Virus record (IMG/VR): IMGVR_UViG_3300043414_000472
Location: 1-61,400 of that record
Direction: 5' to 3' (one strand)
Length of the DNA: 61,400 nucleotides
DNA from: a virus
Lineage: Duplodnaviria; Caudoviricetes
The notes under the pieces are model-generated. The model was not told the origin of the DNA and made no database searches. It saw only the letters and a program-made list of their open reading frames with translations. A program made the position numbers and the translations under genes. Shown one piece after another: positions 1 to 61,400 of the stretch (positions are counted from its first letter, which is position 1; each line of letters begins with the position of its first letter).

Positions 1-127
1 TAGAGTTTAATCCATTCATGTTGACACCGAAGACTTCATTCAGTACACCTGCTACCTTTGGATCAAAGTATAGACCAGCTAGATCACCTGTCCTCGGAGC
101 AGAGCTTGCCGCATATGGCGTGACCCA
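1..127. repeat. Terminal direct repeat (assembly circularity overlap), copy 1
   Basis: Identical to 61274-61400; 127 bp is a common assembler k-mer; falls inside one continuous ORF. Confidence 0.95.
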
Positions 128-3100
128 CCCTGCCTTAGCATCCTTGCTTGCAAGGCCTAAGTCGATTGCAGTCTTAGCAAAGTCTGTTCTGAACTTTTCG
201 TTAGCCGATAGCATACCGACACGATAGAGTGTGTTGACTGCGTTAGCCAACGGGTCATCGATCTCACCTAAGAGTTCGCGGAAGGTCGAATCAATATCCT
301 TCTTGGGCTTAAACCGATTAAGATCTTTACGGAGAGAGTCTACTACTTGACTGTCTACTGTAGAGTTCATGGTCTCCAGCGTAGCTAGATAGTTATCTAG
401 TTTCTTAAGAGTGAGATCAGTTACGTCCTTATCGGTATAAGGCTTGCCGATCTTCTGGAACTCAGCCTCAGATTCCTCATGGTAAGCAGAGGCAGCAGCA
501 TCGCGTAGCTTGTTGAAGTCAACGTCTTTGCCGTCGATCTTAATGATGCCACCCATCTTAGCAGCTAGCGACCATCCCTCAGTATTGAAGAACTTATATG
601 CGCGTGTAAGGTATACGTCGTTTGAATCATCAAAGCCAGCTAAACCTTTAAAGTTATTGATGTCCTCTCTAAAGGCAACCGCTTCCTTAACAAGCTGTCC
701 GAATCCTGCATTGGTAATGCTTTGCTCTGCTGCTTGTTGCATCTTGACGAATGCGTTGTTGAAGTCCAGACGACGCTCACGCTTGAGCTTCTCGCTATAC
801 TCAGCAGCAAGATCAGCTTTACGTCCTTCAGTTTCGGTATCAGGTATCGTAGCTTCAAAGGCTTGCGTCTTATCAGCAATCTCTTTTAGGTCAGAGTCAG
901 TAAGCGGAGGTGCCGTTGTACCAAACAACAACTTGATGTCCTCCATCGACACGCCACCTTTGAGTGCAAGGTCTCGATACTTAGGGAAGTACTTGACTAA
1001 GGCTTTAGAAGAAGTAGCGATCTGGTTGACCGTACCGCTACGCAGATTCATAATATCACGTAGTTGTGACGGCAAGTTATACAGCTTCAGGCGTTCCGTA
1101 ACAGCTTCAGCCTTTCCTTCTTTAGACGATAGGATTGGGATTGCATAGGATACTTGATCGCCAACAGGTGAGCCATCGAGTGAAGCAAAGAAGTTTGCAG
1201 TGTCACCGAATGCACCTCTATCGAATAGGTTCGCATCGAAGTCAATTGATCCGCTCTTATTGATCTTAGCGAGTGTGCGACTAGCGTGAGAGATTGCAGC
1301 GGCAGTCTCAGCAGACGGGTAGTCTACGAAGCTTTGGCGAAGTCTTGTGACAAATGCTTTGATAGCATCTACAATAGTGCCAACCAAAGTCTTGTTGCCC
1401 TTTGTGCCTTTGATTACATCCTCATAAGTCTGACCTGCAACCGCTTTCTCGATCTGCATCCTGATCCATTCATCGGCAAGACGTTCGTTCGACAGGATAC
1501 CTGACTCTCGATCCGCTTTGATGTTAGCGAGTGTCTCTTCTGCAGTTAGTCCTGCTGTCGAATAGTATTGTTCAGCGATCTTCTGCAGTTGGTCTTCGCC
1601 TAACTCAGTTGCTACGCGAGCAATATGTTCAGGAGTGAATGCGTTGAGTGCCGCAAAGTGTGCGACCTCATGGTTGGCTAGTCCTCTGATACGTGCCTTA
1701 GCTGCTCGCTCATTGAGACCTGCAACAAGACCGTCGAGATGTTCTTTATTAAAGTGCATCACGTTTGGATCTTCTCTTGAGATGCCAGCAATGCCTTTAA
1801 ATTCAGAGTCCATCCGAAGGTTGATGCCCTCAGGAAGTTGGTCTTTGAAGTGTGACTCAGTGTCGATTGCAACACCACCTGCCGCATCTTGTCTAGCTAC
1901 GGAGAAAAGCATAGACAGTTCACGACCATCTACGTTAGACAGATCGTAAGCTATTCCTGTAGCCGTAGCTTTCTTGACTACCTTAGGTACTCCGATACGC
2001 CCGTTACTAAGAAGTTTAGATGGTGGTCGTTGACCAAAAACAGCAGATCGATCTTGTTGCATCCTACCCATGTCAACAGACTCGCCCTTGGTTTTTGTTA
2101 AGCGCGACATCAATATATGTAGGCGACCAGTTCTCGGTGCGTACGCTGCTCGCATACCCACTTCCGTTCTTGGCCTACCAAACTCGTTAAGATTACCTAA
2201 TGCATCGTGCCCTTCAGTAATCATTGCTGTCTCTGCATCAGGTAGCACAACATAGTTCTGTCCACGAGATATAGCGTCTGAGATCGCTGACTTCAGAACA
2301 AGAGTTTCATATGCTGCAAGTAAAGGCTCTACACTTGTATCTCCTTTTGTGGCCCAATCGCTTTGCACTTCAAACAAGAAGGTAGCTTTTTGTCCGTTTG
2401 GTAGCGTCTCTGTATACGACCTACCAAAACCAATAATGTTATTACGGTTTGGATAATGCAATCTATCATTAAATAGCTTCTCTGACGATGGGTTCTCGAC
2501 TACAATATCACGTACGTCTTCCATTTGACCCAGACTTTTTGGATTTACCAACCTAAACCTCCTACTTGCTGGGATGTTTGGATTAGCTGCTGCATCACTG
2601 CGAGATTTAGCCACTGCCGAATCAAGTTTATCTTCTAGCGTTTTATACTCCAAATTCAATTGCACAAACTCTTCGTCATCAGTATAGTCTTCTTCACCCC
2701 CATAGTAATTAGGAAACTTATCGGAAAGTTCCTGTTCTATACTGTGCAGGCGATCCGAAAGATAGCGTACTTCTGTAGACCTATAGGGATCTTGCTGCTC
2801 ATCCGATAGCTCACTAACCGAAACCCTTGCACTAGCGAGGGCTTGCAAGTTGGTGATTGCTTTGTCCACTTCGATGCGACCATTAACAACTAGACCTTCA
2901 AGTGATGGGATAACTAGAGATGCCTCACCTTTGGAGAAGCCTTTAGCAATCTTAGCAGATAGGCTTTGCCACGGAACTGTACCATCAGCGGCAACAGTAA
3001 GTCCGCCTAAGACTCCACCTTTGCCGTTGATCATATCCTCAATCGCAGCCTGACTCCTGAACATTGAGAGGGGTCTGGTATTGATACTATCGACAAGCGA

Positions 3101-6100
3101 AGCAACAGGAGAGGTCAGATTGCCGACGACTTGGGCCTGCTCTTTAGCTGACAACAAGACGTTTGGGTTGCTACGTAGCTGTCCTCTGAACTTAGCGAAC
3201 TCACGTAGTGCTCCTAACCCTTCTTCGATCTTGTGTGCATCGAGTCGGAGGTTCCGTTCAGCTTTGATGTTGAACGTGTTCGCGCCAGCAAACATTTGCG
3301 TGAAGTCGAGTAGCTCGTCGAAGGCATCTGCCATCTTCTTATCAGTAGTGGCATAACCAAATAGTGAGCGGAGTGATTCCCAGATACGGCTGAGTAACGA
3401 GCGTTGTGCTGTTGGCGTTGCTGCCCTTACGAGTGACTGGAACTCAGGAGCGGTAAGCGCAAGCGTTACGAACTCAAGGTCATCAGTAAAGGCAGTCTCA
3501 AACCCTTCGGTATCGAGACCCATCTTAGTGGCTTGTGATGCAGTGAGCGCACGAAGCGAAGCAATCCGTTGCAGTGCTGCCACTTGAGCAGGCGTTCTAG
3601 GATTGGTCATTGTCTGCACGGTAACTGCATGGAGGTACTCGTGAAGCAGAACGTCAACGATGCCACGACCGTTATGCCCTGAGATGTTGACCACTACAAG
3701 ATTGGACTTCGGCATGAATGCACCAGCAAAGCGGACATCGTTCATGTCACCAATCACGAACCTGACATTGCGGATAAGGTCTGTGTTTGCGGTAAGCACT
3801 CCTGCAACTAGACGCTGCATCGACGTACCTGATTCCTGAATGTCTCGCAGTGCAGCGATAACGGATTCAGGATCGTTGCTTACGATACCTAAGCGTTTGA
3901 TCTCAGCGTTGTTTACTTTGCGTGCTTCGTCAGCAAGCATACGACCATCAGCTTCACTAAAGTGTACACCAATAGATTCATTTGCAACTCTCTTTGCAAG
4001 ACGCAGACGTTGTTGCTTGTCGGCAAGTGATGCCCCTTCAGGCAGTGGTTCAAGCTGTGCTGGAGTACCTGCCGTTTGCTTAGGCGTAATGATCTCGCTA
4101 CCTACAGGAGGTAGCCAGCCCATATCAATAAGTGTATTAGCGAGATTGATCCCATCAACAGAGCCACTTAGATTCCGTGCAAGAATTACGTGCTCGTCTT
4201 TTGTGTAGTTACGTAGTATCTCTCCTGCCGTATCAATAAGTTCTAGTTCATCCATATCCTCACTAATGTCAGGATAAGACTTCTGAACAATCTTGAATAG
4301 ACTGTCGTAGGCTTTTCTTGCGGATGACGTATTTCCACGTAAAGTATTAGCAAGTTGACTGAGCGTTGAAGTATCTAGCAATCGGATTGCTGACTCAACA
4401 ACATCTTGTTCAGGATCAATCAAAGAGTTTAGTGTAAGCTCATAGTCTTCTTGTGTTGTAGCACTGTTACCCCTCACTCGTGAATTTCTACGGGTCTCCC
4501 TTACTTGATACCTTTTAGCGGCATCACGTACGTGAGTCTTAAAAGGTTTAACACCAACACTAAGCTCACCTGATGTGATGCTGTCGTATAAGTATTGACC
4601 GTAATTTGAAATGATTCCCTCCGCTGAACCTCCTGTTAAACCGTATACTTTTTTAATAGCGGTGGCTACTTCGTTTGGTTTAGGTGTGACCTGCCCCTTA
4701 GATACCGTCTCCTCTAAGATGATCTTAGGTATGTTGAGATCAATTAAAGTAGCACTTGGGTCTTTGAGTTGCGCTTTAGCAAGAGCTGATTGGATTTTCT
4801 TAGCGAGCGCATATTCTTTAAGATTGTTAGAGTATGATATTTGAGCTTCGCTCATAGCGTTGCGACCGCTATCTTCACTTAGACCAAAGCTATTTGTAAT
4901 TAGATTCTCAAAGTTACCAAAAGAACTTCTTTTAGATTCGATCCCTACTTCTACTTTATTAGTCTCTTGCGATACAGACATCATGTCATTCATGTATGTC
5001 TCGAAACTATTATTAGCTTTATTGCGTGCCGATGGTCCTGCACCATCTAAGTATTGCGAAGCAGGTGGGCGAAGGAAATCGCCTAAGCTAGTCATTGCCT
5101 TCTTAGGGGTATCTCCTGAGTTACCAACAAGTGAGATATCTCCTGCATTAAATACGCCAGTATCAAACGGATGGCGTTTTACACCAGTAACTAGTAAGCT
5201 ACCTTTGCCAGTATCTTTCACATCAATAGAGGGGTTCTTAGAGAATCCTTTGCTTGTTGCAACAGACTTAGGAATAACTATCATAAGCCCCAGATCAATC
5301 TGTTGTGCCGTGATGAGTGGGTTATTGGTAAACACACCTCGGATTGGCTTGCCGTCACTGTCTGCTTCATAGGGCACGTCGATATAGTTATCACCAGCCT
5401 TAGTCATGTACGCCACACGACGCTTCGACTTAGTGGTCAGTGTGCCTTCAGGAACAGGAATGAATGGGAAGCGTTCTTGAATATCTTTCCATAGGCGTTG
5501 TTTGATTTCAGTACTATGCGATTGAAAATCAATACCACTTACCTTCTTAGGATCGAAGCCGTGTTCCGCAAGATTGCTGATTGCAAACCCGCCTGCTAGC
5601 CAGTTTGTGTATAGGTTAGCCTCTTCTGCATTTCGGAATACGCCATTTTTGAATACAACAACAGGTTGTGCTACTTCTCCTTTGAACCCAACTGGACCAA
5701 CACCTTTTGCTTCCTTAAACTTAGACGGAGTAGGTTTAACTGCGGCAGCGGCAGCGGCAACTTGGGGAGATACTTGTTGCTCTCCTTTCATAATGCTGAG
5801 TAGCTCATCAGCATTCTTCTGCGCGTCCGTCCTGACATCAACTTCAGGATCAGGCGCAGTGAGTTCTTCAATCTTAGACTTAAGTTCTGTTGCTTTACCC
5901 TCAACGGCAAAGCGTGCCTTGTTGACAGTACTCTTCAGGCTCTTATAGGCATCGAGTACGCCAGAAGGGATTGAGGCTTTGGATTCTCTTGCAGCTTGAA
6001 TTCTATTATCAAGCTGTTGAAATTGTACTTCAAGAGACTCAAGCGTTGTAAGCTGTCCATCTACATCGAATACAGGAACAGTGGTATTAAGATTAGTAAG

Positions 6101-9100
6101 CTCTTCTTGTAGATCTATCGCATCATCAGATGGGTTCTCTGAATTTGATACAACCGTAGTCTCAGGAAGTGGGGTCACCGACTGCTTCTTAGCGCGAGTC
6201 TTCTTAGTTGCAGGAGTCTCAGCAACTGGTGTTACTACAGGTGCAGGTACTTCTTCCGCAATAGGCGCAGCTTCAGCTACAGCCGCAGGTTTTGCCTCAA
6301 TAAACTGAGCAATCTTTACCCGATTATAGATAGCTTCAAGTGCGCCAACGCTTGCGAGAATACCAGTACGAACCTCAGAAAGTGAGTCATCGAGACCCAT
6401 CGCGTACTTAGTAGCTTCGTCAATACGGTTTTTTAGATCGCTAAATACTTCAGGTGCAAATCCATTTGCAACACTGTTAATTTCTTCAGGATTAAATTCA
6501 TTTGCTTTAACAGAAAGCAATGCTGCCGTCAGTGGGTTTTCAATAATGAGATTACGTACGTAGTTATGTTCTTCAGTACGTACTTCAGGTGCAGGGGTAA
6601 CTCCCGTCTCAATAGCATCAGCAACTACAACTTCAGGAGCCGTCTCAGATGGAGCAGTAGGATTAAGCGGTGCTTCGGCTACGGCACCTTTTCCTTTTCT
6701 TCCTTTGCCTTTCTTAGCGGCAGCAACTACAGGTGCGATAGGCGTTTCAGCCACTGCAGTTGGGTCTGCAACAGGGGTAGTGGCTTCTTCAATGGCAGGC
6801 GCATCATCGAACAAGTCAAGCTCAAGTTGCCCTACATTCTCGGACTGCATGAGGACAGCAGGATCGAGATTGTAATAGCGGAGCGCGTCCTCAATCTGAC
6901 CCTTATCCGTAAGGATGATAGGAGACAATACATTCTCTTGCCCAATTATTCTAGTATTGTTGATACGCAATGTAGGAGCACCTGCCATATCCTGTACGAA
7001 GGATACGTTTGCTGGATCAGTTGGAAAAGCATACTTGAATTTTTGTTTTGGATCGGGAACCGCATAAGGAGTTCCTGCTGGAATAGTTCCATCATGTTCG
7101 CCTGTAAGCATGAGTCGCTTACGGTCAAGACGAATGCCTGACCTATCAATAGGTTGGAATCTATTACCTACATCAAGGTGAGTGATTCCATCGGCTCTTG
7201 GCTCGTCGAGATTAAGTCGAACAGAGTTTCCATCAACCTCAAGCGTTCCAGCATACGAACCGAGATACGCACGTTCACCATCAAAGTCGGTGAGGAATCG
7301 TGTCTTTTCAGGTAGTACCATTGCACGAGTATCGCCCAATGAAAGTTCAGCCTGACCTGAAGGTTCAAAAGTAATTGGTTTGTCAGCTTGTGTAACAACC
7401 TCTGTCGTCTTAGCCTGTACTTCTTTTTGTTTCTGTGCAGCGATTTCTGCTTGCCTTTGTGCGTTAGCCGCAGATTGAGCATCGTTAAGCTGACGTTGCA
7501 AGACTTCTGCTGTAGCAGTGCTACCTGTCTTACGTAGATCGTTAGCAACTTTGGAGAGTACAGTAGCACGAGCATCCAATGCCAACGAAATATCAGATTG
7601 ATTCAACGGTTGGATGACTTGACCAAAGCCAGAACCGAACCCACCCATGAGACCACCTAAAGCAAAGGCACTCCAGATTTGAGTGACGCGTTCCGCCAAT
7701 GGGGTATTCTTGTGTAGCGCAGCGTCTTCAATTCGATTCTGTACTGCTTGATCGAGAGCTTCTTCAAAGCCTTCATCAATTGCACCGTGGATAGTAGTGC
7801 GGATATAGTTCTTGTATGCACCACCGATGTTGGCAGTAAGAGCCTTCTGAAACTCTTTATCGGTTAGTTTCGCACCTGCATTATTGAGATTCTCATTAAG
7901 GAACTTTGCTTGTTTGTAGTTAAGCTCTCCCAAAGAAACTTTACGTACGCCAGTAGCTGTATCATCAGCGGCAGTAATTGGTCTAAACTTCCCTGTAGCG
8001 AGATCTTCAATACCACCTTCGCCTAAGAAGCTCATGCCTGAAGTAATGACTGCGGTGCTAAGACCTGAAGCAATGGCATAACCAAAAGCATTGCGGTGCT
8101 TCTCATCGGCACTCATGGTGTCTGGTAACTGCCCATAGATAGAACCGTACGTCGATGCCGCAGAACGAGTAAATGAAGTTGCAAATAACGGAACAAGCTT
8201 ATCTGCTTTGGCAAGATTGGTAGCAAGACTGCCGCCAACCTTTTCAAGTGCTTCTCCGACAAGTGCTTCACCGCCTGCTGCTGCCGCTTCTTTAGCCACA
8301 GCCGCAGTTGCGCCATCAACCATTGACATTGCTCCTCTAGTAGCTTCACGGACAACGGCTTTGGACCCGCCTTTAACAATCCCTTTGAGTCCTGTATAGA
8401 GTCCTTCAGTCCCAATCGTCGCAAGGATATCCGTTGCAACTTGAGGGACAGTGTTAAGGAGTTGGAATGTTATTCCGTACTCGTCACCAAATAGACGGGA
8501 GTACTCTTCCCGATCTGACTGCTCCTTGTTCATCGCAACTAGAGCTTTAGCGGCAGGCTCGATGCCCATGAGTGCACCGATGCCGACAGGAAGTGTAGCG
8601 ATAGCTGAGAAGGTACTCATCCCCAATTGCTGGAGACGCTCCGACATACCGTCATAATTTTGTGCGTTGTTGCCAACCCATTCTTCAATGAACTCAGATG
8701 GCTTTTTGCCTGCTGCTCTAGCAACGGCATACGCAGAAGTTGCCTCACTACTCTCGCCTAAAATCAATTTAAGAATCTTAGGTGCCTCGGTCTCAAGCAT
8801 TGCTTGACGCTGAATGGTTGCGCGTTCTTTCTGATCCTCATTGAGTGGAGCCATTTTAAGAGCTTGCTCAAACTGAGTCTTGTTACCAATTAGTGCGGGA
8901 CTTACAATGACGTTGCCTAAGCTGTCTGTATCGAGTCCTGTCTCAGGTCTATCAGCACGATAGTATGGGCCTGATGCGTGTTTCAAATAGTCACCTAAGA
9001 ACTGATTGACTTCCCTAGACGAGAAACGATCAGCGATAGCTTTGTTGCCACCAATCAATTCGGACGGTGCGGCAACAGGATCTTCGTGGTGTGTGATTCC

Positions 9101-9967
9101 AAAAGCATCTGTCACTACTCCAGCAACAGCATCAAGCGGAATGGCTACTGCTTTCTTGACGTAGTCAAAAATGGTCTCGCCAGTTGTAAGTTGCTCAGTC
9201 CGTTTAGCCTCACGAATCCTTGCTGCCTCTTGGTCAAGCGAACTGCGAAGAGTCGGATCTTTCTTTGCAAGATTCTCGATTGAGTTTGCAAAGACGTTAT
9301 AGCGAGTACCTTCTGCAACGGTAGCATTACCACCATTGATTGGCATTGTCAGCTTCTTAACGTCGTTTAAGTCAGAAGCAGAGATTGCTCCATTGTTAAT
9401 CAGAGTGTCAAGTTCTCCATTTAGATTGTCAGGCTTAGTGTCAGCACCTGTATAGAGTTGCCGACCACCCTCTTCATCAACGGCAACAACTCGATAGTCT
9501 CCTCTATCTACAGCAGAAAGACGAGCATTTTTTACTTGTGCTCTATCACCGACGTAGCTGTCAACAAGTCCTTGTAGTTCGCCTACTTTATCAGGCGAAG
9601 TTTGTTTCAGCGAAAGATACTGCTGGATCGTCGGTGCCCTCTCAAGAAATTCAGGACTGTCCTTTGCAAAGTCATTCTGGTAATGGTCAAGCAAGAACTT
9701 GGCATCCGCATCTTTATTTTGGATCGGAGTGAGGAGATCTTGTAGCTTCTGATTGCGGTCTTCTTCAGGTTCTTCATCAGAGATTAGACCGTCTACTCTA
9801 GCGCGATCAACAATACCTTGTTGGATCTCCTGTTCAGCGGTATCGTCGAGTTGACCATTCTTATAAGCACTCGTCCGAACGTAGTCGGCGTATTGCTTGA
9901 TTCTTTCAGAAGTGTCGGCGGTCGCATTGGCTTCTGCCCATGCATCAAACGGTTGAATTTCCAGCAT
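1..9967 (-). CDS. Giant polyvalent internal virion/ejection protein, N-terminal ~3,320 aa (continues across the junction to 59442; ~3,932 aa total)
   Basis: ATG at 9967 (MLEIQPFDAW...) with an in-frame TAA just upstream; no stop seen reading to base 1 and none reported in this frame by the ORF track; in frame with the 59442-61292 ORF via the overlap; HEYLH 3629-3643, HEVAH 1658-1672, FEVQSDW ~2354-2374. Confidence 0.85.
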   Translation of the reverse strand, partial: MLEIQPFDAWAEANATADTSERIKQYADYVRTSAYKNGQLDDTAEQEIQQGIVDRARVDGLISDEEPEEDRNQKLQDLLTPIQNKDADAKFLLDHYQNDFAKDSPEFLERAPTIQQYLSLKQTSPDKVGELQGLVDSYVGDRAQVKNARLSAVDRGDYRVVAVDEEGGRQLYTGADTKPDNLNGELDTLINNGAISASDLNDVKKLTMPINGGNATVAEGTRYNVFANSIENLAKKDPTLRSSLDQEAARIREAKRTEQLTTGETIFDYVKKAVAIPLDAVAGVVTDAFGITHHEDPVAAPSELIGGNKAIADRFSSREVNQFLGDYLKHASGPYYRADRPETGLDTDSLGNVIVSPALIGNKTQFEQALKMAPLNEDQKERATIQRQAMLETEAPKILKLILGESSEATSAYAVARAAGKKPSEFIEEWVGNNAQNYDGMSERLQQLGMSTFSAIATLPVGIGALMGIEPAAKALVAMNKEQSDREEYSRLFGDEYGITFQLLNTVPQVATDILATIGTEGLYTGLKGIVKGGSKAVVREATRGAMSMVDGATAAVAKEAAAAGGEALVGEALEKVGGSLATNLAKADKLVPLFATSFTRSAASTYGSIYGQLPDTMSADEKHRNAFGYAIASGLSTAVITSGMSFLGEGGIEDLATGKFRPITAADDTATGVRKVSLGELNYKQAKFLNENLNNAGAKLTDKEFQKALTANIGGAYKNYIRTTIHGAIDEGFEEALDQAVQNRIEDAALHKNTPLAERVTQIWSAFALGGLMGGFGSGFGQVIQPLNQSDISLALDARATVLSKVANDLRKTGSTATAEVLQRQLNDAQSAANAQRQAEIAAQKQKEVQAKTTEVVTQADKPITFEPSGQAELSLGDTRAMVLPEKTRFLTDFDGERAYLGSYAGTLEVDGNSVRLNLDEPRADGITHLDVGNRFQPIDRSGIRLDRKRLMLTGEHDGTIPAGTPYAVPDPKQKFKYAFPTDPANVSFVQDMAGAPTLRINNTRIIGQENVLSPIILTDKGQIEDALRYYNLDPAVLMQSENVGQLELDLFDDAPAIEEATTPVADPTAVAETPIAPVVAAAKKGKGRKGKGAVAEAPLNPTAPSETAPEVVVADAIETGVTPAPEVRTEEHNYVRNLIIENPLTAALLSVKANEFNPEEINSVANGFAPEVFSDLKNRIDEATKYAMGLDDSLSEVRTGILASVGALEAIYNRVKIAQFIEAKPAAVAEAAPIAEEVPAPVVTPVAETPATKKTRAKKQSVTPLPETTVVSNSENPSDDAIDLQEELTNLNTTVPVFDVDGQLTTLESLEVQFQQLDNRIQAARESKASIPSGVLDAYKSLKSTVNKARFAVEGKATELKSKIEELTAPDPEVDVRTDAQKNADELLSIMKGEQQVSPQVAAAAAAVKPTPSKFKEAKGVGPVGFKGEVAQPVVVFKNGVFRNAEEANLYTNWLAGGFAISNLAEHGFDPKKVSGIDFQSHSTEIKQRLWKDIQERFPFIPVPEGTLTTKSKRRVAYMTKAGDNYIDVPYEADSDGKPIRGVFTNNPLITAQQIDLGLMIVIPKSVATSKGFSKNPSIDVKDTGKGSLLVTGVKRHPFDTGVFNAGDISLVGNSGDTPKKAMTSLGDFLRPPASQYLDGAGPSARNKANNSFETYMNDMMSVSQETNKVEVGIESKRSSFGNFENLITNSFGLSEDSGRNAMSEAQISYSNNLKEYALAKKIQSALAKAQLKDPSATLIDLNIPKIILEETVSKGQVTPKPNEVATAIKKVYGLTGGSAEGIISNYGQYLYDSITSGELSVGVKPFKTHVRDAAKRYQVRETRRNSRVRGNSATTQEDYELTLNSLIDPEQDVVESAIRLLDTSTLSQLANTLRGNTSSARKAYDSLFKIVQKSYPDISEDMDELELIDTAGEILRNYTKDEHVILARNLSGSVDGINLANTLIDMGWLPPVGSEIITPKQTAGTPAQLEPLPEGASLADKQQRLRLAKRVANESIGVHFSEADGRMLADEARKVNNAEIKRLGIVSNDPESVIAALRDIQESGTSMQRLVAGVLTANTDLIRNVRFVIGDMNDVRFAGAFMPKSNLVVVNISGHNGRGIVDVLLHEYLHAVTVQTMTNPRTPAQVAALQRIASLRALTASQATKMGLDTEGFETAFTDDLEFVTLALTAPEFQSLVRAATPTAQRSLLSRIWESLRSLFGYATTDKKMADAFDELLDFTQMFAGANTFNIKAERNLRLDAHKIEEGLGALREFAKFRGQLRSNPNVLLSAKEQAQVVGNLTSPVASLVDSINTRPLSMFRSQAAIEDMINGKGGVLGGLTVAADGTVPWQSLSAKIAKGFSKGEASLVIPSLEGLVVNGRIEVDKAITNLQALASARVSVSELSDEQQDPYRSTEVRYLSDRLHSIEQELSDKFPNYYGGEEDYTDDEEFVQLNLEYKTLEDKLDSAVAKSRSDAAANPNIPASRRFRLVNPKSLGQMEDVRDIVVENPSSEKLFNDRLHYPNRNNIIGFGRSYTETLPNGQKATFLFEVQSDWATKGDTSVEPLLAAYETLVLKSAISDAISRGQNYVVLPDAETAMITEGHDALGNLNEFGRPRTEVGMRAAYAPRTGRLHILMSRLTKTKGESVDMGRMQQDRSAVFGQRPPSKLLSNGRIGVPKVVKKATATGIAYDLSNVDGRELSMLFSVARQDAAGGVAIDTESHFKDQLPEGINLRMDSEFKGIAGISREDPNVMHFNKEHLDGLVAGLNERAAKARIRGLANHEVAHFAALNAFTPEHIARVATELGEDQLQKIAEQYYSTAGLTAEETLANIKADRESGILSNERLADEWIRMQIEKAVAGQTYEDVIKGTKGNKTLVGTIVDAIKAFVTRLRQSFVDYPSAETAAAISHASRTLAKINKSGSIDFDANLFDRGAFGDTANFFASLDGSPVGDQVSYAIPILSSKEGKAEAVTERLKLYNLPSQLRDIMNLRSGTVNQIATSSKALVKYFPKYRDLALKGGVSMEDIKLLFGTTAPPLTDSDLKEIADKTQAFEATIPDTETEGRKADLAAEYSEKLKRERRLDFNNAFVKMQQAAEQSITNAGFGQLVKEAVAFREDINNFKGLAGFDDSNDVYLTRAYKFFNTEGWSLAAKMGGIIKIDGKDVDFNKLRDAAASAYHEESEAEFQKIGKPYTDKDVTDLTLKKLDNYLATLETMNSTVDSQVVDSLRKDLNRFKPKKDIDSTFRELLGEIDDPLANAVNTLYRVGMLSANEKFRTDFAKTAIDLGLASKDAKAGWVTPYAASSAPRTGDLAGLYFDPKVAGVLNEVFGVNMNGLNS

Positions 9968-10001
9968 CGTGGTAAATTAGTTGGTTATGTTTAGAGACGA
10001 G

Positions 10002-11042
10002 TTATTTTGGAGAAGTAAATCCTGATCGGAAAGAAGATCTTGTAGGTTTTGGTGGGGCTGCTGCTCTCTTGCCTAAGTAAATATCGGACACAATACTTTG
10101 CCCAATACCAATTTGTTCGGTTACATTTGCTTTACCAAACTTTTTAATTTCATCTGGCGTACCGAACTCTTCTACTACTGAGGTGACAGCATTTCTGCTA
10201 ATTGGGTCGTCGTAGTCAGTAGCTGGACCCATTGGGTTAAGCTTATTCTCTTTGGGCTTTGCCTTAGAGACAAAGTCAAATACCTTACCGAGACGGTCTT
10301 GTTTTTCTTTTTCTGCCTCTATACTGACTCGTCGATTGATCTCGCCAGTCTTAGCTGTATAAAGACCTGTGCCGTAAACGTCAATAGGGACATCTTCATT
10401 TGCTGCCAAAGAACGACCAATGCTTTTCTCGTAAGCTGCAAGAGTATCAGGATGTGCGCCAGCATTGAAGTAATCAAGTTTGGTCACTCGATCTTTTTGC
10501 TGAGTCGTAAGACTTGAGTTAGCAGCATTAAGTGCGTTAGCAATTGCAGGATTGAGTGCAGCTTGTCCTGCTAAGTTAATACCCATAATGCCAAACTCTT
10601 GTTTCTTTTGTGCATTATCTTTATTTGGATCGGATGCAATTGAAGTTAGTTGTGATTGTATCTGCTCCAGTCCTGCAAACATATTCCGTTTACGAGCAGC
10701 GTCTTCGCGTGCTTGATCCAAGGTAAATTTTGCAGACTCAAACTGCATCTGGCGGGATTTAATATCCATGCCTGCCTGCTCTACAGCAGCGCGTTGCATA
10801 TAATCTCTCTGAGCATTTAGTCGATTCTCCCGCAGCATACCAGCAGCCATGTAAGGATCAATCTTTGGGTCACTTGCAAGACGATCAAAAAACTTTCTCT
10901 GTGTAGGCAAGAAGTCACGTTCATACGGAGTTTGCTCCATAGTAGTATCTGAAGTAGCTGTAGTATTTACTGAAGACGTAGCTACAGGTGTAGGTACAGT
11001 CGGGTATGTACTCAGCAAAGCATCAAAGTCAGAAAGAGCCAT
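10002..11042 (-). CDS. Probable internal virion (ejection) protein, 346 aa
   Basis: Ala/Gln-rich helical protein directly upstream of the giant gene; position typical of podovirus core proteins. Confidence 0.55.
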   Translation of the reverse strand: MALSDFDALLSTYPTVPTPVATSSVNTTATSDTTMEQTPYERDFLPTQRKFFDRLASDPKIDPYMAAGMLRENRLNAQRDYMQRAAVEQAGMDIKSRQMQFESAKFTLDQAREDAARKRNMFAGLEQIQSQLTSIASDPNKDNAQKKQEFGIMGINLAGQAALNPAIANALNAANSSLTTQQKDRVTKLDYFNAGAHPDTLAAYEKSIGRSLAANEDVPIDVYGTGLYTAKTGEINRRVSIEAEKEKQDRLGKVFDFVSKAKPKENKLNPMGPATDYDDPISRNAVTSVVEEFGTPDEIKKFGKANVTEQIGIGQSIVSDIYLGKRAAAPPKPTRSSFRSGFTSPK

Positions 11043-11045
11043 ATT

Positions 11046-12764
11046 TTATTGTGGGGTAAACTTCTTAGAAAGTCCTGCTTCTCTACTGATAGCAATACGT
11101 TCTTTAGTCGATAGCTTTTTAAAGTCCTCGTCACTAATCTTCGCACGTCGAGATGCAAGGGCTACCTCTTGTAGTTTCTGTGCATCAGATAAATTCTGTG
11201 CAGATGCCCTTGCATCTGCAAATGCATCACGAGCTTCTCCAACTAACTTTCCTGTAGCATATGAAGTTCCAACAGGATTGAAGAACCCTTGAATACCTGA
11301 CTCAAGTGCACTTTTTCCTGCTGCTTGTTTTAGTTCATCTACACGTTGTTTGCGTAAATCTTCATCTGTAGCTAAACGATATCCTTCTATACCCATTGTA
11401 GCTACATCAGCAATGCCAGAAACCTTACCTAAGCCCTTAGCTATTCTACCACCAACAGAAGCGTACTTACCATACTTGCCTGCCACTTTAGCTAAGTCCG
11501 CAGCTTCTGTTGCATACTTACCTGATCTACTTGCGAGGGCAGGTACTGTACTCTCAAGAGCAGCTTGAGTTTCTTTAGCAGTCTTAACAGCAGTATCGGA
11601 TGCTCCTTTTGCTTTAGCAGCATAATCCATAAAGGGTTTAGCTTCAAGTTTGAGGTCGGAAATAGAACTAAGTCGTTTTAGTTCTTCGGCATCTCTTGCT
11701 GCCTCTCCTGCTGTAACAATACCTTTTGCAACATTCGATGCTCTCTTAGCGGACTCTGCTTCTTTCAATGCCGCACTAGCTGCTTTATTAAGGGTATCGG
11801 ATTCACCTAAAGCAGCGGTAATTTTACCCTCAATTAAGTCTGATTTTGCAAGAGTATTAAGACTTTTCTTAGCAATTTGTTCTCCTTCTTTTGCTAACGA
11901 AGCGGAACCCTTGCTACCAAAATAGCTTGTAGCTAAACCTGTTTTGACAAGATTACGGGCAATGTCATTACCAGTTACATTTGAGTCATTACTAACTCCA
12001 GTTGGTGTTGATTCAGTTGCTGCACTCGTAGTTCCCGTAACTGCTTTTGGTGTTCCAGCTACAGTTTTGTCTGTAGCTTTAGGAGTAAATGGAGTGGTTA
12101 TTGAGTTTGGATTATAACTATCACCACCCATTAAACCAGCCGTAATCTCTTGTGCTCGTTTTGTATCCTTTGCAGCGGACGCAGCCCTATCACTAACTCC
12201 TTTTAGGATTTTTTCGTTAGTTGCGTCAATCATGCTCTGGGCATCGTTTTGGCTAAGGCCTGATGCCATACCTGCACGCAATGCACGAGCTTTACCAGCA
12301 GCAGTTTGCAGCGCACTCGTCTCATTTAGTCTGCTACTTTGATCAAGTTGGGACTGAAAATCATTAGTGTCTTTCGGGAGTGGAGCCTCGCCTCTAAGTT
12401 TACGAAGAGCCTGTTGCGTATCGAAGGTTGACTTGTCCCCGTAAGTTTTGAACCGACCTAAGTCTGATTCACCACCTAATTGTTTCTGGCGTTGAGATTC
12501 TTGGTATGCCATCCTATCAAGTCTTGGAGTAGAAGAACCAATACCTGAACCTAAGGCATTGGCTTTTGCTTCTTCTTCACTCATGCCGCTGTTAATAGCT
12601 TCTTGATAGATACTCTGCAAACGTAGCTCTTCTTGACGCTTTTTAACATCCTCCGCATTGGGGTTATTTGCGCCGTACGCAGCATCGTTGTAAGAGCGTC
12701 TTGCCTCACGCTCAGAAGAGGCGATAGCTTTCTCTTGTTGATTTTTAAATTGATTGCCAGCCAT
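11046..12764 (-). CDS. Probable internal virion (ejection) protein, 572 aa
   Basis: Ala/Gly/Lys-rich, coiled-coil-like, Gly-rich hydrophobic segment; same operon as the giant gene. Confidence 0.55.
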   Translation of the reverse strand: MAGNQFKNQQEKAIASSEREARRSYNDAAYGANNPNAEDVKKRQEELRLQSIYQEAINSGMSEEEAKANALGSGIGSSTPRLDRMAYQESQRQKQLGGESDLGRFKTYGDKSTFDTQQALRKLRGEAPLPKDTNDFQSQLDQSSRLNETSALQTAAGKARALRAGMASGLSQNDAQSMIDATNEKILKGVSDRAASAAKDTKRAQEITAGLMGGDSYNPNSITTPFTPKATDKTVAGTPKAVTGTTSAATESTPTGVSNDSNVTGNDIARNLVKTGLATSYFGSKGSASLAKEGEQIAKKSLNTLAKSDLIEGKITAALGESDTLNKAASAALKEAESAKRASNVAKGIVTAGEAARDAEELKRLSSISDLKLEAKPFMDYAAKAKGASDTAVKTAKETQAALESTVPALASRSGKYATEAADLAKVAGKYGKYASVGGRIAKGLGKVSGIADVATMGIEGYRLATDEDLRKQRVDELKQAAGKSALESGIQGFFNPVGTSYATGKLVGEARDAFADARASAQNLSDAQKLQEVALASRRAKISDEDFKKLSTKERIAISREAGLSKKFTPQ

Positions 12765-12775
12765 AGTAGTTTGGA

Positions 12776-12904
12776 TTATTTGTAGTAGCCTTTTTTATTC
12801 CCACCACCATAAGGAGTAACAGGCGCAGGTGCTTGGTACTGGTAAGGGTTTGCAGCCATGCCTGCTCTATTAGCAGCAGCAATTTGCTTGAGGTAGTTTA
12901 CCAT
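12776..12904 (-). CDS. Small hypothetical protein, 42 aa (MVNYLKQIAAANRAGMAANPYQYQAPAPVTPYGGGNKKGYYK)
   Basis: Fills the gap between two co-oriented genes; below the ORF-track cutoff. Confidence 0.5.
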   Translation of the reverse strand: MVNYLKQIAAANRAGMAANPYQYQAPAPVTPYGGGNKKGYYK

Positions 12905-12910
12905 TGCTTG

Positions 12911-13435
12911 TTATTTTTCAGGAGTATCCATAGAGCCTTTAGCATACGTAATACCACCATTCATTTTTGGGTTAAAGTATTGCTTTGACTCAATGAGTTT
13001 AACATTACGCTCTGCCTGTGATGCAAGGTTCTCCCTTTGAAACTGCTTCACACCACTATCAACAATCCCACCAGCATAGGCTTCGTCCTGTCCAAAAGCT
13101 TTATTTCGTAGTCCACCGTAATCAGCCTTCTCTTGCATCGGTTGCAGACGGAGACCTGATTGAAACTGTGCAGTGCCTAACTGAGATTTAGAGATCTGCT
13201 CTTGCGTCCTATATGGGTTCGTAGCAATGGTCATACCATACTCCGAATTTGTAGCTGCGGTTTTAAGTGGGTTAGTATTACCTAAAAATTGAGCGTTAAG
13301 CTCATCAATCTTTTTCTTAGGGTCATAACCACTACCACTTATTGTCATACCATTATTGGAGTATTGTGTAGGGTACGGCTGTGCGTAGTTCTTAAAGTAC
13401 GTGGGTTGCGTTGAAGTTGATGCCGAAGTAGCCAT
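12911..13435 (-). CDS. Probable virion protein, ~174 aa
   Basis: Gln/Asn/Tyr/Gly-rich ORF in the ejection-protein operon; start taken at MATSAS. Confidence 0.5.
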   Translation of the reverse strand: MATSASTSTQPTYFKNYAQPYPTQYSNNGMTISGSGYDPKKKIDELNAQFLGNTNPLKTAATNSEYGMTIATNPYRTQEQISKSQLGTAQFQSGLRLQPMQEKADYGGLRNKAFGQDEAYAGGIVDSGVKQFQRENLASQAERNVKLIESKQYFNPKMNGGITYAKGSMDTPEK

Positions 13436-13450
13436 AATCAAATATAAGTG

Positions 13451-13741
13451 TTACCAGTTGTAGTGGCAAGCCCACCACTTAGGGGTTGTTTTATCATTCT
13501 CCGATGAACAGTTCATGCGAGACTTGAAATTAGCGCGACGTTTGGTGTCATGGTGTTGCAAGAAATCTTGATAGCCCCTTTGCCCAAACTTAACTTTGGC
13601 GACCTTAGAGCCATCTTTGGCGAGCACTACGTACTTCTTAGGGTCGCCTGCAGGTGCCTTCTTTGGTTTATTGAAACCAGCAAAGAGTTCTCCGTGGTAT
13701 TTGATCTTACCATCTGGGGTTCTTTTGAATTGAGTCGGCAC
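13451..13741 (-). CDS. Small basic phage protein (DUF5754-like)
   Basis: KKYVV..KVKFGQRGYQDF..H.D..RR..F..R..C....T..WWA motif resembles a widespread viral family. Confidence 0.55.
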   Translation of the reverse strand: MPTQFKRTPDGKIKYHGELFAGFNKPKKAPAGDPKKYVVLAKDGSKVAKVKFGQRGYQDFLQHHDTKRRANFKSRMNCSSENDKTTPKWWACHYNW

Positions 13742-13748
13742 TCACGAA

Positions 13749-13777
13749 ATATTGCACCAGTCAAATCAAAATAGCAA
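13749..13777 (-). promoter_or_regulatory. Sigma70-like promoter, probably leaderless
   Basis: TTGCTA-17-CAATAT-7 nt-GTG(13741). Confidence 0.4.
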
Positions 13778-13827
13778 GCAATTATTTTATCCTGTACCTT
13801 GTATCCTGAATCTTGTACGATCCATCA

Positions 13828-14118
13828 GTGGTTCCGAAGAGCGTTCAAATTGCAGGATACAGGATTCCGATTCGGATAAAGGATCTGAGCGGAGATCCGT
13901 ACGGGCAATACTTGCCTGATAAGAAAGTCATCGAACTGGATAAGGGTACGGTTAAGGACAAGAAACTCTTACGCGAAACACTTCGGCACGAAATGGTTGA
14001 GGCAGCGTTGTTCATCTCAGGCGTAAGCTGGAGCGAAAGCTACGAGCAGGAGCCTATCGTTCGCGCCCTCGATGAAATCTTTTGGCCTGCTTGGGATAAG
14101 GTCTCAGGCAAGCTCTGA
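13828..14118 (+). CDS. Small zincin-like protein with degenerate metal motif (HEMVE)
   Basis: YGQY...IEL...RETLRHEMVEAAL...EQEPIV resembles phage minimal zincins; TACGAT -10 six nt before GTG 13828. Confidence 0.6.
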   Translation: MVPKSVQIAGYRIPIRIKDLSGDPYGQYLPDKKVIELDKGTVKDKKLLRETLRHEMVEAALFISGVSWSESYEQEPIVRALDEIFWPAWDKVSGKL

Positions 14119-14136
14119 AAATTTCCGATACAGGAT

Positions 14137-14277
14137 ACCTTATAAGTATTCTCTCCTTTAGGTAATTCATATTAACTCAATAATTCAGTTCTTTTAATCT
14201 CCTTTGGATTACTGAATTATTATGAATTACACTACTTTGAGAAACTCTTCAGATTTTCCTGCCGTGTAGTAAAGTCC
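14137..14277. repeat. ~140-bp AT-rich iteron/hairpin element, copy 1 (candidate origin or ncRNA)
   Basis: Direct repeat of 49122-49261; identical 31-bp block at 14236-14266; inverted TGAATTAY pairs. Confidence 0.85.
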
Positions 14278-14288
14278 ATTTGAAGGAC

Positions 14289-16100
14289 TCAATCGTAGAT
14301 CATTTGCGAGTGTTTTGACCTGCTTACGATGTCGAGATCTTTGAGCGTTCTTGGCTGGCGACTGCCGAATACCGACATATCATTCTTCTTCGGTGGGTCC
14401 ACTGCAACCATTCCGTGCCTCTGTCTTGCCAGATCGAGTGCAATGAACGCTGCGTCCGCGATGTCAGGCGACTGGCCTGAACGCTGTTTGAGTTCCGCTT
14501 TGGTCTCAACCTTCACCTTCAACGTGCCTGACTTGACCATATCGTAGCGTCTCGTGCACATTTCCTTTGCAAGATCCGCATTGATCCCACAGATCTGTTG
14601 TGTCCGCATGAACTCTTTGCCAACGAACCAAAGCTCTGATACCCTATTGGTGTATAGCTCTTCTCCAATAAGTTGACTATTCATGCTAACCCGACGTTCC
14701 GATGCCTTGCCACCGAACTGCACGCGCAAGAACTGATCTGACCACTCGCCTGCAAGTACATCACAAAACGGCGAACCTGCGCCTGTTGAGTCAATCGCTA
14801 CGTTTTCAGGTTTGATGCCCAACTTAAGGCAGTGATCTCTGATTTGATGCACGATCTGGTACGTTCGCGGCACAGCTTTATTTGTCGTGTCATCGTTTAG
14901 TGTGATGTAGTTCTCAAACTTTAAGCCGTATTGTCCGTTAGTGAACGTGCCTACCCTTGCCATGTACATTACCGTTCTGTCCCCCCCGTTTGTGAAGGCT
15001 GGATCGACTCCTGCAATCAACGTCGTAGGCCCACTGAACTCCCATGACTTCGTTGCGCCTGACTTGATCATCTCCGCTTCTCCGTAGATGCCTTCGTTCT
15101 CATCAGAGTCAAAGAAGACGGCACGAACCATTCGATAGTACGCCCTACTCGTCTCACCTAAGAGGGCTTTATCCTCCTCAATCTTTTCGATTGTAGGTAA
15201 GAATGGGTAAAGAATCTGTCCTGCAAGTACGTTAGGGCTACGTTCTCCATCGAGTCGGATGTACTTGCCGCCCCACTTTGTGACCCACTCGTCGTCTACT
15301 TCAGGCGTAACAGAGTCCCATCCATCTTTTGGCGTACTCCAGTCACCGAATGCGTCAAAGCGACTGGACGGGTTACTCGCGCCTTTGAACTCAAAGCGAG
15401 GGTTCTTACTCAAGTTGGCGAGTGCCGCCTGCTTAATGGCTGGCGAGAGTTCGCCCAACTCGTCACCAATCAGAATAACGTGTTTCTGCTTAAGACCAAT
15501 GAACTTGCCAATAGCCTCTCTCGTGCGACTCTTTTCCGCTGCAATCAATGATAAGCCTGCCCTGTCGAAGGTCTGCCCATTCTCGTCAACGTAGTTTGCA
15601 GAACCAATCGAGTCCCGAATGTTGATCGGTGCTCCGTCAATGACGGACAGCAAAGAGATCACGGAACCCCATACCCGCTTACGAGCCTCACGCAAAGTGG
15701 TCGATGTCATCAAGACTAGCGTGTCCCTCGGAGCGGCAAGCCAACTGATGATCCCATATCCTGCAAGCGTGTGCGATTTGCCTGACGATGCAGCCCCACC
15801 GATTGCAAGATACTTGTTGTTGATGCACTCGTGAACGATCTTGTCTGCCCACGGATGACGGACGAACATATGTTCAGGCAAGTCGTCCTTGTTCCACAGT
15901 AGGTCCGCAACGCGCCAGAAGTAGAACTCCCTTGCCTTCGGTGACGGATGGTTGGCAAAGCCCCACAGCAAAGCGGTGAGCGTACTGGTGATGGGAATCA
16001 GATATCCGCCGACATCCATCTTCTTGCTCACGGAGTCAATCCTCGGCTCCAGTACTGAATTAGTGATCTTATCTGGATTCTGTTTCTTGGGCCTGCCCAT
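14289..16100 (-). CDS. terL: Terminase large subunit, 603 aa
   Basis: Walker A GGAASSGKS, Walker B ILIGDE, coupling motif ASNP, RNase H-fold GVDPA / DSTG / SPDIADA; start reassigned to ATG 16100 from the promoter. Confidence 0.92.
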   Translation of the reverse strand: MGRPKKQNPDKITNSVLEPRIDSVSKKMDVGGYLIPITSTLTALLWGFANHPSPKAREFYFWRVADLLWNKDDLPEHMFVRHPWADKIVHECINNKYLAIGGAASSGKSHTLAGYGIISWLAAPRDTLVLMTSTTLREARKRVWGSVISLLSVIDGAPINIRDSIGSANYVDENGQTFDRAGLSLIAAEKSRTREAIGKFIGLKQKHVILIGDELGELSPAIKQAALANLSKNPRFEFKGASNPSSRFDAFGDWSTPKDGWDSVTPEVDDEWVTKWGGKYIRLDGERSPNVLAGQILYPFLPTIEKIEEDKALLGETSRAYYRMVRAVFFDSDENEGIYGEAEMIKSGATKSWEFSGPTTLIAGVDPAFTNGGDRTVMYMARVGTFTNGQYGLKFENYITLNDDTTNKAVPRTYQIVHQIRDHCLKLGIKPENVAIDSTGAGSPFCDVLAGEWSDQFLRVQFGGKASERRVSMNSQLIGEELYTNRVSELWFVGKEFMRTQQICGINADLAKEMCTRRYDMVKSGTLKVKVETKAELKQRSGQSPDIADAAFIALDLARQRHGMVAVDPPKKNDMSVFGSRQPRTLKDLDIVSRSKHSQMIYD

Positions 16101-16107
16101 ACGATTG

Positions 16108-16158
16108 ACCCTACCAAAATAAAAAAGGTTTGACAAGTAATTGTTTTTGCGTTTATCT
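16108..16158. promoter_or_regulatory. Back-to-back divergent promoters sharing one -35 element
   Basis: Minus: TTGTCA-17-TAGGGT-7-ATG(16100); plus: TTGACA(16130-35)-17-TTATCT then ATG 16168. Confidence 0.55.
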
Positions 16159-16167
16159 CGCCTTGCC

Positions 16168-16803
16168 ATGTCAGAAAGTGCTCCAGCACCCAAACGAAAA
16201 GCCATTAAAAAGGTTAAGTCTAAGACACAACAACTTCGGGAAGAAGGAATTGTAAGACGACGCAAAGAAGCTGAACTCAAACAACGATGCTTTGACCTGT
16301 ACGCTGCTGGCTGGAAGCAAGTACGGATCGCAGAAGAGATGGACATCAGCGTACACCGCATTTGTCGTTGGTTGCAGAAAGCAAATAAGGTTCTAAATAA
16401 GGGGTCAGAGGACAATGAACCTAAACCTGAACCCTTTGAGAAGAATCTGGAAGACGTTACCACTAGCGTGGTTACGGATTCAAGACTCAACGCACGCGAT
16501 GAAGAGCAGCAAACACTTCTGGAAGTTGCTGAGAATCAAGCAAGTCCTTCCGATAAGTATCAAGCCTACGTCGCTGCGTCTGCAATCAAGATGCTACGCG
16601 ACAACCTGATGAATGTCAGAGGTCCGAGGACCGTACGCGAATTGTCGGAGTTGGATCAGCTTATCCGCCGTAACTTAGGCTTGAACCCTAAAGGTGGCAG
16701 CGGTAGCAGTGGCGGACTCTCGATTGATATTTCAATACTCAACAATGCCAAAGCCGCAAACGGCGGATCGAGCGTAGTTGTGGAAGCGGAAGAAATTGAA
16801 TGA
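16168..16803 (+). CDS. HTH DNA-binding protein, possible terminase small subunit
   Basis: LYAAGWKQVRIAEEMDISVHRICRWL helix-turn-helix, then helical region and beta-rich tail; adjacent to terL. Confidence 0.55.
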   Translation: MSESAPAPKRKAIKKVKSKTQQLREEGIVRRRKEAELKQRCFDLYAAGWKQVRIAEEMDISVHRICRWLQKANKVLNKGSEDNEPKPEPFEKNLEDVTTSVVTDSRLNARDEEQQTLLEVAENQASPSDKYQAYVAASAIKMLRDNLMNVRGPRTVRELSELDQLIRRNLGLNPKGGSGSSGGLSIDISILNNAKAANGGSSVVVEAEEIE

Positions 16804-17303
16804 GCGACGTGCAGGTCATCGTAGGTATTGACAACGGCGTGAGCGGTGGCTTGTGTGCCATCAGTAGCTTCGACGGATCTGTCATCGACTTCATTACAAT
16901 GCCGATTGAGAAGGTAGGCGACAAGCCTGAAGTGAGCATCAAGGGCGTTCTGTACTGGCTGGATCAGTTCTCGCCGTTGAGTACTGCCGTTGCCATTGAA
17001 GAGCCGCTGAGGCACGCGAAGTCCTCACAAGCCATGAGGTCCATGAGCATCTCATTTGGCAAGATCATTGGTCTCTGCGAGACGGTACTGTATCCAACAT
17101 ACAGGATACAGGTTAAGGAATGGCAGGATGTCGAGCTAGGCAAGCGTCTTGCAAAGGGACAGACCAAAGTCGTTGCGCTTGCTAAGGCCCAACAATACTG
17201 GCCTGATGAGAACTGGCTTGCTACAAGCAGGAGCAAAGTACCCCATGATGGAATAGTTGACTCTGCGTTAATAGCCCGATACTATCTACACCATAGACAA
17301 TGA
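16800..17303 (+). CDS. RuvC-like Holliday junction resolvase
   Basis: IVGIDNGVSGG, AIEE, HDGIVDSALIA catalytic motifs. Confidence 0.85.
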   Translation: MSDVQVIVGIDNGVSGGLCAISSFDGSVIDFITMPIEKVGDKPEVSIKGVLYWLDQFSPLSTAVAIEEPLRHAKSSQAMRSMSISFGKIIGLCETVLYPTYRIQVKEWQDVELGKRLAKGQTKVVALAKAQQYWPDENWLATSRSKVPHDGIVDSALIARYYLHHRQ

Positions 17304-17533
17304 ACCGACTTTACATCATCGAAGCTCTCTCCGCAATGCTGGAGGACATCTTCCGCCATCCTATCACGTTCCCCTACCGTGAGGAGTTCAGCGCGTTCTT
17401 TGAAGCAGATGAGTTTGACGAGTTTCGTCGGATGGTGCAGCAAGAGTTTGATCTCGACGACAACACTATTGTTGATTCTGCTGAGACTTTTAACGAATTG
17501 ATCGCCCTTTTAGAGGACGAATTATTTTTCTGA
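17300..17533 (+). CDS. Acidic 77-aa protein, ACP-like pattern lacking the phosphopantetheine Ser
   Basis: 20 D/E vs 5 R; FEADEFD..RMVQQEFDL..AETFNELIALLE aligns by eye to ACP helices II-IV. Confidence 0.45.
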   Translation: MNRLYIIEALSAMLEDIFRHPITFPYREEFSAFFEADEFDEFRRMVQQEFDLDDNTIVDSAETFNELIALLEDELFF

Positions 17534-17598
17534 AAAAAAGTATTGACGGTCTGAGACCTGTCTGGTAGTTGGTGGTGCGAAACAAAACACACCACACA

Positions 17599-17811
17599 AT
17601 GTCATTTGGAACTGGAGCAGGAAAAGGGGATTTGCCACGCGCCGTAAAAGGCGAAGCATTCCGTGCCGCATACGATTTGATCAAGAAGCCTGAGCCGCTC
17701 GATGCGTTGCTAGCAAAGTTTGACGAAGCCGTAAACAATCAGGATACTGAACTTGTTGAAGAACTGCACACGCAGATTAAAGCTCACCCATACTATCGCG
17801 GCAAGCCGTGA
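17599..17811 (+). CDS. Hypothetical protein (AGKGDxPR small phage family)
   Basis: GAGKGDLPRAV...FRAAYDLI; upstream TTGACG-17-TAGTTG. Confidence 0.55.
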   Translation: MSFGTGAGKGDLPRAVKGEAFRAAYDLIKKPEPLDALLAKFDEAVNNQDTELVEELHTQIKAHPYYRGKP

Positions 17812-17909
17812 ACCAAACAGCGTTCGACTGGATCGAAGTCACTCCAACCGATAAATGGAGAAACGTATGTCGCTAATCATACACGCTGACCTTCTCATTA
17901 AACAAAAAT

Positions 17910-18146
17910 ATGAACACTACAAACATACCGAAGAGTTTACCAATTAAATGCTGTGATGCAGACTACGAAGCTATTATTGGTTGGATGTCTAAGCAGCCAC
18001 ACCATTCACTTGACGGTTGCGTAAATAGCACCATTCGTTGGTCTTATTATATTTGCGATGAAGGAATGTTTTCAACTATTAAAGTAACTGATAATGGAAC
18101 TAAAGAAGTCTTTACAGTTCCCTTAAGTGATCCTGAAAACTGGTAA
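17910..18146 (+). CDS. Hypothetical protein
   Basis: ORF with A-rich leader in co-oriented cluster. Confidence 0.6.
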   Translation: MNTTNIPKSLPIKCCDADYEAIIGWMSKQPHHSLDGCVNSTIRWSYYICDEGMFSTIKVTDNGTKEVFTVPLSDPENW

Positions 18147-18162
18147 TACACCAAACAAAAAT

Positions 18163-18471
18163 ATGAACATTATCCTAACTAAAGAACAAGAAGATAGCAT
18201 TGTTATAAACCATCAAGAAGCTATTACCACTGCAATTAAAGACGCAGTAGACAAAGAACTTAGCTCAATTAGGAATGACTGGAGAATTCAGGATCAAGTT
18301 CAACAGCTTATACGGAAACAGTTTGGCGATATAATGAACGAAGTCATTGCTGAAAAGCTAAAGGATAGGAAATTAGTAGAAGAGTTAGTTAGCGAAAAGC
18401 TAGCTGCTTCAATCAAAAGTCGCTTAACCAAACAACTGAATGCTTTATCAAAAATAGAAACCCCAACATAA
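18163..18471 (+). CDS. Hypothetical coiled-coil protein
   Basis: ORF; start MNIILTKEQ. Confidence 0.6.
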   Translation: MNIILTKEQEDSIVINHQEAITTAIKDAVDKELSSIRNDWRIQDQVQQLIRKQFGDIMNEVIAEKLKDRKLVEELVSEKLAASIKSRLTKQLNALSKIETPT

Positions 18472-18584
18472 TGAAAGAAGTAATAACATTTGCCCTAATC
18501 TGGATCTTTGCTGCTTTAGTTACAGTTACTCTGTGGCACGCAGCAGTTGGAGGACGTGATGACGATGACTACCCAAAGCTATGA
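18471..18584 (+). CDS. Small membrane protein, 37 aa (MKEVITFALIWIFAALVTVTLWHAAVGGRDDDDYPKL)
   Basis: One hydrophobic helix; translationally coupled on both sides. Confidence 0.5.
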   Translation: MKEVITFALIWIFAALVTVTLWHAAVGGRDDDDYPKL

Positions 18585-18856
18585 ACACACAAAAAGAATG
18601 CTGCGACGAGCCGCGTGGATTTGTAGGAGGCGTGTGCGATTTCTGCGGAGGAGAAGTACAGCCAGAACCTACTGATACACCAGAAATAGTAGAGCAGACA
18701 CTAAAACTGCAACATAGATTACTGTCTAAAAATCCGCGAGTAGTTGGGTACAACTTTAATGATCGCCCTAATGAAGTTTTTAGCACCCATAAGCTATTGC
18801 AAGAACATCGTGGATTTACTGACGAGCAAATGAGACAAACCGTAACCATTTTATGA
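18581..18856 (+). CDS. Hypothetical protein with N-terminal CC...CxxC
   Basis: ORF coupled by ATGA overlaps. Confidence 0.55.
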   Translation: MNTQKECCDEPRGFVGGVCDFCGGEVQPEPTDTPEIVEQTLKLQHRLLSKNPRVVGYNFNDRPNEVFSTHKLLQEHRGFTDEQMRQTVTIL

Positions 18857-19800
18857 ACACACCAAACGATCCAAAAGGCGCAGCAGGCGCACTGAAAACA
18901 CCATTAGGCTTAATCCCATCCTACGCAATGGAACAAACTGCGTGGGTACACAAGTTAGGCTCCGATAAGTACGGGCCTTTTAACTGGCGCAAAACTGGCG
19001 TGTGCGCTTCGACTTACGTCAACGCAATCCTGCGACACTTAAACGCATGGCGTGACGGTGAAACTGTCGATTCTGAATCAGGTATCTCGCATCTGGCACA
19101 CGTTGCCTGTAGCTGTAACATCTTACTTGATGCAGGATTCTGCGGCACGCTACAGGATGACCGTAACATTACGCCTCCTAATACGCCAGCTAGAAAAATG
19201 GATAAGCCTACGCCTATTCCGTACACAGAGTACAGGCTTCTTGAAGTAGGGGAGCCAATTCAAGATGGTGACCAGTTCTATTCCGTAGCATTAGACTACT
19301 GGCTTTTTACAAATATTGGTAATACACTAACCAATACTACTGGTGCGACAAAGTACCGACGCAAAGTCGAGCCAGTTAAAACAGAGTACAGGATTCTTGA
19401 AGTAGGGGAGATCGTGCAGGAAGGCGATGATTACTTCGACGATTACCATAAAGCGTGGATGCCTTCGTGCTATAGAGGCTTAGTTATGAAAGACTCTACC
19501 ACACGAAACCGCCGCAAAGTTGAGCCAGTTGAAGAGCCAGTTCCTATGGACACAGAATACAGGCTTCTTGAAGCAGGAGAAATCGTGCAGGAAGGCGACG
19601 AGTTCTTTTGCCCTCTAGCGAATGAATGGGAGTGTACAAGTAACGCAGGTCAAGTTAACAAATGGGGCGAACCATACCGCCGCAAAGTAGAAGCAAGCAA
19701 CGAGCCTGATCTCTGCACTTGTGGCAGGATCAAGATCAACCACTTCATGTTGGGCCTAATCTGCGAAGACTGCGAAATCCGTTGGCAAGATCCCTATTGA
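18853..19800 (+). CDS. DUF5664 dATP/dGTP diphosphohydrolase-like domain fused to three YRLLExGE repeats and a C-terminal Zn ribbon
   Basis: K.PL.LIP....A.V...G..KYG.FNWR...Y..A..RHL.AW..GE..D.ESG..HLAHVAC; three internal repeats ~19225-19690; CTC...CEDC. Confidence 0.8.
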   Translation: MNTPNDPKGAAGALKTPLGLIPSYAMEQTAWVHKLGSDKYGPFNWRKTGVCASTYVNAILRHLNAWRDGETVDSESGISHLAHVACSCNILLDAGFCGTLQDDRNITPPNTPARKMDKPTPIPYTEYRLLEVGEPIQDGDQFYSVALDYWLFTNIGNTLTNTTGATKYRRKVEPVKTEYRILEVGEIVQEGDDYFDDYHKAWMPSCYRGLVMKDSTTRNRRKVEPVEEPVPMDTEYRLLEAGEIVQEGDEFFCPLANEWECTSNAGQVNKWGEPYRRKVEASNEPDLCTCGRIKINHFMLGLICEDCEIRWQDPY

Positions 19801-19837
19801 TTTTGCTGCACACTAAAATCACTAATTTTACTAAACT

Positions 19838-20206
19838 ATGAAAATACCAGACCCAATTAAAATTAAAGGCCATTACGGCACGCACACTTGTACAGCGATC
19901 CCGCTTTCGGATTCACTGTTCCAGATTAAGTTTGAGGGCAACAGTCCTATACGCTGCGGCGGGTTTGCTAACGATCCAACAGGCAAAGAGGGCTTGAGTT
20001 TCATCGATCCTGCTGGCGGTCCATTTATCGGCGTAGGCTCTATTGCACAGCAGTACCATAAGGACTTGCCGAATCGCCGCATTAAACGGATCGTAAGTAA
20101 CGAAGGCGCAACGCTTATTCACATTGAGTCCGTTGACGACGATCTGGATGAGCCGTTGGGCGTTGCTTGTAACTTAAATGATCCTGACTGCGAAAGCTGC
20201 CAATAG
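19838..20206 (+). CDS. Hypothetical protein (FIDPxGGPFI family) with RNR-like C-terminal tail ACNLNDPDCESCQ
   Basis: Motifs visible in translation. Confidence 0.6.
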   Translation: MKIPDPIKIKGHYGTHTCTAIPLSDSLFQIKFEGNSPIRCGGFANDPTGKEGLSFIDPAGGPFIGVGSIAQQYHKDLPNRRIKRIVSNEGATLIHIESVDDDLDEPLGVACNLNDPDCESCQ

Positions 20207-20261
20207 GAAAATAATTTGAAATTTTTCTTGCGCTTCGCACGCAAAAGAACTATGACTGATT

Positions 20262-20350
20262 CCGTTGGTGCTGTTGTGGGCGTGGCCCGTCCCACAACGT
20301 GAAAGGCTCCATGCGGATTCCAAATCAGCAGAAAGTCAACGGGCCGCCAC
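20262..20350 (+). ncRNA. Candidate structured RNA / 5' leader
   Basis: Follows TTGCGC-17-TATGAC; stems CCGTTG/CAACGG, TGCTG/CAGCA, GTTGTGGG/CCCACAAC; loop complementary to 20339-20347. Confidence 0.35.
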
Positions 20351-20362
20351 TCTACTAAAACT

Positions 20363-20554
20363 ATGAACACAAATATACAACAAATACAAATCTTCTCAGA
20401 AAACCGCGAATATCCCAACGAGCTAATTATTGATATAGACGGCACAAAACCAACCTGCCCAATTACGTTTTACAGTGCTGGTATTCCAGTATTCTCGTTA
20501 GCGTCGTATGAGGTCGATCAATTCTGCGAAGAGCTACAAAAATTAGTACCATGA
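20363..20554 (+). CDS. Hypothetical protein
   Basis: ORF coupled to the next gene. Confidence 0.55.
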   Translation: MNTNIQQIQIFSENREYPNELIIDIDGTKPTCPITFYSAGIPVFSLASYEVDQFCEELQKLVP

Positions 20555-20832
20555 ACAAAGAAAACGCATACTTATATCTTCCGCTTGTGCAAGCACTAAC
20601 TGAGGGGAAAACAGTACAATTTGAATATGCAAAAGATATTTGGAAGAGTTTTGTGAATTTAGAATTCACTCACTCACCAGAAAAATACCGTATCAAGCCA
20701 GAACCATCTCGCACGTTTAAGATGTGGTTTTATAAACCAACAGGACGAATGTATCCGTGGGTTGAAGGTGAAAAACAATATGTAGAATCCGACGAATGGG
20801 AACGCATAACCGTGCAGGAGGTGCTGGAATGA
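20551..20832 (+). CDS. Hypothetical phage protein (LPLVQAxxEGKTVQ...YRIKPEP family)
   Basis: Recurrent small phage family motif. Confidence 0.65.
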   Translation: MNKENAYLYLPLVQALTEGKTVQFEYAKDIWKSFVNLEFTHSPEKYRIKPEPSRTFKMWFYKPTGRMYPWVEGEKQYVESDEWERITVQEVLE

Positions 20833-21083
20833 GTGCGACAATTTGCAGACACAATCGGCCAACTGACATATGTGGGTTGTGTAACCCAATAACCAAAATA
20901 GCTGCACCAGAAACAGACGAAACTTTTGGATACTATGTAAAATCCGAACTAACGGCAGCTATTGCCGAACGCGATACCGCCATTGCCGAACGCGATGCAG
21001 CTATTGCTGACCTAAATATACTCTGCGATAAAGTGCTTGAATTAAATACACTGCTACAAAAACACGAAAACCAAAATGACTGA
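20829..21083 (+). CDS. Hypothetical coiled-coil protein (AIAERD repeats)
   Basis: ORF with ATGA overlap. Confidence 0.55.
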   Translation: MSATICRHNRPTDICGLCNPITKIAAPETDETFGYYVKSELTAAIAERDTAIAERDAAIADLNILCDKVLELNTLLQKHENQND

Positions 21084-21369
21084 CACACCAGAAACCGATG
21101 CAATGAACGATGCAAGAAATGGACTAATTACGGATTCATGGTTCCATTATTCCGTCAACCATATGAAAATGTTGAAGTTTCTTCGCGAACTTGAACGCGA
21201 GCGCAACGCCGATAGGGCGCGACTCGACTGGCTGTGCCAAACGGAATACTGGTTCGACACAGATGGAGCAGAGGAATGGACTCCAGAATCATTCCGCGCT
21301 GCCATAGACAAAGGCATGGCTGAAGAACCACATATCATGACCAACCAACTAACCAACCAAAATGACTGA
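21076..21369 (+). CDS. Hypothetical protein (MxDTPETD family)
   Basis: DTPETD...LERER; paralog of 22217-22477. Confidence 0.65.
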   Translation: MTDTPETDAMNDARNGLITDSWFHYSVNHMKMLKFLRELERERNADRARLDWLCQTEYWFDTDGAEEWTPESFRAAIDKGMAEEPHIMTNQLTNQND

Positions 21370-21628
21370 CTATTGTCTAACTACGCCTTGTTCGCTTTTT
21401 CAAACCACATGGGAAGCTCGCAACGGCAAAATGGAACCAGTAAAAACTCACGATCTTTTCGTGTGGGCTTGCATAAACACGAAAACAGGAGAAGTCGAAA
21501 TGACGGAAATCCGTGCTCATGAAGATGAACTCGACAAGAACCTTGTAGAAGGATGGGAATGGAGACGCTTCTTACTAATTGAGGATAACTCTCCACCTGC
21601 CACTATCTCAACCAACCAACCAAAATGA
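21362..21628 (+). CDS. Hypothetical protein
   Basis: Starts at the conserved AACCAAAATGACTGAC junction. Confidence 0.6.
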   Translation: MTDYCLTTPCSLFQTTWEARNGKMEPVKTHDLFVWACINTKTGEVEMTEIRAHEDELDKNLVEGWEWRRFLLIEDNSPPATISTNQPK

Positions 21629-21903
21629 CTGACGAACAAATCAACCAACGGATCGCGAAAGCTACAAAATGGAAATCTAAAACGATAGGTCCATCATGGT
21701 ACGAGTATGAAACCAAAATGCCAAACTGGGCAGGATGCCTCAACGCCATGCATGAGGCTGAGAATAATCTAGACTTTGATCAATGGCATAAATACGCATC
21801 ACTTATAGGACGGCATGATTACAAGTTATTGGTTAATGCAAACGCTCGCCAGAAAGCAGAAGCATTTCTAAAGACACTTGGGAAATGGGAGGATGAAGCA
21901 TGA
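21625..21903 (+). CDS. Hypothetical protein (MTDEQIN...CLNAMHEAE family)
   Basis: Paralog of 21900-22220. Confidence 0.7.
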   Translation: MTDEQINQRIAKATKWKSKTIGPSWYEYETKMPNWAGCLNAMHEAENNLDFDQWHKYASLIGRHDYKLLVNANARQKAEAFLKTLGKWEDEA

Positions 21904-22220
21904 CTGACAAACAAATCAACAAAGCAGTTGTAGTACTGCGCGGCTGGAGATTCGTAGAGGATAATCCCTATTACGAACCGTATTGGGAAGACCCTAAGGG
22001 CAATATGCTTTCGGCATATTTAGACTGGTTCCCCAACTATGCAGGATGCCTTAACGCCATGCATGATGCTGAAGAGTGGCTTATGCGTGAAGATCTGCAC
22101 GCTTATGGATGCTATGTCGTCAACCTATATGATAAACATAGTAATGTCATCCACGTTACTGCCCGCATGAAAGCAGAAGAATTCTTAAAGGTACTTGGGG
22201 AGTGGGAGGAGGAAGCATGA
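21900..22220 (+). CDS. Hypothetical protein (MTDKQIN...CLNAMHDAE family)
   Basis: Paralog of 21625-21903. Confidence 0.7.
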   Translation: MTDKQINKAVVVLRGWRFVEDNPYYEPYWEDPKGNMLSAYLDWFPNYAGCLNAMHDAEEWLMREDLHAYGCYVVNLYDKHSNVIHVTARMKAEEFLKVLGEWEEEA

Positions 22221-22477
22221 GCGATACACCAGAAACTGATAAGCTAGTAAGAACATATCTCACGGTAATTGGCACAGATGCCATAGGGATGGCTTCTAAG
22301 CTAACATTGAAATGCGAAAAACTAGAACGCGAACGCGATGGACTATTAAAAAATCTTAATGTATTAGCCTACTGGCGAGATATTTCCGAATGCGATTGCA
22401 ACGATCCACTTCCAAACGGAGGGTGCTTGCGGTGTGATTTGGATAATGTATTTAATACAACCAACCAAAATGACTGA
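22217..22477 (+). CDS. Hypothetical protein (MSDTPETD family) with C-terminal CxC...CxxC
   Basis: Paralog of 21076-21369. Confidence 0.65.
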   Translation: MSDTPETDKLVRTYLTVIGTDAIGMASKLTLKCEKLERERDGLLKNLNVLAYWRDISECDCNDPLPNGGCLRCDLDNVFNTTNQND

Positions 22478-22769
22478 CGAACAAACCAACAAAGCAATCG
22501 CGGAAACAGATGCAACTATTGCTAAAGCAGCAAATCGGCTCGATGAAATACATATTTCGGAAAGCCTAAAAGAGCATTTATATTTTGAAAGGGAAATGCA
22601 AGATATGCTGCTTGAAAGGTTAGAGAAAACGCAAGAGCGCATGATAACCGCAGAACGTATCTGCAACAAGATTTACATTGCACGAAACATCACGCTTTCG
22701 GAGGAATCAATGCTTTCAGCACTTGCTGAAATCGACAAAACTTACCGAACACAAAACGATGGAAACTAA
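22470..22769 (+). CDS. Hypothetical coiled-coil protein
   Basis: Starts MTDEQTNK at the conserved junction. Confidence 0.6.
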   Translation: MTDEQTNKAIAETDATIAKAANRLDEIHISESLKEHLYFEREMQDMLLERLEKTQERMITAERICNKIYIARNITLSEESMLSALAEIDKTYRTQNDGN

Positions 22770-23117
22770 ATGAGAACCGTAAAAGAAGAACAATTACAAA
22801 AGGACGTGAAAGTTTGGAAATCAAGAGCGGAAGCACATGAAGAAAACTACTTGCAGATGCTCAAGCGTATTGACGATGTTATTGCAGAACGTGATGAGGC
22901 AACACGATCCTGCCATATCTGGCAAAAGGGTCACTCAGATATTGTTGCGGAACGTGACCTTTGGAAACTTGAAGCGACTCGTTGGCGCGATATGTATTTG
23001 GAGTACGACGAAATGCTGGAGGGACAGGTTCAGGAAGCTGTGGATCGGCTTAACAAAGTTTGGGAAGATCTGGATAAGCTCAAGAAGAAAGTACAGGATG
23101 ATCTACGGGAAGACTAA
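22770..23117 (+). CDS. Hypothetical coiled-coil protein
   Basis: AERD repeats; adjacent ORF. Confidence 0.6.
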   Translation: MRTVKEEQLQKDVKVWKSRAEAHEENYLQMLKRIDDVIAERDEATRSCHIWQKGHSDIVAERDLWKLEATRWRDMYLEYDEMLEGQVQEAVDRLNKVWEDLDKLKKKVQDDLRED

Positions 23118-23328
23118 GTTGCAGTGGTGCAGACGCTGCCAGCAAGACAAACCAGTACGCGAGTTCTATGAAAGCCACCGCACGCGCTGTATGCGCTGCA
23201 TGAGCGAGTGCGCCAAAGAACGCCTATCCGATCCTGTAAAACGGCAGCAGCAACGTGATCGATGCAAGAAGAACTACTACGAAAAGAAAGATGAAAACAC
23301 TATTCCCGAAACAAAGAAAGTCCGTTGA
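23098..23328 (+). CDS. Small Zn-finger protein (CRRC...EFY...CMRC)
   Basis: Resembles the N-terminal Zn finger of phage HNH/EndoVII proteins. Confidence 0.5.
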   Translation: MIYGKTKLQWCRRCQQDKPVREFYESHRTRCMRCMSECAKERLSDPVKRQQQRDRCKKNYYEKKDENTIPETKKVR

Positions 23329-24589
23329 CTCTCTAAAAGAAGCCTTACGCGTTTATAACGGTGCACTTGATTCAAGCCAAACAGGTGTAGGCAAGACTGT
23401 TATTGCCAGTTATGTAGCCTTAGAGTTTGGCAGACCTGTTGCTGTAGTATGCCCAAAGATTGTTATCCCGCATTGGGAGCGTGAACTTGCAGAGGTTGGA
23501 GTCACACCGATCTTTATTTCAAACTACGAGAAATTAAAGAGAGGCAACAACCATATTATTAAAGCTGCCAAGAAACTTTTCCGTTGGACGCTGCCAGAAG
23601 GAACACTGATTATTTGGGACGAGTGTCACAAGTGCAAGTCCCCGTATAGTCAGAACTCACAGATGCTCGTTGCAGCAAGACAAGCTGGATACTGCAATCT
23701 ATTACTTTCTGCCACAGCTTGCCAAGACCCTACAGAGATGCGGTCTTTAGGTTTCGCTTTAGGGATACATTCACTGAACAGACCTGAAGGATCAAAGAAG
23801 AGTTGGTTCTCGTGGATGATGCAATATGGATGCAAGAGAGATCCGTGGAACAATTGGGTAGCTGGACCTGTACCAAAATTGGTACACCTTAACCAAGAAC
23901 TCTACTCTAAGAATTGTGTTAAGCTCACACCTAAGGACTTGCCCAATGCCTTTACGGACAATCAAGTCATCACAGAACCACTTGCTTTCTCCTCGCTCAC
24001 GGACATTGCTCGCTTCTACAAGCAACACGGAGTTACTCCTGAAATCGTGGAACAGTTCCTTGAGGACGGTGGAGCGTCACCGCATATCCTTGTGGAGATC
24101 TTGCGTGCGAGACAGCTTGCTGAAGCTGCTAAAGTGCCAGATATTCTTGACATGATTACAGACGCTTGTGCTGAAGGGTATAGCGTAGCTGTCTTCGTCA
24201 ACTTTACCGACACCGTCAAAGCCCTTGCTGATACGCTCACGCACGCATCCGTTATCGTCGGAGGTCAAAGTTCTATGGTGAGGGAGGATAACGTACAGAG
24301 ATTCCAAACGAACCAAACGAACGTGATCATCTGCAATATCGCAGCAGGAGGAGTCGGTGTTTCACTTCACGATACGGAAGGTGGGCATCCGAGAATGAGT
24401 TTGATTTCGCCGACATTTAACGTGAAAGACTACATTCAGACCTTAGGTAGAGTACATCGTGCAGGCGCAAAAAGCCCTGTAGTTCAACGAGTTCTGATTG
24501 CTTCAAAAACTATTGAAGAAAAAATCGTTGACAAGTTGGAAAAAAAGCGATTGGCTATGGACACATTACACAAGAAACCGACACCATGA
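23291..24589 (+). CDS. SF2 (SNF2-like) DNA helicase
   Basis: QTGVGKT, WDECH, LSAT, GGVGVSL, QTLGRVHR. Confidence 0.9.
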   Translation: MKTLFPKQRKSVDSLKEALRVYNGALDSSQTGVGKTVIASYVALEFGRPVAVVCPKIVIPHWERELAEVGVTPIFISNYEKLKRGNNHIIKAAKKLFRWTLPEGTLIIWDECHKCKSPYSQNSQMLVAARQAGYCNLLLSATACQDPTEMRSLGFALGIHSLNRPEGSKKSWFSWMMQYGCKRDPWNNWVAGPVPKLVHLNQELYSKNCVKLTPKDLPNAFTDNQVITEPLAFSSLTDIARFYKQHGVTPEIVEQFLEDGGASPHILVEILRARQLAEAAKVPDILDMITDACAEGYSVAVFVNFTDTVKALADTLTHASVIVGGQSSMVREDNVQRFQTNQTNVIICNIAAGGVGVSLHDTEGGHPRMSLISPTFNVKDYIQTLGRVHRAGAKSPVVQRVLIASKTIEEKIVDKLEKKRLAMDTLHKKPTP

Positions 24590-25725
24590 ATATCGAAACC
24601 GTAGACCACTCCGAACGAGCACACGCTGAGTTCGGCCCATCATCACTAAAGTACTTCTCAATCTGTGCTGGATACCACGGCAAGGAAGGGACTAACGCCG
24701 CTGCCGAAATGGGCACGCGTATCCATGAAGCACTTGAGGTGCGCGACACTTCTGCACTGCATAGTGAGGAGGAAGTTCAGATCTATGAGCGTATGCTTGC
24801 AGAGGAGATTGAGACTTTTGACAACGTCTTTGGTGGGGTCGAAGGAGTCACGATCAAGCGGGAGATGCGCCTAACCCTTGAGCTTGATTGCAAAACCCCA
24901 ACCTTTGGTACATCAGACATCGTCGCATGGAAAGACAGTATCGGCTTACAGATTGACTACAAGACTGGCATCAGTAAGATCGATCCGCCGAACAAGAATT
25001 GGCAGAGCAAAGCCTACGTGCTTGCAACCTTCCAGATGTTCCCACATTTGGAGACAATTCACTTTGCCTTCTTAGTCCCTAAGCGAGACGAGATTCTTAT
25101 TGGTAAGTTTGAGCGCAGCGAGATGGATCAGCTCCGCAAAGAGATCTCTGACGTTATCATCGCCGCTGAGACGACTCGCCCAAAGTGGGGTAATAAGACG
25201 ATTGATCTTGACGATCTGAATCCTTCAGTCAACTGCCGCTTCTGTCAGCACGAAGAACACTGTCCTGCATTGGGCGCAGTTGCAGTTGAAGTTGCTCGAC
25301 GTTATCGTCCTGACCTATTGCCAGATGGTCCTATTGCTTCAGGCGAGATTGACGATACGGAGACTATTGAGAAACTCTACATTGTAGCTAAGATCGTAGA
25401 GAACTGGGCATCAGGTATCAAGCATAAGGCTACAGGAATGGCTCACGATGGCATCGAGTTTGAGTCACTTCGACTTAAGTCAATGGGTGCGCTGAAGAAG
25501 ACTAAGGAGAAAAACTATCTCGCACAGCTTGCAGTACGCCACGGATTGGACTTGACGGAAGTCATCGAAGCTGCTGACTTGACACTTAATCAACTCTCTA
25601 AGGTCTTGCACGAAAAAGCTCCGAAAGGAAAAAAATCTTTTATCGTTGACAGCTTTGAAAAAGAAGCTATTGATCTTGGCATCGTTGAGGTTGGGCCGAC
25701 GCGATACACACTTTCCTCCAAATGA
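24586..25725 (+). CDS. PD-(D/E)xK Cas4-like exonuclease (DUF2800-like)
   Basis: HA.FGPSS....C, GT.IH, FGTSD, IDYKTG, Q...Y, CRFC...C. Confidence 0.85.
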   Translation: MNIETVDHSERAHAEFGPSSLKYFSICAGYHGKEGTNAAAEMGTRIHEALEVRDTSALHSEEEVQIYERMLAEEIETFDNVFGGVEGVTIKREMRLTLELDCKTPTFGTSDIVAWKDSIGLQIDYKTGISKIDPPNKNWQSKAYVLATFQMFPHLETIHFAFLVPKRDEILIGKFERSEMDQLRKEISDVIIAAETTRPKWGNKTIDLDDLNPSVNCRFCQHEEHCPALGAVAVEVARRYRPDLLPDGPIASGEIDDTETIEKLYIVAKIVENWASGIKHKATGMAHDGIEFESLRLKSMGALKKTKEKNYLAQLAVRHGLDLTEVIEAADLTLNQLSKVLHEKAPKGKKSFIVDSFEKEAIDLGIVEVGPTRYTLSSK

Positions 25726-25799
25726 GGAGAACGGGAGTTATGGTTGTCCCCGCTAGTAAGCATACGCAACAACCAATCGTAAACCAGAAAACAGAAACC

Positions 25800-26462
25800 A
25801 TGAGCAGTAAAAAAGAAAGCACCGACGTGCAAGTTGCAGAAACCGAAACATTGGCAGTCGCACCGACTAACAATAGCCTTGCGTTCTCTACGCAAGACAT
25901 CGACATCCCTCGCCTCAACGTCATCCAAAAGATGTCGGAGATCAAGGGACCAATCGGAGCAGTGGTCATCGACCAAGACTCCGTACTCCTTGAAGCTGAA
26001 CAGAAAGCTCCAGTCATCGTGATTGGTGCCGTCAAGAAGTGGAAAGAGAACGTACCATTCGGTGAAGACTATATCCCAAAGATTGTGTCTTCAGAAGCCG
26101 AAGCTAAGGACATTGCTGCTGATAGCAACTACGAAGTAATCGAGTTCGCTGAAATTGTACTCCTGATCCCACAGACAGGTGACGACGATAGCCTATTCCC
26201 TTACCCAATCGGAGATACCAATTATCAGATTGGTCGTATCACCGTTCAGAAGGATGCGTACCGCTTGACCTACAAGCGTCTATTCACCTTCCAGACGTTC
26301 AATCCCGCAATCTCAGTTGCTACCCGCTTCTGGAACTTCGGTACTGAACTTATGTCGAAAGGCAAGTATAGCTGGTATGTACCAACGCTTGCCATCACGA
26401 AGAGCGAAGTGCCTGCTGACGCTATTGAGTTCGCTAACCGCCTAACGAAAGGATCAAACTAA
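25800..26462 (+). CDS. Putative ssDNA-binding/annealing protein
   Basis: DIDIPRLNVIQ...KGKYSWYVP; lies between exonuclease and polymerase. Confidence 0.5.
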   Translation: MSSKKESTDVQVAETETLAVAPTNNSLAFSTQDIDIPRLNVIQKMSEIKGPIGAVVIDQDSVLLEAEQKAPVIVIGAVKKWKENVPFGEDYIPKIVSSEAEAKDIAADSNYEVIEFAEIVLLIPQTGDDDSLFPYPIGDTNYQIGRITVQKDAYRLTYKRLFTFQTFNPAISVATRFWNFGTELMSKGKYSWYVPTLAITKSEVPADAIEFANRLTKGSN

Positions 26463-26695
26463 TGGAAGCTCTACCTAATCCACTGTCGGTCCTTAAGCGT
26501 GAAGCCGATTCAATTCGTGCAGTCCTGAAGACTATCGACGAAAACATCAAGGATTTGAACTCTCAGATCGAGGAGGTTCAATTTCAAAAGTCATCGTTGC
26601 AGCTTGTCGTTCAGGCAATCGATAACGAGATGGATCGAATCCGTATTGCCAACCCAATTATTGAGCAGTTGGAGTTTGAACTAGATCCTGAGTAA
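26462..26695 (+). CDS. Hypothetical coiled-coil protein
   Basis: TAATG coupling; heptad pattern. Confidence 0.6.
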   Translation: MEALPNPLSVLKREADSIRAVLKTIDENIKDLNSQIEEVQFQKSSLQLVVQAIDNEMDRIRIANPIIEQLEFELDPE

Positions 26696-26704
26696 CCCTA
26701 CCCC

Positions 26705-26745
26705 AACCTCACACGCTACACTCATTCAGTGTAGTGTGTGGGGTT
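26705..26745 (+). other. Long stem-loop upstream of the polymerase (attenuator or processing site)
   Basis: AACCTCACACGCTACACT-CATTC-AGTGTAGTGTGTGGGGTT. Confidence 0.5.
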
Positions 26746-26766
26746 CCTTTATGCCCACATACTAAA

Positions 26767-28539
26767 ATGAAAACTTACGCCCTCGATTGGGAATCTTACT
26801 ACGATGGAGAATGCTCCATCACAACCCTTGGCCCTAGAGGATATTTCTCTCATCCTCAGTTCGATGCCTACATGATAACTATTGCTGGAGATGACGGGTT
26901 CCGTTTCGCTGGACACCCCGACGATTTCGACTTTTCGATACTTACGGGCAATCGTGTGTTGTCCCACAACGCATCGTTCGACGAAAGCCTCTACCTATAC
27001 GGTGTGGAGATGGGCTGGTTTGAGTCGTGCAGTCCTGCTGAATGGCATTGCACCGCTGACATGACCGCCTTCTTAGGCTTGCCGAGATCCCTGAAGAACG
27101 CTACTGCCGCAGTCTTCGGCACTGAGATTACGAAGACAACTCGTGACAACATGAAGGGCAAGCAATGGGCTAACATGACCGATGACTTCAAGAAAGAGGT
27201 CACGGAGTACGCCATTAAGGACGCTGAACTTTGCTTAAGATTATGGCAAGAGTTGTCAGACAGATGGTCTGAGACCGAACGTAAGATCAGTCACCTGAAC
27301 CGAAAGGTGGGTCAGCGTGGATTGCCGATTGATACTGATCTGCTTCAGAAGAACCTGAGCCAAATCAAAACAGAACTATTTGAGGCGGAGCAAAGCATTC
27401 CGTGGATCGCGGACTACACTCCGTTATCACGCAAAGCGTTCAACGAACAGTGCCGCAAGCAAGGGATTGAGCCACCAGCATCACTTGCACAAGATAGCGA
27501 TGAAGCTGACAAGTGGTTTGCTGCCCATCAGCAAGCCTGTCCTTGGGCGCGTGCTGTGCAAAGCTATCGCCGTATCAATGCATTTCTTCGTAAGCTAGAG
27601 GCTTTCGATGCAGGAACGATGCCAGACGGCAGGTACTATGGCGGTCTCATGTACTGCGGTGCAAACCCTACGGCTCGCTTCAGCGGCAGTGGCGGTAATC
27701 TAAACCTTCAGAATTTGCCTCGTGATCCTATGTTCGGTGTAAACTTTCGCCACATGATCAAGCCAAAGGACGGCTACAAGCTGATCGTAGCTGACCTTTC
27801 GCAGATCGAAGTGCGTACGCTTTGCTGGCTCGCCAAAGATCAGAAAGCCCTTGAACTTATCCGTGAGTCGGAGGATATCTACCATGCATTCGGTGTGTTG
27901 TTAGGTCTGCATGATCCCGCTTACGGGCAACTTAAAGACTACAGCAAGGAGCTAAGACAAAAGGTTAAGGCAATCGTGTTGGGCTGCGGCTACGGGATGG
28001 GACCAAACAAGTTCTCTGGATTCGCCAATATGCCTATGCTAGAAGCCGAAGTATCCGTAAAGACCTATCGTGAAAGGATGTCGTCTGTCGTCAAGTACTG
28101 GCGTAGCCTCGATCAGGATATGGCTATGGCTTACACCTTAGGTGAGCCGTTTGAGCTAGAGCTTCCTTCTGGCAGGTCGATGCGCTATGGCACGCTGAAG
28201 CGAATGAAAGAATTGGGACAAACCAATCGTTTCCGCTATATCGGCAAGCTAGTCCGCAACGGACAGATGCGAGACTTTGCAATCTGGGGCGGCATCCTTA
28301 CGGAAAACTGCTCTCAGGCATTGGCACGAGACATTTTCTCCGATATGATGATTCGTGTTGACGCTGCTGGCTATCCTGTAATTCTCCATGTCCATGACGA
28401 AATGGTCTGCGAGGTTCCTGAAGAACACGCAGAGCAAGCACTCGCTGACATCCTTGGCATTATGCACACAGCACCGTCATGGATTCCTGACATTCCAGTT
28501 GCCGCTGAAGGGCACATCTTAGATCTCTACTCCAAATGA
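26767..28539 (+). CDS. polA: Family A DNA polymerase with 3'-5' exonuclease
   Basis: ExoI DWE, HNASFD, YAIKDA; TARFS..NLQN; motif A DLSQIE; motif B RQKVKAIVLGCGYG; motif C VHDE. Confidence 0.93.
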   Translation: MKTYALDWESYYDGECSITTLGPRGYFSHPQFDAYMITIAGDDGFRFAGHPDDFDFSILTGNRVLSHNASFDESLYLYGVEMGWFESCSPAEWHCTADMTAFLGLPRSLKNATAAVFGTEITKTTRDNMKGKQWANMTDDFKKEVTEYAIKDAELCLRLWQELSDRWSETERKISHLNRKVGQRGLPIDTDLLQKNLSQIKTELFEAEQSIPWIADYTPLSRKAFNEQCRKQGIEPPASLAQDSDEADKWFAAHQQACPWARAVQSYRRINAFLRKLEAFDAGTMPDGRYYGGLMYCGANPTARFSGSGGNLNLQNLPRDPMFGVNFRHMIKPKDGYKLIVADLSQIEVRTLCWLAKDQKALELIRESEDIYHAFGVLLGLHDPAYGQLKDYSKELRQKVKAIVLGCGYGMGPNKFSGFANMPMLEAEVSVKTYRERMSSVVKYWRSLDQDMAMAYTLGEPFELELPSGRSMRYGTLKRMKELGQTNRFRYIGKLVRNGQMRDFAIWGGILTENCSQALARDIFSDMMIRVDAAGYPVILHVHDEMVCEVPEEHAEQALADILGIMHTAPSWIPDIPVAAEGHILDLYSK

Positions 28540-30695
28540 AATACCGCTACCTCAAAAACAACCGTGCTGTCGCCACGTCATCAACCGACGATTTATCCGT
28601 ACTCAATTACAAGTGCCCGACCTTCGCCAACAAAGCGGAGTATCGGGAGTGGTGTGCGAAGGATACTACTAACCATTGCTTCTATTCGATGTCGGAGGGT
28701 GATGCGCCTTCCGCTCGCGTTAGCACTGACAATCCTGTTAATAAGCTACACGGCTTTGTAGCAGACTTCGACGACGTTCCTGTAGATTGGGACAACGTAG
28801 ATCAGATCCTGAAGACTCGCTGTGACGGTACACCAATGCCAACATGGAGGTCGAAGACTTATTCTGGCTTCATCCGATTGGTGTGGGAGTTTGATGCGCC
28901 GTTGCCTATCGCCGCCGATCTTGCACCTGCTTTCCTCAAGCGGTTATGTGATGCCCTCAAAGCCTCAATGCTCTTAGGAGGATTTGACAAGACCAGCCTC
29001 AAGCCTTCTCAGTACTTTGAGATAGGCACGAACTGGACTAAGATCGGAGATACTATTCCGATTAGCTTTGCTCGTACTATCCTGCTCAAGTCAGCAAACG
29101 ATACGCCGATCAAGACTTCGGATACTAACGTGCCGCTCGACGAGATTGCTGCTGAAGTACTGCGGCGTTTTCCAAATCGCTGGAAAGGCGAGTTTGTAAT
29201 CGGAGCAAGAGGTCCGCTGTTCTGGATCGACGACGGCATTGATCGTGACGGTTGTCAGGTACGAGAGGACGGCATGATCTGTTACTCTGATCGTGCAGGT
29301 AAAGGGTTTGCGTCATGGCGTGAGATCTTAGGTAAGCAGTTTCTCGATCAGTTTGAGGAGAAGAAGTTGTCCAACCTCATTGACCAGTATTGGTTTAATG
29401 GCAAAAGCTATTACAAGATTTTGGGTGGCGGACCTGTAGCGATACCAAAGGATCAGCTTATTCTGGAACTTCGTAAGGTTGGTTTTAGTCCTAAGCCTAA
29501 GAAGAACCAGCCAATCTCTGAGATTGAGCAAGCAATCCTGTCGATCTCAAACGACTGCCGTGTAGAAGAAGTCGCGCCTGTTGTGTTCTCTAAGGATCGT
29601 GTCGTAACCTTCAACGGACGCAAGATCCTCAATAACTGTCGGGCAACGCCTATCCAACCTGCTGACAATGGAGATCCTGCAAACTGGCCTTGGATTCATC
29701 AGTTCGTTATCCCATTCTTTGCGGACGACGAGAAAGGCAATTCGACGCTGCCATACTTCCTTGCATGGTATCAACGTCTGTACGCAGCAATCCTGAACCA
29801 TCGACTGGATCAAGGGCAACTGTTCATTCTCTTAGGCCCAACAGGTCACGGTAAGACGCTACTGACAAACAAGATTATTGGCGCATCCGTTGGTGGCTTT
29901 AGTGACGCTTCGGACTACCTATCAGGCAAGACGAACTTTAACCGCGATCTCTGTGGCTCTGCCGCATGGGTTATCGACGACCAAACGGCTGCGGCAACCT
30001 ATGCCGATCAGCGCAAGTTTGTTGAACTCACGAAGCGTTGCGTTGCTAATCCACGGCTTGAGTATCATGCAAAGTATGCTGATGCTATTCCATTGCCGTG
30101 GTCTGGCAGAGTGATGATGTCCTTGAATCTCGATGCGAACTCCCTTGCGGCATTGCCATCTTTGGATAGTAGTAACCGAGACAAGATTATTGCACTTCGT
30201 ATCAATGGAGGGCACAAGGTAAAGTTCGGATCAAACGAGTTTGTCGAAAACACTATTGCCACTGAATTGCCATTCTTCCTAAGGTGGCTACTGGATTGGC
30301 AAGCACCGTTAGAGGTAAAGGATTCCAGTCGGTTCGGCGTGAAGACATACATCGACTCCTTTATCGAAGCTGCTGCATACGATAATAGCTCGCGTTCAGC
30401 AATTGCTGAAATGGTGGAATTCTTTGCGAAGAAGGTGCGCGAGTACACTGACAAGCCAAAGTGGAGAGGCACGCTCACTGAGTTTACCGTTGTGCTCCAT
30501 GATGCAAACGGCGGTCGCAGTGTCGGCAACAGCAACAACCTTGAGTTCGTCCGTCGCGGCATGACCGTATTGGAAGAAGTCAGCAAGCACAACAAGACCA
30601 TCCGTCCTGTACGAAGCAGAGGCGATGGTGGGGGTAAGGTCTGGGAGATCGACTTGTCCCAAGACTTCGACATCGACAAAGGGGAAGACTTTTAA
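28536..30695 (+). CDS. Primase-helicase (primpol-like N-terminus, SF3/DUF5906-like C-terminus)
   Basis: FVADFDD; GPTGHGKT Walker A; FN......WVIDD; SLN. Confidence 0.8.
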   Translation: MKYRYLKNNRAVATSSTDDLSVLNYKCPTFANKAEYREWCAKDTTNHCFYSMSEGDAPSARVSTDNPVNKLHGFVADFDDVPVDWDNVDQILKTRCDGTPMPTWRSKTYSGFIRLVWEFDAPLPIAADLAPAFLKRLCDALKASMLLGGFDKTSLKPSQYFEIGTNWTKIGDTIPISFARTILLKSANDTPIKTSDTNVPLDEIAAEVLRRFPNRWKGEFVIGARGPLFWIDDGIDRDGCQVREDGMICYSDRAGKGFASWREILGKQFLDQFEEKKLSNLIDQYWFNGKSYYKILGGGPVAIPKDQLILELRKVGFSPKPKKNQPISEIEQAILSISNDCRVEEVAPVVFSKDRVVTFNGRKILNNCRATPIQPADNGDPANWPWIHQFVIPFFADDEKGNSTLPYFLAWYQRLYAAILNHRLDQGQLFILLGPTGHGKTLLTNKIIGASVGGFSDASDYLSGKTNFNRDLCGSAAWVIDDQTAAATYADQRKFVELTKRCVANPRLEYHAKYADAIPLPWSGRVMMSLNLDANSLAALPSLDSSNRDKIIALRINGGHKVKFGSNEFVENTIATELPFFLRWLLDWQAPLEVKDSSRFGVKTYIDSFIEAAAYDNSSRSAIAEMVEFFAKKVREYTDKPKWRGTLTEFTVVLHDANGGRSVGNSNNLEFVRRGMTVLEEVSKHNKTIRPVRSRGDGGGKVWEIDLSQDFDIDKGEDF

Positions 30696-31219
30696 ACCCC
30701 CAATCGCTTCTTTGTCATCTTAACCGTTGGCGCATGAAGCTCTGAGATAGGCAACGTGAACTCGTCGGCAAAGGAAAGTTTTCCATCGTTCGGGTCCACG
30801 TTGCCTTTTGGCAGAAAGAGGGCACGCTCAATGAACTCACGAGCAGGCAACCAGCCGACAATCGTCGCTAAGGTCAACTGTTGGTTGCACCTAACAAAAT
30901 AGTAAACATTACATTTGCTACACAGCTTTTCCTTGTCATCCTCACTACCGTACACACGAGCGACATAATGGGGTTGAGGGACGGATGCAGCCTTTGTAGT
31001 CTTGACATCGACGGTAACACCGTTTGGAAGGATAAGATCGTACGCAAAGCAAGTTGCACCGACGCGATCACCTCCGATCAGTTCTTGAACGAGAACTTCG
31101 CCCATCATACCGATCTCATTACCTCTGCCTCGCGTGAAAGAATTACGCAAGACACCCATCTGTTTTGAATCAGAGCGTGCAACTTTACGTTGCTCGTCTG
31201 AAGGCTTAACGATTTTCAT
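30692..31219 (-). CDS. PD-(D/E)xK-fold nuclease-like protein
   Basis: GMMGE...YDL......VDVKT. Confidence 0.65.
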   Translation of the reverse strand: MKIVKPSDEQRKVARSDSKQMGVLRNSFTRGRGNEIGMMGEVLVQELIGGDRVGATCFAYDLILPNGVTVDVKTTKAASVPQPHYVARVYGSEDDKEKLCSKCNVYYFVRCNQQLTLATIVGWLPAREFIERALFLPKGNVDPNDGKLSFADEFTLPISELHAPTVKMTKKRLGV

Positions 31220-32169
31220 TAGTAGATTTGGAACATACGACTCTGCATACCTGTTCCGTATGGGTCGATGTTTAGGCGAGGAACTGCTGCTCCTCTACTG
31301 GAATTAGCTTCTTCTTCCATAAGGAGCATACACTGATTCCAATGATACTGTGCGCGTTCGATATCGGCATTATCCTCCATCAAGTGACCGCAGAGACCTT
31401 GTTTAATTGCACCAATATTGCCAACATATACGATGTCAGTATCATTTTGTAGCAATTGAAACTTACGCTTACATAGAACGTGCACTACAGTCTTACCGTC
31501 TACCGATCCGTTAATGCGGAATCGACGATAGCGAGTTACGCCGCCATCAGGACCAACGGTTGCAATTGTGGTTTCCCGATCTGCTACATCAGTACGAATA
31601 TCAAAAGCACCAGAAAATCCTTCAAAATGAATACTTACAATACTTGTAATTGGAGTATCAAAGTGAATGGCATATACTCCAGAAGTAACTTCTTGTAAAA
31701 CACCAGTATAAAATTGGTCTCCATCACAACCAACAACAACAATAGTATTACCGTTATCAGGAGAAAAAGAATGAGGAACACTAGAATCAGCGGCTGAAGT
31801 AATGTACAAATAATTTGTTTCTTCAGTAAGAAGTCTCTTAGTTGGTGTATAACCAGCATCAATCAGACCCCATTGGATCGTTGGATTAACTGATAAGTTA
31901 CCAATGCCAATTGACTTAAAGTCGTGCCACAAAGAACGAACAGGAACGGGAAATCCGTCAACCATTGTGTGCAATATAGAGTCGGCATCATCTGGAAGCG
32001 TAATGCAGCCATCAACAACAGGTAGGCTATACTGCACAGTGAGATCACGGTAGATCCCCATGTTGTAAATACGTGCCAGTACCTGATTGAGGCTTAACCT
32101 AAAATCAGCTTCAGGCTCGACGTATTTATCGAGCATTGGTGCAAGTTGATTTAAGGTGTAAGCAGGCAT
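31219..32169 (-). CDS. Probable head-tail adaptor / tail tubular protein A-like
   Basis: Helical termini around a beta-rich core; last structural gene of the operon. Confidence 0.5.
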   Translation of the reverse strand: MPAYTLNQLAPMLDKYVEPEADFRLSLNQVLARIYNMGIYRDLTVQYSLPVVDGCITLPDDADSILHTMVDGFPVPVRSLWHDFKSIGIGNLSVNPTIQWGLIDAGYTPTKRLLTEETNYLYITSAADSSVPHSFSPDNGNTIVVVGCDGDQFYTGVLQEVTSGVYAIHFDTPITSIVSIHFEGFSGAFDIRTDVADRETTIATVGPDGGVTRYRRFRINGSVDGKTVVHVLCKRKFQLLQNDTDIVYVGNIGAIKQGLCGHLMEDNADIERAQYHWNQCMLLMEEEANSSRGAAVPRLNIDPYGTGMQSRMFQIY

Positions 32170-32172
32170 AAG

Positions 32173-32307
32173 TTATTTCTTTGCAACTTTAACGGCACCA
32201 GTATGCAACTCCTTTTTTAGTTTCCCTTGTTGTTTATCCGAAAGAGGCGAAACTTTTGAAAGGAGGTAGGCAACTTGCTTTTTTGATTTAACTGTCGGAG
32301 CAGGCAT
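32173..32307 (-). CDS. Small basic protein, 44 aa (MPAPTVKSKKQVAYLLSKVSPLS...)
   Basis: Preceded by a leaderless promoter. Confidence 0.6.
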   Translation of the reverse strand: MPAPTVKSKKQVAYLLSKVSPLSDKQQGKLKKELHTGAVKVAKK

Positions 32308-32313
32308 AGGGAG

Positions 32314-32342
32314 AGATTATTGGATTAGTTGGATAAAGTCAA
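32314..32342 (-). promoter_or_regulatory. Sigma70-like leaderless promoter
   Basis: TTGACT-17-TAATCT-6-ATG. Confidence 0.65.
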
Positions 32343-32357
32343 GTCAATAAAAGGTCT

Positions 32358-32978
32358 CTAAGCTACGGGGTATTGAGTCTCTAAAATTGTAAATACCTCA
32401 GTGCTTCCCTCCCAGTTAGCCTCTGCGTATTTACTATTTACTCGTACTGTAATCTGGTTCATAGATACCGACAGACTTGAGTGTGGGAAAGTGTAATCGA
32501 AGTATGCGTAGAACTCATCTTCATACATGAAAAAGTAAAGGCCTAAAAATGTGGCGAGGGCACTACGTAAGTCACCATCAGCATAATCTTCAAAACTTGA
32601 GTAGGTAACGTCTATAGACCATCCGAATAGAGTTTCAAAATATCTGTCCTCAATAGGTATGTAAATACAGCTAACTCTAGGGCGTATCATGCCGTCGTCA
32701 ATCTCTATAGCACCAACGTCTTTTTGAGTGAGCGATGTAGTAGCTGTACCTGCAGCAATCAATATGCCCCCCTCAGGATCGCCTTGAAACTGTTGTGCAT
32801 TTGAAATAGACAGCTTTTTTACATTGTATAGCCAGTTCCCAGCTATTTGTGGCGTGATCTTAACAATAGCTGGACCAGCTAAATACTCTTCAAAGGTGTT
32901 ACTCCCATATCCAAAATTGTAAAATGGTGCTGTTGAATACCCGTTCCCTTTCGGAGCCATTAAACAAATATCAGACAT
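32358..32978 (-). CDS. Hypothetical protein, probably tail-associated
   Basis: Aromatic-rich beta protein in the tail operon. Confidence 0.55.
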   Translation of the reverse strand: MSDICLMAPKGNGYSTAPFYNFGYGSNTFEEYLAGPAIVKITPQIAGNWLYNVKKLSISNAQQFQGDPEGGILIAAGTATTSLTQKDVGAIEIDDGMIRPRVSCIYIPIEDRYFETLFGWSIDVTYSSFEDYADGDLRSALATFLGLYFFMYEDEFYAYFDYTFPHSSLSVSMNQITVRVNSKYAEANWEGSTEVFTILETQYPVA

Positions 32979-32979
32979 A

Positions 32980-33432
32980 TCATACTAATGGGGTAAAACC
33001 AATAGAAGCCTTTAACGTAATAGTTCCAACCTCACCGTCTTTCCAACAATAAAACTCAATAGGTTGACTCTTATCACTACCTGCACCACCTTTTTTTCCA
33101 GAACCATTTATGAGACTAGTTGGAGTATCATCAGTTCTAGTCGTCGTTACTTCTTGTTGTACTGCATTAGGGGTTTGGTTTCTAGGTAGACCTGCGACAG
33201 TCTCCTTGATGAAGTCTGCCATATCTTTGTCCGCCTCCTGTTTAACAGTAATAGCAGTACGAATTTCACGCGTAGAGAGACCGTCGGTCTTGATACCCAT
33301 CGCAGCAGCCTGCATCTGAGTCTCCATGCGCTTAGTAACAGTACCCTTTAATGGAGTACCATTACCGCTATAGCCCTTTAACGGCTCACCATTACCACTA
33401 TACGCATTTCTTTGGATATAAGGGTCATCCAT
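32980..33432 (-). CDS. Hypothetical virion protein
   Basis: YSGNGxPLKG tandem duplication; tail operon. Confidence 0.55.
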   Translation of the reverse strand: MDDPYIQRNAYSGNGEPLKGYSGNGTPLKGTVTKRMETQMQAAAMGIKTDGLSTREIRTAITVKQEADKDMADFIKETVAGLPRNQTPNAVQQEVTTTRTDDTPTSLINGSGKKGGAGSDKSQPIEFYCWKDGEVGTITLKASIGFTPLV

Positions 33433-33433
33433 A

Positions 33434-35317
33434 TTATTGAAGATTTACAGCGTCAAGGATTACAGCAGAGCATTTGGCCCATCCCCACTTATATGGCTCA
33501 ACCGAGGCACGCATAATATACTTGCCTGTCTTAGGTATTTCACTTGGGATAGTAGCTTGCAATACACTCGGACTTACTGCTGCTTTAACAGTTTTTTGAA
33601 CAGTTGAACTTATATTTAATGATGGGAAGTTACTACCAATCCAGTTAGCTATAGCAGTAGCTGATACGGTATCTTCTCTACTACTATCTGTTATTACAAT
33701 ATCTTTGTGGATTGTTGGTGGAATATTAACTGAACTTAAACTTAGACTTAAATCATAGTTTTTAGTAACTGTCTGACCTAACTCCGCAGATTGAGCGGCT
33801 GGCGTAACACCTCTCGATGCGTTTCCTGAAGCTGCTGCTACTACATTTGCCCTCCCTCCTTGGGCAATCATCGTATGGGATACAGGCTTAAAGACAGGCC
33901 AGTTTTGTGTAGTTGATCCTACAATCTCATTGACACGTGCTCGTAATGCAGTCTCGGATACAGAACCATTTGATGTCTGAATAAAGAATGCGTATACAGT
34001 AACTGGAATATCAGAACCCCAAGGCTGCTCGATATCAATCACTAGTTCTGGCTTAATTGTAAGTGAGCTTTGGCATTGGTCACCTTCTGATCCTGATAGG
34101 CTATAGGATGTACCACTAGCATAACCATTCCATTCACCATCTGAAGAGCCTTCTCCTTTGTCTGTACTCCAGACTACCGATACATTTTTAAGTACCCTCG
34201 GCAACTGGATATCCATCCTACTAGGAAAGGATAGTAAGTAGTTCGATAGAGCTGTAGTTGGAGTAGTCTCTACAGTACGTAGTGTACGATCCTTATTAAC
34301 CGCACGATAAGAAGTATTAGCTGCTGTCTCATCAACATCACTAGGAGAGATAAATTGCTCAGTAGATTTAACTTGAGCATTGATTGTTGGGTCCCATTGA
34401 GTCGATACTAATTCAGGCCAAGCATCAACTTTAACAGTCTCACGCACAAAATCGCCATTACCTAATGGGGTAACAATAGATTGGGCAATAAGTAATCCAG
34501 TCTCAGCTTCAAGCTCTTCCGTTGAAAAAGTCTCAACGGTATTTGCTTCTGTTGTTTCAACATAACTACGAGTACCGTTAAGCGTTATAGTAGAGGTTGG
34601 ATTATTCTGAGTAACAGTTTTTACTAACTTAACATCTGGATTAAGTTGATCCTGAGATGCTAGAAGCTGACCACTCTCTAGTATTGGAGTTTCTGCAAGA
34701 CCTTCTTCAAGACCTTCAATAGTGGTACGAGTGAGTGATGCCCTAAACTTGTCAGGTACAAGATCAGGTACTTGAGCCGTATATGAAATCTTGTAGTCAA
34801 GAAATGCACGTTCAACGTACGTGCGAACTTCAGCAACATAAAGTGAATCAAGTTCAGGTTGATCTATCTTTTTTTGCTGCTTATCAAAAAATACGTATTC
34901 AGCATTATCAAATGTACCTTCAGGCACATTAGGCATCGGTGCAGCAAAAGCTGGATACATGGGATCGAAGTCGTCCCTAAGCGTAACGTACTCACGCAAT
35001 ACAACACGAAACTCACGACCACCGACATTACCGATTACGTTACGATAGCCAGATGAAAAGTTGTAGAGATCTTGGTTCTCACGATCTGCAGCGTAAAAGA
35101 ACTGGAAGATCTGATTGCGCTCGATGTCAACGGGCTTGATGAAAATCAGTTTATGGAAAGGCCATTTATCTTTATTAGGATGCGGCGTGCCATATAAAGG
35201 AAAGTCGTGTAGGTTACAGTCACGAATCTCGCTGAACAATACATCCGTGACAAGCGGCGTAGGGAATGTCCTACGGTCCTGCCTCCACGGGGCTTGCGGC
35301 ATTTGGGATACTGGCAT
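33434..35317 (-). CDS. Probable tail structural protein, 627 aa
   Basis: Thr/Ser/Val-rich beta protein in the tail operon. Confidence 0.55.
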   Translation of the reverse strand: MPVSQMPQAPWRQDRRTFPTPLVTDVLFSEIRDCNLHDFPLYGTPHPNKDKWPFHKLIFIKPVDIERNQIFQFFYAADRENQDLYNFSSGYRNVIGNVGGREFRVVLREYVTLRDDFDPMYPAFAAPMPNVPEGTFDNAEYVFFDKQQKKIDQPELDSLYVAEVRTYVERAFLDYKISYTAQVPDLVPDKFRASLTRTTIEGLEEGLAETPILESGQLLASQDQLNPDVKLVKTVTQNNPTSTITLNGTRSYVETTEANTVETFSTEELEAETGLLIAQSIVTPLGNGDFVRETVKVDAWPELVSTQWDPTINAQVKSTEQFISPSDVDETAANTSYRAVNKDRTLRTVETTPTTALSNYLLSFPSRMDIQLPRVLKNVSVVWSTDKGEGSSDGEWNGYASGTSYSLSGSEGDQCQSSLTIKPELVIDIEQPWGSDIPVTVYAFFIQTSNGSVSETALRARVNEIVGSTTQNWPVFKPVSHTMIAQGGRANVVAAASGNASRGVTPAAQSAELGQTVTKNYDLSLSLSSVNIPPTIHKDIVITDSSREDTVSATAIANWIGSNFPSLNISSTVQKTVKAAVSPSVLQATIPSEIPKTGKYIMRASVEPYKWGWAKCSAVILDAVNLQ

Positions 35318-35319
35318 GA

Positions 35320-36933
35320 TTAAAGGAATGCAATATAAGAGAATAGTTTCCCATTCATTGATGCTCCTGCATCACAATAAGGTACAAAAGTTCCTGTATT
35401 ACATACAACAGAATAAGATTTTGAAAGCGGACTAGTAGTATTACGTTCTTGTATGATTACATTTGCACTTGAAGTTAAACCAGTAACCGTTTGTGTTGGT
35501 CCTGCAGTTACATTGCCAGACCATGTAAACTGACCCACTACAATATTATCAATCAATACGGGAGAATGAACATAAATAATTCCAGTAGAAGAATTATTTG
35601 TAACTACAACAGCTACGCGTGCTGCAGTATTAGGGTATGCTGGCATTGTTGAAGTCAACGCTCCACTAGTTCCCAAATATAAAGGAGTACCTACCCCGCC
35701 ATATGTTGATGTATTTATGTCCCTAACTAAACCTTGTGTAGTTATATAGCCATCTCCTCCTATAGCAATATCTTGTGTTGCAATACCCAATACTTTCTTA
35801 CCAGTAATATCTGCGTTAGTAGCTCTTTTAACTGATGGTTTAACACCATCAGCACCAAAAATATAAACAGCACTGCCGTTTGGTATTTGCACAGAGTCTT
35901 CATTGTGAACATAAAGGTTGCACTCTTGACCCATCTGTAGCGTAACGTCACCTGCAAGTTTAAGGTCTAAAGTTTTATCCACCGAATTCCACCTTATTTC
36001 TCCAGTAGTAAGAGCGTCTGTAGTTAAACCTGTTGTGGCAAAAGATAATGTGTCAACAGTAGGACCACCAGTACCACCATTAGCAATAGGTAAGTAGCCT
36101 GTAACATCATTGGCTAAGTCAATCTTGCTCCATGTTGGTGTGGAACCGCTACCTGATGCATGGAGAACAGTCGTAGCATCGGAACCTTTTGTGAGTTTTG
36201 CTAATGAGGCGGAGCCTGTTGCATATAGCAAGTCACCTGCTGCATAGCTATTCAAACCTGTACCACCATTAACTGCAGGCAATGTTCCTGTAGGTGACGA
36301 TACATTTACTGATGTTCCTGAATAGGTAACCCCACTAATAGTGCCTCCTGTAATTGCTACATCACTCGCTGCTTGGGTTGACATTGTGCCTAAGCCCAAT
36401 GTTGACTGCATCGATGCTTGTGAGATATTAGCAAGCAGGGTAAAAGCTAAAGTAGAACAATCTTTTTCTGCTAAGTTAGCTGTCGATCCAGTCGAGTTAC
36501 CTAAGATCTTATTAGCACCAACTTGTTGGATCTTTCCTACAGTTACGTTATTGTCGGCAATCTTTAAGGTAGTGACATTAGCGTTAAGGATCTTTGCTGT
36601 GGTAACAGCGTCAGCAGCAATATCACCAGCAACGATTGTGCCGTCTACGATATTGGACGAAGTAACTGTTCCTGTAGCAATGTCAGTACCAGTAATCGTT
36701 CCATCTAAGATATTAGATGAAGCGATTGTACCTGAAGCAATGTCAGTTCCAGTAATTGTGCCGTTGGCAATCTTAGCAGAAGTGATCGCGCTATCAGCAA
36801 TCTTAGCAGTCGTAACACCAGTACCTGCAATCGCAACATTATAGTCTGCAATCTTAACTGTAGTCACGGAACCATCAGCAGGCGTGCTAACGCCAACATC
36901 TGAGATAGTAAGGGTATAAGTATCGGAGACCAT
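35320..36933 (-). CDS. Tail fibre protein
   Basis: VTTAKIAD-type 10-aa repeats, GxLPxxNGGTG repeats, C-terminal beta domain. Confidence 0.75.
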   Translation of the reverse strand: MVSDTYTLTISDVGVSTPADGSVTTVKIADYNVAIAGTGVTTAKIADSAITSAKIANGTITGTDIASGTIASSNILDGTITGTDIATGTVTSSNIVDGTIVAGDIAADAVTTAKILNANVTTLKIADNNVTVGKIQQVGANKILGNSTGSTANLAEKDCSTLAFTLLANISQASMQSTLGLGTMSTQAASDVAITGGTISGVTYSGTSVNVSSPTGTLPAVNGGTGLNSYAAGDLLYATGSASLAKLTKGSDATTVLHASGSGSTPTWSKIDLANDVTGYLPIANGGTGGPTVDTLSFATTGLTTDALTTGEIRWNSVDKTLDLKLAGDVTLQMGQECNLYVHNEDSVQIPNGSAVYIFGADGVKPSVKRATNADITGKKVLGIATQDIAIGGDGYITTQGLVRDINTSTYGGVGTPLYLGTSGALTSTMPAYPNTAARVAVVVTNNSSTGIIYVHSPVLIDNIVVGQFTWSGNVTAGPTQTVTGLTSSANVIIQERNTTSPLSKSYSVVCNTGTFVPYCDAGASMNGKLFSYIAFL

Positions 36934-36938
36934 AATGA

Positions 36939-37298
36939 TTAAGCGTCGTTAGTAGTTTGTGCGCGAGCAGTAAGTGAACCGTAGAGGAGTCTAGTGCGTA
37001 CTGTAGGAGATCCACGATCCATAAAGAGATCCCATTCGTAGATTCCCTCTCCTGCTTTCAGCGTTTTAGTTTGGGCTTTGGTAATTGTAATCTGTACTTG
37101 TCCATTAGTCGCAGTACCTAATACAGTAGGCGTAAGGTCAAGTACTTCTTTCTTTGTCAAAACTTCACGGACATCAGCAATAAAGGTAGCAGTGGGCGAC
37201 CCCAAATCAACAGCAGTGCCAGCCTGATTGTTGATTGTAAGCACGAAGCTGTAATCCGCTGCGCGATCTAAGGTAATGTCGTAATTGGCTGCAAGCAT
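36939..37298 (-). CDS. Fibre-attachment / BppU-like small virion protein
   Basis: YDITL...DYSF...ADVRE...YEWDLF...RLLYG; paralog of 39732-40070. Confidence 0.6.
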   Translation of the reverse strand: MLAANYDITLDRAADYSFVLTINNQAGTAVDLGSPTATFIADVREVLTKKEVLDLTPTVLGTATNGQVQITITKAQTKTLKAGEGIYEWDLFMDRGSPTVRTRLLYGSLTARAQTTNDA

Positions 37299-37310
37299 TG
37301 GCGTAAAGGT

Positions 37311-37640
37311 TTAGGCCCAAAATACGTTTGGCACGTTTGGATCGTCAGTAGGACGTGGCACGGGAACATCGTTGCCGTCTTCATCGTGTACCATAAAGTC
37401 GGATGACCAATAAATGAACTGTTCGCCGCCTTTAGGAACAGGAATCCCGACTAAGTCGCGGAACAAGACCCAATAGTTTTTGTCTTTGTTATGCTTTCCA
37501 ATTTCGCACAAGGCGTGAGCATGGGATGCAAGAGACGATACCACTAAGCCAGATTCTTCGTCGAGATGCGCGAATCCATTGGCAATGCCGAACTGTTCAG
37601 CAACTGCTTTTGATGGGAATTTTAAGAGGTAATCAATCAT
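37311..37640 (-). CDS. Fibre-associated protein (MIDYLLKF...P..WA)
   Basis: Typical partner downstream of FTRAS-type fibre genes. Confidence 0.55.
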   Translation of the reverse strand: MIDYLLKFPSKAVAEQFGIANGFAHLDEESGLVVSSLASHAHALCEIGKHNKDKNYWVLFRDLVGIPVPKGGEQFIYWSSDFMVHDEDGNDVPVPRPTDDPNVPNVFWA

Positions 37641-39226
37641 GGTGTTGTTAATGCTTGAAGTTTTGCATCAGACATTGCTTTTTTATAAACCTTTACTGAT
37701 TTCAAACAACCATTGATCGTTGCTCCATTCCACGCCCTTCCAATGTTGAATGTGCTTATTCCAACTGGCATTGCTCCTGATGTATCAATAGTTCCCTTTG
37801 TCCCATTCATTGAAATCTGGAAAGCATTAAGTTTATTGGATGATGCCGCTTTGAAGAAAACTCCTAAAGTCAACGGTCTAGTTGGAGATGCTGAAGTTGT
37901 TCCGCCAGAAACTACAAATGCGTTTATTGTGTTTGGTGATGGGAATGCAGCTAATGCAAGTTGATTACTAGCAGATGCGTTATCAAATGAAATTACAGAG
38001 TTGAAATTTGAAGCACTTCCAACCAGTGCTTCTGAAAATATCGTTGATTCAGTTGCATTATAAAATGTTGAAACTCCAGTAATGCTGCAAACGTCAGCAG
38101 ATCTGGTAAGTGATGTAGTTGTTGTAGGAATATAACTAGTGGCGAATGCTCCCTGCTCAACTTGTGCGCCCCAAAGGTAGATTGACTTTGGTGAAGATAA
38201 AACAGTATATGCTTCAGTTCTTACTGCTCCAGAAGTTGTGGAGAATCCTAATTGGAATCCACTTGCTGCTGGACTTGCTAAACTTGTAGCAGTAGCAGTA
38301 ATCCGATACCATCCATTTGGGTAAGCAGTAATTGATGATGCAGTAATTCCTGCACCGCCAGTCTTAACTTGTCCCAAAAGAATATCGTAATTCATGTAAG
38401 CCGTAGATCCAAATCCAGCAATCCAAAAAGCTAACTGAACATATCTAATTTGATTTGATACTGGTCTCTTTACCCATACACTCATTGTGTATGATGTATT
38501 TGCTGTTGGAGTAAATACACCAGTTGTCTCATGTATATGTCGAGATATGGAAGCACCTATAATTTCAGTAAGCGAACTAAATGTAGGTATAAAAGAATCT
38601 GCTGGGTTTGTGGTTACAGAATCAACTGCTGTTACATTACTTACTGTAGATTCCCAATAACCATTAGTAAAATTATTATAACTATACTTTGTTTGATTAG
38701 TCCTAGATTCTTCAATTAGCAATCCTTTGCTGGTAAGGTCAGAAAAATCATAATCAAATCTTGGCTCATTCGTTGCTGCTCTTAAAAGTTTATATGGTGT
38801 TCCATTAGTTATAACCACACCAGTTCCACTCCAATCGGCTAAATCTGGTCTCCATGCTTGCGAAGTAGGTGCGGATGTAGCCACTAAATTTCCACTTTGT
38901 TTCAATGCCCATGCAGTTCCAGTATAGGAAATTATAGTAAATAATGAATCAGTCCATTGCCATCTACTATTAACAACTCCTGTTGCGACATCTTGATTTA
39001 AGGCAATAGAATAATCATTTCCCAAGTAAGAATAACTAACAATAATATCAGAAGGTGCAAAATATGTCACTCCTCCTGTATCTCCACTTGCCCGAGTGAA
39101 AACTGGAGTTGGGCCTTTGCGCGCAGTGAGCGTTTTGTCAGCAGCAAAATTAAGATCCAACGATAATCCATCTGGATTTGATGGGCCGCCGCCGTTAACA
39201 AGATTATTTCCTAAGCCTAAGCGCAT
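37637..39226 (-). CDS. Head/tail spike-fibre protein with carbohydrate-binding and LamG-like domains
   Basis: LDLNF...FTRAS...NEPRFDY...GLLIEESRTN...GWYRI...WGAQVEQG.FATSYIPT...TRSAD. Confidence 0.75.
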   Translation of the reverse strand: MRLGLGNNLVNGGGPSNPDGLSLDLNFAADKTLTARKGPTPVFTRASGDTGGVTYFAPSDIIVSYSYLGNDYSIALNQDVATGVVNSRWQWTDSLFTIISYTGTAWALKQSGNLVATSAPTSQAWRPDLADWSGTGVVITNGTPYKLLRAATNEPRFDYDFSDLTSKGLLIEESRTNQTKYSYNNFTNGYWESTVSNVTAVDSVTTNPADSFIPTFSSLTEIIGASISRHIHETTGVFTPTANTSYTMSVWVKRPVSNQIRYVQLAFWIAGFGSTAYMNYDILLGQVKTGGAGITASSITAYPNGWYRITATATSLASPAASGFQLGFSTTSGAVRTEAYTVLSSPKSIYLWGAQVEQGAFATSYIPTTTTSLTRSADVCSITGVSTFYNATESTIFSEALVGSASNFNSVISFDNASASNQLALAAFPSPNTINAFVVSGGTTSASPTRPLTLGVFFKAASSNKLNAFQISMNGTKGTIDTSGAMPVGISTFNIGRAWNGATINGCLKSVKVYKKAMSDAKLQALTTP

Positions 39227-39490
39227 TTAGAGTGCTTTGTAGAAGACTGCTGTACCAGTAATCGCACCAGTTCCGCCAGTAATAGGCGTAAAAAGAACAA
39301 AGCCAGCACCGTATGTAATGCCCGTTTGTGTTCCCGTAAGCAATGGAGCATTAAGCGCAGTAGTGATTGTGGTATCAGCTACACATTGCATGGCGCAGTA
39401 ATCACCATCAGGGATTGTTTGCGTGGTTCCAGAGACGATTGTGGCTCCTCCTTCACCGAAGGATTGTTTGTCGATAGGGGTCATTGGCAT
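39227..39490 (-). CDS. Small virion protein
   Basis: Gly/Thr-rich beta protein. Confidence 0.55.
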   Translation of the reverse strand: MPMTPIDKQSFGEGGATIVSGTTQTIPDGDYCAMQCVADTTITTALNAPLLTGTQTGITYGAGFVLFTPITGGTGAITGTAVFYKAL

Positions 39491-39508
39491 AAGATTATAG
39501 AGTTGGGA

Positions 39509-39730
39509 TTAAAGTTTGATGCGAAGTTCGCCAGTAGCTGTTTTATAGATTGTTCCTGATGGTAGATTAGCAGCTACAGCAGCAGCCTCATTAGCATAAA
39601 TTGACAAAGAAGTTGTAGTCTGCGAAGTGATTGTGTTCGGTCCTGATGGGCCTGCAGGACCATTCAAGGATAGTGTTAGCGACTGTGAGTCTACAGCACG
39701 AATGAAATTATTATTCTTTGTACTAGCCAT
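39509..39730 (-). CDS. Small virion protein with short collagen-like motif
   Basis: GPAGPSGP; YANEAAA.AA.L..G.IY. Confidence 0.55.
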   Translation of the reverse strand: MASTKNNNFIRAVDSQSLTLSLNGPAGPSGPNTITSQTTTSLSIYANEAAAVAANLPSGTIYKTATGELRIKL

Positions 39731-39731
39731 A

Positions 39732-40070
39732 TTAAGTTAAATTAGTGATATTTGCATAGGCATCGGCGTTACCAAAGAGTAATTTATGCGACAGATTATT
39801 GGTGTCGAACCAGAACAAGTCCCACAAATAACGCTTGTTTGTATCTAAGGTTAGCGTCTGTGCTTTAGTTAAAGATAGCTTTATTGTTCCATCACCTAAG
39901 GAAGTAATGGTGAATGCAGCAGCTAAAGGCTTACGATCAGCTTCACGAATCTCGGCTTTGCCATATGGTGCGGTCAGACCAACAGGTTGATCCAATGAAT
40001 CAAGAATCCGAATAGCAAAGTTGTAGTCTTCACCTTTTGGGATTATAATATCGTAAACGGCGGCAGGCAT
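39732..40070 (-). CDS. Fibre-attachment / BppU-like small virion protein
   Basis: Paralog of 36939-37298; start at ATG 40070 after TTGACA-17-TACCTT (40081-40109). Confidence 0.6.
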   Translation of the reverse strand: MPAAVYDIIIPKGEDYNFAIRILDSLDQPVGLTAPYGKAEIREADRKPLAAAFTITSLGDGTIKLSLTKAQTLTLDTNKRYLWDLFWFDTNNLSHKLLFGNADAYANITNLT

Positions 40071-40110
40071 TACGTCAGATAAGGTACGGCAAACCAGACG
40101 AAATGTCAAG

Positions 40111-40698
40111 CTATTGTGTAGCTTTTAACGCATTACCTACCAACCAGTTTAGGATTCCATCGGCGTATGCCTTAGCCAGTTCTTCCCTATGGCTAAAAAA
40201 GAAGGCGTTCTCTTTGGCATTGCTACCGAAGAAAGGCTCACAGATAACGGCAGGGCATAGGGTCTTGCTCAAGAAAAGACCGCCCCTATCCGCTGCATTG
40301 ATCTGTTTCAAGCCGCGATTCTTCTGTTGTGGGAAGGCTTTGGTAAAGCTTTGTTCCAGATCTTTTGCAAGTGTTAAGCCTTTAGGGCTAGTGAACCAAT
40401 GCAAGAACTCATAGCCGTTGGCTTTACTGTCGTCAGAGCAATTGAAATGTAGCTCAACAGCTACGTTTGCGCCGATCTCTTTTAAGTGGTTAGCTAGCCA
40501 AGTCATAGCAGCAGTATAACCACTGCCATTATATAGGCTTACCACTACCGCATCGTGACCTGCATCTTTAATTAGTTCACAAACACGTTTAGCAAGAGGC
40601 TGGTTAAACGACCACTCCGTTACGTTGTCCACGTTTACGGCACCTTTGTCGCCTGCACGGCTATGCCCCACACATACTGCTACGAGTTTTTTATTCAT
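40111..40698 (-). CDS. Endolysin, N-acetylmuramoyl-L-alanine amidase (Amidase_3)
   Basis: VGH...E..FN, VELHFN, AVICEPFF..N zinc/catalytic motifs. Confidence 0.9.
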   Translation of the reverse strand: MNKKLVAVCVGHSRAGDKGAVNVDNVTEWSFNQPLAKRVCELIKDAGHDAVVVSLYNGSGYTAAMTWLANHLKEIGANVAVELHFNCSDDSKANGYEFLHWFTSPKGLTLAKDLEQSFTKAFPQQKNRGLKQINAADRGGLFLSKTLCPAVICEPFFGSNAKENAFFFSHREELAKAYADGILNWLVGNALKATQ

Positions 40699-40837
40699 TT
40701 ACGCTGATTTAACAAGCTTATCTCCAATAGAAAAGAGCCGATCCCGTTCAGCTTAGAACGGAACCAGCTTTGTTTTGCGCTGCCTAAGCAGCCGTTAGGC
40801 ATACGCATTGCACGCAGCAGTAAAAGCTGCGAGTGCA

Positions 40838-40990
40838 TTACTTCGCGTCAGCAGCTTTGATCAGTCCAACGCCAGCAGTAACGCTAGTAATAAGTGTGCC
40901 GATATCAAATGTGCCTGTCTTCAGGAATGAGATAGCGGTGAAACTGACGCTCGATACAATAGTGAGGATTCCAATGATAGTAGTCTTCAT
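40838..40990 (-). CDS. Holin-like membrane protein, 50 aa (MKTTIIGILTIVSSVSFTAISFLKTGTFDIGTLITSVTAGVGLIKAADAK)
   Basis: Two hydrophobic segments; upstream of the endolysin; promoter TTGACT-17-TACTCT-6-ATG (40997-41025). Confidence 0.65.
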   Translation of the reverse strand: MKTTIIGILTIVSSVSFTAISFLKTGTFDIGTLITSVTAGVGLIKAADAK

Positions 40991-41032
40991 CTGGAAAGAG
41001 TACTATTTATTGACCCACTAGTCAAGCAAAAA

Positions 41033-41377
41033 TCACTTCCGCTTCATACTGCGCTCAATGGCGATCATAAAGGAATTGCCTTTATTTTGACCTTCGTCAA
41101 CGCCGCGCATTCCTTCCATCTCACCTTTGCCGCCCATCTTGCCACCACACTCACTGCAGCACTCGCCATTTTCAGACTCAGAGGCTTCATGCTCTGGTCC
41201 TTCTTCCATCTCGTGTCCAGAATCTTCGCCTTCGTCCTTCGGCATCATTACAGGCAAGCCATCCAGTTGCAAAGGCATGAGCTTATCACCCATAGCGATG
41301 AACATACCAGTGAGCTTAAACGGTTTTACGTTGCCGTCTTGTGGTACTTGGAGACCTTCAGGAATTGGGATGTGCAT
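41033..41377 (-). CDS. Hypothetical protein, paralog of 41548-41802
   Basis: Shared PIPEGLQVP...L.PL...G.P...NSF..A.E..MK. Confidence 0.65.
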   Translation of the reverse strand: MHIPIPEGLQVPQDGNVKPFKLTGMFIAMGDKLMPLQLDGLPVMMPKDEGEDSGHEMEEGPEHEASESENGECCSECGGKMGGKGEMEGMRGVDEGQNKGNSFMIAIERSMKRK

Positions 41378-41381
41378 AGAG

Positions 41382-41546
41382 TTATAGTTTACGGATTACA
41401 TTGTAGAGGGAGAGCAAACCTATGACCAACCCCAAGACCAAAGAAGCTGTTCTAAGATGCGCGTCAAGCTGCTCTTGGAATGAGACTACTACCCCTAAAG
41501 CAGGGGCAGCAGATCCTGTTATAGAGTTGAAGCAACGCTCAAACAT
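41382..41546 (-). CDS. Second holin-like protein, 54 aa (MFERCFNSITGSAAPALGVVVSFQEQLDAHLRTASLVLGLVIGLLSLYNVIRKL)
   Basis: Two hydrophobic segments, basic C-terminus; fills the intergenic gap. Confidence 0.55.
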   Translation of the reverse strand: MFERCFNSITGSAAPALGVVVSFQEQLDAHLRTASLVLGLVIGLLSLYNVIRKL

Positions 41547-41547
41547 C

Positions 41548-41802
41548 TTACTTCATTGGCTTTTTCATTGCCATCTCAACGGCAGATGCAAATGAGTTTG
41601 GTCCTTCAGGCATCTCTTTGCCAGTTGCCATTTCTTTCTCTGCTACGGCTTTCTCTTCAGGTGCTTCAACATCTGGAAAGGGAATGCCATTAACAGCAAG
41701 GGGATAGAGTTGACCTTCGTCAATCGTATAAGTGGTTGTGAGATCAAAGGTCTCGCCCTTAGGCACTTGAAGACCTTCAGGAATAGGTAGGTAAGCAGGC
41801 AT
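41548..41802 (-). CDS. Hypothetical protein, paralog of 41033-41377
   Basis: Shared motifs. Confidence 0.65.
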   Translation of the reverse strand: MPAYLPIPEGLQVPKGETFDLTTTYTIDEGQLYPLAVNGIPFPDVEAPEEKAVAEKEMATGKEMPEGPNSFASAVEMAMKKPMK

Positions 41803-41822
41803 AATTTAGAAAGGGGTTCCTA

Positions 41823-41855
41823 CATCCTGTTTCAAGCTGTACAAGAAACAGGATG
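41823..41855 (-). terminator. Stem-loop after 41869-42312
   Basis: CATCCTGTTTC/GAAACAGGATG inverted repeat; weak U-tract. Confidence 0.4.
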
Positions 41856-41868
41856 CAGGATTAGGGGT

Positions 41869-42312
41869 TTAGTGAGTACGATACCAGCTAGTACCATCGC
41901 TCAAGAAGCGACCAGTAGTGGACGCTGGAATAGTAATAGACGCAGCAGCAGCACCACCAGAAGTAGCTGAGCTATAGATATTTGTCGTACCACCAGAAAC
42001 AGTAACAGTAACAGTAGAACCAGCATTGCCATTCATAATAATGATGTCACGCAATACTCCAGAAGCCACTGGAAGCAAAGCGGTAGTACCACTGCTATTG
42101 ATTACAAGGCGAGTAGCAATTGCTGTTGCATTTGAAAGAACAGCAGGTCCAGTAGCATCCGTAGTACTGAGGCCGTTGATCTGGTTCAAAGAAACCTTAC
42201 GTACTTTACATGAGCCATTGCCCGTCAAGTCGTAGATTGGAAGCAAGTCGTCACCAGTAGGTGCGGGGATTTGAGCAAGAGTTGGGAGATCATCAAGGCT
42301 TGGAGGACACAT
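41869..42312 (-). CDS. Probable capsid decoration / head fibre protein
   Basis: DDLLPIYD...RKVSL N-terminus and LP...IIIMN...SDGTSWY C-terminus; downstream of the MCP. Confidence 0.55.
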   Translation of the reverse strand: MCPPSLDDLPTLAQIPAPTGDDLLPIYDLTGNGSCKVRKVSLNQINGLSTTDATGPAVLSNATAIATRLVINSSGTTALLPVASGVLRDIIIMNGNAGSTVTVTVSGGTTNIYSSATSGGAAAASITIPASTTGRFLSDGTSWYRTH

Positions 42313-42338
42313 AAGTTTTAAGTTGTTGAGTTAGTTAA

Positions 42339-43040
42339 TCAAACGATGGCAGTATTGTCGGACTTACCTAAAGAATAGTCAAGGATAATTTTAGATCCTT
42401 TACTCATATTTTCTGAAGCCCAAAGCGGTTGAAGGTTTGAATAATGGCATAGCTCAATCAAACGTTCTTCTGTCTTAGCGGAAGCAAGTGGGATGATATG
42501 ATCAATATGCCACTGATCTCTATTCTCCCAACCCATGCCCTCGACAAATTTGGACTCAATATGTGCCTGTAGCGTAGGCCAATCACACCCCAACATCTCC
42601 GAAGCTTTTGATCTCTTTGTGTAGCCCATGTATCGAAAAATATCAGTTATTCTTACTCTGCACCTACAACTTAAAACATAAAGAGGGTCGTTAAGTCTTC
42701 TATTTTTGTGGTACGTGCGTGCGTATGCCCTCTTATGTTCTTTGTTCTTTTCTACCCATTGTTTATTCATTAGGGCTATTTTAGTTTTATTTATTTTCTG
42801 ATACACACGATTACTTGCAAGACGTTTTTCTTTGTGTTTACGATAATTATTTCTACTACTTTGCAGTGTTTTAACTTTATTTAGTCGCCTAAACTTCTTA
42901 GCATTGAGTGCCTTTCTTTTTTTATATGCTTCGTATTTATCTGGGGTAACCCAATACTCTCCATTTTTACAGTGTTTTCTTTTTTCTATAAATACTAAAC
43001 CAGTAAATAGATCTACATATCCTTGTTTTTTATTAAACAT
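42339..43040 (-). CDS. HNH homing endonuclease
   Basis: LGC....L..HIE..F..GM.WEN...WHIDHIIPL...CHYSNLQPLW...N..K; AT-rich, own promoter. Confidence 0.88.
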   Translation of the reverse strand: MFNKKQGYVDLFTGLVFIEKRKHCKNGEYWVTPDKYEAYKKRKALNAKKFRRLNKVKTLQSSRNNYRKHKEKRLASNRVYQKINKTKIALMNKQWVEKNKEHKRAYARTYHKNRRLNDPLYVLSCRCRVRITDIFRYMGYTKRSKASEMLGCDWPTLQAHIESKFVEGMGWENRDQWHIDHIIPLASAKTEERLIELCHYSNLQPLWASENMSKGSKIILDYSLGKSDNTAIV

Positions 43041-43074
43041 TTAAGAGTATTGCGTAACCAAATAAATTGTCAAA

Positions 43075-43110
43075 TAAAACTCCGTAAGCATTTACGCCTA
43101 CGGAGTTTTA
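43075..43110 (-). terminator. Rho-independent terminator after the major capsid gene
   Basis: TAAAACTCCGTA...TACGGAGTTTTA hairpin followed by T-rich run on the minus strand. Confidence 0.7.
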
Positions 43111-43128
43111 AGTTTTAATCAGTTAAGA

Positions 43129-44457
43129 TTATGCGGCTGGAGTCGTCGATGTTCTCTGGAAGATGATGGCAAAACCAAATTCAGTACGAATTGGTTTCGA
43201 CGCACTTGCAAGGACACCACGGAAGAAACCAATCGTTCCATCTGGATTGAGATCAGCGGAAGGGATATTCTTCCAGTTGAACTTACCACGATAGTTGACG
43301 GGATCGAAGGTCAGTCCGTTTGAACCTGTAATAGGCTCAGGGATCTGGCTTTCCATAACGTCCATATGGAGCACATAAGCAGCTTCAAATGCAGCGGTTT
43401 CGTACGAAGGGTTAGGAACAACTACACCTGAGGACACCGTGTATGGTTGCACACGCTCAAGAGCATCCGTAGACGAGTTGAACGAGTAGCGAGTAACCAT
43501 GTCGTCAATCATATGGTAGAAACCACGGAAGGACTTCTCGATGCCGAGAGGCGCAATAAGATCGCTAACCTTTGCATTGTTGTAACGAACGTCGTCACGG
43601 AAACCAGCTTCAGTTTGCAGCGCGTAGGAAGCTTCCGACGAGCAAACAAGGGCGAAGACAGGACGGGCGTTTTCACGACCGTAAGCATTCGTACCTGCGC
43701 CAGCACGGACCAAACGGAAGTAAACTGAATCAAGAATCTTGTTACTAAGGTTTGCATTGATGTCAGCGGTGCCATCATCAGGAGAAGCATCAACATCGCC
43801 AATTTTGGTAGTAGATGCAGCAGCCGAAGCAGCAGCAAAGGTATTTTTCGTTTCATCTGCGTTTGCAGTGATTGAAGTACCAGTAGACTTGCAAAGAACA
43901 TAGTTACCGCAAAGACGGTCATATTCGTCACGATAACGCTCTTCCCACGAATACTTCGTCGAATCAGTCATGGAGTCCATGATAGCGCGAAGTTGTTCCG
44001 TACGATAAGCGGCAAAGCGAAGATCTTCGACGTTGATTTTCGGAGACTCAATAACAGCACGCTTGAGGGAGTACTGTTTGAGTTGACGGTTAAACGCGAT
44101 ATACGATTTACCAGTTGTTGGGTTGATGTTCGTGTCTTGAGCACCAACAAGAATCTGGTTGACTGTGCTTCCAGTCACTTGGGTATCTTGTGCACTGCCA
44201 CCAACTTCAGTCCAACTATTTCCGAGAGTGCTTCCGTTAGCCGAAGTAACAGGAAGTGCACGGTCATAGATTAGCGTTCCGAGAGTGTAACCCATTCCAT
44301 CTGGAAATGCGGTTTGTTTGATAAGGTCCATCCACGGAGAGGTGTGGAGGGTACGACGATAGATATCTTGACCGATACGGTTAGCCTCTTGGGTGAGGAT
44401 CGTATCGATTGCAGTAGAAGTAGTTTGGTCGAACAGTTGTCCAGTGTTAATAGCCAT
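43129..44457 (-). CDS. Major capsid protein, 442 aa
   Basis: Size and position after portal and scaffold; long leader and strong terminator; F.DGMG, EDLRFA, GF.H..D motifs. Confidence 0.8.
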   Translation of the reverse strand: MAINTGQLFDQTTSTAIDTILTQEANRIGQDIYRRTLHTSPWMDLIKQTAFPDGMGYTLGTLIYDRALPVTSANGSTLGNSWTEVGGSAQDTQVTGSTVNQILVGAQDTNINPTTGKSYIAFNRQLKQYSLKRAVIESPKINVEDLRFAAYRTEQLRAIMDSMTDSTKYSWEERYRDEYDRLCGNYVLCKSTGTSITANADETKNTFAAASAAASTTKIGDVDASPDDGTADINANLSNKILDSVYFRLVRAGAGTNAYGRENARPVFALVCSSEASYALQTEAGFRDDVRYNNAKVSDLIAPLGIEKSFRGFYHMIDDMVTRYSFNSSTDALERVQPYTVSSGVVVPNPSYETAAFEAAYVLHMDVMESQIPEPITGSNGLTFDPVNYRGKFNWKNIPSADLNPDGTIGFFRGVLASASKPIRTEFGFAIIFQRTSTTPAA

Positions 44458-44720
44458 AAAAGTAGTTAGTTAAGAAGTTAAAAAGGTTGTTAAAAGTTAA
44501 AGAAGAATACACGGTTGTCGCAGAAGCAGGCGACAGGCGACAGGCGCATAGGCCTTAGCTTCAAATAACCCTTAGATCTACTCTACTACTAGAACCAAGT
44601 TTTCTCTTTCGAGACGGCATGGAGCGAGCCGATAGCTTCGTAAAATTTCAGGTCGAAAGAAGATTCGTATAAAATTGATTACTTGTCAACTCAAATTTTA
44701 TACGAAGCTATAACTTTTAT

Positions 44721-45833
44721 TTAGCCACCGAATGCAGCAGCAACAGCATCGACAAAGGATTTACTATCCATAGCAGGCATAGAGCTATTATTGAGTGATC
44801 CGCCTCCTGCTTTAGGGGAAGAACGGTCGTAGTCTGCAAGACGAGAGGTCAAGGAATCGATCTCTCTTTGAAGACCCATATACTGTGCCGCCATCTTTGG
44901 CAGTAGCTTCGCAGCGATAGCCTGATAGGTGCTATTAACGTGATCAAGAGAAGCGGGATCAATCTGAGCAGCTTCTTTAGCAATCTGATTGAGGTCAATC
45001 CCTTCGACCCCATCAAGGAATGCTACCTTACTACGTAGTTTATCGGCAACGGCATTGGCAGCTTCTTGCCTCTGCTGTACTTTATGGACTAAAGCCATTT
45101 GATGTTGCTCATGGTCTAGTGCCATAGCTTCCTCCAATGCAGCCTGTGCATTCTCCTGAAGTACATGACGTTGTTGAAGAATTGGCTGCACTTCCTCGAT
45201 AATCTTGTAAATGCGAAACTTGTCACGGTCACTTGCTGCAGCAAGTAATTCAGCAAGTTGTTCTTCTTGTGCGGCTTCATCGCTCATTGCAATGATCTCC
45301 AAAAGACCATTCCCATCAACTTGATATTTCTCAGCAATAGCATCAGCTTCAGACACAAGCTGCATAAGTGGCTGTTCAACAAGACTCTGATATGCTTGAC
45401 TCTGCTCCAGTTTGGATACGATCATTTGCTGCTCATACTGAGCAACACGATCTTGCAGTTGCTGGTACTCAGGATTATCGGCAAGGGCTTCAAGCTCTTG
45501 CAAACGAGTAGCTTTCTGCATCGTGTCCTGCTCAAGCTCTTCAGCACGAGTCTTATAGGTTTTTAACTCAGCTTTGAGTTCCTTAAACCGACGTGCCGCT
45601 TGTGGAGTCCAGTCCTTCGCATCATCAAAATCAAGATCCGAAAGAGGATCATTGGATTGTGGCGTTTCGATTGGAGTCTCAATTACTGCTTCGGATGCAG
45701 GAGTTGGGGTTTCAATCTGTGGATTATCCAATGAATCGAAGAACGAATCAAGGGACTCTACAAATCCGCCATTATCGGCAGATGCGGTTTCCCCTTGCGG
45801 GGCTTCGGTTAGTACGGCTTCTGGTGCGCTCAT
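44721..45833 (-). CDS. Capsid scaffolding protein
   Basis: Acidic N-terminus and long coiled coils immediately upstream of the MCP. Confidence 0.7.
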   Translation of the reverse strand: MSAPEAVLTEAPQGETASADNGGFVESLDSFFDSLDNPQIETPTPASEAVIETPIETPQSNDPLSDLDFDDAKDWTPQAARRFKELKAELKTYKTRAEELEQDTMQKATRLQELEALADNPEYQQLQDRVAQYEQQMIVSKLEQSQAYQSLVEQPLMQLVSEADAIAEKYQVDGNGLLEIIAMSDEAAQEEQLAELLAAASDRDKFRIYKIIEEVQPILQQRHVLQENAQAALEEAMALDHEQHQMALVHKVQQRQEAANAVADKLRSKVAFLDGVEGIDLNQIAKEAAQIDPASLDHVNSTYQAIAAKLLPKMAAQYMGLQREIDSLTSRLADYDRSSPKAGGGSLNNSSMPAMDSKSFVDAVAAAFGG

Positions 45834-45849
45834 ATTTTATGGTGAGAAA

Positions 45850-46140
45850 TTATTCAATGTGTGACCACTCTTCAGGTACAGTAGTACGTGATGCTGGAGA
45901 CTTAGTGAGCTTTTGAAGATCACGGTAGAAATCATTATATCCACCTAACCAACACATACGATTTTCATTAGCTGTACCGCTGACAATCGTGGAGTAGGTT
46001 GGCTGTGCTGCGTTAGTCAAAGTGGCACAAGCGAGCTGATAAATAGGATCACTAAGGATTTCCCTTAGTCTTTCGATGGCAGCGAGATCATTGAACCAGT
46101 GGTCCAACTGTTTAGGAACAGTAGCTTTGTGAGCAGGCAT
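45850..46140 (-). CDS. Hypothetical protein between portal and scaffold
   Basis: Promoter TTGACA-17-TTTTAT-6-ATG (46147-46175). Confidence 0.65.
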   Translation of the reverse strand: MPAHKATVPKQLDHWFNDLAAIERLREILSDPIYQLACATLTNAAQPTYSTIVSGTANENRMCWLGGYNDFYRDLQKLTKSPASRTTVPEEWSHIE

Positions 46141-46184
46141 GAGGGAATAAAACCACGAAGTTCGCAGTTTGTCAAATAATTTAT

Positions 46185-48449
46185 TTAGCTAGTTGCGTTG
46201 CCTGAAAACTTAAGCGCACGCTCTGCATCCTTCAAAGCAAGATCCTGATCAGACTTAGCTTGCTTGATTTGCATTTCAATTTGTGCCTTCTGTTGGGCGA
46301 TCTGCATCTTAAGCTGATGCTCTTGCATCTTCATCTCCATCGGAGACGGACCTGCTTGTGGTTGTTGCTGTCCTTCTTGTGGCGGCTGACCTTCAGCTTG
46401 TCCTGCTTCCATTGCCTTGCGCTGTTCGGCTTGCAACTTGCGGTTGAAGTTTGTGATGACTTCCTGTGCAATCTGCATCAGTTGATTGGACTCAGCCACT
46501 TGTGCCTTTGCCGTCGGATCAGCGGAGAGGTACTGCAAATGTTCTCCGCAATGCTGGAAGATTGCTTGAACCAACGGAAGAGCCTGCATTGGATCAACCT
46601 CGCCTGAATCAATGCCAGCAACAAGCTGTTGCAGCATAGGATTGTGGATGCGGAGGTGCATTCCGTGTAGCTCACTATCGAGAACGGCAACGGGTTGACC
46701 TGATTGCATTGCTTGATTTTCGAGCATAGCGATCTTCGCATCAACAGTAGTACGTGGTTCTGGATTTGCTGGCGCATAGCGATCAACAAGGTCACGACCA
46801 ACCCGTTCCGAAGTGATGTCACGGATCAAGTTGCGGCGACCTACTTCATCGTAGCTACCAGCAATTTGATTAAGCTCACGGAGAGCAAGCAAACGGTTGG
46901 CAGCAGAGCCAGCACCGATTGCTTTGACAGCGACAGTCTTGTTGTGATCAATTGACTTGATGATCTGCTCACTCACGCCTCGTTCAGCGCATCGGGCAAA
47001 GAATGCCTTAGTACGGTCATCGCGTCGAGGATTGCTCACAGCGCGTCGTACGACCTCTTTGAGTAGTCGTGCCCAGCTCGCATAGAACAAATTGATTGTG
47101 GAGCCTGTCAGGCGCGAAGAAACGGCAAGGTCGTGTTCGGTCTGAAGCTGGTTACGATACGGCGAGGATTGGTTGCCGTAAGTCGAAACTAAATCGACGT
47201 TGGCAGAAAGTTGGTTTTGCAGATCACTCAGTGCAGGAACCATGTTCTGCGATAGATTCGGTGCTGCTTTCTCGATGACCTTCACGTTCGGCGAAAGAAT
47301 CGAGTATGGCCCGTACATCGTGAACGACAAGTCCTCAAGCGCACGCTGCGTCTCAGGCTGAATCATCACTGCGCCAGACATCATCGCACTGTCGAGCATC
47401 TGGCAACGAATACGATTACTCGTCTGAACGTGATTGAAGATGCGATGTCCTAAGCCACGAACTGAATGATACGTGCCGTTGGTGCCAACGCCGTACGAGA
47501 ACAATACGTATGCTTGCTCAGGCTTTTCAAACATTCCTGTTTGCTTAAACATGAAGGACTTTGGAGTCTCTTCAGCAAACATAAGTAGTGAGACAGAGCC
47601 GTCGAACTCACGGACCCACATATGGACAACCTGTACAGTCGTATTTTCAAGACCTGTATAGAGATCGTTATTCTTCATCTCGCGTTGGGTCACTTCCCAA
47701 TCCGCGTAGGTATTGCTGCCATTGCGTCCTGAAGTACGTGCGTTCTTGACAATGACGCGTTTGACTTCCTCTACGTCCCAGCCGATCTTCGCTGCGGCCT
47801 CAGGATTCTTAATGAAGGCATAGAGTTCGTGCAAGAGATACTGACGACGGGCACAGGCTACTTCGATGTACTCTTCGGATGCAGGAGTCTGACGTGGGAT
47901 AAGGAAGTCGCCCAAACCGCAAACACGGAACTTCCAACTGTGTGGATCTTCAAAGTAAGCAACGCCGACTCCGTGTTTGGTAAACTCAGTGCAAAGGCGC
48001 AAGTAGCTGCTGTGGAACTCGGGCCATTCCCGCATCATCTGCGTCAGCTCTTCGGCAATGATGTCGTTCGCGTCTTGCTTCGTAGCATCTTCGCCCAACT
48101 GCGTCTTGACGTTCATCAGCTTATCAAGCGACGAGTAGAGGTCAACGTAAGCTGACATCGAGACATCGAGATAGCGTTGTGCTTCGCCGAAGTTTAGGTT
48201 CGTACGATTGCCTTGGCCTGTCGAGTACAGAACCCTTTGATCATACGGCGGCGCACCATCAAACATAGCGTCAGTACGCGCACGATTACTTGAAGACTTT
48301 TCATCGGCTTTGCGGAGTGTGTCGTAAATCGAACGCGCAGCTTTCACGTCACGCAAACGCGATTCAGGCGGCGTAAGCGTATCAGGATCTAGGTTCAACA
48401 AGTCAAACTCGTTGAGACCTGAAGGTGTCACTGGCGGATTGTTCGTCAC
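46185..48449 (-). CDS. Portal protein, ~754 aa
   Basis: Size, Gln-rich coiled-coil barrel at the C-terminus, position; start reassigned to GTG 48449 after TTGACT-17-TACTAT-7 (48457-48485). Confidence 0.8.
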   Translation of the reverse strand: MTNNPPVTPSGLNEFDLLNLDPDTLTPPESRLRDVKAARSIYDTLRKADEKSSSNRARTDAMFDGAPPYDQRVLYSTGQGNRTNLNFGEAQRYLDVSMSAYVDLYSSLDKLMNVKTQLGEDATKQDANDIIAEELTQMMREWPEFHSSYLRLCTEFTKHGVGVAYFEDPHSWKFRVCGLGDFLIPRQTPASEEYIEVACARRQYLLHELYAFIKNPEAAAKIGWDVEEVKRVIVKNARTSGRNGSNTYADWEVTQREMKNNDLYTGLENTTVQVVHMWVREFDGSVSLLMFAEETPKSFMFKQTGMFEKPEQAYVLFSYGVGTNGTYHSVRGLGHRIFNHVQTSNRIRCQMLDSAMMSGAVMIQPETQRALEDLSFTMYGPYSILSPNVKVIEKAAPNLSQNMVPALSDLQNQLSANVDLVSTYGNQSSPYRNQLQTEHDLAVSSRLTGSTINLFYASWARLLKEVVRRAVSNPRRDDRTKAFFARCAERGVSEQIIKSIDHNKTVAVKAIGAGSAANRLLALRELNQIAGSYDEVGRRNLIRDITSERVGRDLVDRYAPANPEPRTTVDAKIAMLENQAMQSGQPVAVLDSELHGMHLRIHNPMLQQLVAGIDSGEVDPMQALPLVQAIFQHCGEHLQYLSADPTAKAQVAESNQLMQIAQEVITNFNRKLQAEQRKAMEAGQAEGQPPQEGQQQPQAGPSPMEMKMQEHQLKMQIAQQKAQIEMQIKQAKSDQDLALKDAERALKFSGNATS

Positions 48450-48481
48450 AAATTGAATAGTATGGTTGGCTATTGTAAAAG

Positions 48482-49039
48482 TCAAGAAATTGTTTCAGCG
48501 TCTCCGAAGATGCTGATGACGAGTTTCTTAATCGGCAGACGCTTCCGCTTACCGTCGTCGTCCGTTAGCTGTACGCACCACTGATGTCCTCTCGGATGGA
48601 TGACAGGCGTGACGCGATGTCGCATACCTGCTGTGCGTCCTCTTGATGCGGGCTGGATGCGGAACACGGAGCCATCGGAGGCAATGGCATATTTCGAGTA
48701 GTTCGGAATTACGGTGAGGTCAAGTGGTGTAGTCATGTCGGAGTCGATCTTAGGGGCGTATGGCAGCTTGTCAATTTCTTTCTGAATTATTCTTCGGATG
48801 GGCTTGCGTCTGCGGCGTATCGGAAACAGGTCAGATACAAACCGCTCGTTCTTTGGTTTCTTATGTTTCAATCTAAGGTGGTTGGTCTCATGGTATCGCG
48901 TAATCTTGTTTAACCGCATTAGCTCAAAACGCTCACGTGATACCCAACGCTCGCCACCACGATAAGTCGCCCCATAGTTGAGAAAAACAAAACCGTCCTC
49001 TCTTGTATCTCCGTATCGCAAACGTCGTGTAGTCTCCAT
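48482..49039 (-). CDS. NUMOD4-like DNA-binding protein without HNH domain
   Basis: C-terminal IPNYSKYAIASDGSVF...VQL...GKRKRL.I..LV...F; N-terminal REDGFVF...GERWVS shared with the HNH; promoter TTGACG-17-TACCGT-7-ATG. Confidence 0.6.
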   Translation of the reverse strand: METTRRLRYGDTREDGFVFLNYGATYRGGERWVSRERFELMRLNKITRYHETNHLRLKHKKPKNERFVSDLFPIRRRRKPIRRIIQKEIDKLPYAPKIDSDMTTPLDLTVIPNYSKYAIASDGSVFRIQPASRGRTAGMRHRVTPVIHPRGHQWCVQLTDDDGKRKRLPIKKLVISIFGDAETIS

Positions 49040-49121
49040 AGGCAAGACGGTACGGCAAAACCCAAATCCCGTCAAGTATTTTGTTCAATTAAAAAGAGAA
49101 TGTGAATTACTGTTAGTATAA

Positions 49122-49261
49122 ACCTTATAAATACTCTATCCTTTAGGTAATTCATATTATCTCAATAATTCAGTTAATTAAAATTTAATTGAATTATTGA
49201 TTTACATTGAATTACAGTAGTTTGAGAAACTCTTCAGATTTTCCTGCCGTGCTAAAAGTCC
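49122..49261. repeat. ~140-bp AT-rich iteron/hairpin element, copy 2
   Basis: Direct repeat of 14137-14277; identical 31-bp block at 49221-49251. Confidence 0.85.
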
Positions 49262-49395
49262 TCTCAAATTATTTCTGACTGACGATTTAACCCTGATCCC
49301 TGTATCCTGAAGCCGCGATGCGAACCGTGCGTCTGCGTCTGCGCGAGAGCACATATCTGCTAGAAAACGGTTAGATCTAACAGAATACTAACAGA

Positions 49396-49421
49396 AAAGG
49401 CACCACTTTCGTGATGCCTTT
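49396..49421. terminator. Probable bidirectional terminator
   Basis: AAAGGCACCAC-TTTC-GTGATGCCTTT. Confidence 0.55.
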
Positions 49422-49469
49422 GTCCTGATTCCTGTATCTTGCTACAGGATTAAGGGTACAGGATGGGGG

Positions 49470-49697
49470 TTACGCGCTTTTTGCGTTGTTATACCGCAAC
49501 CGTTTGCGATCCAGTAGCTTCTGACGGTTTGTCAAGTAGTAATTTCGCTGATAATTGCGATTTTTCTCTTGCTTTTCGGGATTTAACTCCGCTTCAAGCT
49601 CCCTTTTTCGGCGCAGATCACCCTTTTTGGCTTCATAATACGCCTTCTGGTACTCTTTACGAGCCTCTTTGTTCCTATCGTAGTAGCTTTTGTCCAT
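49470..49697 (-). CDS. Small basic helical protein (YY..NKE repeats)
   Basis: Promoter TTGACG-17-CAGAAT upstream. Confidence 0.55.
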   Translation of the reverse strand: MDKSYYDRNKEARKEYQKAYYEAKKGDLRRKRELEAELNPEKQEKNRNYQRNYYLTNRQKLLDRKRLRYNNAKSA

Positions 49698-50035
49698 AAG
49701 ATTTTGCGTGTAAGACCCTCATTCTGCCAATTCTTTGCTGATTCGTCAACCTCAATTATTTTTTTCTCTGACCGTATATACATATCATAGACCCCGCACA
49801 AAAACGGGCACCCCCACCCGTAGCGTGTGCCATGCATCATGTACCTGCATGATGTATGCAGATCCATGCAGCCACATGACGGGTGACGGATGCAGGATTC
49901 AGGAGTCAAGACGGTCTTGACGATGCTTCTCGCAATGCCTCCATGCATAATGCGCTCGCATGAAGAGACCCCCAACGTGGCAAGTATAGTGAAGCCACAA
50001 CGGCGGAGAGAATAACAATACACTACACTACTGAC

Positions 50036-50548
50036 ATGACAACGAACAACGCATCCATCATCACCGCAACCGCAACGGCAACGGCTAACGCCTTGTGGAC
50101 TTGCATCACAAGCACCCACGAGCTTGCCTCCTCCATCGCATTGCTTTGCAATGCAAACGGCGAGAATTACAAAGAAGCTGGTGCTTCCTTGAGGGTCGCA
50201 TGGGACGAGATCGGTTACGACGTTCTCCCCTCACAAGCCACTCGCACACTCGTCGAGGCTTGCTTCCAAACCAACATGGAGCGGAAGTCTGCTTCGCAGT
50301 TCCTCAATGCAATGGGACTCGTGACCAAGCAACGCATCAGCCAACTCTTGTCCGTAGTCTTCGACGGCGACAAGAGCAAGAACAACAACAACGGCAAAGC
50401 CGACAAGAAAAGTCAAGAGGGTCTTGACAAACCCAACGGCAACGGCTTCACGTTTGAGCAGATCCTCGCGTCACTCCAGTCGCTTGACAAACTCACGATG
50501 GAGCAGGCACAGATCCTCGCATCGGTCGCCGCATCCAAGATTGCCTGA
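50036..50548 (+). CDS. Hypothetical early protein, possible HTH (VTKQRISQLL)
   Basis: First ORF of the plus-strand block; AC-rich leader. Confidence 0.65.
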   Translation: MTTNNASIITATATATANALWTCITSTHELASSIALLCNANGENYKEAGASLRVAWDEIGYDVLPSQATRTLVEACFQTNMERKSASQFLNAMGLVTKQRISQLLSVVFDGDKSKNNNNGKADKKSQEGLDKPNGNGFTFEQILASLQSLDKLTMEQAQILASVAASKIA

Positions 50549-50627
50549 ATCCTGAATCCTGCATCCTGCAAGTCCAACCCTTGCAGGATGCAGGTCACAT
50601 GAACCATAATCCATGAACCATAATCCA

Positions 50628-50885
50628 ATGAACCTAATCGAAAAGAAAGCAAGAGAAGTATACTTCGCCGTCTACGACGAAGCGACTGCGTTAGGTGTTT
50701 CAGAAGCCACCAGCAAAGTCCTCGCACGAGTGGCAAGCGCGGAGATCTATCACAAGTGGAACGGAGTCAAGAGGGTCTTGACAAAGTGGCTTCGCCGTTG
50801 CGTCGTAGCCGTAGCGGTAGCCGTTGCCGTAGGTACGGCATCGTTCCTCGTCGCCTACTCAATCCTCAACCTTCTTCCGCAATGA
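50628..50885 (+). CDS. Hypothetical membrane protein
   Basis: C-terminal hydrophobic helix. Confidence 0.5.
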   Translation: MNLIEKKAREVYFAVYDEATALGVSEATSKVLARVASAEIYHKWNGVKRVLTKWLRRCVVAVAVAVAVGTASFLVAYSILNLLPQ

Positions 50886-51031
50886 GCGATCAAGCCACAG
50901 CATACCTCATGCGTAAGAGTCCGAAGGCGTTGCTTCGCCTTGACGTACCCACTCCGCTAGTGGGCAGGCAGATCCTGCTTTGGCCGAAGTCTAAACCCCT
51001 TCCGCCGTTGGAAAAGTCAAGACCCTCTTGA
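50882..51031 (+). CDS. Small hypothetical protein, 49 aa
   Basis: ATGA overlap; MSDQATAYLMRKS. Confidence 0.4.
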   Translation: MSDQATAYLMRKSPKALLRLDVPTPLVGRQILLWPKSKPLPPLEKSRPS

Positions 51032-51171
51032 CGATTGCCCATTGCCGTTAGCTAGTCACCTGACTAACGGCATAGGGCAGTTCGTGTGAATTGCAATGGG
51101 TTGTGTCGCCCCATAGGTAAAGCGACAGCGTAACGTATGCCAAAGCGTTGCAGTAAACGGCTACATCACAT

Positions 51172-52500
51172 ATGAATAACATCACAAGAGTATCGGCAGA
51201 GATTGCCGCGTTGTTCGTCGGCATGACCTGTAGGTTTGAAGGCGTGCCTTACGAGTTCGGCGTCGTCAACACCTACGACCCGCCATCGCATCAGACAGCA
51301 GTAGTTGCCTATGCGTTGGTCGAGACCATCGACGGCACGATGCAGAGGAAGGAAGACTGCAGTCGTGTCTACACGTCGTCGTCGTCTCCATCGTACTCAT
51401 ACGCTCACTTTGACTGGTATAACGACCAGCAATTAGAGCAGGCAGAGAACGACGAAGAAGTCGCTTACTGCGACGAAGCAGACTGCTATGCTACGGCAGA
51501 GAACGCTCGCTACTGCGAGCATAGCGGCACGATAGAGCACATAAGCGACATCGAGTACTTCGACGGAGAGTGGTACCTCTGCTCGCACAATCTCATCCGT
51601 CAAGATGGTCATGGCAATGACTTCCTCGACGGCGACGATTACTACGTCTACTGCGAGAACGATGGCGAGTTTTGGCCTATGGACGAGTGCCACTACTGCG
51701 AAGAGGGCGGATGGATCTGTGGCGACGAAGATGACTGCGACCATTGTGGTCAAGAGGGTCTTGACCGAATCCTCTCCTACCATAGGCACGGCAAGTCCGC
51801 TGACCTGTTCGTCGGCGCGAGTGGTTGGCTTGTAGGCTTTGAGGTAGAGAAGAATCGTGTCGGCGATGCAGACTCTGCAGGCGACCGCATCGACCACACC
51901 AGTCTCTTTGCCTATTGGGAAACCGACAGATCGTGTGGCATCGAAGGTGTGACCCACGCTTACGACCCAATCGACGAGCAGGTCAAGCTTCAGTTCAAGT
52001 CCGATCTCGCAGAGGCTTCTCACCTGATCGACGTGCCATGTGACAATCGTTGCGGTGGTCACATCAATATCTCTTGTCAGAATATGGCACCGAGGGATAT
52101 GCTCCAATCGTTCCGCAAGTATGCACCGCTGTGGTATGCGGTATACCGCAATCGTCTGACGAACTACTTCTGTTCTCAGTACGACAAGAAGATTGAGCAT
52201 GGCACGGAGAAGTATTCGCCTGTCATCACGAAGTCATTCGGCATCGAACTCCGCTTGCCGTCTCGTGTCACAAATGCAACGCAGCTTGCTCGTAGGTTTG
52301 AGTGGGTTGGCGTGACCTGCTCCGCTATGCGAGTCGATATCGGTTTCAACGCCTACGTCAAGGCGTGCAGAGACACCCTACTCAACGGAGCGTACAGCGG
52401 AGACCGAAGCAAGTATGCCAAGGTGCTACGCCTTGCTCGCAAGTTCCGAGTGTGGATGCTTGACGGAATTGCCCATGCTGACATTCAAGAATGGGTATAA
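51172..52500 (+). CDS. Putative amidoligase (COOH-NH2 ligase) with N-terminal Cys-rich acidic repeats
   Basis: GFEVE, ETDRS..IEGVTH, CGGHIN, KY, IELR; YCE repeats and CDHC. Confidence 0.75.
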   Translation: MNNITRVSAEIAALFVGMTCRFEGVPYEFGVVNTYDPPSHQTAVVAYALVETIDGTMQRKEDCSRVYTSSSSPSYSYAHFDWYNDQQLEQAENDEEVAYCDEADCYATAENARYCEHSGTIEHISDIEYFDGEWYLCSHNLIRQDGHGNDFLDGDDYYVYCENDGEFWPMDECHYCEEGGWICGDEDDCDHCGQEGLDRILSYHRHGKSADLFVGASGWLVGFEVEKNRVGDADSAGDRIDHTSLFAYWETDRSCGIEGVTHAYDPIDEQVKLQFKSDLAEASHLIDVPCDNRCGGHINISCQNMAPRDMLQSFRKYAPLWYAVYRNRLTNYFCSQYDKKIEHGTEKYSPVITKSFGIELRLPSRVTNATQLARRFEWVGVTCSAMRVDIGFNAYVKACRDTLLNGAYSGDRSKYAKVLRLARKFRVWMLDGIAHADIQEWV

Positions 52501-52584
52501 GTCAAGACCCTCTTGACCAACCGACAATGCGTAGCTTACCGCATAGCTGAAGCACTAACCTAAACGAATAGAAAACAAATCATT

Positions 52585-53610
52585 ATGTGCCTTATCATAC
52601 ACAATCCAAAAGCAAAAGTAATCTCACACGAGATCCTCGACAACGCAATGAGCATGAATCCAGACGGCTTCGGCATCTTCTTCCATGACACGAAGGAGAT
52701 CATACATACCATGAAGTGGGACGAGACCTGTGACCTGTTAGATACAGGACGACCCTACACCGCTCACTTCCGCTATGCAACGAGTGGGCCTATCGGCAAG
52801 AAGAACTGCCATCCGTTTACCATCGACCATACTTACTCGCTGATGATGAACGGCACCATTGACAGACTCAAGTCGTCGAAGTCCGTCGATACGCTTGAGC
52901 TATGCAAGATCCTCAATGGGATGTCAGCGAACAAGATGCTTGACGTGCTAGCTACCTATGCCTGCCGCTTTGCCCTACTCAATCGCTCGACAGGTCAAGT
53001 CGCGTTAGTCAACCATGACCTATGGACTATCCGTGACGGGGTGCATTACAGCAAGGCGAACTGCTTCCCTTCGGAGCGTAGTCCATTCAGCTATACTGCA
53101 CCGAAGTCAAGCTACTCACTAGAGCAAGACGAGATAGATAAGGAGTGGGAGGAGTGGCTTGCACAAGAGCAAGTAGGCTACGAGATCGACGACTTAGATG
53201 ATGACAAGTGGAACGTATCCCAACCTGCATCCTGTATCCCTAGCCTTGTAAGCGTAGCCGTCTACGGCACACTCAAGAGAGGGCACGGCAACCATCGTCT
53301 GCTTGAGTCAAGCTACTGCTTAGGCGAGGGCAACACGTCCGATTCGTATCCGCTAGTCATCGACAACCTGCCGTATGTCATCGACCGCAAAGGTCACGGC
53401 AAGCGTGTACAGGTAGAGGTCTATCGTGTCGATGCTAACACTCTTGCTCGACTCGATAGTTTAGAAGGTCATCCCGACTGGTATCAGCGTAAGCAAATAC
53501 AAGTGCATCTGCATAAGGGCGGGACGATCACGGCATGGGTCTACATGATACCTGATGCCAAGAGCCAGACACACATGAAGGATACAGGAATCTATCACAG
53601 CAGTTACTAA
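52585..53610 (+). CDS. Class II glutamine amidotransferase fused to gamma-glutamylcyclotransferase (AIG2/GGCT)
   Basis: N-terminal MC, NPDGFG, HFRYAT.G, NCHPF, NG; then VAVYGTLKRG..NH, EVY.V, LD.LEGHP.WY.R, AWVY. Confidence 0.88.
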   Translation: MCLIIHNPKAKVISHEILDNAMSMNPDGFGIFFHDTKEIIHTMKWDETCDLLDTGRPYTAHFRYATSGPIGKKNCHPFTIDHTYSLMMNGTIDRLKSSKSVDTLELCKILNGMSANKMLDVLATYACRFALLNRSTGQVALVNHDLWTIRDGVHYSKANCFPSERSPFSYTAPKSSYSLEQDEIDKEWEEWLAQEQVGYEIDDLDDDKWNVSQPASCIPSLVSVAVYGTLKRGHGNHRLLESSYCLGEGNTSDSYPLVIDNLPYVIDRKGHGKRVQVEVYRVDANTLARLDSLEGHPDWYQRKQIQVHLHKGGTITAWVYMIPDAKSQTHMKDTGIYHSSY

Positions 53611-53676
53611 GTCAAGACCCTCTTGACAAACCAATGCGTAGCTTACCGCATAGTTGTAGCACAACACAAACGAACT

Positions 53677-53856
53677 ATGAACCACCTAATACTAAACGTG
53701 AAAGATGGATGGGTCACCTATCAAATGGGGACGCAGACAGGTATGCATCCGATTGGCGACGACTACCCGTCACAAGTCATCGACTATCTGGTACGCATCA
53801 TCAACCCATCATCACACGAGGTCCACTATTACCCAACAGAACAAACCAATGAGTGA
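53677..53856 (+). CDS. Hypothetical protein
   Basis: MNHLILNVK after the repeat cassette. Confidence 0.55.
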   Translation: MNHLILNVKDGWVTYQMGTQTGMHPIGDDYPSQVIDYLVRIINPSSHEVHYYPTEQTNE

Positions 53857-54103
53857 AGAACCTACACTAAATGAGAACGATGCAAACGTAACACGGATCG
53901 TCCGTGCCATATGCCCGAACGGCAGGCCTATGATTGTGCAAGCAGAGTACTGCGTGATAGATGACGTAGAAGTGGAACTCGACGTAGACACAGTCGTCGT
54001 CTTCCCTATCTTCGATGGTATCGTGGGCGAACGCTTGCCCATCACCGAAGAGGAACAGATTACCGCCGCCTTAGGGCTTGCACAAATACTCGATAGACAA
54101 TAA
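53849..54103 (+). CDS. Hypothetical acidic protein
   Basis: MSEEPTLNE; overlaps previous stop. Confidence 0.55.
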   Translation: MSEEPTLNENDANVTRIVRAICPNGRPMIVQAEYCVIDDVEVELDVDTVVVFPIFDGIVGERLPITEEEQITAALGLAQILDRQ

Positions 54104-54122
54104 CACACAACACACTACACCT

Positions 54123-54284
54123 ATGAACACACCTACTAATCCACTCGATCAAGCCGTACTCGCCGCAATCAAATCCCTTTGGCCTATGGTCAGATCCAAG
54201 CTTGATCGTAAGACTGAAACCTTAATCGACAACCTGCTTAACGGAAAGGTCAAGACCCTCTTGACTAAGTCCCCTAAAAAATAA
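54123..54284 (+). CDS. Hypothetical protein, 53 aa
   Basis: AC-rich leader. Confidence 0.5.
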   Translation: MNTPTNPLDQAVLAAIKSLWPMVRSKLDRKTETLIDNLLNGKVKTLLTKSPKK

Positions 54285-54389
54285 TTGAAAATACTTACTT
54301 GACATAAGGATTAAATTGAATTACAAAGGTCTTCGGTAGTGGGAATCGTCCCACTGCCGCCACATAAACTGATACACACTACATACATT

Positions 54390-55484
54390 ATGACAACGAC
54401 AAACACTGCCATCAACTCCATCAAACCATCCGAACTCTTGCCACTCGCCGAAGCGGCAAGCATGATCGACCGCTTCCTTATGATCGTAGGTAGCGGAGGT
54501 GCAGGCAAGACCTCAATGGTCTGCAACGTCCTCGGCCCTGCAATGGGACGTGAGGTGTGGGAAGTCAACCTCAACGGACAAGGCCCACAAGAAACGACAG
54601 GCTACCTTGTGCCTGACTCCGTCACGAGGGATGGCTGGTTCTCCGCCCCTGAGATTTGGCCTACGCTAGATCGTGTCGGTGATCGTCCTGTCCTCCTGTT
54701 CCTTGACGAAGTGAACGACTACGATCCACAAGTTCGTGCTCTGTTGCGTAGCCTGTACCCTGCATCTGGCAAGCGGAAGATTGGTTCCCATACCTTAGGC
54801 ACTAACGTCTTCGTGGTGTGTGCCACTAACCGACGTTGCGATGGTACTCGTTCAGCGGTAGAGGACGCGCCGTTCACAGAGCGGTGCATCAAAGTCACGT
54901 TGGAACCTAACGTAGCTGACTGGCTCGACTGGTACGACACGAACCCCAAGCTCGCCGCTTGTGGCTCCCATGTACCATCGTTCCTTCGCTTCGGCACAAC
55001 AGGCGGCGATGGTCTCGACCACTTCAACCCGCCTGTCGTCATGCCGTATGATGGTGCCCCGCATCCTTGTCCTCGGACATGGGAGGCAGTCGCACTGCTT
55101 GAGCCAATCCGTATCACGGCACGAGACATCTACCGCAAGGCAGTCAAAGGTTGTGTCGGTGATCGTGCGGCATCTGCGTTCTTCGGGTTCCTGCAACACG
55201 TTGACAAGTTGCCTGACATCGCCGCCCTTCGTGCCAACGCTGACACGTTCCAAGTACCTGACGACCCTGCCAGTCAGTTCGCCCTCGTGTCGGCCTGCTT
55301 GAGCGGTGCGACTCGTGGCATCAAGGACATCCCGATTGCCGTGCATAGCGGCGGCTTCGACTGGCTTGTTACCCTACTGCTCAAATGCAGAGGCGACATC
55401 CGTGAGTTCGGTGCACGCTCCGCTGAACGTAGAGGTATACCACTCAGCGAGCATCCTAAATCCCATGCCTTGATCCTCGGCTAA
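54390..55484 (+). CDS. MoxR-like AAA+ ATPase
   Basis: GSGGAGKT, LLFLDE, VCATN, ER arginine finger, CPRTWE. Confidence 0.88.
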   Translation: MTTTNTAINSIKPSELLPLAEAASMIDRFLMIVGSGGAGKTSMVCNVLGPAMGREVWEVNLNGQGPQETTGYLVPDSVTRDGWFSAPEIWPTLDRVGDRPVLLFLDEVNDYDPQVRALLRSLYPASGKRKIGSHTLGTNVFVVCATNRRCDGTRSAVEDAPFTERCIKVTLEPNVADWLDWYDTNPKLAACGSHVPSFLRFGTTGGDGLDHFNPPVVMPYDGAPHPCPRTWEAVALLEPIRITARDIYRKAVKGCVGDRAASAFFGFLQHVDKLPDIAALRANADTFQVPDDPASQFALVSACLSGATRGIKDIPIAVHSGGFDWLVTLLLKCRGDIREFGARSAERRGIPLSEHPKSHALILG

Positions 55485-55552
55485 ATGGATCTGCGTAGCT
55501 TACCGCATAGTTGAAGCGTTCAACAATAACACAACAAACTAGATACAATACT

Positions 55553-56434
55553 ATGACAACAACAACTACTACACTAAACCTCGGCACTGCTCAATCACTC
55601 GTGCTCTGCCACTACTCGACAACTGCACCTGCTACCACTGCACTCAACCGCTCCGCTTCGGCACGAGCGATCACGTCAGCAGGTGCAGAGAAGGATGCGG
55701 CTCGATTGTACAACACGATCCTTGCCGCCAAAGGTACAGCAGTAGGCAAAGCAATCAGTCTGCAACAGCGTACTGGCGTTGCAGTTCGCCGCTTCGGTAT
55801 GCTCTGCCAGACTGGCGGGTTCTACCTACGCATCAAGGATGTCGATCAAGTACAGAACGTGTTCGACGATGCCGTTGCGGAACTCGACACGATCCGTGAG
55901 GATATCCTTGCAACCTATCCAGACTTACTCAACATCGTGAAGAGCAGACTCGCTAGCTTCGCAACCGAAGTCAGCATCCCATCTGCTACCGAAGTGGCGA
56001 GCAGGTTCACGATGCGCTTGTCCGTCATCAATCGTCCTGTCGCAGTCAATGAGGCAGTGCTTGTCGGCCTAACCGAAGAGGTGGCTAACCGTGTAAGAGC
56101 GGACAGCCAACGTCAGATCGAGGAAGACTTCCGCGCATCTCATGCTGGTCCAGTCCGTGACCTCAAGAAGGTGATCGAGGACTTCACCGATGCGATGCGT
56201 AACGCCGACCGCTTGCACCTCACGCAGTTCGACAAGCTCCGTGATGAGGCAAAGCGTGTGAAGAACCTGAACTTCCTTGACCTGCCTGAGATTGATGCGG
56301 TAGTAAAGCTCGCCGCTGAAGCCGCCGCCTCACCTGTCGGTGTGCCTACTAAGTCAGAGCGTGAGACCATCGCCGCCAAAGCGGAGAAGGCAATCAGCAA
56401 AGCAGACGAGACGCTCGCCGCCCTCGGTCTGTAA
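55553..56434 (+). CDS. Helical protein, DUF3150-like partner of AAA/VWA
   Basis: Position between AAA and VWA genes; YP.L...P...EV..RF pattern. Confidence 0.45.
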   Translation: MTTTTTTLNLGTAQSLVLCHYSTTAPATTALNRSASARAITSAGAEKDAARLYNTILAAKGTAVGKAISLQQRTGVAVRRFGMLCQTGGFYLRIKDVDQVQNVFDDAVAELDTIREDILATYPDLLNIVKSRLASFATEVSIPSATEVASRFTMRLSVINRPVAVNEAVLVGLTEEVANRVRADSQRQIEEDFRASHAGPVRDLKKVIEDFTDAMRNADRLHLTQFDKLRDEAKRVKNLNFLDLPEIDAVVKLAAEAAASPVGVPTKSERETIAAKAEKAISKADETLAALGL

Positions 56435-56491
56435 CCTGTAACCTGTATCAGGAGGTCCGACCCCTCCTCACTCTAACCTAAATACATACAT

Positions 56492-57922
56492 ATGAAATCA
56501 AATATAATAGATCCAACATCGTTCCCTTCGGAGCATCCGTTAGCCGTTGCCATGCGTAACGTCAGTCGCCACTGGTTCCTTGCATACAGCAAGCTCATGT
56601 CAATGGAGTGGGAGTGGTCAACCGCTATCCCATACGGCGCGACTGATGGTCGCCGCCTGCTACTCAACAAGGCAGGCATTGACAAGCTATGTCGCAAGCC
56701 TAACGCATCAGGACTGATCTCGTTCCTGCTAGTACACGAGTCGCTTCATGCCTTGTTAGGTCACGGCTGGAGGCTAGCCAAGATGCCTGACCTGCATCGT
56801 GCCAACGTCGCCGCTGACTACGTCATCAATGCGATGATCAAGATGCGTAACACCGAACTCAAGAAGGAAGTCTTTCCGTTCATCGACGGAGTGCTACTCG
56901 ACGAAGCCTTGTCTGGCGACAAGTCTGTCGAGCAACTCTATCGTGAACTGAGCAAACCAAAAGAAGAACAACCAAAACCACAACCACAACAAGACAATGA
57001 ACCTGAACAAGACACGGATGAAACTAATGAAGGACAAGACAAGTCTGATACCGAAGATGAAAGCGGAGACGACGATAGCAAGCAAGGTGATGGCGAGTGT
57101 GATGCCGACGGAGGAGAGGACGATGTCAGCCTCGGGCAAAGCAAAGGCAGGCAAGGCAAAGAACTACAAGGGTCTGAAGAGGTAGACGATGACGACCTCT
57201 TCGACTTCGTAGGTACTGGCTCGCCAGATAACCTTGAGCCTGAAGCCGAAGAAGGTGAGACACAAGCCGAAGCAATCGACAAGATTGAGGAGGACAATGA
57301 TCGTATCCTAATAGCTGACGAGATTGATAGGAGACAGCAAGCCGACAACGGCACGACAGGTCAGCGCATTGGCAGTCAGCGTAGCTATGGCTCGACGTTA
57401 GGGTGGCCTGACCTGCTACGTCAGTGGCTCACGAGCAAGTCACGTTGCGGATGGGACGCGCCATTCAACGCGCCAATCTATTCCACAACAGGAGTTGTCG
57501 GTGCAGGCAGACGCAACAAGAAGGCTGGCGAGATTGTGCTGGTACTAGATACGTCAGGCTCAATCGGTCAGCGTACCTACGACCGCTTCCTGCAAGAAGC
57601 ACAAGCCGTGCTCGACGAACTCAAGCCTGAGCGTTTGCACCTGTTGTCTGTGTCCCATGTCGTAGCTGACGTTGTCACTCTACAAGAGGGCGATGCTGTG
57701 CCGAACAAGCTGAAGGGCGGAGGCGGTACTGCATTCAAGCCAGCATTCGATTGGGTCAGGGATAACGTGGACGACATGGACGTGATGGTCTACCTCACTG
57801 ACGGATGGTCATGCGATCTGCAAACGCTACCGCAAGTGGAGTTCCCCCTGCTTTGGCTCACGACACAACGTGCTGTCGCTGACTTTAAAGTGGGCGAGGC
57901 TCTTGCTATCACCGAACTATAA
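56492..57922 (+). CDS. DUF2201-type metallopeptidase + acidic linker + VWA domain
   Basis: ATDG, HESLH, N.AADY.IN; MIDAS DTSGS, GGGT.F.P, YLTDG. Confidence 0.88.
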   Translation: MKSNIIDPTSFPSEHPLAVAMRNVSRHWFLAYSKLMSMEWEWSTAIPYGATDGRRLLLNKAGIDKLCRKPNASGLISFLLVHESLHALLGHGWRLAKMPDLHRANVAADYVINAMIKMRNTELKKEVFPFIDGVLLDEALSGDKSVEQLYRELSKPKEEQPKPQPQQDNEPEQDTDETNEGQDKSDTEDESGDDDSKQGDGECDADGGEDDVSLGQSKGRQGKELQGSEEVDDDDLFDFVGTGSPDNLEPEAEEGETQAEAIDKIEEDNDRILIADEIDRRQQADNGTTGQRIGSQRSYGSTLGWPDLLRQWLTSKSRCGWDAPFNAPIYSTTGVVGAGRRNKKAGEIVLVLDTSGSIGQRTYDRFLQEAQAVLDELKPERLHLLSVSHVVADVVTLQEGDAVPNKLKGGGGTAFKPAFDWVRDNVDDMDVMVYLTDGWSCDLQTLPQVEFPLLWLTTQRAVADFKVGEALAITEL

Positions 57923-57950
57923 CAAATAGAAACTAAACAAATATAATACT

Positions 57951-58616
57951 ATGAGCACACTTAATCGTAACTTTGTTGACAAGTATAAAGTCAATAGCAG
58001 AAAGCAGATAGAGGATGACATGATGCAGTGGCAGACCGACATCCTGAACGGAGACGATAGTGCCGTACGCCTTACTGACTTATCGCTCCTCACGTATAAG
58101 CCATCAGGTAAAGTACGGGCTGGTCAGTCAGATTCATTCGTTGTAAAAGTACAAGGGTATCAGATTGTAGCCATCGAGCGCAGTAGTACTAGGCTGGTAT
58201 CCGCTTACTCCCCGTTAGCTAAGCGCATGATAGGTGCCTACGATTACATTCAATCGTATGCTTCGGCAAAGATACCCTTCCGCTACGGTCTGACCAGCGT
58301 TGCCATAAAAGAGATTGGACTCGATCCAATCGACGACGACACGACTAAGCGACTCATGCTTGCAGGTAATGTAACGTGTTATGGTTTCGTTAATCTATGT
58401 ATCGAGAAAAGAGGTAGTGCTAATGCAAATAACTACACTAGATGGATATGCAATGATAGGAAGATCGAAGATCCATTGCTTGCTATGGTAGGGCTAATCA
58501 ACTCGATGCCAATGGAAGAACGTAAAAGAATACTAGACGTATACGATAGCTACGGAACTATCGACACGCTAGTGGGTGACGCACTTAATCACCTTGACAA
58601 ATTCCGTACCCTATAA
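57951..58616 (+). CDS. Hypothetical protein
   Basis: 221-aa ORF with A-rich leader. Confidence 0.65.
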   Translation: MSTLNRNFVDKYKVNSRKQIEDDMMQWQTDILNGDDSAVRLTDLSLLTYKPSGKVRAGQSDSFVVKVQGYQIVAIERSSTRLVSAYSPLAKRMIGAYDYIQSYASAKIPFRYGLTSVAIKEIGLDPIDDDTTKRLMLAGNVTCYGFVNLCIEKRGSANANNYTRWICNDRKIEDPLLAMVGLINSMPMEERKRILDVYDSYGTIDTLVGDALNHLDKFRTL

Positions 58617-58637
58617 CTAACTCAACAACCACACACT

Positions 58638-58928
58638 ATGAATACTATGAATACTAAAAATACTCAGTTCGATGCAGGACACACCATCGTCAATATGTAC
58701 GCCGAGAATACCAAGCACGGCTTAACTTGCACCGCTTACATCAATGGCTTATCCGTCAAGTCGCCCTCACTCAAGCTCGCTCGCATCGTCCGTGTCTTTA
58801 TCGACACCGTGATTGCCGCTTGCGATTTCCCTGAGGACGCATACTCCGACAGCCACATCGAACGCTTGAGCGGTGAGCTTGAGGTGTACATTGACGGAGC
58901 GCACAAGCTCCATGACATTAACAACTAA
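58638..58928 (+). CDS. Hypothetical protein
   Basis: ORF with AC-rich leader. Confidence 0.6.
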   Translation: MNTMNTKNTQFDAGHTIVNMYAENTKHGLTCTAYINGLSVKSPSLKLARIVRVFIDTVIAACDFPEDAYSDSHIERLSGELEVYIDGAHKLHDINN

Positions 58929-58941
58929 TAGATATAAGACA

Positions 58942-59166
58942 ATGAAGATAACGAAAGCACATAGAGATAACTGTCAGATCCATACGATACCTGCATCCGA
59001 TTCAGGTACCAAGCATACCATATCCTTAACCTGTAAGTGCAAGCCACACGTTGAACTATGTAACAAGACTCTTATGGCCCATCACAACATGATCGGTAGT
59101 GGGCCTAATGACTGGTTGATCGAGGTTAAGAACTTCGCAGTGTTTACATTGAAGGAAGCACAATGA
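58942..59166 (+). CDS. Small His/Cys metal-binding protein (H..P...H....C.C.P...HH)
   Basis: Motif in translation. Confidence 0.55.
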   Translation: MKITKAHRDNCQIHTIPASDSGTKHTISLTCKCKPHVELCNKTLMAHHNMIGSGPNDWLIEVKNFAVFTLKEAQ

Positions 59167-59360
59167 CTACACATAAGAAACTAGATAGGCTTATGTCTAA
59201 TCCGTCAGTCACACAACCTAAGTCAGTGCATCAGAAGTTTGCAGAGAAGAGTCAGATGCTACGCTGGTTCCATGAACGTAGCATGAAAGAACTCAAGGCA
59301 ATGCGTAAGGGCTATGAGCTTATGCTTGCACATCAAACAAGAACAGGAGGTACGTTATGA
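59163..59360 (+). CDS. Hypothetical protein
   Basis: ATGA overlap. Confidence 0.5.
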   Translation: MTTHKKLDRLMSNPSVTQPKSVHQKFAEKSQMLRWFHERSMKELKAMRKGYELMLAHQTRTGGTL

Positions 59361-59464
59361 TGACTATCGTATCCTTCCTGTTCTTGTTTATGATTGGGCC
59401 TTTGCCTGTACTTATGGTTCTATGGCAACTGCTTCAGGACTCTATTCGTCGTAGGCATCATTGA
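59357..59464 (+). CDS. Small membrane protein, 35 aa
   Basis: MMTIVSFLFLFMIGPLPVLMVLWQLL...; overlaps the end of the convergent giant gene. Confidence 0.4.
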   Translation: MMTIVSFLFLFMIGPLPVLMVLWQLLQDSIRRRHH

Positions 59465-61400
59465 CATAATTGATAGCTCCCTTGCGGTTGACTGATCGGT
59501 TAATGCTTTGGAGCTTCTGCATTGGGTCTTGCTCCTTCGCTTGTTCAGCATTGAAGTAAGTCTTTTGATTCCACTTATCGTTCGGTCTCCATGCGATCCT
59601 GTATCCTTGGTAGGCCGAACCGATAGTGTCGTCGCTGAACTTGTACATCTTAGCGGACGAGTAGACAGAGGATTCAGGTGAACCCATGGATACCATCGAG
59701 TGCATGAAGCGATTCAATCTACGTTGAGTTTCGTTAAGTGCATCCTGATGCCTGTCTACTACATCGTCGATCTCGCTATCTGATTTGAACCTGCCGCTTG
59801 TAAGGTCTCCAATAACTGAAACAGAGTTGTCGAGTAATCCTTTAAGGTTACGGAATCCTCTGCGCTCTACGTCACCAAAGGTAACGGTCTTCGGACGGGA
59901 ACCTAGAAGTTCACCGAACAGAATCTCTTCCCTATTCGTTTGACCTTCACGCCCGAACTCAATCGTCTTCGTAGCTAAGGATGGGATGAGAGCACCCTTT
60001 GCGTAGTGACTGAACATCCGTTGCATTTTGAGTGCAGCGTTGTCTGTCTCAAGGTAGATCGGTTGACCTCTATCGTCAGCATTATTCAAGATCTCATCCA
60101 CTGCAGTAGCTGCAATCTGCGTGCCGATCAAGTCTCCTGTAACGTAGGACGCGAGTCGTGATGCACTGATACCTTCGCCTGTCTTGATGCCATCTGTAAT
60201 GATGGCAACCATATCGGTTAGCTGACTATGCGGTAGGATGTAGCTCATGTCGATGAACTGAATCTTGCCGCCTTTAAGGATCTGCGCTTTGATCTGATGA
60301 CCTCTTTGCCATTGCGGCAGAGACTCACGGAGAGCAGCGAGTTCGACGGCAGTCAACTCACGCTCTTCGTCTTCATCGTCACCTGTCAGTGCGCGGAACA
60401 CTGCAGTCGAAGCGGCACCGATTACAGCAGGAGCAACAGACAACGTGCCAATGAATCCAGCAAGGCGTTGCACACCTCTTCGTGCCATCACACCACCTTG
60501 ACCAATCTCTTCCATTGCTAATGGGATAGTGTTCAGCATAGTACGGAACACCTCAGACTTCCATCGAGCGAAAGGCAGGAAGAGAGCAGCCATCGGAGTC
60601 TTATTGAAAGACTTAACTAAGTCAATCACTTGCGAGTTACCTGCAAAGGTCAGCTTGACTTTACGAGCGGCAGCTTCTTCTTGTTGCTCCACTGTCATTG
60701 AAGTACCGAAGTGTTTCTTGATAACATCAAGATCATGGTAGTAAGCGTTGGCTTTGAACATACCATCAACGGCACCGTCAAGTGCAGCAAGTTTATCGGT
60801 AACAGTTGAGTAGCTTGCTAGTGCTTTATCAAGACCGCCTTTCAAGTATCCGTTCTGTTGGATTCTTGCAAAGACACCGCCTGCATCTTTTGTGGCGCGA
60901 GCTTCGTCGAGAGAAGCCATCAACTCTTGCAACTCTTGTTGAGGTGAAGCGATCAATCCCCTTAGTAGGTCTTGTGCTACGCGCCCTTGTGACTGGTCGT
61001 TGAGTACGTTGAGTTTCACCAAACGAAGAATCGCTTCACGCTCCGCTTGCTCAGTAGGGAGCGAAGAGAATGCAGCTTTCCATGACTGGTTCATTGATTG
61101 CCGTCCTTTAGCAGAAAGCGGATTCATAAAGATCCCTTGTGCTGAACTTAGTACGAAACCACCGATAGCATTACGCGTCCAGTAACCAATACCGAACTGA
61201 GTCTTCATCTGAATTGCGGTACCACTAACACCCATTACAACCCTACCCAACTTATTCATTACGTTAGTTGAGTTAGAGTTTAATCCATTCATGTTGACAC
61301 CGAAGACTTCATTCAGTACACCTGCTACCTTTGGATCAAAGTATAGACCAGCTAGATCACCTGTCCTCGGAGCAGAGCTTGCCGCATATGGCGTGACCCA
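59442..61400 (-). CDS. C-terminal part of the giant polyvalent virion protein (joins 1-9967)
   Basis: ATG 61292 corresponds to position 19, in frame with 9967; LPFARW..EV.R motif typical of C-termini of large internal virion proteins. Confidence 0.85.
   Translation of the reverse strand, partial: WVTPYAASSAPRTGDLAGLYFDPKVAGVLNEVFGVNMNGLNSNSTNVMNKLGRVVMGVSGTAIQMKTQFGIGYWTRNAIGGFVLSSAQGIFMNPLSAKGRQSMNQSWKAAFSSLPTEQAEREAILRLVKLNVLNDQSQGRVAQDLLRGLIASPQQELQELMASLDEARATKDAGGVFARIQQNGYLKGGLDKALASYSTVTDKLAALDGAVDGMFKANAYYHDLDVIKKHFGTSMTVEQQEEAAARKVKLTFAGNSQVIDLVKSFNKTPMAALFLPFARWKSEVFRTMLNTIPLAMEEIGQGGVMARRGVQRLAGFIGTLSVAPAVIGAASTAVFRALTGDDEDEERELTAVELAALRESLPQWQRGHQIKAQILKGGKIQFIDMSYILPHSQLTDMVAIITDGIKTGEGISASRLASYVTGDLIGTQIAATAVDEILNNADDRGQPIYLETDNAALKMQRMFSHYAKGALIPSLATKTIEFGREGQTNREEILFGELLGSRPKTVTFGDVERRGFRNLKGLLDNSVSVIGDLTSGRFKSDSEIDDVVDRHQDALNETQRRLNRFMHSMVSMGSPESSVYSSAKMYKFSDDTIGSAYQGYRIAWRPNDKWNQKTYFNAEQAKEQDPMQKLQSINRSVNRKGAINYVNDAYDE
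61274..61400. repeat. Terminal direct repeat (assembly overlap), copy 2
   Basis: Identical to 1-127. Confidence 0.95.

Follow-up and report, generated by a model that had tools for sequence, protein, structure and literature searches.

The window analysed here, meaning the whole stretch of 61,400 nucleotides, is a complete, circularly assembled phage genome of 61,273 bp, in which positions 61274-61400 repeat positions 1-127. The phage is uncultured and belongs to a freshwater group; these phages look lytic, and their hosts appear to work without Shine-Dalgarno-led translation. At the start of the rightward block of the genome lies a hypervariable module with an array of short palindromes. We denote as P the 17-base palindrome GTCAAGA-NNN-TCTTGAC, with 7-bp arms in which three of the seven stem pairs are G-C; the exact pattern scanned was GTCAAGANNNTCTTGAC. 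The features needed for the discussion are the following, with P sites given without strand:

1-9967, minus strand: giant protein, N-terminal 3322 codons, presumed virion-borne
49835-54384, plus strand: hypervariable early module, containing every P site and replaced whole in the close relative G005
49905-49921: P site 1, centre CGG, non-coding, 114 nt upstream of the ATG of gene 50036
50036-50548, plus strand: gene 50036, 170 aa, first gene of the module, family without annotation, predicted homodimer and candidate P-binding protein
50412-50428: P site 2, centre GGG, in the disordered linker of gene 50036, the most widely conserved copy
50766-50782: P site 3, centre GGG, within ORF 50613-50885
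51016-51032: P site 4, centre CCC, overlapping the stop of a short ORF, with a 50-nt hairpin directly after it
51033-51082, plus strand: the long hairpin, abutting P site 4
51599-51615: degenerate P copy with 2 mismatches, within gene 51172-52500
51749-51765: P site 5, centre GGG, within gene 51172-52500, at a column without P in six of six homologues
52501-52517: P site 6, centre CCC, 0 nt past the TAA of gene 51172-52500, followed by element E2
52528-52553, plus strand: E2 copy 1, 26 nt, TGCGTAGCTTACCGCATAG.TGAAGC, 10 nt past P site 6
53611-53627: P site 7, centre CCC, 0 nt past the TAA of gene 52585-53610, followed by element E2
53635-53660, plus strand: E2 copy 2, 7 nt past P site 7
54249-54265: P site 8, centre CCC, close to the end of short ORF 54123-54284, with a sigma-70-like promoter 33 nt further on
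54299-54327, plus strand: sigma-70-like promoter as read from the sequence, TTGACA-17-TACAAA, ahead of the AAA ATPase gene
55492-55517, plus strand: E2 copy 3, after the ATPase gene, at a place without P in the window
59442-61273, minus strand: giant protein, C-terminal part, same ORF joined over the circular junction

The exact scan finds P eight times between 49905 and 54265 and nowhere else in the window, against a chance expectation of 0.00 (mean of 100 dinucleotide-preserving shuffles). The start-to-start distances are 507, 354, 250, 733, 752, 1110 and 638 bp. Allowing up to two mismatches adds a single site, GTCAAGATGGTCATGGC at 51599, within the array region, and leaves the rest of the approximately 57 kb empty. 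The sequence-only reading from which this work started had placed eight palindromes with these starts and centres at the beginning of the putative early region and none in the other 57 kb; both scans bear this out, the sites being confined to the start of the rightward block and not scattered over the genome. From the gene order, we infer that the block bearing P is transcribed early. None of four exact P 17-mers occurs in the literature that was searched.

The module is exchanged whole among close relatives; neither this exchange nor the circular assembly had been noticed in the earlier reading. In G005 the flanks match the window at 85% (43897-49834) and 92% (54385-56435) nucleotide identity, and within otherwise unrelated segments of the module the P and E2 pieces are the sole matches. 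Relatives without P have other repeated hairpin cassettes in the same module. A blastn search of 49000-56000 against GenBank phages gave no match, and the sequence runs listed as matching 49000-57000 are DNA contigs only, with no RNA run among them. Screening of about 45 ORFs with PHROGs or Pfam found no integrase, repressor or lysogeny family.

Four of the P copies lie within ORFs and are read as different peptides, namely SQEGLD at 50412 (ORF 50036-50548), VKRVLT at 50766 (ORF 50613-50885, for which no homologue was found in the related loci searched), GQEGLD at 51749 (ORF 51172-52500) and VKTLLT at 54249 (putative short ORF 54123-54284). The copy at 51016 overlaps the TGA of a putative short ORF ending at 51031, and those at 52501 and 53611 begin directly past TAA stops. 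The two short ORFs that touch P, of 49 and 53 aa, are putative as genes. These frame assignments of the earlier reading are all correct, and its claim that selection acts on the DNA and not on the protein gains support from a synonymous-site test in gene 50036 as well as from independent in-gene gains. Within gene 50036, P falls in a linker that is disordered (pLDDT<50) and rich in indels, and there the third codon positions constrained by the arms are invariant at five of five in eight homologues; elsewhere in the gene, third positions are invariant in the same comparison at 14 of 156, and at 6 of 32 degenerate codons with an invariant amino acid. The P-encoded peptide is found in 56 of 66 family members, its first residue being only an amino acid coded by NGT, and the copy is kept in homologues down to 33% protein identity. 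Since the third positions are invariant in such a linker, P is, judging from these alignments, kept by selection on nucleic acid and not on protein. In the 442-aa gene (51172-52500), the window and G004 each gained P on their own, at columns that differ and with the gene length unchanged, and no other homologue has P at those columns; by this comparison, P site 5 is a lineage-specific gain. In-gene copies thus swap codons one for one, with no insertion.

Ten related uncultured phages have 3-9 copies of P each, always in the same hypervariable early module, and a metagenome scan added four further array-bearing contigs, all of the same site type. Our site count of 67 covers 11 distinct genomes. 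The arms are exact at 63 of the 67 sites, two of the other four being offset artefacts, despite flanking DNA that is only 70-80% identical; therefore, the sequence itself is conserved and not just the pairing. Moreover, P is the only 17 nt common to otherwise dissimilar flanks, so it does not belong to a single duplicated cassette. In G001/G003-like lineages the site is an 8+1+8 palindrome with G, C, T or A as central base, and this base flips between homologous sites (G001, G002, G003, G009). The asymmetric part of P comprises 1-5 central bases only. Both arms are altered symmetrically at seven of seven sites in G008, and five of the nine sites in G004 have an A.A mismatch that lowers the fold energy to only -2.8 kcal/mol. 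There is a single symmetric arm variant within the G001-like lineages, so compensatory drift is almost nil, and the variants are not of the G.U kind.

The presence of gene 50036 goes along with that of the array. A homologue is found in six of six genomes with at least five P sites (the window, G001, G003, G004, G008 and G009) and is absent from six of six others, namely G002, which has kept three exact P sites, and five genomes with none (G005, G006, G007, G010, G011). This co-occurrence is confounded, as gene and sites lie in one swapped module, the gene usually bears a site and the genomes are related. The family has at least 66 members. Its N-terminal domain is modelled confidently as helical, and a helix-turn-helix may be discerned by eye at residues 83-110. 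Searches of Pfam, PHROGs and PDB profiles gave no DNA-binding fold or family for the product; a Pfam/PHROGs scan of 40 family members returned only noise (for instance KorA in 2 of 40 at E 0.11), designed helical barrels were the only matches of the family profile in the PDB, and Foldseek of the model found no significant PDB neighbour, the best being a paired-HTH domain at E 0.56. The product is predicted to be a homodimer with a score of 0.88, the best of three controls reaching 0.02; of solved same-chain pairs, 20 of 30 attained the mark for this score, as did 1 of 23 single chains. Three runs had at least 83% of contacts in common, with a partner pLDDT of at least 78 (79 in each run). The distant members P0079 and P0084 had no loci in viral contigs, and the first gene of G002 (122 aa) showed no detectable relation (hhalign probability 0.8%). 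Among the partners proposed in the earlier reading (an injected protein, the 50036 product or a host factor), the 50036 product has gained ground through the co-occurrence, the site in its own gene and the predicted dimer.

We tentatively think, at somewhat less than even confidence, that the P sites are double-stranded DNA recognition sites for a two-fold symmetric regulator of the same module, with the 50036 dimer as best candidate. What the sequences show is purifying selection at the level of the sequence, a two-fold symmetry in which the central base is free, sites that stay within the module and a gene 50036 that occurs together with them. A central base that changes from one homologous site to another fits a dimer-site dyad and not a hairpin loop, and the retention in one lineage of the barely folding G004 variant argues for a duplex binding site. 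Besides, the independent gains inside the 442-aa gene are hard to square with a promoter or a terminator. The 50036 dimer would bind P at the ends of early cistrons, in its own gene and in long genes, and these positions suggest a transcriptional roadblock: the bound regulator might block or modulate read-through of the module by the host RNA polymerase, and the outcome would be an autoregulated early shut-off in the manner of mycobacteriophage stoperators or phiC31 conserved inverted repeats. Counted against the regulator are the searches of its candidate protein that gave no DNA-binding match, the confounded co-occurrence and G002, the sites at stops with terminator-like flanks, the C-rich directional centre, and the screen of about 45 ORFs, from which neither a repressor nor an integrase nor any lysogeny gene emerged. 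As first proposed, an array of sites for a dimeric factor remains the best reading, with binding putative.

The arrangement is of an already known kind, although the partner protein is only a candidate. The conserved inverted repeats of the Streptomyces phage phiC31, which is temperate and has a known repressor, are 17-bp, highly conserved, repressor-bound copies in intergenic spaces of the early region; in comparison, P has no more than a candidate partner. The stoperators of cluster A mycobacteriophages, sites of an L5 gp71 type repressor and proposed to halt both elongation and initiation, resemble P, in the account given in PMC9283540, in being many short, near-identical sites dispersed over DNA that is transcribed, most of them placed in very short spaces between genes; the eight sites of the window and the 3-9 of each relative lie in such short intergenic or transcribed DNA. 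According to the same account, stoperators are 13-nt, asymmetric, monomer-bound, oriented with transcription, genome-wide and found in temperate phages, whereas P is a 17-bp palindrome within a 4.4-kb module, its binding is putative, and neither repressor nor integrase was recognised in the approximately 45 ORFs scanned. The parallel that had been drawn with stoperators thus stands for the dispersal of the sites and fails for their symmetry and for the lifestyle of the phage.

Of the other explanations, a rather unlikely one is that P acts as a stem-loop at the level of RNA or transcription between early cistrons, as a weak or bidirectional terminator, a 3'-end stabiliser or a ribosome-sensitive attenuator, and forms with its downstream elements PeSL-like repeated cassettes, which would be recombination points shuffling early ORFans and whose copies would be kept alike by duplication and gene conversion. 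Among known systems, enterobacterial REP elements come close to P in being conserved imperfect palindromes just past stops in operons, and they affect mRNA stability and translation of the upstream gene; they are about 35 nt long, occur genome-wide, are spread by a dedicated transposase and, to our knowledge, are not found within genes. The stem-loop proposal is favoured by the 28 of 67 P sites that start 0-5 nt past a stop codon (12 of them at 0 nt), a placement in relatives that the earlier reading had missed, by a 3' flank TTT at 23 of 67 and a 5' flank AAA or TAA at 40 of 67, with AAA...TTT flanks in several relatives as in intrinsic terminators, and by the folding of P into an independent hairpin of -7 to -10.7 kcal/mol (-7.2 kcal/mol as RNA for the window form). 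Hypervariability of the module, the other hairpin cassettes of P-less relatives and the varied promoter-like modules that come after P also fit it. The position of E2 copy 3 is preceded by P in G001, G002, G003 and L153, as is an E2-like variant in G009; GATTGCC...GGCAG elements like the 51033 hairpin come after P in several relatives; and a homologous AT-rich stretch follows P in relatives at the position of the 54299 promoter. The remaining sites are followed by E2, a long hairpin or an A/C-rich leader with no recognisable promoter.

T4-type PeSLs, as PMC4122927 describes them, place a conserved stem-loop immediately ahead of an early promoter; they separate small ORFans in hyperplastic regions, near the borders of indels and replacements. 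All P sites likewise lie in 49835-54384, which is replaced in G005; a sigma-70-like promoter follows the palindrome at 54249 and at the homologous sites of relatives, the other sites being followed by the elements just named. However, in that description a PeSL stem is loosely defined, by G/C runs, and conservation lies in the sigma-70 promoter, whereas P is an invariant 17-nt palindrome with varying downstream elements and in-gene copies. A run of T on the plus strand is found at none of the eight window sites, the scan listing two on the minus strand only; in the window, P thus lacks this mark of an intrinsic terminator. Copies in gene 50036 and in the 442-aa gene would cut those messages, and the near lack of compensatory drift, the variants not of the G.U kind, the hardly folding main form of G004 and the sharing of P alone among unlike flanks also speak against stem-loops. 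As for promoters within P itself, the arms contain TTGAC with no correctly spaced -10, as had been noted before, and this was confirmed on the plus strand of the window: no TTGAC-N17-19-TAnnnT starts from any P and no -10 lies at 16-19 nt, so that a sigma-70 reading of the arms does not fit. A Bacteroidota-type TAnnTTTG had no match within 200 nt of any P.

That P sites are single-stranded DNA hairpin promoters of the N4/LUZ7 kind, serving a virion-delivered polymerase within the 3932-aa protein whose lineage-specific central region would read a lineage-specific hairpin, is in our opinion improbable. For promoters of this kind, RNA would be expected to begin 11-14 nt beyond the centre of the hairpin. 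In many cases P lies 8-36 nt upstream of a start codon with no other promoter. In three lineages (the window, G004 and G008) the centre of intergenic sites is rich in C on the coding strand and AAACC often comes next, which hints at a directional signal; the in-gene centres of the window are opposite to its intergenic ones. In having a short stem and a 3-nt loop, a G+C-rich centre flanked by inverted repeats and a place upstream of early genes, P resembles the hairpins described for N4 and LUZ7 (PMC4496689, PMC9163698), and LUZ7 has nine early hairpin promoters, some of them in genes (PMC9163698). Those hairpins have stems of 4-7 bp; by RNA folding, the 7-bp stem of the window reaches -7.2 kcal/mol, but five of nine sites in G004 only -2.8. 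A giant protein of 3500-3900 aa is common to N4, LUZ7 and the source phage, virion-borne in the first two according to these sources and presumed so here. Its central region (about aa 1070-2000) is lineage-specific and tends to go with P arrays: the window type is present in G003, G004, G008 and G009 and is not alignable in G002, G005, G006 and G010, and genomes with and without P form sister pairs on an ATPase tree. Yet the window and G005 differ in many modules, which makes this co-variation weak evidence, and the central region is the least conserved part of the protein, unlike a catalytic core.

The polymerase itself was sought in several ways. Regular expressions for the T7-like T/DxxGR and Rx3Kx6-7YG and for DxDGD/DFDID found no motif in the giant protein; Pfam, PHROGs and PDB phmmer searches, including N4 mini-vRNAP, gave no match, nor did a 14-sequence profile against the PDB, and a protein-atlas feature search was empty. 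A poor AlphaFold model of residues 1440-2240 (pLDDT 57) showed no polymerase fold, Foldseek giving nothing at E<=0.001 and weak HExxH-type zincin matches only. The structural proteins had no N4-like family matches in PHROGs. A weak tblastn match (E 1e-4, 23% identity) was to g065 of phage phi14:2, a neighbour of that phage's polymerase and not the polymerase; according to bioRxiv 10.1101/2020.03.07.982082, the early promoters of phi14:2 share no motif, and they thus offered nothing to compare with P. N4 and LUZ7 have a giant virion polymerase with a T7-like single-subunit domain and oriented loop bases on the template strand, whereas here such a domain is not detectable and, in most relatives, strand polarity is absent from the loop centre. 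Since the central base flips at homologous sites, P marks no strand. The N4 parallel, raised in the sequence-only reading, therefore does not extend to membership, as the searches found no polymerase motif, family or fold in the 3932-aa protein and the loop centre flips freely.

We also think it improbable that the protein binding P comes from the host or is injected with the virion and that its purpose lies outside transcription control, such as helping DNA in as a ratchet or anchor, shielding the first DNA in the cell, or having P divert a host defence or regulator as a decoy. Density of sites seems to matter, given the in-gene extras and a spacing of at most about 1.1 kb in the window and G004; besides, P is confined to one end of the rightward block and the G002 sites are kept without gene 50036. 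However, no termini could be mapped on the circular assembly, and first entry of this DNA would be a supposition. Moreover, close relatives without P share most alignable structural, terminase and replication genes, so the function of P is not tied to the common virion. Still more speculative, and of low probability, is that the lineage-specific central region of the giant protein, presumed to be injected, forms one co-evolving system with P and the 50036 dimer. In it the giant protein would first dock on P in the incoming DNA or act there, starting transcription or pulling the genome in, and the 50036 product would then take over P to switch the module off. If true, this would make a site-specific, virion-delivered machine of a new kind, and an involvement of the giant virion protein would make the interest much higher. 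It is very improbable indeed that P is a short repeat that is selfish, mobile or spread by gene conversion and does nothing for the phage: copy number and positions do turn over fast among relatives and P sits where insertions are tolerated (past stops, in linkers), but in-gene copies replace codons one for one, the gene 50036 copy is kept at 33% protein identity and no transposase-like gene was recognised.

Returning to the array of regulator sites, if it is what it seems, it constitutes a self-contained regulatory module, formed by the sites and a small dimeric protein, that is exchanged as a unit among phages that are otherwise alike. Dispersed stop-type operators would then not be restricted to temperate actinophages, and a function would be assigned to an unannotated protein family. 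Engineers would also gain a compact orthogonal pair of protein and site. That P was acquired inside genes more than once is a clear case of selection at the DNA level overriding protein sequence. The array also gives a handle on early gene control in phages of hosts that apparently lack Shine-Dalgarno-led translation.

A scan of the window with GTCAAGANNNTCTTGAC gave eight exact matches, at 49905, 50412, 50766, 51016, 51749, 52501, 53611 and 54249, and no match in any of 100 dinucleotide-preserving shuffles. Allowing up to two mismatches added one further copy, at 51599, within the same region, which bears out the sequence-only reading that eight exact copies of a 17-bp palindrome are confined to one region; the reading frames and stop-codon relations that it had assigned to the sites are also correct. 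The centres are CCC or GGG in the window, no T run occurs on the plus strand at the window sites, and the four exact 17-mers did not occur in the literature searched.

Related uncultured phages were found by a motif scan of IMG/VR followed by protein-guided scans. Over 11 distinct genomes, 67 sites were counted, two of them being offset counts of an adjacent site; the arms are exact in 63 of the 67.

Palindrome sites per genome (G- and L-numbers are our handles for related genomes, contigs or loci).
Window: 8
G001: 7
G002: 3
G003: 5
G004: 9
G008: 8 (7 real, 1 offset artefact)
G009: 5
L151: 6
L152: 6
L153: 5
L156: 5

Whole-record searches placed all of them within the syntenic early region, with the sole exception of a one-mismatch, A/T-centred match in G001. 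No array is present in G005, G006, G007, G010 and G011, which have scattered matches only, one exact and the others with one mismatch. The ATPases of the window and G005 are 98% identical and pair as sisters in the ATPase tree (support 100/99), and the DNA of the two phages is 85% identical across 43897-49834 and 92% across 54385-56435, while 49835-53830 has no counterpart in G005 over the whole stretch. G005 has different repeated hairpin cassettes (AGTTAG...CTAACT), and those of G007 and G011 read CCCTTATTCCG-TCAA-CGGAATAAGGG. A second sister pair on the same tree joins G004, with arrays, and G007, without them (support 95/87). Such pairs, together with the replaced stretch, indicate that the early module (49835-54384, plus strand) is hypervariable and that the palindromes go with one of its versions. 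In relatives that lack the palindrome, other hairpin cassettes, each about 50 nt long, are repeated as families of their own in this module (L126 3845-4790; L133 1856-3495; L134 143-1390), and the stem sequence differs lineage by lineage. In genome context the array is similar to the PeSL cassettes (PMC4122927). No DNA similarity to the palindrome region was detected among GenBank phages.

The copy at 50412 lies inside gene 50036 (50036-50548, plus strand, 170 aa), the first gene of the module. In the AlphaFold model of its product, residues 1-112 form a confident helical domain and residues 113-138 are disordered; the palindrome falls in this disordered stretch, which is K/N/G-rich and has many indels among homologues. 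Across eight distinct site-bearing homologues, third positions are invariant at 5/5 arm-constrained codons of NGT-CAA-GAN-NNT-CTT-GAC, against 14/156 aligned codons outside the motif and 6/32 amino-acid-invariant degenerate codons; the loop-position codon is variable. This synonymous-site comparison upholds the earlier proposal that the nucleic acid is the target of selection. The first residue of the encoded peptide is S, G or R, each NGT-coded, and a matching peptide is present in 56 of 66 family members. The G009 homologue has no palindrome in the linker and instead has one 14 nt past the stop. The copy at 51749 has no counterpart at that column in any of six homologues of the 442-aa protein, and the G004 homologue has its own palindrome at another one; in both the window and G004, codons were replaced one for one. 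The differing columns and this mode of replacement imply that the palindrome was gained anew inside coding sequence.

The anatomy of the site varies between lineages. In those resembling G001 and G003 it is 8+1+8, with the central five bases ACGGT 30 times and ACCGT 12 times, ACAGT and ACTGT being found too, and the central base varies between homologous positions of close relatives. G004 has mostly GTCAAGACCYCCTAGAC, with one half altered, a form that folds at only -2.8 kcal/mol and is no different from shuffles in two of three cases. Both halves are altered in G008 (GTCTAG-N5-CTAGAC at 7/7 sites), and G009 has one GTTAAG...CTTAAC site; the flanks are AAA...TTT in several relatives. Symmetric change of the arms would be compatible with pairing or with a dimer alike. 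From these comparisons we prefer a symmetric protein that recognises duplex DNA, since the unpaired intermediate is frequent, G.U-type variants are absent and the dyad base is free.

Counting reading frames of at least 40 codons, 28 of the 67 sites begin 0-5 nt past a stop, 12 of them at 0 nt. The next start codon lies 8 to 152 nt away, in three classes: an A/C-rich leader directly after the palindrome, the element E2, or a long hairpin or AT-rich sigma-70-like promoter.

Repeated elements in the window.
52528-52553, 53635-53660 and 55492-55517: three copies of E2, TGCGTAGCTTACCGCATAGTTGAAGC, 26 nt
13789-13865, 17095-17114, 41817-41861, 49297-49464, 49886-49905, 50542-50596 and 53222-53241: tandem ATCCTGN heptads

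E2 sits 16-35 nt ahead of start codons and is kept in relatives with or without a palindrome upstream. The copy at 55492 has no palindrome in the window, the two occur together in G001, G002, G003 and L153, and at this locus G009 has a palindrome ahead of an E2-like variant; the palindrome is thus a unit in its own right, with neighbours that vary. E2 may act as a promoter or as a structure in the 5' leader, and a related TATAGTGAAGCC stands ahead of gene 50036. The heptads number 38 matches with up to two mismatches (4.5 expected) and are often in inverted pairs, giving long hairpins at gene-block borders; one run adjoins the first palindrome. Directly past the gene 50036 stop they form a 15-bp-stem hairpin (50558-50594), the early-module stretch best conserved relative to G004 (91% over 65 nt). 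In addition, a 147-nt AT-rich repeat with several GAATTA-type words stands at 14120-14266 and again at 49105-49251 (81% identical), heading the two leftward gene blocks; the structural genes probably share these copies as promoter or regulatory regions.

We think, tentatively, that the palindromes form an array of duplex binding sites. This reading is ranked first because it accounts for the symmetry, the free central base, the sequence conservation and the tolerated half-site variants, as well as site gain inside long genes, the self-contained module and the link to a predicted-dimeric early protein. Closest in working would be stoperators and the conserved inverted repeats of phiC31. The stoperator parallel drawn earlier stands as a likeness in working and fails as one of kind, as the palindromes are symmetric and local and the phage has no recognisable lysogeny genes. 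By analogy with stoperators (PMC9283540), a protein bound to the palindrome would be a roadblock to transcriptional read-through, and the copy in the regulator's own gene would give negative feedback. A terminator or processing hairpin, less probable than the binding-site array, would account for palindromes placed after stops, but not for in-gene copies that are conserved or newly gained, nor for strict sequence conservation, and the G004 form barely folds. A hairpin promoter of the N4 type, a parallel drawn earlier, also ranks below the array: the shape of the site, the short distance to starts and the nine early hairpin promoters of LUZ7 (PMC9163698) agree with it, but no RNA polymerase was found and the palindrome has no strand polarity.

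The candidate partner in the binding-site array is the gene 50036 product. Homologues are present in the window, G001, G003, G004, G008 and G009 and absent from G002, G005, G006, G007, G010 and G011; this co-occurrence with arrays is confounded by linkage in one module and shared descent. The 66 family members in a large protein collection are all unnamed and without a Pfam domain, and no relatives were found in PDB, Pfam or PHROG. Homodimer prediction scored 0.88, against 0.02 for the best control; 20 of 30 solved same-chain pairs came up to that mark, as did 1 of 23 single chains. Three runs had at least 83% of contacts in common, with partner pLDDT of at least 78 (79 reported in each run), and the modelling supports a homodimer. 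Among 40 family members R100 is invariant and Q99 and Q103 nearly so; judged by eye, residues 83-110 may form a helix-turn-helix. Divergent from the early module is a gene for a very basic, Tyr/Lys/Arg-rich protein of 75 aa (49470-49697, minus strand; L137 4041-4268), which has no family match and is nearly unchanged in G002, a phage without gene 50036. A 220-aa protein with an HTH_23 domain (16141-16803; E 2e-6) has weak small-terminase-like matches and a gene divergent from that of the large terminase; its role is more likely that of a small terminase than of a palindrome regulator.

The window, which is the complete record, comes from freshwater metagenomes, and no RNA run containing it was found. 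It has 46% G+C and its ends (1-127 and 61274-61400) are identical over 127 bp, which indicates a circular assembly of 61,273 bp, so that what were listed as open ORFs at the two ends form a single gene. Recognisable genes code for a terminase, a family A DNA polymerase, a helicase, an exonuclease, a D5-like primase-helicase and tail proteins. The presumed genes for capsid and portal have no match among the PHROG families. The rightward block beyond the palindromes encodes a glutamine amidotransferase/gamma-glutamyl cyclotransferase fusion, an AAA ATPase, a DUF3150 protein and a VWA/DUF2201 protein. None of 40 gene starts inspected in the window has a Shine-Dalgarno sequence, and their leaders are A/C-rich and G-poor, which suggests what we take to be a Bacteroidota-like host, not reliant on Shine-Dalgarno pairing. 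Elsewhere, 20900-23120 holds small paralogous genes in series, whose starts recur (AACCAAAATGACTGAC), together with repeats of 69 nt and 41 nt; G005, a close relative, has no DNA matching this block. Gene 18853-19800, with an N-terminus matching MazG-like pyrophosphohydrolase families, contains three tandem 56-nt repeats (19225-19607; 75-100% identical) as an internal protein repeat.

Gene across the assembly junction.
59442-61273 + 1-9967, minus strand: giant protein, 3932 aa, one ORF

This presumably virion-borne protein has an invariant HExxH motif at residues 2109-2113, another at 2766-2770, and a linker rich in Ala and Pro near 1230-1440; it has twenty metagenomic homologues of 2301-4767 aa. 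It falls in no recognisable family, and searches for polymerase motifs, families or structural relatives gave nothing. Its central region (about 1070-2000) is lineage-specific, aligning with G003, G004, G008 and G009, weakly with G007, and not with G002, G005, G006 and G010. By alignment this region appears to parallel the arrays, which is a lead only, because about half of the genome, including the tail fibres, differs between the window and G005. Should this giant virion protein turn out to belong to the palindrome system, the array would be of high interest.
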